DNA of 64,000 nt from Tubiluchus corallicola (lineage: Eukaryota > Animalia > Priapulida). The notes beneath the pieces are model-generated. The model made no database searches. It was not told where the DNA came from and saw only the letters and a list, made by a program, of their open reading frames with translations. The translations under genes were made by a program, and so were the position numbers. The DNA lies in NCBI GenBank assembly GCA_030141605.1, contig JAQGDQ010000292.1, positions 124,001 to 188,000 of the forward strand, given 5' to 3'. Positions 1-64,000 of this stretch are shown here, piece by piece. Every line of letters begins with the position of its first letter. The stretch's first letter is position 1.

Positions 1-184
1 CATTCAATCAATAGTGTGCATTGACATGCAGTGGTCATTTATTGAATGAGTCTATGCAGCAACTGAAGCCATTTAGAATTAGGTGTTGACGTACGGAGCT
101 CGAGTTAATTCTGATTCGGTTCTTCTGATTAAACCTATCCAAATTCATTCGCATTTTTCATTGTACTTATTAGTTGCAGAAGCA

Positions 185-236
185 GACGTGTTTTCACGTA
201 CGTGACGTCATAGCTCAAACTGTGCGCGTGACGTAA
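185..236. promoter_or_regulatory. Cluster of CRE/E-box-like ACGT motifs
   Basis: CACGTACGTGACGTCA and CGCGTGACGTAA in a locally CpG-rich patch; function is inferred only. Confidence 0.3.
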
Positions 237-603
237 CAGAATTAGCCTTACATGTGTCGCCAAAAATCACTGTTTATTCGAGGGTAATGTAAACGTGAAC
301 ACTGTTTACTGTAAAAGTAAACTATCGTTCTGCTAAAAACTATTTACATCATTGCAGCGTCGGTCATTAGCGGGTAAATTATAAGAATACATTGTACGAA
401 AGCTACAAGTAGTGACGTACGCCTTAAGCGTAATGCATTCTGAACGTGATAAATGTGATTACTGAAAGAGATTATTGCCCCAAGACTTTTCGCAAACATT
501 TTTGATATTAACAACGAATTTTTCAAGTGACAAATACAGCTTACACGAAAAGTAGATTACGTAATCGCAAACAAAACAATTGAATTTTTGTGCTTGTCTC
601 CAG

Positions 604-775
604 TTGTAACGCCGAAGTTGTAAATTTTCCCGAAAATGCCTTCTATGGTGGTTGTTGGCTTTGTCTTTTTGTTTATCATTGTACTCATCGTTATCATTCT
701 TCTAATTATATTGTGATTCTTGCAAAGCTGTAGTCACAAAGGAGTGCTTGCTAAAAGTAGATTGAAAACTGTCAG
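604..775 (+). other. Candidate non-coding exon carrying a 26-codon hydrophobic small ORF (636-716)
   Basis: Acceptor tttttgtgcttgtctccag and donor CAG|gtaaga, with stops in all three frames. Confidence 0.45.
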
Positions 776-1444
776 GTAAGATTAGAAAGTGGCTTAACGA
801 AAAATAAAACATTGCACTGAAATACGAGATTCTTTTTAACTAAGCCAGATTAAATGAAAGCTCATATATTACATGGAATTATGTTGTTTACTGGCTTCTC
901 TAAATTTTAGAAAAATGTAACTTTAACGTAAAGGAAATTAAACACAGTAACAATATTTTGAGTAGTCCAAAGCACAACACTGATTTTTAGGACCTAATAA
1001 AAGGACCTAAATTTTATTATTTTTTTAATGTGTTTGTTATATGTAACCACATAATGATATAACTGTTACTACATGTATGCTAATCATATTCTACATTCAC
1101 GTTTAGTTAACCTTTTCTGGATTACTCTTCAGCAACAATTTTCTTTCTTGTTGTCTTTCCTGCAGCAGCATCAACCTCTTTTACCCAGTCACCATTTCTA
1201 TGCACTTGCATAATATGTGACATATAACACGTACAGCAACTGCAGGTTCTATTACAATAGAAAATCTAAGTCTCCTGATTCATTATGAAACTAATTTCCT
1301 GCGCACAAAGCAGCAATATGATGAATTAGTGGTTACAATTGCCACTAATTGGCAATTTATTCAGAGCTGATCTAATATTGCTACAGGGTCTTCGTTAGTT
1401 TCCTAAAAGACCCACGTTGGTAAGCTGTGCTGGATTGTCTACAT

Positions 1445-2234
1445 CTACATCTGATCAGGCACTGTCTTTTTGGGTGACTCTTCAAGATGGCTGCTATACA
1501 AAGGTGATACCAGCAACTCTGCGATCTCATTCTCTACTGCCTTACTGACATGGGAATCTAATCGCAATGTCATCTGATCATTCTGCTTGTTATCTATCTT
1601 CTCGAGTGCACATTCTGATGTTTCCTCTAACACGTTTTCTGGTTCGCTGTTATTTTTCTGAGCAGTTCCAGGTATTGGTGTGTTACTTTCAACACTGTCA
1701 ACGCTTGGTTTTCTTTGAGTCTTCGCAAAATGATGATCAGATGAGTTTTCCAAATCGTCACCAGGTTGAGCTGGATCGTCTACATCTGCAGCCGGTAGAG
1801 GACTACTTTTATTGATTGCCTCCGCCAAATGACTGTCATGCAAAGTTGCCGGATGAACAACTACCACCTCATTTTCTACACCAACAGTGACCTGCATGGA
1901 ATATGGTGACAGCATTTGCGGATCATTTTGTTTCTTGTCCAAGTTCTCAGATGCAGATGTTGGTATTTTATCTAATACGTTTTCTAGTTCCATGTTGCTT
2001 TTCTGAGAGGTCCCGGGTATTGCTGTGTCATCTTCAACGTTACCCTGGCTCTGTTTTCGTTGATTTTTCGACCAAACCTTCTGTATCCGTCGTCGCTTTC
2101 TTTTTTCCTTCCAATTACAAGGGCCTAAGGGAGGCAGAGCTGTTGGCGTTTTGGATCCAAACAGTTCTCCTGTGAAATGCCTCACAGAGCTTTCTGTCCT
2201 AGGAGAGTCAAGTAAATGCTGTGCGCAACAACAG
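1445..2234 (-). pseudogene. Orphan exon-like ORF with a two-copy, about 115-aa acidic repeat; frameshifted at its 3' end
   Basis: Acceptor tttctttgtgtttatag at 2235, frame open from 2234 to 1445. Repeats IPGTSQKSNMELENVL..LDKKQND and IPGTAQKNNSEPENVL..IDNKQND. The DVD[DN]PAQ of the second copy continues in another frame. Confidence 0.5.
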
Positions 2235-2459
2235 CTATAAACACAAAGAAAATGTATGGTTTTAGGTATTTATATTATATGTTTGGATAACTACGAACTA
2301 GTGGCACAATAATAGTGTTTTCAGCGTTTTCAAAGCAGAATGCACCGTTGATGAGAAAAAGACTGAATGAATGCAGATCCAGATCCGCAAGCGTGACTAT
2401 GTTTGGCCACTGTGGTTAAGTCATGTCTGTAACTGATTACTTGTGATCACATGTAACTT

Positions 2460-3686
2460 ACAAGTCTAGACGTGTACGGTGCTCGTGGCAAATTATCATT
2501 TGACTATGCCGAGTCCAATGCGGATTACCCGACACGTTTGACTGAGCACTTTGCCTTATTTTAACACTTGGCTCCTATCTCAGACTCTTAAACAACTCCA
2601 GCTGAGCACTTACCCGAGGTAACTACCCTGCAAGTTTCGTGATTCGAAGTATAATAACTTTATAGTTATTCAATGTTATGCATTTTGGTTACTATCTGGG
2701 CACATTGGCGTACGGGGCGGGAGGCAGACTGCCCCCCATTTTTCTGGTTTAAAAAAATTCGGGTAAAATTGATGCCCAAATTCGGGCAGAACTGCCCTTT
2801 ATATTTTCAGAAAATAGTTTTTTCAACTTCGAAATTGATATTTTTTCAGATTTCAATCGTCATCGCCTTATTTTTTCCTGGAATTCAAATATGGCCCGAA
2901 TCTTGCGAGAGTAATATTTATGCCATGCAGCTGGATGCCCGAATCTTGATCTCACAGGAGGCGTCGTCCGCGCCAACTCCGGAGCCCGGACCGGCAGTGA
3001 GAGTGGTCTCGAAACAATTAGCACTCGCAAAATTGAAAATATATTAGTCGCTGGGTTCTCTGCAGGTCTCTGATTGTTTATAAAACTCTTATCACTTCCT
3101 ACATTTCAATAATGGCTAATAATTAATGTTGATCAGCTTCATGAGTTCAGGCTTGTGTCATCAGAAATGACGCCTTTTTGTATTCGCTATCTGGAACCTA
3201 GTAAAGTTGTACTTGTTGAAACGGGGGCCTAAAAAATCGGGTGAAATTCTAAGAATTCGGGCAAAGAATCCTCTGCCCCCTCCCAAAATTCAGGGACCCC
3301 GCACGCCTATGTCTGGGCATCTTAAAGAATCTCAAATATTTAAAAGTTCAGTACATTTACCCATAGTACCTATGAAAAAAAATTCTGTTTTTCTTTTTTT
3401 TGAACGTAACTCAAAGTTATAGCTGGAGCTGAATGACAATGGAAAAACTGATCGATGTCCAGTGTTCTTGACCGTTTGACCTAAGTCACTAGACCATTTT
3501 CAAGACGATAACTCAAGTGTCTACTTTGCAAGTTTCGTGCCTTTGCGTAACTACAGTTTTAGAGTTATTCAATATTGTGACTCTAACTTGACTGTGTTAT
3601 TGACCCTTTGAATGACGATGATGGAAAAAAATCGGCGTATGGGTTTACTTAGTTAGATCCTCGCACATCGCGCACGCAGATAAAAA
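2460..3686. repeat. Older interspersed repeat interrupted by the hAT element
   Basis: The internal subrepeats TGCAAGTTTCGTG and GTTATTCAAT occur on both sides of the hAT insertion. Boundaries are approximate. Confidence 0.45.
2703..3311. mobile_element. Non-autonomous hAT-type DNA transposon
   Basis: TIR CATTGGCGTACGGGG / CCCCGCACGCCTATG (13 of 15 match). Perfect 8-bp TSD TCTGGGCA at 2695-2702 and 3312-3319. Confidence 0.88.
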
Positions 3687-4527
3687 ATGTAAGTGACCAA
3701 CTTACCAAAAGCTTCAACAGGAATGCACGTAGAAAACTGAAAAGCTAGGAATAGGTAACTTGCCGAGGCAATATGTGACGACAAAAGTTTAATATCGAAA
3801 GATTATAACCGTTATTTTAAGAGACGGTTTTTTATTAGATTTTTTAATATTAGAAACAATGATACTTCCGGCGCCAGACTGATGTTACAAGGCGCGGTTA
3901 TATAGGCCTATCACCTTTTCCATGATAAAGCTTAATTTCTACTTTGATAAATTATCAATTTGTAATGTTAGCTGCCATCTTAGATTTTGGCTGTCATTTT
4001 GAAATTTCATGCTTGCAATAATTCCCACCTCACAGAAGATGTAGTACACCGTAAGTGTGCCATACTCCTTGTTTGCATCACCTTATACACTTATCTTATT
4101 CACCTCATCTATTTGCTACTGTGGACTTAAACTGTGGAATTCATCACCATCAACGTCAGTATAATATTTACTGTTTCATTGCCAGCTAAATAGAGTAGAA
4201 TAGAATAGGATTTTTTACTTGGATAAGTAGAAACATAAGGCTATTTCCATTACAGTTCAAGTGTGGTTAGTAATTACTAAAAATAAAAATACGATTATAA
4301 ATAAAAAACAAGAAATTAAGAAAAGCTTTATAAAACAAACTCAACACAAACACATTGCAATACACCCACAGTAAAATTAGCATATTAATTACTAAAAACA
4401 AAAAAATACTATTATTAAAAATGAGAATTTAGGAAAAGTATTGTAAAATAAATAAAACACAAAAATAATACATACAAGCTAAAATTAAACATATTAAATT
4501 TTAAAAATAAGAAGCGCTATTATTAAA

Positions 4528-4864
4528 ATATGAAATTAAGAATTGCAGAGTAAACAACATACTGCAATACATCCACAGTCAAATTATGCACAGTAATGAA
4601 ATTTAAATACAAGATAAGGCTAAAAGCGTATAAAGTTTCACAAATTTTATAGTTTAAAAGTGTCGAAATGTAAACAATATCGTCTGCTACTAACATATGA
4701 AGTTAAGAATTGCAGAGTAAACAACATACTGCAATACATTCACAGTCAAATTATGCACAGTAATGAAATTTAAATACAAGATAAGGCTAAAAGCGTATAA
4801 AGTTTCACAAATTTTATAGTTTAAAAGTGTCGAAATGTAAACAATATCGTCTGCTACTAACATA
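4528..4864. repeat. Two-copy tandem duplication, 167-bp unit
   Basis: Near-identical units start at 4528 and 4695. Confidence 0.9.
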
Positions 4865-5953
4865 ATTCAGGTCTCCATAACTACCTATTACAGGCCTACC
4901 TGTGTGACACACCAGTTATAACATTGTGTTCTTTGAGTAAAATGTACAGCGCGTTGTGATCTCATCCAGCTGAATCTTCCTAAGCCAATCTTCCTATCCC
5001 TTTGAACAGTCTTTTATCTGCCACCTTTACCCCTGACTGCACCGCTTTTTATTATTACATAAAAAATTTTCCTCTTAAACTGTCTAATACGTTTTCTTGT
5101 TCTGTTTTTTAATTGTATTTCCAAATTACTAACTTGCTTCCTTCTGAGCTTTGACCTTCAGTTATGGTCCTTAAAAATTGGCGACAATTGATAAAAATAT
5201 TTTGGCTAGAACTCTAAAGAATGATTTCATAACGATTGCCAAAAATTAACATACAATTTGAACGAAAGCGAAATTTAGTACATAGGATTCAGCCGTACTT
5301 AGCCCACTATCTTAAAAATAACATACATACTTCGCCACAATTCCTGTACAGCCAAAACAGCAACTATTATAACATTTCCCCCACGTTATACAACAGCGTC
5401 TACAACAAGAACGACAGCAGGACTGGCATCCTCTTAAACAATGAGAACAAGTTAACCCCATGCTCTTCACATGATCTGGGGTGATACCTCATGATTGCGC
5501 ACACTAATTCGCGATGTTATACTGGGCTAGAAACCATAAGATGTTTGAAGATCTGCACACAACATGTACGACAGCAATATCTTAAATGAAACCATCTAGG
5601 CAGAAAGAACTTTCAATTAAAACGTCATCAAATATAGTTTGATTGTTAAAAAAATTTTCATTGTTTGGCGAATTAGAATTCTTTTTTATTAAGACTTGTT
5701 TTGAATATGTCTGCTACTAGCAGCATTTTGTTGGCTCGTTCCAGTTTCAGAACCATAATGTCAGGAACTACTAAATATAAAACAGCGTTTTTCCTTGTAT
5801 TTAGTAGTCCTTGCTACTTGGTTCTGTGAAAGTCTTTACAATTATATAGAATGCATTCACACTCCATAAATAAGAAGGTACATGTGGCAACTGTCTATAT
5901 TGCAAAACTTGGATTGGATTTGCAAACACGTTAATTATAACTTACAAAAGCTA

Positions 5954-6012
<59 letters not shown>
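5954..6012. repeat. (AAT)n microsatellite
   Basis: Seen directly. Confidence 0.97.
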
Positions 6013-6015
<3 letters not shown>

Positions 6016-7429
6016 TCACCTTTTAGAACAATTTTTAGTTAGCAAGCATTGTTAGTTTTTTCAAAACGTAATGCTAACACTTAAACTGTCTCTCCAGCAA
6101 ATATCTAATGACATCTTTTGAGCAAAATCTTAGGTATATTTGCGCAGAGCCATCTATTTACTATTCAAATTTCTTATGAGTTTTGTTAGTGAAAGACGCC
6201 ACGTATTATACAAAAAGCCCAAAATAAAAAAAGATCAAGGAAAACTGAAACCATACATTATTTTATGTTAGCCATTTTACGTATACTCAATTAACAATCA
6301 CAAGCTTTCGGCAACTTCAAAGAACATTTCAGACTTGTACAAAATAGGCCGAATCTTCGTTATAAATGTTTGATTGAGTGTTTTCTGAAATTCAGTGAAA
6401 CTTATGTAATTTTATATTACAGGCCAATAGCGTACATCATCATCCGCTATCATTTTGAGTGTAGCATCTCATATTGATTTACCATCAGGGCAGAATTGGT
6501 GAAATGCACTGCATAAATATGCATCTCAGTGATAGATGAAATGAGAAATTTATTTTGCGTAATGGATGTTTTACAATGCAAGATTTCAAATGCACAACTA
6601 GTCAAGGATAAGTGCAGAAATTCAACTAGCAGTGTAAATAAAAAAAAACAGATCACGACACTACGTTTAACAAATTAATGTACCTATCAACAAATCATTC
6701 ACAAGAATCAATACACCAATACTTAATTAAGATGTTAGCAGCAACGTCTCATAACAATAATTAATTTCACGCAATGGTTAATTACACCAATTAATTACGT
6801 GGTACATAATTAGTTTCTAAGAACACTATGGCATTAATTTTTAAGACAGAAAAAATGATTGTTCAGACCATACTCATATTGATTTATGGTTAAAAATATG
6901 CATTGTTTCCATTATAGTTTCCAAATTGTTTTGCTAATTAAATCTTAAGTTAAAAACATAATTAGAGGCCTGCAGGTGCACTTAGCAATGTCTGAACTTT
7001 TCACAAATGTTTTAAAAAAAGCGAAAATTGAAATGGCAGTGAAACACAAAAAATTCGGAAATTCTAGTTGCAGGATTTCAAATATCTAGTTTATCGGGGG
7101 GGGGGGGCTAAGACGTGATTTCGCGAGGGTGCCCTGACGTCATAAGTGGGTTCTCGTCTGTTGCAAAAATATGTAGAGCTGAGAACACATATCACATGTA
7201 CACATATCACAAACTAAAAAAATCGGGCCTCTGAGATAACAAAGAATTCATTAATGTGAATCATTTTAAATCGTTAATTTCCTTTCTGCAGTATGGAGTT
7301 ATGGTCTGAAATAAGGAGTGGATTTTTTAACGCGACACAACTATCGACAAAAATATTATATATTTATATTCAGTCATTACCCTTTGGATCAATCGAGGTG
7401 CCAGTATTTTCATAAAATATGATGTTCAA

Positions 7430-8390
7430 ATATGGGCATTTGCTGTGTTGCCCTGGCATATATAGTTTTTAGGGTACCTTAAATGCCCCACTAAGTACTC
7501 CCTAGGGTACCCCCAAAATGCCCTGGTTAAAAATAATTTTAATCTTATAACGGATCCCTGGAGCATCCTAGACTTTAAACCTAACAACGACAGACAATTT
7601 AAGTGGTATTGACTGCGGACAAACACCATCAAAGCAGGATTGTCCAAAATTAGGACCTGCAATTCATATAGCGGCTACATCTGGTTTACTTGTAAATGAT
7701 ATGTAACCATATGTAATCATCCTTGGAAGCTTAGATGGTACCTGGTATCTGCCAGATACCCGAAACATAGAGCCAGGTTAACGTCTGGACTGAAATACCA
7801 GTCGAAATAAAATATAAATGATTGGTTACCAAGTCTGGAGATGAATAATAATGACAGACAGGTTAAGTAGTATTTACTACTCGCCAGATGCCCTAAAAGT
7901 ATGGCTGTCTAAATTTGGGACTGCCGTATCCCAAGTTGGTCCTTTATTTAGGGCTTCTGGTTTGTACTACTTCATTGCATGTCATTACATACTTCCAACT
8001 TTCAAGATGATTACGTATCATTCACAATTGTAGCCACTACATTATTGTAGGTCCTAATTTCTGACACTTCTACTTGACTACTTAAGGCGTATGACGGGAG
8101 ATCAGTATCACTTAAATTGCCTGTCATCGTTACGTTTGCGGCTGAAGATAGATCACTTACATTTAATTTTAGCCGGTAACCCGTAATGACGATGCAAGTC
8201 CTAATTTGACGAGACGTTCAAGGTTGCCTGGTAGTCAAACTGTCTGTCATTGTCAAACACGCGCTCCAGGGATCATGAATTATCCTGTAAAACTAAAACC
8301 GATTGGTATGTTCTAACTTTGATCTAGGAAGACATTTTAGGAGTATTATAGAAACTACATATAGCAATGGCACCCTGGCAGACGTCTATT
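7430..8390. repeat. About 1-kb imperfect palindrome (foldback element)
   Basis: Mirror-image blocks: GATCCCTGGAGC/GCTCCAGGGATC, ACAATTTAAGTG/CACTTAAATTG, AATTAGGACCT/AGGTCCTAATT, GTAATCATC/GATGATTAC. Confidence 0.7.
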
Positions 8391-9102
8391 TAAACTTGAA
8401 CTTATGTGACTAAATGTTGGTTTCTCGCTCCATTGATCTGAAGCGCCTGGCTGAGGGTCTAATATTGGTTTATGTGTCAACGATGAGAATAAAAATAAGG
8501 AATATTAGAATTTCCTGTGGTCTTTAGTCTTTATTAGTTTTGGTTTACAAATCTGGTTGCCTACCTATCAGACTGTTCGTTTAGCCGTCCGTCTGTATGT
8601 TTACCATTCTGTATGTATGCCTGCCTCTAGAGTCTTGCTAACAAAATTAACATAGTAATTTCTGTTAATATTGTCCATTCATTTGCCACCATTGAAGAAG
8701 TGTTTGTTGCAAAATGATTTCTTGTTTGTCGAGTTATGTGCCATCCTACAAGTGTCACGCGGTTTAGTCATTCGCACGGTTTGTGTGTTGCGGAAGTGGC
8801 TTCATGGAATGGGTTAACAGGCTGCAAGTCATTGGTTTATTATCAAACCGTTGAGGACCAGTCGAATCACACGTGCCAAACAAAAAATGCACTTGTATGA
8901 TTGTTATCGCTATAAGCACACTGTGACGCTCATGCTTATTTTAGGCCAGGTTATGTAACTAGTTCCTACTGTTATAATTCCACCATTTATAAAAGAACTT
9001 TAGTTAAGATGTTTAACGGTATAATGACAGAAGCCAACTTGTTCTGAAATCAGATTTCACCTGTACATTCAATGATACTGTTTATGCATTACTACTATAT
9101 CA

Positions 9103-11410
9103 TGTGACTGAAGCCACGTAGACGAAATTTTGGCTGTTCAGTTCGCCCAGGTATTCCGCTTTAAGTTGTCGAGTTAAGCGGACGTTCTCATGTCATGAAA
9201 TGATGGTTTAGTAGTAACGGTGCTCGCTTGTAGAAAAGCTATCTGTCTACCTGGTTACGACAGAGACGATAGTCGCATTTTTGCGATGATGCTTACCTGT
9301 TGCTGATTATATTTTCCTGACGCTGATGATACATCACTTACCAGTTGTCGATGATATCTGCTGCTGATGATACTTACCCGATTTACCTGACGTTGATGAT
9401 ACTGTCGTTGGTGCTTCCATGCTGATTACAAAATTGGTAATCCTTACCTTGCGACGAGTGCAGGAGCTTGGATGCTACCCCATTTTGGCGTCATATAAGT
9501 GGAGGCGTGTACATCAGGAGTCGTCAAAGTTTGGAGACGTCGTCGTCCACGTAATCAGCTCCATCAAGAGGTAGTGTAGTCAACCGTTCTATGGTGCACC
9601 ATTCCTTGATCAAGCCCCTGGTGAGGAGATGCTGCGGAATGGGAGCAGGAGAATAGTCGCTTGATGATGCCAAGACTGGACTGGTGAAAAACATTACGTT
9701 GTTCTTTTCCTTCTTAGCCGGCTTAATCTTTATTATTAACAGTTGTCTCGTAATGTGTTTTGAAACATTCATTAAATTGTTATATTATTTTATTAATTCA
9801 GTGGTTTCTTCACAGTGTTTTCGACTAAGTGTTTTATTCTTTACCTAAGGGTTACACTTAAGTCACAAACCACATATTTACAATAACGGAACTTAGACTA
9901 CATCGTCACATTATGGTGTCAGAAGTGGGATATTTGACTTTATTTGGTGTAACTCGGTAAGAATAAAATTCTTTGTCAGCATTTTGAGAATTTAATGATA
10001 TTTACTTTCAGGTAATTAGTTACATAGCTAATTTTCTGGGGGAATCTTTGGGCAAAAGCATATCGAAAGAACATAGCATCTTCCGTTGAGTGAATTTATT
10101 GATTACTCAGTTGAATGTGTTTTGTCCATTATTTAAATAGGTTTCCTGCAGATTTTGTAAACACTATAATTCCAGGTGTATGCCGACTTGAATGCCGATT
10201 TGTCCTTGATTACACTGTAAACGTTTCAAGTGCTAGTGAAACCGTTATTTCGTTGCAGGCTAGTCAAAAGTCTTGGCCTAGATTTTGTATATTCCTAGTT
10301 TGCTACTTTGTTTGATTTGCACTTACATTACCCCTAATATACAGTATTTTTGTATGTCTGTATGCGTTGAGCCAGTGTGTGTCAGTTGAATGATAGATCT
10401 ATAAATATTCTGCGAGCATAAAGTTTTTTCACTGTAACTACTATTTGTCCTATATTATCCTGTGATTAGAATGTACGCGTTTACGTGGAGAGTGAATTGC
10501 AGCAACTTACTGTACCTGTCTTAAAGCAGATAACTGTTGAACGTAGGCTAACTTTACCACTGGGTGCAAATAAGGCCGGAATAATTGATATAATCATGAA
10601 TGCACAGGGTAACCCTGTGACGACAGGTGAACCTAGTGTTAGACCGAAAGAAGTTGAAGGTGTGTCAAGCACACCGAGTGTGTCTGTTGCGCAGATGAGT
10701 GGGCGCAGACGTGTGTCTGATCAACTGTTAGCAACTCCCCCTCCTGCCGACCTTACCTTGCATTCTGCTATTAATGGTAAACCTGCGGATGATGAGATGA
10801 CAGAACGTTCAGTACCTCTTTACAATATTGAAAAGTTAAAGTTAGTAGAGCGCGAGAAAGAGCGTGAATGGGAACGGGAACAGAAACGTGAAGAAAGGCA
10901 TGAACGTATGCAACGTGAAGAGAGAGAATGGGAACGTGAGCGTGAGGAACGCAGAGAACGAATGCAGAAAGAGCAGTATCAGTTTGAGTTGAAGCTTCGT
11001 GAGCTGGATGCCTCATCTCCAAGTCACGTGACACAGGTTCCTCCTCAATCACCTGATGGCATACTTACTACAACCGCATCTCGAATACCCCGTGTAAAGT
11101 TATCACGTGTATTTACAGAGGAAACCGATGATCTGCATACTTTCTTACAGTGGTTTGAAGCAGTAGCCAAAGCTAACGGCCTTGAAGAGAAACACTTTGC
11201 TGCATCGCTGGGCCCAGCTTTATCCGGAAAAGCAGCCCAGGCTTTTCAACAAGTGCCACTTGACAGCATGCAAGATTACAATGTTGTAAAGAAGACTTTG
11301 TTAGCTGCCTATGTCCTCTCCAATGACATGTATCTTGAGCGTTTCCGCAAGATTACTCGGAGACCGGATGAAACATTCCGTCAGCTTTTAGTACGGCTTG
11401 ATCAGGCTTA
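9103..11410 (+). mobile_element. 3'-truncated Ty3/Gypsy (Gmr1-like) LTR retrotransposon: 5' LTR, PBS and gag only
   Basis: The LTR ends GTCACA at 9910 and starts at TGTGAC 9103 (alternatively TGTGACG at 8922). A PBS follows at 9914, then a gag ORF. No pol or second LTR is visible. Confidence 0.8.
9914..9930 (+). promoter_or_regulatory. Primer-binding site complementary to the tRNA-Leu 3' end
   Basis: TGGTGTCAGAAGTGGGA begins 3 nt after the LTR-terminal CA. Confidence 0.8.
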
Positions 11411-11426
11411 TTGCTTATTATTATAA
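10485..11426 (+). CDS. Retrotransposon gag (SAP/HeH-like N-terminus, E/R coiled coil, capsid region), truncated after RLDQAY
   Basis: 313-codon open frame. FLQWFEAVA...LSGKAAQAF...YNVVKKTLL...YLERFR is typical of Gmr1/SCAN-related gag. The true start codon is uncertain (the ORF starts at GTG). Confidence 0.75.
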   Translation: MESELQQLTVPVLKQITVERRLTLPLGANKAGIIDIIMNAQGNPVTTGEPSVRPKEVEGVSSTPSVSVAQMSGRRRVSDQLLATPPPADLTLHSAINGKPADDEMTERSVPLYNIEKLKLVEREKEREWEREQKREERHERMQREEREWEREREERRERMQKEQYQFELKLRELDASSPSHVTQVPPQSPDGILTTTASRIPRVKLSRVFTEETDDLHTFLQWFEAVAKANGLEEKHFAASLGPALSGKAAQAFQQVPLDSMQDYNVVKKTLLAAYVLSNDMYLERFRKITRRPDETFRQLLVRLDQAYCLLL

Positions 11427-13223
11427 ACAACACGTATTTATTACTCCAAAATAGTGCCCTATGACGTCACGTAGTTAGTAATCTTCAAAAAAGATAGCAT
11501 CGAACGTGAAACATTGCTTGAGACGTCAAGAAAATTGGTGTCATTAATTTTATTTGAATACATTGTTTTGATCGTGGTGCCCTATAACGCACTGCTTATC
11601 GACATAGTCTGTGGTCATTACGGCTGCTAGAGGTTCATTAAACAGCAAATTTAGTAATTTACAATGGCGTTTGTTGCTGAATTTCTGTGATTAACTGCAC
11701 TTAATAAGCAATTATGAGTTGAATAATTTTCTTTTTGATCTGAAGATCTAGCTTTCTTATAAATATTGCATTATGGGTGAGAAAAATAGATGTATGATCA
11801 CTGTCCATACTTATCGATTGAAATTAAGCATCGCTAAGCCCGATTAGCAAATGAGTGGGTGACCGTCAGAAACATTTCACTGGCCACATTATTACTGGCT
11901 ATTTATCTGGTTGGGAATATATTATACATTCGGTTGTAGCGAAAAGCTATATCTCTACTGTTGAATAACATTATCTGAGTTCAAGTCCTGCTGCAACTGC
12001 CAACATAATCTTTTGTTAAATAACGACTTGTAGTGTGTCGAAATGTAAAAAAGTCACATGTAAGAATCTTAGTAAAATAACGATAGAGTACATTGTTTCA
12101 TTTGATTAAACTGACTGACTTAATCGGAGAAGGCCTGTGTTATTAAACCATTAAATGCACAAAATTCTTAGACTGACGGGCCTGAAGCGCTCTTTTGCGG
12201 GCATATCTAACTTCAGGAAATCATTCGTCTCCGCGGAATTAAGCTGATTATTGTGGAAACTGTTCTCGTCGATTTCATTTCTATTCTTATCTGATTTAAA
12301 TGGGAGTCTGTAATATAGGCTAACATTAGAAGTGCCCACCAATGTGTATGCCGCCACTTAACTGACAACTCCACACAAGCAGTTCTTTATCGTCAATTCG
12401 GAACCGATGCAACTCAAGGCCCATTCAAAAGATGAAGGACCGCGATGCAGCTTACTAAAAACTCTCGATTGATCAGATCTCTTTTCCTCTCTCGTTCGAC
12501 TGTTATCAGTTTTATTGATCTAGTGGCTGATATGCCGTAGATAGAAACATATTGATCTGAACTTGAATGACTTTCAAGAAACTGGTTTGGGGCGCATACA
12601 TATTCATTCGGTATGTCCAGTCAGCCTCATGTAATGAGATATGAACTAGAAGTTAGATTAAATAACCGCTCTGAAAATGTGTAACCGCTTAAACTGACAA
12701 ACTTGCTAGTGACGCAACGGTTTAGTTGCGCTTTCCATCAACGTTACCCTACAATATCTTATGAATCAATATGAACATAGTCGAGACTTTCGAAGCTTCT
12801 AACCTAATCCAGTACTTTGATAACCAGTCATCCATTAAATTTTTGATTTATTACAGCAAAATCTAAATAAATCATAAATCTTATGATGGGCCCCAAACTA
12901 CATTAAATTGAATTACTGAGCTCAATGAAGTTTCGATCTGTATGGCAATAGATTTACAGATAACATTTGTGACAAACCATCTCCAAAAATGGAATTGTTC
13001 AACCGCTTACTTTCTTCAAAACAAAACAAAAACTAAATTTCAGTGCAAAACTATACGTTGCGAGTGCAAGATTGTGATGCTTTGAAAGGTGATAAGATTT
13101 CAGGCCATTGCTTAAGCTTGGCAAAAGCAGTAGCATGTTTTTATTCTCTGTAACCTGATTCATTGGTTCACTGGTCTCTGAGTACACCGGTATTTTTAAT
13201 AAACGAGTCACTTGGTCCATTGT

Positions 13224-13404
13224 GGGCAGAATACACTAATGGTTAGTTGATTTCATCTCTTAACTCTCAGGAAACAGAGCAAATGTTTACTGTTACGTCA
13301 CTCTCACTCTACAGTTACATTACAAACAATAGTACATGTAATGTACCATGTGGCTAATGTCACGCAATGACGGACTCATTTTACTTTAGAAGTGTATTCT
13401 GCCC
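13224..13404. mobile_element. Small MITE-like element
   Basis: Perfect 14-bp inverted repeat GGGCAGAATACACT / AGTGTATTCTGCCC. No clear TSD. Confidence 0.5.
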
Positions 13405-13779
13405 TTTTCACTTGAGTATTACGTTAACGTTTACAACTTGTGGGACCAAAGTTGTACAGTTAGCTCGTAAACGGCTCTACAAGAGCAATTAAGGCAAAAT
13501 GTTCTTTACGGTTTGGTCAATAATGACAAAGACGTCTAAGAAAATGTCATTTGCTTCTTTGTCATTTTCGTCCAGGCTCAGTAACAAATTGAGTTATATT
13601 ATTTTATTTTCGCACCAAGCGTTTAAATTGTTTAAATATCAAACCAACTACACATTCAAAATTAATTAAGCATTATTAATGTTGTGCACTATAATTCCTA
13701 TAAGTAGTTGATCATTATTAGCGCATATATACAGCATGATTAGGCCCTACGCCAAATTTTCTACAGTATTTTCTTACAG

Positions 13780-16700
13780 ATTGCGATGTGGTATTTAGAA
13801 GTGAGCCAGGTCGACCTCGAGACGGAACCTTCCATTCTCCCAATTGGCCAGATTCTTACAGTCCACATATGCAGGTAAAAAACCAGTATTTTTTAAAGAA
13901 TTTGATAAAATACTTAGGCTTCAGATACACAGGTGCATGGCTTACATCTTCATATAGCCTTGTTTAAGATCATGGTTAAATTGACGCAAATCATGCTTGT
14001 ATGTTTTAATTAGTAAGTACATGATCGATACTTCAGCGTTCAGTTTTGATTTTATGGATTTTTCTTTATGTCTTTTCCTCTATACACAAAGGTTATACAT
14101 TTATACAGCTTTCGAATCTACATCTAGTAACCAGCTTTTGTCCTTTTGAACCTTTAATGGCGAAAATAATTTTTATGATTCCAATGAAACAGTAATTTGT
14201 TACCTTATTCCAGTGTATGTTCAAGTTCATCGCTCAGCCGGGAGAACGGGTTAAAATACAATTCGACGACTTCAGGCTTACTGGACATCCACCTGAGTAA
14301 GAAAATCAATGTTGTACCTGCTTTTCAGAGCTTCCATTAGACTCTCCACTCACTTAAAAGCAATTAGCTGAAATGAGTGAGACTGAATGTTCTTCTTTGA
14401 TACGCAAAAGTAATATATTCATACCTTAAAGAGTAATAGTGCATCATTTAATTAAAGATTTTTTATGTCTTTCACATTTTTTGCCTGTCTGTCACAAAGT
14501 TCATCAACAACAATATAAAAAACCAGAACTCATACAAAATAGATGTTCAAGGAAATATAAGGTGAAACTCACCGCAATAAAATTTTAGTTTAGTTAAATG
14601 AGTTTGTAACAAAAAATAGGGCAAAGAGTTTTTGGCCAATTTGACAATGTGTACAGTTTTTAAACCAGTATGGCGATCAGCAATTTGTGAGTCTTACGCT
14701 TTCTGATGAAAATCTTGTAGAATGAACGTGATGGACATCATCAAAATTTCTGAAACATCTGTATCATCTAGTTTTACTAGCGACTAAATGAACTGCCGAT
14801 GACCTGGCGCCAAATCAAATTCTAACTGGATTTATATATACAGCTGCTTTTATGATCAAGCAAGTCTTTTATTGGTTTACTTCTTCAAGGTGCTCTGAAG
14901 ATTATATAGACGTCTACGCTGAACTTCGAGAAGCCAAAATTAACCTGAGTGACGTCTCGGTAACAATCAGCGGCAGGTGAGACAGTCAATTAGACCATCA
15001 TCTTGCTTGAATCTGTAATCCTTTACTGCAATATAACTCAATATATGACAGCTGCTCTTGCAATGACTTTGAGCGTCATTGATAATGAACTCAGGCAGCA
15101 CAGAACTGCAAACAGGTTTAAGTGCCTGATTTATGTGTGGGTTGTGGGTCAGGTCACTTGAGTGAGGGTTGAATGCAAGACTTAAGTGACCCAGGTTAAT
15201 ATTATGGACATGTCTTGTTTGGGGCAAGTTTTGTATGAAATCGTGTTTACCACTTTGCTTGTGCTACTGTCTTGAAGCACTCTGTATGGAGACTCTTCTT
15301 AATTTCGGGATATCGGTATCAGAAATGATATTAATCCCGGTTCTCGATAAAAGAATCTGCATAGCCAAATATGTCACCGTAATTAAAATAATTCTTCACG
15401 ATTGTAATTTCGAGATTATTGGTTATTATGGAATAAGCCGACAGATATTGATTTTTTGAAACCAAAGTTGACCAAACGAAGAAAACGCGAAACATCGTGA
15501 ATCAGACCGGATTTGAATCAGGAAACTTTGGTAGTGTGATTCCAGATTAGGAAATTCTGTACACAATTGAGACTTTGGTAACAGGTGCAAGTTAAGCTGG
15601 GTCTTATACACGGGGTGGTATCCTCTCACAATTCTGTGATGCAAACATACCATAGGTTTTTGACAGCATGGGTTTTAACAAAACACATTACTTGGTGCAA
15701 AACGCCGACTTTGAGTTTCGTGAAGATAATGATTTTTCAATTTTTATATCTTACCAACTATTTACATCTTGTAGTTTTATACCAACGAGCAAAAGTCATA
15801 TAAATAAGAAAATGATTAAACAATTTTATAGGAATACTAACTGCATTTATATTTATCAAATATATCCTCCAAACAAACCTAACCTAACCTAAAATAACAT
15901 AACATAACATAACATAACATAACATAGCATAGCATAGCATAGCACAGCATAGCACAGCACAGCACAGCACAGCACAGCATAGCATAACATAACATAATAT
16001 ATATTAATATACCACATAAAACACGTAAATAATACCAACAGCTCCAGCAATAGCAATCTGCCGAATTCCAAAGACTCGGCTATTAATATTCCTAAAGCTG
16101 AAAATCTAGCATGAAAAAACCTGAAATTCAAATTGCTTTAGTTATTATTCATACGAGGATAATATGGTTTCTTCGCTCGCTCGACAAAGAAATAACCTTC
16201 AAGTATGGCTATAGATAAAGTTAGTTCAAGTTAAGAAAGCGGGAAAGAGTTAGAGCTAATGGCCTAGTAAACTAATTTTCCAAACAGCAGGAAATTTGAC
16301 GCCGGCTGGAGAATCGTAATTTCAGTGCAATGAAAGTTTCGGGCGATTCTGAGTAGCTAACAATGAGTGAAGATGATTTACGTCATTCAGCGCTGGTTTC
16401 TAAAAAAGAGCGCAGTTTATCAAAAGCTTTAAAGAACTCACGTTGCTATTTTGTAATTCGCATGTAAATAAAATTTTCATTCAATTTTCATGTCGTTTAT
16501 CAACGTTTGATTTCGCAAATTAAAGCGCAATAGAAGTGTAATCTAGAACTATCTGTAATTATTAATATAAAAAAGAGATCTACCGCTTCTAAATAGCAAA
16601 TAGGAATTATACTGAAACAACCTTGCTGCAGAATACGGGCTATTAATGACTACAGTTTCAGCAACGCTTAATCAATTTATTTAGGTAGATTCTTCTTAGG

Positions 16701-19700
16701 GTAAATGGCTTTTGAAGCTTATTGACGCGAGAAGGTTTGTTGTTAAACTTTAGAAAGTCTCTATAAGTGTGACATTTTCTCACGTGTCATTGTCTACGTC
16801 AAAGCATAACACACAGATTGAAGTGCCGCGATTCCCATGGCGAACAAAGTGACACGTTTACTTGTTTTGTACAAATAGCGAGATAATGAAAAGACGGCCA
16901 GTTATTCCTAGAGCCTATAGAGTTCAAAACCACAAACTTATTAACAAAAACTTAATTAGACGTTTTTCTTTTTTTGGCTGATCTACGATCAAATAAAATG
17001 CATTCAATTTTTACACAAGAAGCTGCAATGTTGGTTTGACGGATGTATTTTTTACTACAGGTACTGCGGAGTTATAACACCAGGTGTTCGTATTTCATTG
17101 TATCAATACCTCATTATCAGCTTTATAAGTGATGTGGAGAGAAGCTCACACGAGAGGCGTGGTTTTACTGGAAAATGGAAGTTCATCAGTGATGGTACTC
17201 AATAGCGTTCCACGCGTTTTCGCTAATGATTTTATTTATATTAACACACCAGGTTCATTTCACATGTATGTTGACTTACACAGCTATGTGAATAACAGAA
17301 ATGTGAAGAAAGAACGACCACATGATATTTTACACTCTCTCCCCTAGTTAGTATTTTCCTAGTGTTATCTATTATGTAGGCCTATTGCTCGTCGAAGTTG
17401 CTATAAAGATACTAAGCAGCGGCATGTGGACCAACCAACGGTGTGTTAATCGAAAAGTTATGCAATTTTTACTGCAACTTGCTTTGTATAGGAATTAATG
17501 CATAGTGTTGTAACTACGTACAACACAGAAGAACATGATGCCGTATATCTAAGCACTAATGTTTGGTACTTTAATTCCAGATAAGTATCGTATTGGAACT
17601 GTGGCTCCTGGCAGTATATGTGACTTGACCATAGGCTCACAAGAGTTAGCTAGTGGGAACATATTATCTCCCACCTATCCAGGCACATTACCAAATTATA
17701 TCAATTGTACCTATTTACTGTTGGGACAGCCGGGGGAACGAGTGAAGTTGCACCTTACAGACTTTGACTTGTATTACGGGGGAGACCAGTATGTATATTC
17801 ATTATGAGTCTAAAACCTAACAATAAAGCAAACCAGTTTTAGTTACTAAAAATGTCTTTTATTCCGCTTTCAGTTTTACATTTCACAAATTTAAACTGTT
17901 TAATATGAATTTACACTCATGTAAACGCGTTAATTACTAATCCACGATCAAATGAAAACAATCAGAAAGCCATTTTGTTTAATGAATATTATTCAAACAC
18001 GAAAATGCACAACTCTCAGTTTATTGTGTTTTGAAAATTGGAATATTTCTCTCTTAGACCTTTCTTCTGTCTTTTATGAACACCATGAAGCCACAAAGTC
18101 CACAGAAAAACACGAAAAACACAAATGTAGAAGAAAAGCACTGCGCTGTGCTATACTCAATTAACTATCGTTCAATAAATTACAAAAAACCAAAAAAGTA
18201 CATTTCGATGTTTTTCGTGCTTTTCTTTATTTTCTTTCCACCTGAAGATAGCTCTCAGCGACGCACTGGCATATCACGCATTTTCAAATTATTTCCCGTG
18301 GAATTTATAATTTATATCTCATTGAGCTTTAACCAATTAAGCATTAAAATCACATAATAGCATTAGGTGCTACATACGAACTCTGATTCTTTGGATATGT
18401 ATTTGTGTTTTCACTGTGGTCGTATCACGAACGGCCATAGGTCACTATTCAAACCTAAACGGATTTATAATTTTATTGTACACTGTTGCAATTTTATGTT
18501 TATTGTTTCTTTTTAGTTGCCCGTATTCGTGGCTGAAAATACATGACGGCTCGTCAAATACTGCACCTCTTATTAACACGATATACTGCGGCTACAAGAA
18601 ACGAGGCAGCATCATCTTCTCTACACAAGAAAATCTTTTTATGGAATTTCATTCCTTGAATCCACCATACTCAGAGAATGTAGGATTCAATATTACCTTC
18701 CAGTTTAATAGAAACTTTGTTAATCTAGGTAAGTATGACATTGCAAAAGCACTGTGTTATGAATTTTACAGTGTTGATAACGATGATGATGTTTGTGGCG
18801 ATGGCGGTGGCGTTGGCGGTGGTAGTGGTGGTGGCGGTGTGATGGTGATGGTGGTAGTGATGGTGGAGCGGTGGTGGTGGTGGTGGTGTTGGCGTCTCAG
18901 CTCGGCACTCCTGCTACTGCTGGCGGTGGTACTGGTGCTGGTGCTGGTGCAGGTGATGGTAGTAGTAGTGATAAAGGTCATTATAAAAATGGCAATATAA
19001 TAGACTAAAATGTTAGTAGCGGAACGGGCGTCAAGTCTAAAACCTATTTACTGATTTATTGAAACGAGTCTTACAATAAATCGTTCCCTAATTTACATTC
19101 TCTTGGTATATATTCTGAATTTCTGAACGTCACCGCTCCTTAATTTTTAAAATAATCGTTAAGTGATCATAATTTGTCTAACAGCAAAGTGCTAGAATTA
19201 CCGTAATCTAGTGATGAAAAGTTTATTTGTCACAAATAAATGAGTTTCTGTTAAGAAGATTGTATCTGAGAGTGTAGGTAGAAGGATGATTGTTATTCCT
19301 AGTGGACAGCAGAGTCTGGACTTTTGGGAGTTGGATCCGCGATTCGTTTGTATCTGTCAGTGTCAATATACAATCTCGTGTCCAGTTTCCGAATAGGCTC
19401 TGCGATTGCGATTGCGATTGCCATTGCGATACTCGACTCTCTCCACCTATCAGAGGCGGGCACCTTTATAGGGTGCAAAGTCTATTCTTCTTTAACGCTG
19501 ATCTTTTATTTGTCTTTTCCAAGTTTAATGTCTTTATTTGTCTTTATCCTGTATTCCATACATTCGTTCACTAGATTTCTAATTTCTAGCAATCCTTCCT
19601 TTTCACTGTTCATTAATACATCTGAGTTCAAATTTTTTTTCCATTCTCCATATCTATAACATCTAAGCATATGTTCAGTAGTGTAATCATCTTCCTCACA

Positions 19701-22700
19701 CACTGGGCATAATAACTGATCCTTAAACTCATTCTTGTAGTTCCCTTTAACTTTAATCATATTCAGTCTTATTTTCAATATATCTTTAACCTCTTCTGGC
19801 TTGCATGTGTCTATGTAATTTTGTCGTTTCCACTCGGTATGCCTTAAAAATCTTAATTTAGTGCTGCTCCTGCATTTTTCTGCACATTCACTCTTTATAC
19901 AACATTCAATCTTATTCTTTATTTCTTTCTTCCATTCAGACTTTTTCATGACCTGCACCCTTTCTTTATTAGCATCTATGGTATATTTTTTGCAGTCTCA
20001 ACTACTTCATTATACCATGACCTTTTATGTACACTGTTTATTTGCATTTCGAGTACCTCTGATGCTGATCTCTTTGGTTTACTAATCAGTAAATTCCGAT
20101 AGAACATCAATCTCCTATAATTTACTTTATGTTTTAGAGGCCATATGCCTATTTCAGTTACTAATCCCCAGTATGGCGTTGATTCACTAAGTATAAATAA
20201 TGTTTTTAAAGCATTTGCTTGAATCATTTCTAATTTCTCCCAATCAGTTGCTGTCAAATTTGACCATGTCTCAGAACTATTTAACACTGCACTCACTGAC
20301 AGAAGCTCGTACAGCATTAGTTTCACCCCTACTGAGCAATCTCCCCCTTTCAGCTCACCTCCTATTGTATTGATGTAACTAATTATCATTTTGTTTTTCC
20401 CGGTTCGTTTTCCCAACATTGTTTCATAACTACATTTTGTATTAATCCAATCTCCCAAATATTGGTATTCCTCTACTTCCTTAACCTCTCCGTTCCTTAG
20501 TGACTCACATAATTCTGGAATCCTTTTCTTTCGTGTCATGTTAGTTCTCATATATTGTGTTTTCTGTATATTGAATGATAATCTTTTGGTTCTTTCAATT
20601 TCTTGACAGTTTTTAATCATCTGCTTGATTATAGTTTCGTGTCCTATTCCGACAATATCGTCAATGAATAATAACATACCCACATGTATATTCCTGCCCA
20701 TTACAGTCCCTGTTGTCACCATCTCATTAATCCGGTTTATTGCAGCACAACATAGTAATGGTCCCAGCACTGTTCCCTGTCGGACTATTTCATTTATTTC
20801 TATCTGGTCTGTTTTTCCCAATGTTGCTGCATTTCTCAATGTTGTTCAAGTTATGACTAGCTAGTCGTATCATTTTTGTAGCTTATTTTTAAGCTACTTA
20901 TTGGTCTTACATAATCTGTCCGATGGACATCAGTTATTAATTTATTACAATGCTTATTTGTAATAGTAGGTAATGCTGTTTTTACAATTGTGAATGTATC
21001 TTAAATTGTTGAGTTTGACTTGTGTAATTGTGTTCTTGATAACGTGGTATAGGTTTTTTATCAGTTTTTCATAGACTACCCAGTAAAATATAAAAAATAT
21101 CATATAAGTATCTTATCTATAGCTTGATCTCTTGATTTAAGTAACATGCTGCTTTACTGATAATTCTGTATAATATTTATTTAAATAAAAAAACAAAGTA
21201 TTATTTTTTACACCCCCGTAGAGGTGGATGTCTTGATGCAGTGTGAACTGTGCGATTCTCTGTTGATAGACCTCTAGGGGCTTTTTATGTAAATTTGAGT
21301 CTGGAAATACATTTGTGGTGTAACGGTTAACATAGGTGCCCATAAAGCAGATGGTCTGAGATCGATTCCTAGCGCAGATGGAAAATTTTTCAGACTATCT
21401 AATTTAGTATTTCTTTCATACGCTAACATAATTTTGTTATTCGAACTTCACAATTATTTAATTTAAATTCAGAAGTGGCAATTTTCAAATCAGATATAGA
21501 TTTATTTATTCTATTATGATGATGTTTTTTGCTGTTCTAGATTTCATTGGCCGTCCATCGTATCATGTTCGTGGTACAGAATGTGATCAGTTAATACTAA
21601 GTCATGGAGGTTCAACTGGGACAGTCTACTCACCAAACTATCCCAATCAATATGACAGGGGAATCGTCTGTAGATATTACATGGATGGATTAGAGGTAAT
21701 TGAGCTAGATAATTATCTGTCATTGGCAAAATTTACACACTTAATGGCACACTTAACACAAATTATAGCTAACAACTCGATGCTGCAAAGTCTGGACTCA
21801 CCATTGGCAATGAATGCATCATTCGAGAGACTATATTACTTCAAATCTATTTAGTGAGACGACTCACTGGCACTGGTCAAGTATACACTGAAGTAACTTC
21901 ACTGAAGCAATCAGTTTGTCACTGCAGCTTAGTAACTATATTATATTGAGTTTCTGACTGAAACCTAAATACTTCCCATGCAGTTGGTTAGGTAAATTAA
22001 TGGATAGGGCGGGCATGGACAGACTCAACATGGTGAACTAGTGCGCGTAATTGGTAATTATGAATGTTGCTTTAAACATGTAATCGTGAAAATAGTATTA
22101 TTAAGTTCGCAAAGAACGTGAATTGCTGATTACATATAGCAGATGTAAGATGTTAGTAGTAGATTGTTAGATGTATGGACTGAATAATGCACGAACGAAC
22201 AGACACACACAAAGAGAATAATGAATAAACAGATGGCAAACTGGCAAACAGATTGGACCAACTAATAAACAAAACGAGGGGTAGCAAACATCATATCAGA
22301 TGTTTAAAACCAGACACAAGGCTCCACGCGTGTATTTTTATGCACGAATTCTTTATTGATGCGTGATGACGTAATACTGGAAATTTGTTTACAATTTAAA
22401 AGTTTATGAAATAGATGTTGACAACTGACTTCATTATTTCTGCTATCATTATTTTGCCGTTGGCCAACAAATTATAATTAATAGACGTTGAGCTGCTTAT
22501 TCATGGAGAATTTTTCAGACAGTTTAATGCATTGCTGTAATTAATCTTCAAAACTGTGATCAATGGTTGCACTGTTGATACTGTACTAATTACCCGTCTC
22601 AGTCAGTTTATAGATTTTTATGAATAATATTTTTGTGAAGTTCTCTTACGCATGCGCAAAACGAGTTGAAGTGTTTTAGTTATTGGTACTTATGATTTAC

Positions 22701-25700
22701 AGTTGATTAGTTTTGGTTTATAAATTATTACAAGCGAAAAGGAAAATTTTCTGTTTATATTAAATTCTAGATTATATCTACTCTTCAGTAAATGATATTG
22801 AACAGTATTGTGAAATTGTATATGGGGTTGAAAAATTCAGATTTAAAACTACATTCTGTTTCCTTCTGACACTATTTTTTTGCAAAAATACGTAAACTTA
22901 TTCCATACTAGCATGAAATTTTGCAAAATAGTTGAATACTGAAAAGTCCTGCATACTGTATAATTTTATGTGATTCTCGGTTACATTACGGTCAATAATT
23001 TTTAATAAATTCATATCAACTATAAAGAGCGTGAGGTAAAAATCTGTTTTATAGCCGTTGTTAATGAACATGATTAATTTAGATACGTAACAAATGCATC
23101 TAAACATGTCATTACCACACAAACTGAATGTTGCTAACTAAATATTTCTGTTTAGATATCATAATAATATCGAAATGTGTTACTAAGATTACATTTAACC
23201 ATTAGAAAGGAAAGCACAATTTTAATAAACCAGCAGTGTAATTTGACTGCAGGGTTCTGGTCAAGTCACGCGCGGTCAATACGAAGATACTCATTAATTC
23301 CATCTTGTTCAAGTAATCTACGTCTAGATAGATATTGTTTAACCAAACCTAGAGACGGCTGAAGCAAATAGTCTGGATAATTCTCGTATGTGTCAGGGAC
23401 CATGAAGCTTCCATTTCTTACTGTGGCATAACAACAGTGATCTACATCGCAATGTAGGCCTAGATGTAACAGTGGACACATAAGAGTATTATTTTACTTT
23501 CTTGTATTATCCTAGGTGGCTTTTTATATTGAACGACGTCGCTTTTTGTGAGTTTCTAATTTACTCTTTGCCTCTGAAAAAAATTCGCTTAAATTCAGTT
23601 TAGTCAATACCTAAAAAAATTCCTAATCCTAACCGTAATAGATCTAACTTTTATAACAATGAACCAGCTTATTGTAGTATTAGCTGCTATATAACAACAC
23701 ATTATATAATGGCACTTTGCTCCGGTAGGGCCATTCTACTTGAACTTCATGTTAATTTTGACGAGTTTTTTGCAGGATGACCAAAACTTGGAAAAAGTGA
23801 GCTTAGTCTTCCAAAGTTTTGATATACCAAGAGACGACAAAAATAAGTAAGTAATTATTATTTTTATAAAAAATTGCAAATATGTGGGTGAAAATGGGAT
23901 TGGTTTACATTTGGATGGCATAACTTCATTAAAGCTGATAATTAATTGGTGAATTAGATGTCATAATGTCGGTCTCTTACTTGTTCTCATCCTCGGATTG
24001 TAGTGCTGAACGGGTTCACCAAGACCGGTTTCTTTTTAGTGAGCTGTTACAAACAGATTTAATAAAACATCTAGTTCGTTATTTCTCACGATCTTCATTA
24101 GTGATGGCTCTAAACACTGCTCGCCTTGCTCACCACGAAGTCAAAAGACTTCAGTTGTATAAACATTGGTACTTCGCAGTCCATTTTCGAATCATAATTA
24201 ATAAAATGATACATCTTCTTCTTGCTTTCTTTCTATATGTTGTTTTTAAGCTTTTTACATCCAACTCAATGCGCTCTGAAAGTGCGCTACAGTCCCGTGT
24301 TACACTTTATTAGATGTGTACATATACAATGAGCATCCGCAAAAAAACTTCCGAATAGAAGGGGAAACAGCAAGGAATTTGACCGTCTGCGGAGTGCTGC
24401 ATTACCCCCCCCCCCCGCCTAGTACATTTAGCTGAAGTTAGCCAGAAAACTGGAGAAAATGAAGTTATGATTATGTTTACAAATAGTAAAAGAATAATAT
24501 TTTTCTACAGATGTGATGATGGACATATAGCTATATATCTGCAGGGACAAAATGAATCATACGCAGCAAATCACCGGTGGTGTGGGAATAACACGCGCCA
24601 TCTAGTGACGTCGAAAGGACCTAGACTCTTCATGGTGTTTCATGCAGGTTCCTTACAAGGTGGCGGATTTAAAGCTCAATATTCCTTTCTTACAGGTAGG
24701 AACAATACATTACGCTGTTGCCACAGTGAAATAAAACAAAAGTGCACCATCTGGCAAAAAAGCCAAGCAAATTGTTGCACACACTGTTACTCAAGGTACT
24801 GATTTTAAGTCGACAGTCATTTTGCCTTAACTGATATCAAGTTTGCAGGCTCATTTTGAAGCTACAAGGTAATTTAGAACATTTAACCTAAAACAAATCA
24901 GAACTTTTTTGATAAGCAAGCAAACTATTCTGCTTTGGATTCTCTAGCACTACTGATTAAATAAATTAGTTGGAAATGTTTTCCAAATATACAACTCTTT
25001 GCACTAGTATGATAGCATACAAACTAAACTGAATTTTTGAACTTATATTAGATAGTTGACCTTCAATTTCTAAATTTTTCTAAATTATTGCAAATAAGTT
25101 TTTTTAAGTTTTATTTGCCTTATGGTGTCCTCCTTTTCGTTACTGAACCAAATTTTTTTCACTGGCACATTTGCCTTCAGTCATCTCTTTGTCAACGTTT
25201 CTGTGGCAAATAAGGTTAAAATATAATAAATATACTACTTTAACTCTTTAGATTATGGGATACCAGGGACACCAGCTCCAGATGGTTCCTGTCAGTTTTA
25301 TTACAAAAGCTCTAGCCAAGAGGTTGGCAGTTTCAAATCTCCACGTCATCCACATAATTATCCTGATGACACAGACTGTGTTTACCTATTTCAAGCAAAA
25401 CCAGGACAGTTCATACGTTTGAGGTTTGAGAAGCTGGCGCTTGCTGCTCATGTACAAGGAGGGTAAGTTTGATGTTTCCAACTGTTTCAAGTAAGGTTTA
25501 TTCAGAGATCTGTTTCTGGCAATATTTAACCAGGTTTCATTTCCAAATTCTTTGATGCATTTTTTATGTAAGCACTGTGTGATATGTCTCGCACCGAGCT
25601 TAGACCGAAATTTGCTTCTCAAGGTTTCGTTTGACAAAGTTTCGTAAATTTTATTTTTATCACTCTAGCTTTCTTTCGTTATGGTAATTCTATATTGGGA

Positions 25701-28700
25701 ATTCGGCAAATATCCCAGCGATTCAGATAAGGGTTAATAAATACTGGTTGCGCTTGACTTCGCTATCAGATAATGCACTGCGCAAGGAATCTAATGTTTT
25801 GCTAATGGTTAAAAGAAGTACTTTCTGATATTAATTTCTCCTTTTATTAAAAAATGATATAGTGTCACTGTGTATGAATACTTTGTATATTGCTGAAGTA
25901 ACACAAGCTTCTTATGTTACTAACTGGAAAATGTATTAGCTGAAAAGTCATTTTACAGTAAATTTAAAACTTCTTTTAAATTGGAAATGTATTTGGCAAA
26001 TGTGAAGAATGCTAAAGATCGAAAAACAGTTGCTAAACTTAGAACAAGCACTCTCTCACTCACTGACTATTGAAATTTGGGGGTCTATAAAACTCATCGC
26101 GGCAGTATATATTCCAGAATTTTACTTTTTAAATATTTTTGACGAATTAATTCGTATGTCATATTATGTCAATGTTCGCAAATGCATGTAAAATTTTCTT
26201 ATATGCATTCCTGTTATTTAAACAGCTCTGTTGGCCAAAAATCAATAAAATAATTATTATACATGTCCTACAGAATTGAGTAGTAAATCTAATATCCGAC
26301 AGATGGCGCAACAGCCTTCGTTTTCAATCATCAAGTGGGAGCAGACAAATACGATTAAGCAAAAAAACTTCTTTAAATCCGATTACATCCAAACCATGTA
26401 AAGGAAATAGTTCTATTGTAGTTTGCATATTATAGTCTACTTTAATAGATAAATAAATCACTGTATTCTTGATAGTCAAAGAATACTGAAAAAGGTATTT
26501 CCCTTTATTCATTAATCAAAAGACCTTGAATAATGAATAAAACAAGTCTGTGTATAAGATAACAGGAATTCGGTTTTTCACTTAGTAATTAAAGTTTTGA
26601 ATTCCATGGAGAAACGAGGTTCTAACGTTTCTAACGTTTGTTGATTACTGATGTATATTAAAATAGTAATTGACCGATTTCCAGAAAAAGTACCACTGTT
26701 CCGGGTGTGGGCGAGGGGAAGTGCTATCAGAGTGGTGAATTCTGAAGGCATCCGAACACAGACACGCAAAAACCCCAAATTGCCTTCTCTCGGAAACAGA
26801 CAAGCAACAACAAAGGGTAATATAGATTAAAGGCATAATTTTGTTATTGTAGGATTTCCCGAGGTGCGGACCTCTGTAAAGAAGACTGGTTAGAAATTTG
26901 GCAAGTTTGGCCAGAATCTGAGGGTGGTCGAGAGGTGTTGATGGGACGCTATTGTAGAGAACTCGTACCAGGACCTGTAGTTTCTGAGCCTGGCGTTACC
27001 ACGTACGTATAAATACATACTGTCATCATTAAAATTTTTATTAAGAAGTAAGTTAATGCGTCCCAGTTTTTGTCAAGGACATAACCACTTTCAAACTTGC
27101 TTTATCATCGCCAGTAAGGACTGGTTGGATCATAACTCCGTCAGGGCTGTAGTACCTCACTTGACAAGTAGGCCTCGGCTTCTGGCGGAATTAATTATTC
27201 TTTTGTAATTACAAAAAAAGGTTGCATGGTAAACGAGTTGCAAACTGGCAGGTTCTTCTTGTATGCTATAAGGCAAATGTGACGAAACCAACTGCTTGAA
27301 CATTAGAAATAGAAAAAATGTGAGGAAAGGGATCAGCCATCCCTATTGTCAGTTACGGTTCCTAGACAAGTGCATTTATACGCCCATTTTACATTCAGTT
27401 CTTATAAGAATCGCAATATTTTTTCATAATAATTGCAAAATTCGCACTGTTTTGTGCAAGACATTATCGATATTTTAGCAACGAAAGCCTGCTAAGTTCA
27501 CTTAATACTTTCTACTACTGTTGCTATTATGTACACAGTTGCTAGGGAAAACAATTTTCAAGTCGTTACTATAGCAACTGCCACCATTCCTTTGTATTAA
27601 GCTTTGCTGTCAGTTCCCATAATGGTAAAAATAGTTTTCCCATACTATTTTTCAAACTAACCTTGCTATCAATGCCGTTGCTAAGGTTGCTTAAAGGCAA
27701 CAAATTTATGAGACTAACATTTTGCGTTATCAGCCATAGATGGCAGGCTAGACGGCATTAAATAATACTCAATAATCAAAAAATCAGCAGCGACATGGTT
27801 GCTAAGGCTAATTCTGCGTGGGACAGTCCTAAAATTCAACCAGCCCTAAAAAATTCCAAGTTGACCAAGGCCAATTCATGGGGAATTTTTTCTGTAATAC
27901 TACCTAACATCCTGATTCAGGAAAAACAGAAAGCATTTGTATTACAGTTAAGTCCCAAAACACTGTTCCCGATCGGCCTAATTGCACAATATCAATAACC
28001 ACTTTCGCAAAGCGTTTATTATATGGTACGGAACAGGAGTCTCCATCTATTAAAAATGGTCATATTAACGGGAAGCTAGACTAGCTTTGAATACAGTTTT
28101 CAAGTACTTTATTTCATTAATGATATTGTAAGATTCAGTTTATTCAATTTCAATTTAATCAGTTTATTCAATTTAAATGAACATCAATCCATAACATTGC
28201 CTTGCAAACTTTTTATCAATTTTTATTGAATAACTGGCATACAGAAAATTTTAAATCCTAATGGGAAGCATATAATCGATAGAAAGCGTGAAAATATTTA
28301 AACGTCAGTAAACTTTAATTAACTGCGGAAAAGTATAAAAGATATGCTGTCAGAATCATTTTTCAGTTTAACAAAGTTTACATAACTAGGAGAAAAAGAA
28401 AACTAAAAACAGCCTCTATAATACGTGTAATTAATTACTGGATTATAGAATTAAGTTATAAATTGCATTTTATACACTTTTTGAGTCTTCTAAGATTTGT
28501 AACATTAAATCAATAAACGCATTTCGCAAAAAAATTCGAGATATGTGTTGTTTTATTTGCTGTTACTGATCTTACGGTAATAATTATGGTTAAATTAATA
28601 ATACAATGACGAAAAATTGAATAATGCCTGAAAGAAAACATTTTTTCATTTGAATATAATTAAAGATAAGTGTCCAAGCCATATACATATATTTAAGGAA

Positions 28701-31700
28701 AGCTGTGTTAAGGCCGCAAAATAAATGGCAACCCTAATAAAATTCATAAAATAATATTTTTAATGTGAATTAGTAATTAAATGAAACACATCTTAGACGT
28801 GTAAACTACCTAAGTGAAGCAACACCTAATGTTTTTATACTTCAATTTTTTATTACGCCATTATTGACAAAGCATTGTAGCTACGTACATAAAGGTGCTG
28901 TCAAGTAATAATATATAATGAAAAACTCTTATAGCCATTTATGTTATTAACTTTGAAATTAATCAACTGATCAGGATTATTCAAACTGATGTTTAAATAT
29001 TAAATACGGTTAAATTTAAATAATTATGTAAATGCGCTGTCTATGATTATATTATGAATGAGTTCTTATTTTAATTGAAGGTTACACATGATTATAGTAA
29101 GTACTGTATAAAATAATGTCAGTCTTCTCAGATACTGTATAAGGTAATATTTGATATGTAAGTAATTAAATATTTGATACAATACAGATAATGTATTTTA
29201 TGAATTTAGTGTGCAATTTTTTACGCAATGTATTTTCAACATACTAGTGTCCTGGACCGGTCCACATTAACAGTACGTGTTTTGTGCGTACACGCTTCAT
29301 GAAAGATGAATCTGATTATATGGAAATTTTATCTCCAGCAAGGTTGGTGATGAATGGCTTCGTTAAGATGACCAACTACCGTTGCAGTTCATTACAGTTG
29401 GCTTCACCACGCGACCAAGCAGACGTTCTCTCCCCATCTTCATTCACACAGAAACAACGACCTACAATCAAACATACTTATATCCAATAATTAAATTTTA
29501 TATAATTGAACAGCATTATAACAGTAGCATTCTTCTGTTAATTAATGTGCCAAATAACTAAATGGTCGTTAAAATAGCATAAGATTGATTGTGAAAATTA
29601 GGATTAATTCTCCTGCTGTTCAATTTGGATTTTGTCCGTTTAAGTTAAGATCTATTAAAAACGACGTAAGCACGAAGTTTATCCAAGTTACGCAGACATC
29701 TCCTAGACTGTGCGCCTATGTCTCGCATATAGAATATGTATTTACCTTCCAAAGACTTTTTAACGAGTTTGTGTGATGAAGTAAAAGTGATTAGTTCGTT
29801 TCTTTTCGTGACTTTTTTTGTTCTCTTACGAAGTTACGCGATTTACGCCATAATTCATGTGATATGCTCAAAATCAGCTACATTTAATTATATTAGTGAT
29901 TTAGAACTATTAATGTTTACAGAAAACATGATCTAAAGAAATGAAACGTGAAAGGTCTAGCTGGATTTGAACTGTAGGCGTATTTGCTTATTTTCCAAAC
30001 TTTAATTACTACGGGTTTGTTTCATCAATAACTGATAATAAATCGTAATAGAATTGTATAATTAATTCCATTAATATAGCTGGTTTTAAGTAGATTACAA
30101 TGCAAAACACAAGGCCAGAATTTATCTGGATTTATCGTGTCCGCAGATAGATTGCAAGTTGAGAGTTATTTATAACCAAAGAGCAGACTGATCACCGAAT
30201 TGTTTCGTTTTATTGCCTCGCTGAATCCTCAAAAGAGCTGATTGTGTTCAGACAGGCAGCTAAGTTGATAGGCTTCAAGTACCAAGGTATTTAAGTAATA
30301 ACGTAAATTACAGAAACCCTTTTACGCACAAAAACGAGTAGCTATAAAAAAGTCGTTTACGTCTCTCAAAGATAACAACAAATTTGATCAATGAGAGTCA
30401 ATATTTATTTATACTCCTTCTACCCCAGAGCAATACGTTTGCGAAACTTCCAAAGGATATCAGAGAAATCACTAGCACCCTCTGCTGTTTCTACCATGAG
30501 GATGCCATCCTACCTAACCTGTCTGTAAATCTAACTGTGTTTTTAGCCCACACCCACCATGTTTGTTTTGCTTGTTTCACCTCTTTTCATAACCTGTAAT
30601 ACCATCACCAGTTAACGCGTTGCTTTTCTCAGCGTGTATACTAACCATGCGCACCCTAAGCTTCTAGTATGTCGTCAAAGACTTTTAGAAGTATATTATT
30701 CAAGTATTCAAGACTTAAGTAAAAAGACTGTTGCAGGACTTGATATATAAAATTAAAAACATTACAACTATAAATGAACTAGGGAGAAAGTATATGCAGA
30801 ACAGAATCGTGAGTCGAATGCTTTGTTTCTTTACAATCTATGGTCGGCAACAGTAGCTTGTTATCTGTTATCCTATTGATTTGTGCGTGAGTCAGAAATT
30901 CTTGATACCTGTACGACAAGCTAGGGAACGTGGTTGAATGCACACATTCACATGATGTGTAGAACTTTCCAAACGCACATAAAAATCAAATCGCAGAACA
31001 TTAAAAGGGGATTGTCAATAACTGCCTGTCAATAACTTCGACCTGTCTTTTACGCAGAAGCCAGTTTGCAAAATTGTTACTAAATGTTCTTTGCTAATTT
31101 TGGTTTTTAGTACGATACAACTTTTCAAGAGCTTTTAAAGGGAAATTTAAAATATCTTTCAAGAAGTTTAAAATCCCAATATTATTCCAATATTAACCAA
31201 TTGTTTGATGAAATATTAATCGCTTGTTTGATGAACTCAGGGGTCAGTAAATAAAAAAGGATAAACAATACGGCGGTATCCAGGACTTTAGTTTCCAACC
31301 CGCTTAGAAAGTGTTGAACGTTACTATGAGTTTTTACAAATAAACCAAGCGTCGCGTCGAACCAGTACTCACGTTAATTTAGCCAGATAGAAGAAGTTCT
31401 TCGCGGCATCTAATGAAGCTAAGACGTATACCTTGACGAAAAGAAACTTTCTTTGATGAACAAACCACAGCGGCTTTTCCTCATGCAAACTTCGTAGTTA
31501 CAAAACTGCAACGCTTATAACGATGTTCAGTCTAGAAGTCTTCTTACTAGTTTATTATTTGCTTTTCTTATTGACAGTGGGCCTAATCTTTATCAATTTT
31601 TGCACCCCTTTTATCTCAACCATCATCCGCGAATTCTATTGTTTATAAGTATGTACTACAAAGACGTCTGCAGACAGACAGAATAATAATTATTTAGGCC

Positions 31701-32006
31701 TTCATAACTGTTTGACTTACGATCTGTTGTGCACTGATTTGCCATATATTTTCCAGTCACTGCATCACAGTTGGGCACCCAGATATCATCCAGCACAATT
31801 GGTGCATCGAGTACAAGAGCAAGGTGCAGTTCACATCGGGTTATCCCATAAGGTATCCTGGCAATGGTGTCTGGAAGTACCCAATTTTGTGGAATTTGTT
31901 GTATGATGTTATTGAGATCTTCATGCCAGTCTAAATACAGACACAGCACCAGCTATTACAAACCTTATTACAAACCTTACAACTTGAATTAAAAGTCTGA
32001 ATGGCT

Positions 32007-32079
<73 letters not shown>

Positions 32080-35000
32080 ATTTTTTTAGTAAACTAATCT
32101 TATCTGCATATTATATATTAGCATATCCCAGTAGCCAAGCTCAATTCGCAAAACCCTGTATTTTCTGTAAAATGGAACTCAAGACGATGCTTATAAAAAG
32201 TTTTCAGCATTTAATGGATAAATAACTTGTGCCTATCCTACTGTTCAAGATTTAGGCCTACTAAGTTTTTATGAAACAGGGAAAATACGCCTTCGTGTAG
32301 GTCTAAATTTATTCCAATTAGTTTCCGAAAAGAAAAAAATATTATTTTACCTTTCTTAGACCTTTCTTTCTCCTGAAAAAGTAATGATGTATATAATTAA
32401 TGCATTAAATATACCCAGTAAGAATTAGGCTACATAATTATGTGATAATGGGATTAAAATAGCGATATTTTAATATTATAGTAAGCATTTATTAAAAAGT
32501 ATATAAAATTCTTCAGCATACTGCAAGCCAGAATTCAGCACTCAGTTCTGGGCCTTCTATAGTTGTTAAATTGCTGTAGCGCTACCGGATTCTAGCTAAT
32601 TACCAAAATAATCTTCTACAATGCGACAGCGAACTGGTATAAAATATTAACGCGTCCGGGTGTAGCCTGTACCAGTATGTACATCAGCATACATCCCAAG
32701 ACGTTGTAGAATTTAATATGCTACCTAATAAGTACTTTTCCCGTCAGTCACTCATTCATTTGCTAGTTAGGCTCAGTGTTGCTTAACTTTGAGGTTCAAG
32801 CACCAGCCGTGACCACTCAGATGTTTACCGCCTCAAAATGACAATTGTAAGCCTATACTACGTCAACTTATTATAGTCACAAATATTTAAAAACAGTGAC
32901 TTGAAATGATAGAATTATTTTCACCAAGTAAAAGCTGAATTGTACTGAAGAGCATTGGGATCAGGAGTCATGATATAAAAATGTTTTTCAGTTTGACAGT
33001 CATTATCTTGATAAATGATAATATTGAATTTTATGGTGATTATATCGAAATTTATGTCGTTAATATCAACTTTTATTCTGTTAGCGCTCATTTCTATCTG
33101 GATAATATCGACTTAATCTTGATAATGTCAGCACTTATGTTGTAGTGTCTAATTATTACTGTAGCCTAACAACTGACTGCCAGTGCAACTTTCTAGGTGG
33201 TAGCCAGGCCGGACAAGAGAGGGGACAGGGGGCAGTGCTACGAGGCCCGGGTATTGAGAACAACAGTTACCCCTTCTATGCCCAGAGGGAACTGAGGGTG
33301 GGCGGTCACGCAAACACTGTCCCGGGCCCGCAAAGGCTCTCGACGACCTTGGTGGTAGCTGTTTGAAGAAGTGAACTATTATACATATAATTGTCGCACT
33401 TTTTTGTTAATGCGTGCCAAATCTAATACATGCATTATTTCTGCCCATATCTCGGCTAACACCAAGAGTTTTGCAAACATTTACAATACTTCCACCTATA
33501 TGCAAATGGCACAATTCTCATACTGCTCAGCAATTTACTTAGTTATTTTCAGTATAAATTATCACTATGGTGTTTTTGACGGTATCTTCTATACTCCGCT
33601 AGAACATGATGATTTTTCCGGTCCGAATATGCTAGAAGCACAGAAAAATTTTCGGGCGCTCTTTAGCTCTATTTGGAAACACAGTGTGTTTCAGTAGACA
33701 TTTGCTAATTTAATTTTCAATTTTATTATCAGCTAATCGATCAGCGAAGTTCATCTCTTAGTAAATTGTTGCTCAGTAATTGAATCCACATGTTAATGAA
33801 GGTTTGTCTTCTGCTACCCTACTGACTGTAAATCAAAGATGCAAAATCGCTGCCTGGTAAGAAAGAGGGTGGTATATAGGCGCGAATTAAAAAAGCTGCA
33901 GCGAATTATAGAATTATGAATTATGAATTACAGACTTAGCTACCAAATTGTCACTTGTTCTCTGTTGCAATTGCAACTATTTTTAATATCAAAAAGACTT
34001 GAAAATAATGAGGAACTTTTGAAACATTCACCCACTACTTTGCAAGGAAAATCTGCTCGGTAGCTACTCATCCATTGTCTAATTCAGCATCACCTTTTAA
34101 GCACGCTCTTACAGATCAAATTAATATTACGAAGATAACAAAATAACAACATAAAACTTGATACTATCGGGTTAACTGTTGGTAGTAACGACATAAAATT
34201 CTATATCGTCAAGAAAAAGGTTAGTATTATCAAAATAAAACTCAATCTTATGAACAAAAAATCTCCATTGTCAACTTTAATGTTGATGTTATCAAGATGA
34301 AAAGCTAACAGTGTCATATAAAAATCGGAAATAGCTGATGTGGAGTTGATATTATAAAGACTAACATGTTGAGATATTCAACAAAATAAGATGATATTAT
34401 CAAAATTAAATGTCAGAAATTTAAAAAATATTTTTATTTTATGATCCTAATAACCTTTTTGACACGGACGATGTTTAGGCTATCTTAAAAAACTAAAACG
34501 ACAATAAAATCTGTATATGCTTACTTAATAGAGTGGATATTATGAAGAAAAATTGAATTTTTTCATAATTTCAATTTATAATTGGGATTAATGTTTATTA
34601 GGTATTTATGGCACAGCAAACAATTTGTTAAAACAAAAAAGAACTATTATGCAAAAAAACAATTAATATGATGGATAGACGTTTAAGACAATTAACAATT
34701 CTGGAAATCAACTGTGAATATTTCAAAGATACCGATATTGGAAACCTGACAGTTTTGTTGGCACTTTTTTCAATTTTTGTGTTATTTATAAAACAGTTAA
34801 TAATACAACATTACCGTAAAATCTTCTAACTTCTCATTAACGCTCCTTGCTTCTAATTTGCTGACAAGTAAAGTTGAAACGCACGCGGTAAAAAATAAGA
34901 AAGAAAGTTTTATTAACTCCATTTTAAATAACGTGTTTAAATAATATAGAATTTAATGCTTGTCTTAATGGTGTTGTATCAGACACTAAAGTGAGCGCTA

Positions 35001-38000
35001 CCGTAAACTGCGAAATCTGAATGCGCTGAAACACCTGCGCAACTTGACGGATGCAAGCAAGGTGTAGATCATGCAGCCTGCTCGTGATCAAGAAACTTCT
35101 TTTTTTCTGAAAACTGTGAATGAGACAACTGCCTCACCATTTTGCTGATTATGCCTGCTGTTTTATTGTAACTTTTGTAGTCTTTTTCTGAGTTAGTTTT
35201 TCTCTAAGTTCTTTCTTCGAATGTGAAGCCTTTCAAACACAGTTGCGTATAATTAACCATTACTACCCCATGGGTGGATATAGAGTCTATCTCGCTGTGG
35301 ACATCAGCTTAGCCATTGTTAGTTTGATTAATTGACAGCAAGCTTCATTACATGCAGCGATAAATCCATATAAGATGATTATCTCGTTAATAATGATGAT
35401 CATAAGAAATCTCTGAATCATGAAATTGTCTCGTTTCGATGCGCCTGCTATTATTGCGTCATCACCATTTATCTTCAAACATATGGGTAACGTTTATTAA
35501 ACTCTCAAACAGTGCAGCAGTAATAGCTTTTTGAGGACAATAAAAAAATTAAAATGTGTGTACGAAAATTAAGGCTTTCTAAAATGAATATAACGTGGTG
35601 TGATACTATGTAGCTAGCCTACATATTATGCGACGTCACGCAGAATATTTCTGTTTACATAAGTGGTTAAATGCCATGCCTAATTATATAATAAATAATT
35701 TCTTAATGCAGAATTGGAAATCATAAACACGCTAATGTGCTTCTATTTCATAATATGTGTGTGTGTGTGTGTGTGCGTGTGTGCGTGTGTGCGTGCGCGC
35801 ATGTGTGTGTATCTTAAAGTTAGGTGTTGCACGTACACTCAATGAACAGGTTATTTACCTTATTAGGGCAGCTACTTCAGCTAATTGAATCTTGCTCTAA
35901 TTGTTATTACCTGTTGCTGCTGCTGCTTATGTAAAGCAGTAATTACTGTTTGGAGGACTCCTCAAGTATAATCGAGCGTGAAGGAAATCATACACAGTTA
36001 AATGGACTTCTATAATTACATGCATCAAGTTGTGTGAGTATGATGTATAAGTTAAAATGTATCTATTATATGCAGCTAGGGCGCACCACCGTAGTCACAC
36101 CGTAATGACCATTAAAGGTCTAATATTTGTATCAATTATTGTAATATTTGCTATAATTTTTTCTCTGTAAATTGAACGTTAGCGATTTACGTAGAAAAGA
36201 AATAAACTTCTGGAAAATCTAAAAACTATGGTGATTACTAGAAAACGCTGGTTTTTCCTGATTAAGGTAAATCTTTTAAGAGAACTAGTATGGGCTTTTC
36301 ACCCGTGTCCTTTCTGACTACAGCTAAATCCATTGAAAATAGCAGATTTCGGGTAATGTTGATTATGATCAACTACTCGCCATTCATAATCGCATTAATA
36401 CTAAGACACTGCACCGTATAAGAAATACTTGATATATTTAAGAGAACTAGGTAAGACATAACTATCTACGTTTCGGGCTATACCTGTTATACCATGTTAT
36501 GTTAGAGTTTTACTTTTTATTTATTTTTTGTATACTCCTTATTTTCCCGCGACATGTTTCATTACAGACTGATATAGGATGATGTTCTACATACCTGCCA
36601 ATTAAAAACTCGGTTTAAGTTAATCGTACAGCCATAATAACGAACTTTTACTATATGTTAAACTCTTTAACTTTCATGTGCTATTTAGTATCGTAAAAGC
36701 TGTTTATTTCCACAAGTTGGATTTAGTCTTGCACTCCGTTTACATTGAAATGTGATTTGAGATTTGTTTTCAATTATTTTTTGTCTTCACTTATAAAAAG
36801 GGCTGTTTTTTACCATTACATGCTATGACAAAAATATACCGTTACTTGACAACAGAAAACATTTCTGCCTAGACAATCTGCGAATCGTTAATTAATCACC
36901 GAATATCTTTTTTCAGATTAAAAGTTTTGTTTCATTCTGATAATGTGTACAGAGCTAGCGGCTTCAGCGCAGCTTATCGTTTCATGCCAATAGTGAAGCC
37001 AAATGCACAGAGCTTAGAGTCAGGTGAGTAATCTTTTACAATCGCAATTTCACAATTAATTAGTGCCTTATAAAAAACTTATAAAAACAAGGACACGGTG
37101 CAATTTCACTAGCGGAACATAGCGATTGTTTGTCGGTTCTATCATTGTCAGTGACATTACAAACATTACTAAATTCATCTGCATGTAAACACAGCTGATA
37201 CATACTACTTTTTTAACTCGTCACTACCAGTTATTTCAATCATTTAAATGAAGTTCTAGTAATTAGTATTCAAAATAAACTAAGTCATTTATAAGGCTTT
37301 GGTTTCATTGATATAATCAACACTCTCGTCTAAAATGTCCTAAAAACACTTTATCAACATGTTTAATAAATGCTCGAGTTAGTTCCAAATCACACAAAAA
37401 CAAAATTGCACAGTCAAGAACAAAAGCATTGATAATACTCATAAGAACGTGTTCTTGCATTGACGTGCTTATGTAGTTTCTCTCTGAAATCATTGTAATT
37501 TGGACATTTTTATAACAAAGATGTACATGCAAGTATTTAAGTCGCCAGCAGTTTCATTCTTGAATAGTGTGGACACAGTACAAAAATATGGGTATTAGAT
37601 GGTTCAACCAAGTGCAGAGAAAGAGGAATCGTTACATAAAACTTCTAATAATTATATAGAGGGCTGGTGGCCCTTTTGCCTTGCGTTCGAAGTTGATTGA
37701 ACAACCAATCAGTTAAATTTTATGCTCTGTAATAACGCGGGCTTAATAATTATTTGCAATAATATTTTAGCTTGTGGTCGTAACATAGAAAAGCAGACGA
37801 CTGGTACGTTTGAGAGTCCCCAGTACAAAATTAAGTACACCGTGCAGATTCATTGTAACTGGGTGATTACTGTGAAGCCACGTCACCAAGTATTAGTTCA
37901 TTTTCCGCAGAAAGCCTGGCTTGCAGTGGAGGGCAACATGGCAAGTAAGTTACATTTAAATAATTATGAATGGATAGCTTACTGGTTTACGTTGTTGTTG

Positions 38001-40256
38001 TTGACGTTCGTTGTTTGTGATGCCAGCAACAACATTTACAACAACTCAATGATGACAAGTGTTGACTGAGTGATAATCATGACGGTCGTGTAACAACATT
38101 GATGGATGCCGATAACTGCGGTGCTAATGCTGGCGCTAACAGCAGCAGTTGTGAATACGACTGATTTTAGTTTTATAGTTCTGCATAAGCCAACAAAATT
38201 AAGGGAAGGGGGACCTGAAAAAACACAAGCAGCTGCTAACAATTAAGGGCGCCACACAGTCTATACTCATTATTGTTGTTGGTGGTGGCGGTAATGATGA
38301 TGATGATAATGAAGACGAGGAGGAGGACCATGATAACGACAATGCTGATGATGACAATCGTGATATTACTCTTATTTTTAGTAAAGACTAATCTGTTATT
38401 ATTGTGCAGACTACAATATAATAACCGCATATATAAAATGATGCCAAATCATGTCTCAAATGGTGTTGATGATAATGTTGATATTGATATTGTTGATGAT
38501 GATGTGTTGATGCTGTTATTGATGATGATGATGACTTCGGCGGTAGCAGCGGCAATATTAATCATGCTTCTGTTGTTGTTGTTATTATTATTATTGTTAT
38601 TTTTGCTGCTGATTCGATTTTGTTGCCTGGGTTGTCGACGACACTAATGATATGAAGTATACTGTTCAGAAGTTCTGATAAACTAGTTTTGTTGTTTATC
38701 TGGTATTAAAAGATTGTTACTAATTACAGCTGTTGTTGGTCACACTAATAAGGTCATCTTATTCATGGCGGCACATAATTAGCACTAATAATTAATGCTG
38801 TGACTACGAAACTAGCTTTATTATAGATTGTGATTAATTTGGCGAAGCTACATAGTATATGGAGTTATTTGTATTATTCATTTCAGCTAATGTTGGGTGT
38901 CAAGGTGCAGCTGTGCGAGTTTACACAAACAGCACTGATTTACTAACACCCACGGCCGAATTTTGCGGTGAAAATCCACCTCCTCAATATCGCCAGTTCA
39001 TATCCACCAGTAACGTTATCCGGATCACGTAAGCATCATACGCTACCAGTCCTGAACAAACAGTTTAAAAATTAACGAAAATGATCGGTTCTTGTTAAAA
39101 GTGTAAGTTTACGGATGCAATTGTACCAAATCAATGAAGTCGTGGTGATAAAAAGCAAGAGATAAAATCGCTTAAATACTCTGCATTAAATGCGCCCGAT
39201 CAATATCGTCAATTCCTGTTCTGTGCGCATTACTACTCTATTATGAACGATTTAGCAAGTGTTAAAATTTACGTCTTCAAAGTGAACCACACATTTCAAT
39301 GGCTCTGTTTTGAAATTTCTACGTAATTCTTTTTGTTGTTTTGTACTGTTATTTACTTATATGATCGTATATTCCATTAAAGAAATTATAATTCTACATT
39401 TTTAGGTTTACAACATCAGAAAAGGCTGCTGGAAATAAAGGATTCCTGGCTGCTTGGTCTGAAATATCACACGGTACCTATACTCTATGAAAAATACAAT
39501 TTCTTCTTCCTGTGCTAGACAACCCATAAATATTAGGGAAAATTTAGCAATCAGCAGAGGTTTTCATATAAGCAGCTAAGGTAGTTGCAATAGTATTAGC
39601 GTTTATTACGTGTATAAATAAATTAATGTACGAAAATTATTTCAGATCGTGTGTGTGAACACGGCTTCAAGTGTAAAATTAATAACTACTGCATCGATAA
39701 AAGTCAACTGTGTAAGGCTAAAAGATATCAACATTATGAAGTTTCCTACTGCGGGGAACATGATACATCTGACATAGCTGGATGTAAGTATTAAATAAAA
39801 ATCTGTTCATTTTATGTTATTTTTGCAAAAAGTAATCATGAATAAGTATCTGTCTATCTATCCTTTAAATCACTGTCTGCTATGTGTTTCCATAAGTACA
39901 TACTTCATGTTTATTTATTACAAGTCACGATTGCAAAATCAACAACATACACTTGAAATATTAACAACAATTTTGTGAATACAGGTGATACAACCTCTGA
40001 TAATAAACTTTACGTGATCATTGGAAGTTCAGCGGCAGCAGTGCTAGTGGTTCTCACTGCCATCATCGTCATCTGCTACCGTCGCCAGCACACGAAGTCA
40101 CAGCCAAAGTCCAAGTCATCGTCCAAAACTGAAGTAAAGGCCATGATGATGATAAACAATTCGAAGTCACACTTACACAATGATTTGGGGCACGTTGACT
40201 ACCATCCTGCACCCCAGATCGATACGGTCATTGTGTCACACCAAACTGTGGTATGA
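13780..40256 (+). CDS. SOL-1 (suppressor of lurcher)/LEV-10-like type I membrane protein: 5 CUB + LDLa-like + TM + PDZ-binding tail; 5'-partial, about 830 aa
   Basis: 17 GT-AG exons join in frame: 13780-13874, 14214-14296, 14890-14976, 17061-17194, 17581-17788, 18517-18728, 21541-21695, 23776-23846, 24511-24695, 25252-25462, 26853-27002, 36917-37023, 37771-37944, 38887-39028, 39406-39473, 39646-39783, 39985-40256. CUB motifs: GTFHSPNWP, GNILSPTYP, GTVYSPNYP, GSFKSPRHP, GTFESPQY, with YCG/GF motifs. GLEDDQNLEKV and DYGIPGT recall SOL-1-like proteins. TM is YVIIGSSAAAVLVVLTAIIVICY; ends HQTVV*. Confidence 0.88.
15877..15996. repeat. Compound pentanucleotide microsatellite (AACCT/AACAT/AGCAT/AGCAC)
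   Basis: Seen directly. Confidence 0.95.
18775..18972. repeat. (GGT/GAT/GGC)n low-complexity trinucleotide tract
   Basis: Seen directly; intronic, just after the donor at 18729. Confidence 0.9.
19350..20839 (-). mobile_element. 5'-truncated non-LTR retrotransposon (LINE): RT C-terminal half plus CCHC tail, frameshifted, in an intron of the CUB gene
   Basis: VRQGTVLGPLL, LLFIDDI and YQYLG RT motifs in ORF 19976-20839. ORF 19506-19958 has CPVC...TTEHMLRC. There is a frame break near 19970 and a short (GATTGC)n repeat near 19404-19430. Confidence 0.88.
21312..21390 (+). mobile_element. tRNA-derived SINE head (degenerate)
   Basis: A-box-like TGGTGTAACGG and B-box-like GATCGATTCC at tRNA-like spacing. 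No full cloverleaf. Confidence 0.45.
25960..26250 (+). mobile_element. Degenerate LINE 3' fragment
   Basis: YLANVKNAKDRKTVAKLRTS followed by frameshifted SHSLTIEIWG resembles the 'AKLRxSxHxLxIExGR' C-terminus of LINE ORF2. Confidence 0.55.
29376..32372 (-). CDS. Nested antisense gene encoding a thyroglobulin type-1 (thyropin-like) domain protein; 5'-partial
   Basis: Exon 31930-31721 (acceptor gtctgtatttag, donor gtaagt) and exon 29461-29376 (acceptor ttgattgtag, stop TAG) join in phase 1: ...TRCELHLALVLDAPIVLDDIWVPNCDAVTGKYMANQCTTDRRCFCVNEDGERTSAWSRGEANCNELQR*. This has six Cys with P-x-C, QC and C-[WF]-C-V-x-x-x-G motifs. A probable 22-nt exon 32372-32351 (EKERSKK) lies upstream. Confidence 0.85.
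32009..32076. repeat. (AT)n microsatellite
   Basis: Seen directly. Confidence 0.97.
32955..34455. repeat. Degenerate foldback element with TTGATAA/TTATCAA subrepeat arms, containing the 33205 MITE
   Basis: The left arm (about 32955-33130) is rich in TTGATAA and ATATCGA. The right arm (about 34160-34455) is rich in TTATCAA and GATATTAT. The ends are loosely complementary. Confidence 0.5.
33205..33351. mobile_element. hAT-type MITE, 147 bp
   Basis: Perfect 8-bp TSD GTGGTAGC (33197-33204 and 33352-33359), imperfect TIRs, and GGCCCGG/GGGCCC subterminal motifs. Confidence 0.8.
35755..35810. repeat. (GT)n/(GC) microsatellite
   Basis: Seen directly. Confidence 0.93.
38265..38610. repeat. Low-complexity (GAT/GTT/ATT)n tract
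   Basis: Seen directly; intronic. Confidence 0.85.
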
Positions 40257-43200
40257 CCGCATGGAATAAAGCTGCGCACGAGGGTGGACTTGATTTGATG
40301 ATATGATTGTGCCGTATGTGAATCTGTATCACGTATGGACCATTGCACGAACTCTAACCAAAGACGTTTCAATCACTTTCATGACACACTTAGTGCAGTA
40401 ATACAAGTGGGTCTACCAAAATCTTACTAATTATTACTATTGAACTGAATTTAATTAAAAGTTATTAAAAGTGTATTTTACTTGGAGTGCAGAAACAGTT
40501 GCTTTATATGCAATATGTTGATTGCACTTTACCAGCAAAAGCATTGTCGAAAAAATTCAGTTTGAAAAGCATCATTCTTCTCTTTTTCCAAATATGGCAC
40601 ATGTCCCAAGGGTCAGTGTATTCTCATAGCATGCAATTTGTCATGCACAGTGTTGCTGCTAAGGCCAAGTGTACGTGTGATGAAATTATCCAAGGAAGGA
40701 GAGTAATTGAGGTAAAATAGGCAAGCTAGCTCAGCAGGTTAATGTCAGTTTGGCACGAATGTCTTCTAATATCTGGTTTACAGTAGTCTCTTGCAATAGC
40801 TATATGCTTTAACCGTGCACTGAGATATATGTACATGTTTTAAGATATAATGTATGGTCCAATGGGAGTCTCTTCTCTAGTAATTGGGCTTCTCTTCGCA
40901 TGGGCACAAACGTGTAATTTAACTGTACACTTTAACAATTATTAGCCTATACTATAACTGCTTATGTAAATAATAACTTAATTGTTTGTAAATAATATAA
41001 TTAATTCAATAATAATAATATAATTAATTCGAATGTGTTAAAAGCAGGTAATTTTAATTTGTTTTATATTATAGACACTTTACAGCACAGGACTTAATAG
41101 TTTATCCCCTCCCTCTCTCTAAAATTCTTCTCTGAGCCTAAAAAAGTGCATTTTAAGATTTTTTCGTAGCTCATTCTAATCACTTCTTTTTAAATTTGAT
41201 AAAGAGGTGGCCTAAAACAATTTTGCAATAATCTAATATTTCAATAATTGTACAGAAAAACATTTACATTGCATGGTTTTATATTCTCCTTTTTGCAATT
41301 ATGAAGCAGAATAGTAAGTTATCACATAATTACAAGGCAAAGACTTTATATGTCCAAGCATTTATTCTGTGATCATCTGTCAGTAAGATTCACGTATTAA
41401 GAGATTAGTTTAGTACATTTTGTCTTTGTTACAGAGAAGTGTAATTAATAACCCTACTCAGGCTTGCACATAGGCACATGTAATAATTTCTATGGCTTCC
41501 GATAATTACAGTGAAGCCCTATTGTGTACTTGCTCAACATGTTAATGAATCTTCCCTTTGTGATGCTTGACTCCAAGCAATCTTAATAATTATTATCAGC
41601 CATTATAAAGACCGGCAGTGGAGGCAGCAGTTTGGTATGAACAAAGAGGCTAAAGAAGCGTACAACATCAATGTGTTTTCAGTTAACGGCCTCTAGCTGT
41701 AGGACATATTTGCACTGTATATTGTTATTCATCGCTACAGGAATGGGTTCAAGTGCATCAGTATACTGAAAATTCATGGCTACTTAAATGATAATCATTA
41801 AACTTTCCAGGTTTTAAAATCATGTACCCTTGTGAAACACTAGTTTTAACAGTTCATCTTCTAAATGTCGATATATTTTTATAAAAAAGTGCTGAAAGTC
41901 AATTATTTAAAACAGGAAAGTTGTGCTATGTGCCTAGAAATCAACAGTAACATATTCAATTCATTAGATTTCGTGGATTCGAATGAAAAACGCAAATCTC
42001 TGGTTTGTTTCTAAGCTATCAGAACTTTTTCACATTTTCTTTCGTTCAGTCAGACTTGAATTCAGTAAATTGGTGGTTGTGAATTCTTCCTATCTATTTG
42101 TTTACACACTTATCAAGCTTTGAAATGTGGCTTTATTCTTCAGATATAGTTGGGATACTTAAATACATCCATTCTAACATGCACCTAGCTCAACGGAAAA
42201 GTGCAAATGTTCATTTAACAGTTCATTTAACAACACCATCCATTAATACATGTAGTCGATTACATTCAGTAAAACGATGGCATCAAACAGAGATTAATTT
42301 GGTCTACCTTAATTACTTACCATAAAGATATTCAAGATAACATTTTTTGTTAAAACAAATATGTATGTATTAAACATCTTTTTTGTAGTAAAAGCTTTTG
42401 TAGTGCATATAAACTTCACGAAACAATATGTATGTAAATGTGTATGTATGTAAATGTATCAATTATGGCAAACATTAATTTTTCAACCTTAATGTATTGT
42501 AATAAATGACCTATAATTATATTATTTCATTTTATTGCAAAAGTTCTATATAAATATATTTCTATTGAGTTTTTACATAATTGGACACAAATTAAGTGTA
42601 ATTCTACAAAAATTGTTTTTTAACATACCATCACTGTAAATACTATGACTGATTTTAGGAACTGCACGGTTTTGTGTTACATGCAATGCCAAATAATGCA
42701 ATGTCCAATAAGTTAAGCTTGACAGACAATCACATTCACATTCAACAATAACAGGAACAGGTGATTACCTGACCAGGTGAATGTGAATCAAAAGAACAGA
42801 TCGAAACAAAAGTATTTATGTGGCCTCACTGCAACATTAGAGCTTGGTCTCACAGTTCACCATAACAGGACATTATTATGGTATCTGTTATAGGATGAAA
42901 ACATAAACATGCAACTTAATATTCAACAGAAAACTGAGCAATAATAATAAACTATAACTATGGGAATGCTTCTGTAACTTTCTTCTCCATTATACCATGT
43001 AAATAAATAACAAAAAATAACTATGCATGTTGCAGTAAAATCTAATGCATGTTTTGTTTTTTTATTGTACGTCCTTCTCAAGAATATGTAGCCAAGATTG
43101 TACAAATACTGTTGGCTACATATTCTAAAGAAAGACTTAATGTCCAAATATTGATACAAAAAACAAAAATACACTAGATTTTACTACAACAAGCATGGCT

Positions 43201-44005
43201 ATTTATTTATTAGCAAGTTTATTACACGTTTACATAATTACAGCATTATGTATTATTATTCCAAAAATAATCAAGGTTACACTGATAGTCACACATAGTA
43301 ATAGGAATTATTTATAGCTTTACAGTAAAAATACTTTAATTTTGAAAATGTATCAGAAGTTTTGTTGCTAACAATGAAATTAAAAAATACAGTGATTAAG
43401 CTTATGCTTCCAATGACATCTGTTCAAAGTTTAATTTAGTTAAATAAACATGGGCACAAACGTTAGGAATTGTCAAACACAATAATAATTAGACTACCAA
43501 ATTCACAAAATCATAGCATTGCAAATGGCATTGAGAAACCTAATACAGCGGTCTGTAATTATCATTCATTATATGTCTATAAATCCATGATTCATGTCAT
43601 AATTTCGATGGTTGCTGTGATGTGTTATATATGTAACATTAAAAACCAGTTATTTGACAGGGAGGTACTCAAGCACCTTGTCAAAGTCCAGGCGAAGAAA
43701 ATGCTTTTTACTGTTGCCACGGCAATATAAAATCAATTACAGTTTATCACAGGATTATTACTGAGCTAATTTAGCCAAGTAAATACATGCATCGTGGAAA
43801 AATAACACTTGCCACTTAACGGCTTTTAGTAGCTATATAGCACCATTTATGTAAGTCAGAACACATGCACAGCTGTGACAGGCTAACATTGTAATAAAAA
43901 TGTAATTATACATCATGCTTACTCCATGGTGTTCAAAGTCTTGCAAAAATCACCTGAATGGCCTAACTTGTCTTGACAATGAAAATTATACGGAGTTGTG
44001 TTGAT

Positions 44006-47000
44006 TCAGCTCAAACTATCCAACTGAGCTTGAATTTTTTCTAACTGAAAAATTTACAATAACCTTAGAAGATACTAAAACTTTAACATTCACAAAATTC
44101 TTGGTTGAATTAAGGAAAGGGATTGGTTTATTCTTACCTGATTATAAAACTCATACAATTCTTCATGGTTGAATTCCAAAAGAAGCTCTTCACAGTCCTG
44201 AAAATACATGGAAGAGGCAAATAGTGCAGTAACAAATCTGATAATGTACAAGTTTATGTATACCAGTATTTCTTCTAATAGTGATATTTTCTAATAGAAA
44301 GTGCATTGCATTGTGTTTTTCAAAATGTCTAAAATTGTCACACAAATGATGTTAATTGTTAAAATCACCTAGCAGACAAGGAGTTAAAAAATGGGTTTTC
44401 CTACACTTCAGATTTTAAACAAATAATTTTTGTAAATAATTAGTTAAACAAATAATTTTGCTTCTCATGGAAATTATAACACCGTTGCATTAAAAAAAAT
44501 GGAAGCATAATTCACAAATGTTCTTGCTCAGTCTACCCCTCCATTGTTCACTTACTTCAGTGGCGGTTCAGGTAGCTTGGAAAAAGGATAGCTGATACTA
44601 TTAACAAGTTTACTACTGGACAATAAAGGACCACAAGCAATGTATTGACACTTTACTGTTAGCCATAGTTATAACAATGATTGTGAGGTAGTTGTCAGAT
44701 AATCATAATATAGTTTTGTGCAATAATTCAACATTGTTTGACAGATTAGAAAAGTATGACTCATGTGAGCCAGTGCAGCACACCACCGAAGCATAGTACT
44801 AACCATGTTGTCAACACACAAAGCAATTAAATAAAATTTATCGGTATAACCTAGAAACGCACTTTTGATTGGTTGTCTTTGATACCCAGCTCAAATATTG
44901 CATTCGGTTGTTTCATTTGCCCTCTAGACGATTGCGCCATCTGCAGTCCAAATCTCCAATTTATTGTCTCCAACTAAAACATGATATGATATTTAAAATG
45001 CAGGATGTAAATAAGTAAAAGAAGGAAACAGGGAAACAGGTTGAGTTAGCAATTATAATGTAGACTGTCCGAAATATAGGAGTTGCAATGGAACACACTT
45101 TACTGAACAATAAATAACTAAGTAACCATTGCAAAAAAAACTTTCCATACTTTTTTAATATTTGCAAAAAATGTTACAGTACAAACTGTTAATATCCAAT
45201 CCAATATTTTTAACGTTCATAGTGAATAATAACTAAAAACTGCTACAGTCTTTAATAAATTGCCCACAATGTATGTTTTTAACATGTCAGCATATAAAAT
45301 TTTGAAAAATCTAAAGATTTAACAGGCGACCATCAAGGTTTGCAAGGACAAATACAGGCCAAAACACACCAGAACTTGTTGAAGGTTATCAAATGAATGA
45401 ACCTTTACAAAAATTTTAGTACTATGCTCTTCTGCACTTTAGATCAATTTAGAATTAACTAATAAAGAAATCTAGTTAATTAACTAATTAACAAATTGCT
45501 ACAATTTTTTGTCTTGAACCAACGACATCCTAACTAATCATCCTTCCAACTCACTCAATTGTATAAATATTTTTTGGTGTTGTTTCAACTCATTTAGTAT
45601 TAAAAAGTTGAAAAAAATGTGACAGAAATAGTGAATAATAGATCAGATTTTTTTCTAAGATCTGAGCTAATGCTTGGGAATTTTTCTTTTTATTACAATC
45701 TATCAACTATCAATTTCAGTAACAAAAAACATCTTAGCAACAAGAATAGGTCCAATAAAGATTTTTATTTTCTTTTTTGCAAGATGGACTTTTTACTAAT
45801 TAAAGATCCATAAAGTATTCTGTAGCATTTATGGGCTGTATAGGCAGACTGGATTATGACCTTTTGGAGTCCCTAAGCTAACGAAACTGTGGGAGCTCTC
45901 TCAGATGAATCCACCCTCTAATTCGCCCGCAAAATAAGCAAGGCAATAAACAAACAAACCTCATAACATAACATAACACAACATAACAGGTCTCATACAC
46001 GGGGCCTGCCTATTAACGGGGTCACTTTTTTTAAAGTCGAAACTTTATTTTAAGTTAAATGAATTATTAAACAATGTAAAAATATTAAAATATTATATTT
46101 ATTTTTCAAAAAGAGATATATTTGAAAGTCTTTTAGCAGGGCACCTCAAGTTTGGGGTCCCAAATTTAAGGGGCCCTATGCTGGAGTCTATACTAGCCCA
46201 TAAGGTAATCCTGATCTGCGTATAGGCCACATCGAGCCATCAAGTGACCCAAAGTTTTTATTTCAATAGTAATACATCTCACTAGCTGAAAAATCTAAAT
46301 ATTAAATTGATGATTTCAGAGTGTATGAGCAACTTGGATTATTATGTTCCCAAATTTCGACAACGTTACACACATACCTGCTTTGCTGAGAATGGTTTTC
46401 TTCTGAGATGCTCAATTACTTGTTTGCCATTAGCAGTCCATTCCTCTACAATTGATACAACCTGAAAAAACTACTCATTAAAAAAATTCCAAATCCACAT
46501 TGACTACGAAAATAACATACCAAGAGGTTATATAGAGATTTTTAAATATTATAGGTAATTTAACATTAAAACTGATATTTAAAAATAATTTAAACTTAAA
46601 GTTGAATTTAACATGCTATTCCTTTTCATTTTTCCTATTTCATAATTTATGACTTAGATTTTCTTTGAAATCGTGACTGAAATATTTTTGTATACTAACC
46701 CAAAGATTATAATTTTAATCCAGAACTTAAAATTATCTAATTAATTTATAATAGTAGTAATTATTATTAAAATAATATCAATACGTTACGTTATTTTTAG
46801 AATCTAGGATGTAACTACAGTATAAGTAGTCATCTTTTGATGAGTATAAAAAAATAAAAAAGTTCACTGAATGTCAGATAAAGCAATTACATGAATAAAT
46901 TATTATAAAAATTAAATCTACAAGTTACGCATTTATTTTTTTTGGACAGGGAGTAGCTACAGATTTTACTAATCAAATTAAACTATAAGGTACAGGCTGC

Positions 47001-49440
47001 TTACTAATGGTGAATAAAGGTAAAAGTAAAGTAAAAATGTAGTAATCCTACAAGAAAATTTTATTTTATACATAAATTCTGGTAGTTTTATATTGTGATT
47101 GTATTAAGCTAAAACAAGGTAAAAAGCAGACAGTTTTTTGTATTATTGCAAAAATAAACAGTAATAATGACTGACTCAAAAACAGCACAACTATGAACCA
47201 TGTTTACCTTATCTTCATCCAAACCAAGTTGTGTTAGTTGTTGAGAAAGTGCAGCTGGTTTAGCCAGGTGGTAGGAAGCCTGTGTACAAAAGAATAATTT
47301 TTTTCAACTAACCAGAAAAAGATGTAGGCCTAAGTACAGTTTCTACAAATATTACAAAAAGATAAATTAAACATTGTCAGGAATAGCTATGTGCTCATTG
47401 TGTGAATAAATTTAGCTAACAAAGTTAAGCAATACTGAACCAGGTTAGTAAATGGATTGACAGTCTCCAACAAAATCGCTTCTGGGCAATTTCATTTGCA
47501 ACACTACCCTTGGGAGGTAATATTCATCTCCCTCAGACCTGAATAGTGTTTAAATGTTTATTAACAAAATAACGAAAATTCTCCTTTCTTACTGTTAAAA
47601 CACACCTCATAGTAAAAAGTATAGGTTGCATTCATACGAATACACGTCCCTGATACAGAAGCCTTTTCAATACCTAGCCACCTGTATCCACATATTTATC
47701 AATTATACATATAGTTTCATATCGTCATCAACTTATTCTAGCACGCATGACAAGTCCAATGGTAACAGACTATTGCTACATGTAAACATAAATCACACAA
47801 TATTTCTCACTTGACTGTGAATTAATGTAATGTTATGCATTCGGGCCCACCTGTGAGAATATGAATTCAATGAATTCAAGAACAAGCTTTACATCATCTG
47901 GAGATAGTTTAAGTGCAGAATGAAGTTTTCCTTCTTCTTCTTCTGTAAAGGCCTTTTTATCCTAAAAAATTGTAAATTTTACATACACATAATGTAAGGT
48001 GAACACTTCTTACTTAATCTATAGTTTTTGCATTTAAAAAAGTAAATGACTGAAACTATTTTTCCGTTGCTGCCAAACTAATGAGCCAATTTAAAACTGC
48101 ATTTAAAAAACGATAAAACAACTACATGTGACTATTATAGATTCATAGAAACTGTCGCACTGTGGCTTTATGGTTATCGTGGGTTCCTTAGAACAACAAA
48201 ATATCCAACACAGCAATCAAACATTTGTAACATTTAAATATTTTTTCAATAAACATTTTGATCCCACCTAGCCCGATTCCTCCCGTGTTTTTCTGCTATC
48301 TAGTTCTTAAGTCATACATATATATATATATACTAATTACGACATCACAGTGGCCATTTAAAACGTCTAAGAAAAAGAACAAACTGATTATGCATTTTAT
48401 TTAAATCTCCTCAGATTGCTTAATCAGATACTATACACATGATTTGATAACTTACCTTAAGATGCAGCTTCTCCACAATTCTACGCAGTAAAAGTGGAAA
48501 CTTTACATCACCCAAAGCATTTATCAATGACACTGCCTTTTTCAAGCTGAAATACAAATACAAATTTCCATACAGTAAATGAAACAAAAAAATCAGTGCA
48601 AATGGCACAGTTACATTCAGAATTTAGACAATTTAGTTATAAATGTAAGAGTGCAGATTCACATTTAATACTGGTGAGGGGCATGCTCAGTAATAAGGCA
48701 TGAACAAAACTATAACAACTAATATAATTTTCACAAATGCCTAACAACTACTTCGTAAAACAACTAATTGCTACTGATTACTCCACTTTTACGTGATATA
48801 AACGTTTCTATATATTTGCAGTACATCAATCTGCATAACAACACGTTGTGCTCCCAAAAAGTAGTATAGTTACTCCAGTTACTTATTTAAAACACCCTAA
48901 CACCGATTGCTTTACCTATGACTTGAGATTACCAAATAATTATTTTTTACTATCAAACTTTTGATTTTATAGCGTTACAGAAAAACAACCACTTATGCAA
49001 TATCATACATAAAATGCATGAGCTTCAGCACATCAACACAAATCATTTAGCTAGGTAGTTAATTAAGTATCTTTCAAAATTAGCTTCTTATACAAGAGTA
49101 TCTTATACTTCTTGTTAACCACTGAATCATTGAAATTTTTGTACTTTTTAATGCACGAGTTGCATTTATGTTGATGTGAAATAAACAATCTTGAAAAAAA
49201 CAAAATCAACATTCGGTGCATCGCTATCATTGCATTTTTATATTTGCTAATATCTGAACTTATAATATTGTTTAGTAATCTACTTCATTCATTAGGCCTT
49301 AATCACACGGTAACAGAAATGATTACACATTTCAGTAAATTACGTAACTTGACAATAATTTATTTGTCAACTAATTCTAAGTTGCTAACTTACAACACTA
49401 AGGCTTTATACCTTGCAGTTTCTGTAAACATCGAAGCCAT
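44006..49440 (-). CDS. COMMD10: COMM domain-containing protein 10 (Commander/CCC complex), complete, 198 aa
   Basis: 8 GT-AG exons: 49440-49412, 48546-48456, 47961-47851, 47279-47208, 46461-46378, 44973-44863, 44197-44138, 44044-44006. Translation MASMFTETASLKKAVSLINALGDVKFPLLLRRIVEKLHLK...LETINWRFGLQMAQ...EFNHEELYEFYNQLEKIQAQLDSLS* matches recalled COMMD10 (KKAVSLINA, LETVGW, LETIQAQLDSL). Confidence 0.93.
45845..46218. mobile_element. hAT-type MITE in a COMMD10 intron
   Basis: Ends CAGACTGGATTA / TAATCCTGATCTG, 8-bp TSD TGTATAGG/CGTATAGG (7 of 8), internal GGGGCCC motifs. Confidence 0.7.
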
Positions 49441-49689
49441 GCTAGTAATAATATTAAATCAGCAAAAGCCTACTTCTATTTTTAGTACATGAATAGTACA
49501 GTACGGGCTGCCAAGGCCGTACCAGCAGTGCAGCTTCCTCAAAAATAACTATTTACAGTCACCACATCCACTTTCTGAACTTAAATAGCCTGTTACATTT
49601 GCGCTTTTTTGTAGACTCTCATCGCATTGATTTTTTCAACCACCCAAATCCATTAGCCGGACTCTTTTTCAGTTTAATCGTTTCAAATC

Positions 49690-50080
49690 AGATTCAGATT
49701 CATATCAAGTTTATTACCTTCGATGATCGGGGTGAAGCTGATAGCTTTTTTGCCCATTGTTGCAATGCTTAATTGTACACATAATGTTGTGGATCCCGTT
49801 AAAAACTGTAAGAGTTAATATAATGCCATAGCCAGGTGGAAGTCTTTAATTCTCCGGCAATGGGGTCCATTCAGGCTGAAATTTGTCGTGACACATTTCA
49901 GCATGGTGTATAAAAAACTGATCCAGTCGTGAACTAAAAGTGACTTAAAGTGTGAAGTATCAGTGACACACCATACCTTAATATTAAATGAATTCCAATC
50001 ATTGACAGTCCTGAACACAAACATATTCCTGTTTCTGCATCTGGGCTTAGTAACTTTGTATCGACATAAAGACGTCATTA
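49690..50080 (-). mobile_element. LINE (CR1/L2-like) 3' end fragment
   Basis: KPRCRNRNMFVFRTVNDWNS resembles CR1/L2 ORF2 ends. AATAAA and a short (GAATCT)n-like tail lie near 49690-49715. Confidence 0.6.
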
Positions 50081-50099
50081 AGTCAAACCATCCTTATTC

Positions 50100-50720
50100 A
50101 GTGGAGATATTAAAATTACAAGTGACACACGCTACAAAAATTGCCTGATTGCTGTGAAGAACATGCTAAACATAATAATATTGTAATTAATGCTTTGAAA
50201 ACGAAAACTGTGTACTTTATTCTGAATGCATTTAGGAGTGTCAGCTTTGCTAATGTAGTCTTACAAGGAGAACCGATTGAACTCGAACATGATGTAAAAT
50301 ATCTTGGCCACATATTTAACAATAATTGTAAAGGCAATTAATTGCGCCTTTTTTATGTTAGATTTAATATTCTTTGCAAAAATTTTAGTTGTGTTGTCAA
50401 ACGAGTTCTGTTTAAATCTTATTGTTCAACTTTTTATTGTTCTAACCTCTGGATCACCACTTTAAATGTTTGTACTATTAAAAAACTAAAAGCGGCCTAC
50501 TATTTTGCGTTGCCGACGTTTTTTGCTTACCGGTGGGGCACCACAGCATCTAGAATACGTACCGAATATGGCTGTAATCATTTTAAAGTCATTTTCGCAA
50601 AAATGCGTTTAGCCTTCATCAGCTAGCTTTAAATTAAAGCAAAGAAGTCATGCGCAGTTTATTCTTAATATTGATGTCATTTTAATTTCGAATATTTTGC
50701 CCATTGAGAATATACACTTA
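50100..50720 (+). mobile_element. Degenerate LINE RT-thumb fragment
   Basis: INALKTKTVYF...VKYLGHIF...FYVRFNILCKNFS...LFKSYCSTFYCSNLW, interrupted by a stop. Confidence 0.7.
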
Positions 50721-51559
50721 CCAACGCTTTTTTGCGTATTTAGTTTACTAATTCTCTGTTCTTTGTGTAAATATTTATTTAATTTATCTTGTGGTAATAT
50801 TTTTAATTGTGATTTTAACTAAGCTTTGTTTATTATTCTAATAATAGCTATTAGAGCTGACAGTATGGTACTTTTTATGTACTAAAGTAAACGGAAACGT
50901 AACAAACAAAAATAAAAATTACGAAATCATACCAAATAAAACGTAACAGTAGAATTACATTAAGAAAACAAATCAAGCAGTAAAGTAAATCACGGATTTC
51001 AAGCAACCAGGAAAAGCAAGTTAATTAAAACAAAAATATACTTACTAACTTACTCAAGCAAATAAACCATGCAATGTTAATTATTAAGGAACAAAACCTA
51101 ATGGACAATAAAATCAGCTATGCAACAACATAAGGACTGTCACTAGTGGCAGCTTGTATTTCCGAGCAACTTTGTTATCATTCTATAGAATCATACTACG
51201 GAGTCTACGATACGTATTATGAGTAATAATTCAGTGATCAGCAAAAATGAACCAGGCAATACAAACAAAACAAAATAGACAAGCAATATAAATAACAGCA
51301 AAAACAACACGAAATAAACGGAACTGGTACTTATATCAGTTATATGCTTGTATTCAATTTTGCAATGATATAATAGTGTAGTTTTGATAAGTTTAATCAA
51401 GCTGCAAAAAAACCATGGGATGCAAATAAAGCAAAAAACAAGCAAAAACAATAAATTTAAATCTGTGGAATACTTATTTCTGTGGAACAGTTAACAGTAA
51501 ACGCATATATATATAATTGTTCAAAATAATTACGATTCATCTTATGTAGCATTGCTAAT

Positions 51560-51830
51560 GGAAAACAGGCTCTGGTTCTATATTATGAGACTAGCTTGTA
51601 TTATCTAGCGAACATTCTAGCATGCTAACCAAGTTGGTCCTTGTACCAAGGAAATATGTTTAAAAGGAAAATTGTTTTGTATGATTATTGTTCTTCCAAT
51701 ACTTTACAAATACCTCATTACAATACCCATTACTTGTGGCAAAGCTCAGTCAAATATGAAGGAGTTAACTTGCGGAACAAGTTGCCCGACAAAATTAAAG
51801 CAATTACTAATACCAATGCTTATAAATTAG
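51560..51830 (+). mobile_element. LINE 3' fragment
   Basis: LQIPHYNT...SVKYEGVNLRNKLPDKIK resembles the 'S+.Y.G..LWN.LP..IK' ending of LINE ORF2. Confidence 0.55.
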
Positions 51831-52899
51831 TAACAGTTGTCGAACTTTGCAGGTCACAGCAAGTTAACGAGAATTGTATCGGAAAATATGTAACACCGAC
51901 AGATATCGATTCTTAGTTTTTCCTATGCCCAGATTCATCTCTGTAACTGGTTACCGGGACATGCAGTTAGTGCTGCAAATGTGACGTGTTTCAAAAACAA
52001 CCATGACAAACACTTCTGCATAAGAAATCTCTTATTTCAATGCCGCCTGGCATGCTTGGAGTGGCTACCACACCTACATCAAGAACTGTTCGGAGCTCTG
52101 TAAAGTAAATTATGCAGGTCGTATGCCAGGCCGTTTTTGTCACAAAAGCCAAGGATTCGATAGATGGCGTGCTCACCAACTGGTGAGTTTATCTTCAAAG
52201 CATGCAAAAATCATCAAAGAGCAAAAGGATTATATCAAGGAAAATGTAATTTAACTTAGTGCGACAGTGACTGTGCATAGTAAAACCGTCCACAGTGCGC
52301 TAATTTAATTATGGAGCTAGAGATCATAACTTAATTTTCAACAGCAAAAATATTCCATGAGCGTGTTGCACGTGTTTGCGAAAGAAAAAAATTGAAGTAC
52401 AGTGCTACTGTAAGATATTCATTGTGTCTTACTAAAAGCCGGTAAGTTTCAAGATAAAAATTCTAATTTTAAATTTATCATCGTGCTCACGCATGAGCTG
52501 TCGAACGTGTGTAGTTCGTCACAAACTAACACATTTGACTGAGAAGTACGCACCCGTATTTTGTGCAATGCGTTTCCGAAATGCAGGCGCTAGTGATCGT
52601 TTAACCACCGAAAGGCAAAATGCATTTAACAGCGAAGAACTAGTGGCATGAACGTGAATTTTTGTTTATGTGGTAATAATTCTTTCACGTTAGTCATGTT
52701 TCCTTTCAATACCTTAAAGAGCAGGTTGTTTTGACCTGCAGTTTAAGATTGGGTCCGGTTTTGCTTTAAATGACTATTAAACAAATCTTTGTGGTGGATA
52801 TTCAGTCTGGAGATTAATATGATTTTATTCAAATTATTTAGATGGTCTAATATATTTGTAAGCAAACAAGTGCTTTACGAAGCAGAATAAAGAGAAAGT

Positions 52900-53330
52900 T
52901 AAATATAGGCGGTATTTCCGCGTGGCAGACTTAAAAGACCGATTTGCACTCATTAATAAGTTTATTCCATAGTATAGTGCCGTTATTTTTTAAAGTCTGT
53001 AGTCCATAAGAAGTAGAAGAGCCGTCCTGGTGTTGAACGGATAAAACATGTCTGGCAGCTGTTCGAGTGCTATAATGATGAATTTCTGTGATTATCGTAA
53101 AATATTTTTTTATAAATTCTAGGGAGATTTTCGAAGTTGTAACGGTGCACGAACTATTCCATCTCATAATGTCTTTCAGTTTGAGAGCCAGTAACTGTAT
53201 ATAAGAGGGAGTGGCGTGATCTCCCGTTTTTCCTCCAGTGATGTTTTTTTTAATTTTAGTTTGTACGACTATTAAGGGTTTTAATGCCGAATCGTAGAGC
53301 TACAGGACAGTATACAGCAGCGCATTTTAA
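52900..53330 (-). mobile_element. LINE 3' fragment
   Basis: EIHHYSTR...YGLQTLKNNGTILWNKL motif. Confidence 0.6.
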
Positions 53331-55385
53331 GAACAGGGTACCCAGGAAATTAAGCTTAGAGAATATATCGTAAAACGGGACGAATAGGGACAATTTTTAC
53401 AGTAAAACTGCCATAACTTTTTATTAGTTTTTATTCCAAATTGTGTTTGGTTTTATGCCCACATACCTTATTTATCTTTTGAGGGTATTGTTCTTATAAA
53501 AAAATCGTACGTTTTTTTAAAAACCGTAACCTCTATTAAACACGCATTTGGGGGTGAAAAGGGATACAACTTAGGCTTTAAAAACGTGTTTCAAAATCCA
53601 TTATTTTGATATCTAGAAAGATTTTGATGTCTGAACACAAAATCGTTCATAGATACAGATACTATTGCGTCTTCACACCATGACCACTGCGCATCGCTAA
53701 GTCTTACGCAAGTTAAATTTGGTACCATTATCTGCCTGTCACTGTTGTCAGACTACACGCTTGCTTCTCATTAACAGACAGAGAGCGAGTGAGACAAACT
53801 AGTATTTAATTATATTTAATTATGTAATTAACACTCCATCAGAGTCTCATTATTTCACTACTACTGCCCAAAATAAAATTTAGCCGTTGACTATAACTCT
53901 TCTATGTCTGGTCTGCCAGACTCTGCCTATATTTCATGCATAAGACAAAGTTTTTGGTAGCCAAGAGACACTGCATTGAAAAAAATTAACAGATATGCAT
54001 ACGAGTTTTAAATTTCTTATTGGTAGATGAAGCAGTACAATACTGTGTACAAAATTAGGAGACCTAGACATAACTCAATAGACCCAACATCAGTTTCTGC
54101 ATAACCAAAAAACAAGTTTTCTTTTGTTTAAATTTAACCATTTATATTACGGTCTAGGCACTCAGAGGAAGAAAAAATAGGTTAATTGTCTAAATAGTAA
54201 AAAAATTATTTGTATCGCTCCTCAAAATAAACAAAAACTAAAACATGTAATAAATGTCCTGTGACAACATTTTGTTATTTAAGGAAAATCAGGAAACAGG
54301 AAAAAAACAAAGCATCCTTTATACAAAAGACATATAAGACAATAATATGTAAGAGTCACATAAGAAACAAAATAACTCCGAATTTTGCTAAATAAAACAA
54401 ACGGGCTGTGTCAATTTGCAATATTTAATAAACTGACAAATAACTTAATTTTTACTGCAGCACATTTCTTTCTCGCATTACAAATGCTGCTGAAGAAGTG
54501 ACACACAAAACTTTGTACTTCAAACTACACATTACAAATTCTAAAGTTTTGCAGTAAACACAGAAATACAAAATAAAGTTATATAACAAACACTAGAAAC
54601 TAAACCTGACATCACAGAAGAAAGAATAAATAAAAAATGACTAAATAACTCACTGAACCATAGTACTTTCTTCTAATAAATCTATGATATACACCCTGTA
54701 CTATATCTACATTACCACTTCAATTACACTTAATGCTTTGGAACAGCAGACAAAAACTAACTTAAAAAATTAGCAAACCTCCATTCAAACCAATTCCAAG
54801 GAAAAATATTATTATGTTACTTTAAGAGAGAGAAACAAAACAGTATGCATAATCATAAATATAGTATGATAGACAATTATAAACTTTAAGCTTATTAGTC
54901 AACTAACACTTGGCAAGCATTCAGAAAAAACTATGTAGCATTAATTACAAAAATAAATCATATTACAGCATATATTAAAAGGCTGTAAAAACCCAAATGA
55001 AACAGCAGAACCTTTTAGCTCAAAGAAGATTTTTATGGCAGTTCGATTTTATCATTTTTGGTTACCTAATATAACACATTTATCATTTCCTATTTTCTTT
55101 CATAATACATAGAAAACATACTCGCTATGTAAAGATGACAAGAGAAAAACAGCACTTTCTAAACAATGAATTGTATCATGCTTTACAAACGGTATTATCA
55201 AAAATACATTCACTAATATACAAGTAGTTGTTGGTCCTAGGAAATTGATAAAACATGATACTATCAATCGGGTAATATCAATATAATCGCGACAACGCTA
55301 ATCTTAAGTTTTTTTGGCTAAATACATTGGGGGACTTACGCAGTTATAAAATGGTCCTTAGATGGAATGGCATCACATGTGACGA

Positions 55386-58300
55386 TTATTTTTTCCTAGT
55401 TTCTAATCCCCTGCCATAAAACTTGCTGTTTAACAGAAAAATAAGCAGGTTGACATTCACTTTGGCTCGTCCAAACATTTTCATCACAGCAACACCTTCG
55501 TACTGCAACTGCAACAGGTCCTACAAGGCAGAAAAGCATAAAAAGCGAATACAACTTTAACTATCACTTATACATCCCAAAAAGAAATTTAGGGAAACCA
55601 TGAATTTTCGAAACATTTTCCCCACTGTTCCTCAATGTAAAAGAAGCAAATCTGTACAGTACTAGCGTATAATCAAGTGTGAATCTTCTACATAGATACC
55701 AACATTCCATTTTTACATTCATAAGCCACCCATGTTAACAAAAAAACCTATAAAGCCATAGTAACTATATAATTGTGTAAAATATAGTAATAACAAACCT
55801 GGAAAACGAGCTCAACTGATTCCATATCAACACCCATGAATTTTGCAGAGACTTGAAAAACACCTGGTTCAATAGTTGACGATATTTCAAACTGTACATT
55901 TTTGAACCTAGAATGTAAAATTCCACCTATGTCAGAATAACGTTTAATGACTGGGCACTACGCTGTTTAAAATTTATATGATTCAACTGTGCACAAATCA
56001 GCAGAGTACTTAAATCTCGAGATTCATATGGGTATAAACTTTCTGCAAAATAGGAAGAGATTAATAATTCAAAACTAATTACACTCATATCTCGGTTTGC
56101 CAGACCTCGCTTTTACGGATATTGGAAGAATCGGACAAAACAGTTAAAAATCCTGCATACTACGGACACAGTCCGTTGCTACGTGAGCTGACCGCTAATT
56201 GACGGGCAGTCACTTTGTTTACATCATTACATCAGTGCAACCAAGCAGTGTGTAATGACAAGCGTGTAACTAGTATGTCAGGAGCAGCCATACTAGACGT
56301 TTTTGAGACAATTAGGCAATTGATTCCACATTAACACGAGTCTAATACATGGCGCCTACTGTATTAGCTTAGTATCAGCAAATACGGACAATCGGCAAAT
56401 TCGGACCGAAGTCTTTGTCCAGCAAACTGAGATATGAGTGTATTGCATTTATTTTTGAATATACAGTCCCATCGGTTTTAGCTGCATTAATACAGCGTAA
56501 CCCCTTTATAACAACTTTCAGAGACATGTCTGGATTTGTTCACTACAACGCAGTCTCGTAATAGCCGAAATCAATTACTTGTGTGTGTAGAAGTGAAGGA
56601 CACAGTGGACAGTGTTGGGAAACAGCATCTAACAAATTACTGTAATCAGATTATTTATTGTAAGAATAATGTGTAATGCAATTACTCTGCTTAATCTTGT
56701 AATCAGACTGCTCCTTACTTTAGCCGTAATGTTCTTATACCAGGGTTACTTATCTAACCATGAACAGCATTTATAAACCCCTGCTGCGAATGCAGTTCAG
56801 CATATGTTTTGTCCTTGGTGACACAGTGCATGCTGCAAGAATATGTTTTAGAACTTGCACTCACAATATGCAGGTTCTTCTACAGTCTGAACAAAAACAA
56901 AGTGACTTGGTTATACGTTCGACATACATATATAATTATGAAAACATTTAGTAAAACAACATAGCAATAGCTGCATAACAAAATTACACAGACTTTTATC
57001 TTCAGTTGGCAAGAAGAACAAAATAAAGACTTACTGATTTTTAGGCAAATCCTCAATTTCTAGAACAACTCCTTTCTCTGCTAGTTTCGCTGCAGTGAAT
57101 TTCTCTGTTACCAACTTTGGTCCAGATGAGTCTTTGTTACCAAAGAAACTGCGTCTGTTGGCTTTTCTACAAATGAGCATGATAATAACTTTCAGTACAT
57201 GCAAAAAGTATGCAGCATGTAATCATGCTCACACAATCTATCAAATATTAAATGAGAAATAGATTTTCACTTTAAAGCTTTTCTAAGATTTGCACAGGAT
57301 AAAACAATACAGTACAAGTCAAAAAGCTACAATACAAGAAAAAAGTATGCAGTCAAATGATAATCAAATATCACAGAATATTAAGAATGACATTTGGTGA
57401 AAATGTTGATCACTAATAAACAATATTATCCGATAATACCATTGATTTATTTATTGAATTTGTTGATGCGCTTACAATAACACAGTGCTTGCTTTAATTT
57501 ATAAGCTAACATGTATTAATTAGCCATCCCACGTACTTGCCAGCCTTGGTTTTGAGTCCATCCAAACATGATTTGACATACTGATTATAATAATCTACTT
57601 GCTGCTCATAAAACTGAGTTTTTCTTGCAAGCTGATCAAAAGTACTTCGAACCCGCAACATCTCTTGCTTCCGCCTCTGTCGATAACGTCTCTGATTACG
57701 AATATCCTGCAATACAGCAATCACGAAATGTTAGACAGCAACAATACCTCATTGAACAGTTCGCAATTTAACAAACTCTGTGCCCAAATCCATTAACTTA
57801 AAAGCTAGTGAATAAAAATAAAGTGAAAAATTACCTGTGCTATATCGTTAATTATAGCCTGATAATTGTTATCAGTAGAGATGAACTCAGCTTTTACAAG
57901 AATGTCTAAATTCTCCAAAATTCGTCCTTTCATTTTGTCCAGCGGAAGCCTACAAATAAAAAAAGTTACAGAGAGTTGATTGATTACTCTAACAAGAATT
58001 CTCTACCACGTGAACAATGGCATTCTCACCATTGGGGAAGAATTTAAACAAGCTTTTAAAACATTTCTCTTAAAACATCATGTCAGAAAGCAAGAAGATC
58101 ATAGTAACTAATGAGCTTCCAGTTAACAGCAGTAACTAGTCTACTAAAACCTTGCAGAAACACTGTCAATAAGCTACTTTGCTAACACTAATAAAAGACA
58201 AAGACATCTTTAAGTTATGTAACCTATTCTAGTACATAGACATAATGGCAGCTATGTAGACAGTCATAACTAAATAGTCTTTCCTTTTTCTATCCTACAT

Positions 58301-61300
58301 ATTTTAACAAAATGCATTTTTATGCTGAATGAAAAACAAATGCTTCAGAAAACGTACATTCCACACAGTGAGAACTGACCTAACCATCAATGATACCACT
58401 CAACTCACAATTAAGGTATGAAGTCCAGCAGAACAGTAACAGAGCTAGCCTACACAGAGACTAACAGATATTAAAAAAATACAACAGTTTAATTTACATG
58501 CTATTCACAAACAACCCTTGAATTAGTCTTATTTATAACTGCAGAAATAACTTAAAATCACAATTTATAGTGACAAGTGGTTATACCTGCTCTCTTGCAG
58601 TACAGAGTGCGACCTGGCAAGCTTACGAGAACTGGCTTTATTCTTTTGAATCTGAAGATCTCGCTTCTTGATAAGAGCCTGATGTGCTTCTTCCTGTAAA
58701 AACATCAAAAATTAATAATCACTTAACCAATCAATCAATCACAACAGCAACTAGTAAAAAAACTAAAGAATAAAATTAATGAAGAAATCTTAAAGTGTGA
58801 ATTCATTAGTACATTTCCCTGCATTTAAGCAAAATAAATTAAGGCCTGAAAACTTTTGTTTCTTCAGTGAGCTCAAAGCAAGATTTTCTACTTTTTGGGC
58901 AAATAAAGCCAGTTGTTAGCCATCTACACAAAACAAAGAAATCTCACGTTTTCAGACTATACGTGTTAGTTACTTAATTAAATATTATTAAAACCATTAA
59001 TACAGTAATAATTTAATCAACTTATTCCAGACTTGCAAACTGAAAGTTTTGAAAGTTGAGTTATATGTCTTTGTGGTTCAACTTCTTCAAATTAAAGAAG
59101 AAAAGTATATAAACTACACTGAATATCTTTTGCAATTCTGAAACAATAATAAGTTTCTTTTTTAATAATAAAGTAAGTGGTTTATATTATTAATTTAAAA
59201 ATATGTAAACTATACAAAAGTAGTTTACTTTAGGCATCAACCTACCTGTTGATCTGTAGCTGCAGTGTCCAAAACTTTAGCAAGGTTTTCACCCGGTTGT
59301 ACACGAATCAAGTCCACAATCATACGCTTGGTGCGCAGATAAACGGCTTTTTTGTCGTTTTCATCTTCTTCAGGTACCTCAAACTTGTTAGTTAAAGTTA
59401 GTGATATTTCTGTGCTGGCAAGCTGTGACTTGGATAGGTTTTCTATGTCCTGGCCCTGTTCGCCTATTATAAGAACATAAATAAATTCTATGAACAAACT
59501 GTTGAAAATTTACTATAATCAAGTGACTGAATAGTGTAATAACTTAAGAGTCAGTTAACTATGATGATGGTTCTAGGTTAGATATAATTTACACAACCAC
59601 AAAAAGAAAATGATAGAGTGCAATTTCAGATAAGGAAGTGTTATATTTAGCAAAAGTTTGATAAGCACAAGACGTACAAATAAAATAAAAACTCGCGTGG
59701 TTTACAAGTAATAAACCCTCAGACATTTCTGGTAATAAACCTGCAAACAAAAAGCTCAAAGTATGTACCTAACTTAATGTAACACGTCAGTATTTGACTA
59801 AATCAGCTTTCAGTGAAGTTTTACTTACCAATTAGTGTATCAAGATCTGGTTCTCCAAGATCAGCAAGCAGTTCATGCAGCGAATCATTCTTATCTGGTG
59901 CCACTACATCCTGATGCTGCAGCAACAACTGAAATACATTACAACTGTTCATAATATAGCAGTAACACAAATTCATACAATTAAAATGCCACAACTAAAG
60001 CTCAAGCGAGCTCTTTATTTCGTTGTTAAAAACATGTGCCACTTGTCAATTTCTCAAACGTATGGAGCACATTTAGTACTTCACTTGCAATAATGTGTTG
60101 TACAGAATGACCGTCAAATCCTGGCATCAAAAGCAATAATAAATTGTCCTATTGTGTAAGGTAAATAAAGGAATGCAAAAGATTTCTCAACAAATTATTA
60201 ATATTACATACGGACAGTGAACAACACACTACAACAAAGCAACAAAGAATTCACTATATAAAAATGGCTAGTTTAAAGGAAATTTTAAGCAAATTAATGC
60301 TGACTTTGAGAAAGTGCTGTTTATGCTACAGTACCTGATGGGTGTCATGTATTTCAAGCAATGAAATGTATATTGACGGTTTCGTTAACATTGTAAGTTC
60401 AGACCATTGGTCCACGTTAAAATGTTGTTCTGGTTCCTCAACATTACAGGCATTCTGGAAATAATCCCTAAAAAAAATCAATAAGCAACCTTTACATATA
60501 CTTCCTAGAACAATAAAAGTATGGTTATCTAAACAAAAAAAAGGAAAAACTTACTTGAATTTTTCATGGCAATCTTTGATAAAGCCATTTAAGCAAGCAA
60601 GATGCGAGCTGTCACCACCAAACTGCAATAAATAAATAACAACAGTAAATAAACTAACAACTTGTAAACTAACAGATTTAACAACATAATCTTCAACAAA
60701 TGTATTAGACCAAAAAGGAAGAATTCGAAGCAGTGAACAAAACGCATTCGTACCCCTTTGTTAGAAGCAGCAAACTGTAGAATCTTTGCCACTGATCCAA
60801 GATTTCTTCTCTGTTCATTTGTTAGTGCTTTGGCTCCAACTGCGTCAATGATATCGAAAGCATCAGGTGCAACGATTGCAGAGTTGATGTATCGATAGTA
60901 CAGCAGGTTTCCAACAATCTACACATTATAGCATTGCAACAGAAATTACTATAATTAGAAATGACAGAAACATGAACGGCTAATTTGTTTCAATATCTAA
61001 GAGTGAAATATTTAAATGCAGATTAAATACTGTTTGACGTATTTTTAGAAAAACCCAAAAGATTCAAGAAAAAGGTATAAGCACCTTAATGACTTCCTTT
61101 GCTGTGGCTTCTGGAAATCTTTCATGAAGAGTGTTGCGTAACACTTTCGCAATGTACCTGATTCCATATCTAAAAAAAATGTGTGTGGATTTGGAAAAAT
61201 AAATAAACTAAGAAAAGCAAACATTTCTGTTACAACTTTTCCCAAACAGTGACTACTCAAAAATGCCTATAAATGTACCACTAGAAAACCAAAAATAAGC

Positions 61301-63300
61301 CACTATGGAAGAAGATATGTGGCACAGTGCGCCTTAAACTTTACTAAACAATAGAAATAACAAAAATTTGCAGAATAAGTCTTTTCATAGTTTCAGTGAT
61401 TGATGCTGATTGTCAAAAGGTCAAACATTAAGTGTACCAGATGACGCATTTGTGTACACTTGACAACTTCTCGCAGTCCTAGCTACTGTAATACTAACAG
61501 TTTTAACAGCCAGCTAGAACCTTATTTACCTCATTTTTTCTGCAAGCAAGATCTTGCTAGTAAATCACTTAGCGCACAAATTAACACATAATTAAGAAGT
61601 CCAGCTAAAACATCTGAAGTTACTAAACTTATACGGCTTTGCTTTACACATGTCACGTGGCAGCTGTAGTTAAGACTTGGTACACTTGACCTTTGACCTA
61701 CAGTAATGGTTTGTGCGCAGAACAAAACTGTCAAAAGGCTTATTCCCTTAACATCGTTGCCTGTAAAATATAAAACAATTAAACAATCGATTTACTTACG
61801 GTATTTTATCCAGGGCTTGTAAAATAGCATTAAAAAATTCTTTAGTTGCATGCTTTAATGCCTTGATGGATGTTTCGATTTGATCTCGAACTTCTTCATG
61901 CTTCAAAGCTTGATCAATGGTCACATCATATGGCATTCCACTAAAACACATTTAACAGATAATTGTGTTGATTGAAAATAAATGATAGTAATAATAAAAT
62001 CAAACTTCATATCCAACAATTTAACTTCTAGTGAACAAAAATACGTGAAATGCTACAGTATTTTCTCAAACACAGGAACTGTTACACGAACTACTGTTAA
62101 GGCTTTACTGGCTTGAAGAACAACTAAAACCTTTACAAGAATCAGACTGGAACGGAAAAAGAACTACAAAACAGATGGTAAAAAATGGAGTGAGCAAGAA
62201 AGAATAATAGAAAAGTACCCACAACAAAAATGGAAATTAGTCGAAACATGAAATTTTAGGTTTTGGACAATTTATTGCAAAATAATGAACAAACGTAATA
62301 ATTTTTCCTTTATCATTCAACTAGATTGGGTTTGGTAGATTTGAAAAACAATCCATTAGGGTCACCGATGTTTTGAAACAAACAAAGACACTCATTTGGG
62401 ATAAACTAAAATTTTCAATTACAACGTATTCAATTACAAACGAACAATTAATAATAAATATTTTAATTACATTACACAGATAATGATAAATTATTCACCT
62501 AGCTTGTCCTGATTCAGTCTCTTTTTGGTTGACCCATTGCTTGTACACTTCTACTGGATTAGTGTTAATGTTGAGATTTTTGTCACCAATAATCTTTGTG
62601 ACAAGAGGGTTAAGCAACTCTCTGAGCGAATTCAGGCCACGACCATTTCTAGTAAAGACAATGATTCAAATTACACATTTCACGTGAAATGGTAAGTAAA
62701 ATTATCTATTGAACATAAAGAGTAAACAGAAAATAGGCTCAAGGAAATATTAAAGATTACATGTATGTACCTGTTGAAACCAACAACCATTCTGATCACC
62801 ATAGGATTACCTGTAACAATATCACTGGGCTTTTCAACCCTCATTCTGAAAAGAACAATTTGTCTAAATAAATAAAACTGGTTAGAAATTTCAGCAAAAG
62901 AATGACCCAGAAACCAAATCCAGAAACACCTTTTAAATTTACAATTATTTAACAGTTCAAAACTTGATAACATAGTTAGCACATGTTACCTAATTTCTTC
63001 TTCAAGTGCCGCTTGGAATAATTTATTCAGTAAGTATTCTTCACGTTGATTGCCGGCATAATTATACAATGTCAAAATTACAGATTCCATGAACTTTGTC
63101 GTCCGACTTTGCGGCATGGCGAATATCAGCTTGGCCAAGTAATGAGGGTTTGTTTGCAGATAGTAAAACAGATGTTGGTAAGCTTCAAGAAGTTCTCTAC
63201 TTTCCTTACTCAGACTCTTGATGCCCCTGCTGGTACTGATTGTACCTTCTTTGTTTATATCCTTGTGATTTTTTAGTTTCCTTCCATGTGCAACAACATC
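55386..63300 (-). CDS. IQGAP1: Ras GTPase-activating-like protein IQGAP, C-terminal part (GRD + RasGAP_C); 5' exons lie beyond the window end
   Basis: 16 exons join in frame (738 codons): 63300-62990, 62845-62771, 62648-62499, 61940-61800, 61169-61085, 60918-60754, 60622-60555, 60467-60335, 59928-59829, 59463-59246, 58693-58587, 57949-57835, 57706-57537, 57166-57035, 55907-55799, 55520-55386. Hallmarks: YQHLFYYLQTNPHYLAKLIF, DIVTGNP, GNLLYYRY, DIRNQRRYRQRRKQE, DLLQLQYEGVAVMKMF. The symbol denotes the family; invertebrates usually have a single IQGAP. Confidence 0.95.
56082..56440. mobile_element. Tc1/mariner (pogo/Tigger-like) MITE in an IQGAP intron
   Basis: TIR CACTCATATCTCGGTTTGC / GCAAACTGAGATATGAGTG (18 of 19 match), flanked by TA on both sides. 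Confidence 0.85.
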
Positions 63301-63830
63301 CTACAACATTTAAAGGTAATGCAATACAAGATATGAACGCTTATGGTCTGTTTCTTAGATTCTGATAAAGTTATTACATACTGCTGTTTGTGTGGAAAGA
63401 AAGCAGAGGAAAATTTGTTTCTCAGCTAGAACAGCACATTGTGCCATACAGTGACAAATCAGAGATTCTGCTAATTGAGCCACCAAAGTTCCATTACAAA
63501 GCAAGTCAAGTCGTTATCATTTTATGACAAACATCATTAGTTTTCACTACAATCAAACAGCAAAAACTTCTGATTCTGAATGACGTCATTACAGTCACCG
63601 TCAGAATCACACCCTAAACGTTTTGCTACAGTCCCTGCCTCTATGTACAAATTTGTAAAGAATTTAAGTGATTTAAATTCCTTAGGCATCACAAGGCGAG
63701 ATAAAACACAATTACAAACTAAAGTGTACGTGTTGGTGCTACCTATTTCGAAATTGTGCAGAAACTTGTCAACGCAGACAATCAGGTTGTGATTATAGAA
63801 CGCACTCTCTAAGGTACAAATGATTCTAGC

Positions 63831-63923
63831 CTACGATCATTGTGACTGTAGATGTTAGTTCTAAGATCATTGTGACTGTAGATGTTACTTCTACGATCAT
63901 TGTGACAGTAGATGTTAGTTCTA
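63831..63923. repeat. 30-bp minisatellite, 3 copies
   Basis: CTACGATCATTGTGACTGTAGATGTTAGTT repeated head to tail three times. Confidence 0.92.
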
Positions 63924-64000
63924 TTGCCACAATCATAAAAAAGCATTCTGTGATTGTAGCAGAAACTCTGTATATTATGACGAAAATCTTTCTCAATACA

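What the first reader, a model, noticed from the sequence alone, without database searches (positions are those of the whole stretch)
29376..32372. Hidden antisense thyroglobulin type-1 gene nested in the 9.9-kb intron of the SOL-1-like gene
Seen: two - strand exons with consensus splice sites join in phase. They rebuild a full six-Cys Tg1 domain (RCE...WVPNCDAVTGKYMANQCTTDRRCFCVNEDGER...ANC) followed by a stop five residues later. The host intron (27003-36916) splits CUB4 and is by far the longest between the identified exons. Established: Tg1 domains occur in thyropins (equistatin, saxiphilin, p41 invariant chain, testican), often inhibit cathepsins, and also occur in IGFBPs and some venom or secretion peptides. 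Inference: this is a small, probably secreted single-Tg1 protein that annotation could easily miss. Whether it is functionally tied to the host receptor-auxiliary gene is unknown.
Basis: partly seen in the sequence, partly recalled or inferred. Interest (0 to 1): 0.82.

Follow-up and report, generated by a model that had tools for sequence, protein, structure and literature searches.

The report
Small secreted Tg1 gene inside intron
A real four-exon gene lies backwards inside a large intron of a CUB-domain membrane-protein gene and encodes a 141-residue, predicted secreted protein with one thyroglobulin type-1 domain that likely inhibits cysteine proteases; both the nesting and the protein type are ordinary in animals.

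Summary
A 607-nt contig from a related, RNA-like run joins four minus-strand exons: 34922-34815, 32372-32351, 31930-31721 and 29461-29376 plus UTR. The frame gives 141 aa: signal, a charged pro-like segment ending in Lys-Lys, a 32-residue linker and one six-Cys Tg1 domain. Against that run, 8 of 13 listed coding changes are synonymous (p about 0.003), and all 7 gaps lie in the UTR. The nearest relatives are small single-Tg1 proteins of Priapulus caudatus. A profile of them scores the protein at 68 bits against at most 9 for shuffles. Most likely it is a secreted thyropin-like cathepsin inhibitor (about 0.55). This is untested, and the loop-1 Gly of known thyropins is Asp in this family. Nothing ties it to the host gene; antisense nesting is common (about 10% of fly genes). 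New member of a known kind; low interest.

The parts
34815..34922 (-).
   Evidence: Contig of X2 covers 34818-34900 and joins it to the downstream exons. Hydrophobic core, 11-residue mean hydropathy up to 2.2. In-frame stop 11 codons upstream; AAAATGG context. The ATG itself is not covered by the contig.
32373..34814 (-). Intron 1 of the nested gene (GT..AG)
32351..32372 (-). Exon 2, a 22-nt micro-exon encoding the basic stretch that ends in Lys-Lys (candidate convertase site)
   Evidence: AG/GT flanks. The 23 letters that X2 holds between 31932 and 34818 match it with two synonymous changes (compared by hand).
31931..32350 (-). Intron 2 of the nested gene (contains an AT microsatellite at 32009-32076)
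31721..31930 (-). Exon 3: linker and first part of the Tg1 domain (Cys76, Cys98, Cys110)
   Evidence: Pfam PF00086 E=0.0012; covered by the X2 contig with 13 differences and no gaps
29462..31720 (-). Intron 3 of the nested gene (2259 nt, GT..AG, phase 1)
   Evidence: X2 skips exactly 2259 nt. The tool places the cut one base over (29462/31722), which fits a one-base difference at 31721 (inferred).
29376..29461 (-). Exon 4 coding part: C-F-C-V motif, last three Cys (116, 118, 136), stop TAG
   Evidence: family-profile hit E=0.0066 on its own in a six-frame scan of the window
29170..29375 (-). 3' UTR (proximal part)
   Evidence: Covered by the same X2 contig; holds all 7 gaps
28113..28587 (-). 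Possible distal 3' UTR and poly(A) signals (AATAAA at 28557, 28227, 28168, 28144, 28113)
   Evidence: A separate X2 contig lies at about 28.25-28.59 kb; hexamers. The link to this gene is inferred, not shown.
27003..36916 (+). Host intron (9914 nt, GT..AG) holding the nested gene; splits the fourth CUB-like repeat
   Evidence: Joint 27002/36917 in X2
26853..27002 (+). Host exon 5' of the nested gene (CUB4, middle part)
36917..37023 (+). Host exon 3' of the nested gene (CUB4, end)

Best explanation
This is an independent, spliced antisense gene under purifying selection, nested in a long host intron; its 141-residue product is predicted to be secreted, likely trimmed at a Lys-Lys site, and likely acts as a one-domain thyropin-type inhibitor of papain-family cysteine cathepsins. 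Shown: the exon structure, splicing in a related run, coding constraint, the six-Cys Tg1 pattern, and membership of a small family with priapulid relatives. Inferred: signal cleavage near Ala25, processing after Lys43 to an acidic protein of about 98 residues (11.2 kDa, pI 4.5), the type-1A disulfides, and a wedge of three loops inserted into a protease cleft, with the long hydrophobic loop 1 setting specificity as in p41 and saxiphilin. The position inside the CUB-gene intron is most likely incidental, the usual case of a short gene lodged antisense in a long intron.
For: Splicing: one 607-nt X2 contig joins all four exons across introns that are GT..AG on the minus strand, and host exons are spliced in the same run. 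Constraint: 8 of 13 listed coding changes are synonymous over about 55 synonymous and 179 non-synonymous sites, Fisher p=0.003. The Cys76 codon changes silently. All 7 gaps are in the UTR, p about 5e-4 if placed at random. Family: P0005 and P0008 (Priapulus) and P0007 (unnamed) are 114-125 aa, with a hydrophobic N-terminus, a basic site followed by Asp, and one Tg1 domain; P0007 breaks off after the third Cys; P0011 (Priapulus, 90 aa) is the domain with a short tail. Cys spacing is 22-11-5-1-18/19 in P0005, P0008 and P0011 against 21-11-5-1-17 here. P0005, P0008 and P0011 pass the Pfam cut-off at 36.7, 47.1 and 47.9 bits. The family profile finds thyroglobulin, saxiphilin, p41, IGFBP C-domains and tick IrThy in the PDB. 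Small secreted Tg1-only proteins of invertebrates are cathepsin inhibitors where tested (IrThy; PMC10889554, sections 6 and 11). Nested genes make up about 10% of fly genes, are mostly opposite-strand, and are less co-expressed with their host than neighbouring genes are (PMC3814207, abstract).
Against: No activity data exist for this family. Many Tg1 domains are not known inhibitors (thyroglobulin, SMOC, EpCAM/Trop2; recalled). The loop-1 Gly that IrThy, p41 and saxiphilin conserve four residues before the Pro (PMC10889554, passage) is Asp92 here and Asp in 4 of 4 close relatives, which could alter or abolish cleft binding. The expression evidence is one contig of one run whose RNA status is a guess and which is about 93% identical, so not this individual. 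The contig stops 22 nt short of the ATG. 12 of the 26 differences in the laid pieces were not listed by the tool and are not in the synonymous count. No signal-peptide predictor was available, only hydropathy.
Confidence: 0.55

Rival explanations
1. The gene is real and secreted, but the Tg1 domain is not a cysteine-cathepsin inhibitor. It would be a binding or signalling module (for matrix, an insulin-like peptide as with the IGFBP C-domain, or a receptor) released by convertase cleavage, or it would inhibit another protease class.
For: The layout of signal, short pro-segment, basic site and Asp-aromatic start recurs in 3 relatives and resembles a prohormone. The loop-1 motif A-P-x-V-L-x-x-D-I-W is strongly conserved and replaces the thyropin Gly with Asp. 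The IGFBP C-domain 2dsq_G is tied for the top structural match of the relative's model (Z 4.8 against 5.2).
Against: There is no IGFBP N-terminal domain: no Cys lies between the signal peptide and Cys76. Loop 1 is the most variable loop among inhibitory Tg1 domains and is thought to set specificity, not activity (PMC6584486, section 7).
Confidence: 0.28
2. The nesting is functional: the small protein is co-expressed with the host CUB protein in neurons or muscle and modulates the host, its glutamate or acetylcholine receptor, or another ion channel, as a Tg1 spider-venom protein is reported to do for sodium channels.
For: The host has a SOL-1/LEV-10-like layout (PMC9083331). Both genes are present in the same run. 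A two-Tg1 spider toxin acting on sodium channels is cited in PMC10889554, section 11.
Against: There is no direct evidence. Nested pairs are less co-expressed than neighbouring genes in flies (PMC3814207, abstract). The family has at least three members on three different Priapulus contigs (longest contigs 331,733, 218,932 and 941,673 nt), so family members do not all share one locus. Presence in one assembled run says nothing about cell type.
Confidence: 0.07
3. The exons are a pseudogene, a chance match, or the tail of a larger gene that starts outside the intron.
For: Exon 3 alone is below the Pfam cut-off. The ESM Atlas does not recognise it, and it has no direct PDB sequence hit. The true 5' end is not mapped.
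Against: The four-exon frame is intact with canonical sites, the spliced contig exists, synonymous changes are in excess, and there are no coding indels. An in-frame stop lies 11 codons upstream of an ATG that opens a hydrophobic signal.
Confidence: 0.04

Closest known systems
Priapulus caudatus small single-Tg1 predicted proteins XP_014668918.1 (P0005), XP_014672757.1 (P0008), XP_014673228.1 (P0011), and the unnamed P0007
   Same: One six-Cys Tg1 domain with near-identical Cys spacing and the loop-1 motif A-P-x-V-L-x-x-D-I-W-x-P-x-C; 39-52% identity over the domain. P0005, P0007 and P0008 share the hydrophobic N-terminus and a basic site followed by Asp. P0007 reads through at the same point as intron 3 here, so the intron position is probably shared.
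   Different: This protein has a longer pro-segment and an about 18-residue longer linker before the domain, and one residue less in loop 1. Whether the relatives are nested in the same host could not be tested.
Thyropins (MEROPS I31): p41 invariant-chain fragment (PDB 1ICF), saxiphilin Thy1 repeats, tick IrThy (PDB 8R6T), salmon egg thyropin, equistatin
   Same: Type-1A six-Cys pattern, conserved loop-1 Pro, small secreted Tg1-only layout like IrThy. The family profile hits saxiphilin at E 7.9e-11, p41 at 0.0019 and IrThy at 0.28.
   Different: One domain with a pro-like N-terminal segment. The loop-1 Gly is Asp. The W-C-V motif reads F-C-V. Inhibition has not been shown.
IGF-binding proteins (C-terminal Tg1 domain)
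   Same: Secreted, with the Tg1 domain at the C-terminus.
   Different: No Cys-rich N-terminal IGF-binding domain; about half the size.
Antisense nested genes of animal genomes
   Same: A short multi-exon gene on the opposite strand, wholly inside the host's longest intron.
   Different: Nothing unusual found.

Membership tests
Thyroglobulin type-1 domain, subtype 1A (PF00086) | Six Cys in the Tg1 pattern (three disulfides) | tested here: met
   Cys76, 98, 110, 116, 118, 136; spacing 21-11-5-1-17, matching relatives that pass the Pfam cut-off. Disulfide pairing itself not tested.
Thyroglobulin type-1 domain, subtype 1A (PF00086) | Profile match above the curated cut-off (20.6 bits) | tested here: inconclusive
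   Pfam was scanned exon by exon: exon 3 gave 18.6 bits (E 0.0012) and exon 4 no PF00086 hit. The whole protein scores 68.2 bits on a profile of three relatives that pass at 36.7-47.9 bits.
Thyroglobulin type-1 domain, subtype 1A (PF00086) | aromatic-x-P-x-C, Q-C and C-aromatic-C-V motifs | tested here: met
   W94-x-P96-x-C98, Q109-C110, C116-F-C118-V; the usual Trp is Phe.
Thyroglobulin type-1 domain, subtype 1A (PF00086) | Tg1 fold (helix, beta-hairpin, three loops) | tested here: inconclusive
   Only the relative P0008 was modelled (mean pLDDT 53). The top 8 of 11 VIA rows are Tg1-bearing proteins, best Z 5.2, rmsd 4.7, 71 aligned. Foldseek's best E was 0.018 (saxiphilin), none at E 0.001 or better.
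Thyropins (MEROPS I31, functionally defined) | Inhibition of a cysteine (or aspartic) cathepsin | not testable with these tools
   Needs an enzyme assay.
Thyropins (MEROPS I31, functionally defined) | Loop-1 Gly and Pro four residues apart (conserved in solved thyropins; proposed to matter for specificity, not shown to be required) | tested here: not met
   Pro96 is kept; the Gly position is Asp92, and Asp in 4 of 4 close relatives. The saxiphilin Gly aligns to this Asp. Hence filed as thyropin-like, not as a thyropin.
IGFBP | Cys-rich N-terminal IGF-binding domain (feature recalled) | tested here: not met
   The only Cys before position 76 is Cys14, in the predicted signal peptide.
Nested antisense gene | Whole gene within one intron of a host gene on the other strand | tested here: met
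   34922 to at least 29170 lies inside 27003-36916, and both genes are spliced in X2. A non-coding 5' exon outside the intron is not excluded.
SOL-1 (host gene) | Four CUB domains plus one transmembrane segment (PMC9083331, PMC9546428, passages) | tested here: inconclusive
   Five CUB-like repeats (Pfam CUB E 0.034, 2.4e-6, 0.011, 3.2e-9, 1.9e-7), a Cys-rich LDLa-like exon without a Pfam hit and a TM exon. The count matches LEV-10 (five CUB + LDLa). Orthology was not tested; the homologue search with one host exon found nothing.

The most novel reading that the evidence does not exclude
A priapulid-lineage family of convertase-processed, single-Tg1 secreted ligands has lost thyropin activity through the loop-1 Gly-to-Asp change. 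This member is kept inside the intron of a SOL-1/LEV-10-type receptor-auxiliary gene because the two are co-expressed, and the peptide acts on the host's CUB ectodomain or its ion channel, as an endogenous counterpart of Tg1 venom proteins.
Probability: 0.05. Interest if true: 0.7.

Novelty: new member of a known kind. Interest (0 to 1): 0.24.

Why it matters
Modestly. It adds a correct four-exon model, including a 22-nt micro-exon and a signal exon that simple annotation may drop. It also points to a small, apparently undescribed family of single-Tg1 secreted proteins whose only close relatives found are three Priapulus models and one unnamed record. Its invariant Asp at the thyropin loop-1 Gly position is a natural test of what makes a Tg1 domain an inhibitor. 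It would matter much more if the nesting were conserved and the protein acted on the host receptor complex; there is no evidence for that.

Tried and rejected
No whole genome is held, so paralogues outside the window and synteny could not be examined. Within the window, a six-frame scan with the family profile found only exons 3 and 4. The run search returned no holder on record as RNA: 'no RNA holder listed'. X2 was an added run of the same species label. X1 gave long near-identical pieces in introns but little cover of the nested exons; not informative. Word-indexed homologue searches with exon 3 (longer proteins) and with a host CUB4 exon found nothing. The top four phmmer hits of exon 3 (P0001-P0004) are long repeat-rich proteins matched in 10-14 short stretches (LRR, PKD-like, HYR; P0003 has no Pfam hit) and were rejected as spurious. 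P0006 (ark clam) is a multi-Tg1 protein with the usual Gly, a more distant relative. The ESM Atlas did not recognise exon 3; for P0005 it gave only generic Tg1 clusters below 0.9. A PDB sequence search with exon 3 alone gave 0 hits. The metagenome scan gave 63 pattern matches and none was confirmed. The spliced protein itself was not folded; the relative's model is low-confidence. Earlier-findings look-ups by sequence, by words and near this place showed nothing. IGFBP membership was rejected. The Cys-rich reading in intron 2 just upstream of exon 3 (another frame, over a 12-nt tandem repeat) is not in the spliced contig and was rejected as chance.
Full report
Observation. An exon at 31930-31721, ending in C|GTAAGT, and an exon starting at 29461 after TTGTAG join in phase 1 and give a six-Cys domain, with the stop five residues after the last Cys. 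Pfam, scanned exon by exon, gave Thyroglobulin_1 for exon 3 at E=0.0012 and 18.6 bits (cut-off 20.6), and only a weak unrelated hit for the 27-residue exon 4.

The gene is longer. The run search listed 2 runs, neither on record as RNA. Laying both on 21200-41000 showed that run X2 (RNA is the tool's guess; same species label; about 93% identical over this contig) holds one 607-nt contig (repeated on a narrower stretch). It covers 29170-29462, then 31722-31932, then 23 unplaced letters, then 34818-34900. The 2259 nt skipped equal the predicted intron 3 in length; the cut is placed one base over, which fits a one-base difference at 31721 (inferred). The 23 letters match the 22-nt micro-exon 32372-32351 with two synonymous changes, plus a changed last codon of the upstream exon (compared by hand). 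That upstream exon runs from an ATG at 34922 to a GT donor at 34814. All three introns are GT..AG on the minus strand, so the contig is most simply a spliced minus-strand mRNA. The same run joins host exons on the plus strand across 25461/26852, 27002/36917 and 39472/39645, so both genes are spliced. Caveats: this is one contig from one study, contigs show neither strand nor level, and it stops 22 nt short of the ATG. The ATG is the first in frame after a stop 11 codons upstream and sits in an AAAATGG context.

Protein anatomy. The four exons give 426 nt and 141 aa. Residues 1 to about 25 form a hydrophobic signal-like stretch (11-residue mean hydropathy up to 2.2; cleavage near Ala25 is my inference, no predictor was run). 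Residues 26-43 are highly charged and end in Arg-Ser-Lys-Lys, a candidate dibasic site. A 32-residue linker follows, then the Tg1 domain (Cys76-Cys136) and five residues. There is no second hydrophobic segment of membrane-spanning strength and no N-glycosylation sequon. The segment 44-141 would be 11.2 kDa, pI 4.5.

Selection. One search counts 26 differing letters in the three laid pieces and lists 14; those near piece ends are not listed. One listed change is in the UTR. Of the 13 coding ones, 8 are synonymous and 5 change 4 residues (V20I, A81T, D85V, I88R); none removes a Cys. Against about 55 synonymous and 179 non-synonymous sites in the 78 codons surveyed, Fisher p=0.003; adding the micro-exon and junction differences gives p=0.003 again. 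The piece 29170-29462 has 7 gaps, while 29331-29462 and the other two pieces have none. All 7 therefore lie in the UTR (p about 5e-4 for random placement).

Relatives. phmmer of exon 3 against 1.84 billion representatives gave 8 hits at E up to 0.001. Four are long repeat-rich proteins and were dropped as spurious. One is a multi-Tg1 ark-clam protein. Three (P0005, P0007, P0008) are 114-125-residue proteins, two of them Priapulus caudatus gene models and one unnamed. A profile search found 4 proteins among 5192 candidates: those three and a third Priapulus model, P0011. They share the Cys spacing and the loop-1 motif A-P-x-V-L-x-x-D-I-W-x-P-x-C. P0005 and P0007 have Lys-Arg and P0008 Lys-Thr-Arg before an Asp-led mature-like start, parallel to Lys-Lys then Asp-Trp here. 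P0007 loses similarity at exactly the point where intron 3 falls, with the same Gly/Arg-then-Lys read-through, which suggests a shared intron position. A profile from P0005, P0008 and P0011 alone scores the window protein at 68.2 bits, against at most 9.1 for shuffles (903 of 1000 reported). In a six-frame scan of the window it finds only exons 3 and 4 at E below 0.01. The family profile recovers 15 PDB sequences at E up to 1, all Tg1-bearing: thyroglobulin, saxiphilin, p41/CD74, IGFBP-4 and -6, and the tick thyropin. A model of P0008 was low-confidence (pLDDT 53); its best structural matches were again Tg1 proteins, at modest scores. These relatives suggest, but do not prove, a priapulid or related animal; an earlier AI note on this genome guessed the same.

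Host. The plus-strand gene has five CUB-like repeats starting near 13.8, 17.6, 21.5, 25.3 and 37.8 kb, a Cys-rich LDLa-like exon at 39.65 kb without a Pfam hit, a transmembrane exon and a short tail. SOL-1 has four CUB domains and LEV-10 five plus LDLa (PMC9083331 and PMC9546428, passages), so 'SOL-1/LEV-10-like' is as far as the evidence goes. The intron 27003-36916 is the longest of the 13 gaps between the exons I placed. The host's first exon and the second half of CUB1 were not located.

Mechanism. Tg1 proteins with antiproteolytic activity are called thyropins. They insert three loops into the cleft of papain-family cathepsins, and loop 1 is held to set specificity (PMC10889554, passages and sections 6 and 11; PMC6584486, passages and section 7). 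Short secreted Tg1-only proteins are common in invertebrates, and the tick one tested inhibits cathepsins V, K and L (PMC10889554). The most likely working model is a secreted, possibly convertase-trimmed one-domain inhibitor that controls extracellular or luminal cathepsins (0.55). Against it, the loop-1 Gly conserved in solved thyropins is Asp92 here and in all 4 close relatives, and the prohormone-like layout allows a ligand role (0.28). A functional tie to the host is unsupported (0.07): in Drosophila nearly 10% of genes are in nested structures, mostly on opposite strands, and nested pairs are less co-expressed than neighbours (PMC3814207, abstract and opening). Pseudogene or artefact is unlikely (0.04).

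Literature. 'Priapulus' with 'thyroglobulin type' gave 0 papers. 'priapulid' with 'thyroglobulin' gave 4, seen as listings only, none about this by title. PMC3407033 (passages) shows thyropin domains across arthropods in many architectures. PMC5174743 was seen as a listing only. No supplements were read; the supplementary domain tables of PMC3407033 and subscription papers on Tg1 evolution could already list single-Tg1 invertebrate proteins. The labels IQGAP and gypsy-like gag, the IGFBP N-domain definition and the list of non-inhibitory Tg1 proteins are recalled, not from a call.

Verdict. A real, well-supported small gene, a new member of the Tg1-domain secreted proteins with a small priapulid family, in an ordinary antisense nested position. 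Interest 0.24.

Noticed in passing
window 13777-40253 (+): The host gene has five CUB-like repeats, a Cys-rich LDLa-like exon (39646-39782, no Pfam hit), a TM exon and a tail ending Thr-Val-Val, a class-I PDZ-type ending (motif recalled). The domain count is that of LEV-10 rather than four-CUB SOL-1.
   Followed up: partly
window 28250-28590: A separate X2 contig lies in the host intron about 0.8-1.1 kb downstream of the nested stop, near several minus-strand AATAAA hexamers; probably the distal 3' UTR of the nested gene.
   Followed up: partly
window 21200-41000, run X2: A run with the same species label is only about 90-96% identical in exons, which suggests a cryptic species, a distant population or a loose label.
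   Followed up: no
P0007: This unnamed relative reads through an unspliced intron at the same position as intron 3 here, yet has its signal and first half-domain in one frame: either a gene without introns 1-2 or a partly spliced transcript.
   Followed up: partly
window 19509-20845 (-): LINE-type reverse-transcriptase fragment inside a host intron (Pfam RVT_1 E=1.7e-8).
   Followed up: partly
window 10470-11423 (+): 318-codon ORF resembling a retrotransposon gag (resemblance recalled; no good Pfam hit).
   Followed up: no
window 1448-2269 (-): 274-codon open stretch, acidic and Ser/Pro-rich, with two roughly 115-residue internal copies; no Pfam hit. Possibly a large exon of an unidentified gene.
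   Followed up: no
   Followed up: no
window 30454-31114: A high-copy repeat (X1 depth about 296 against mostly under 25 nearby) sits in intron 3 of the nested gene.
   Followed up: no
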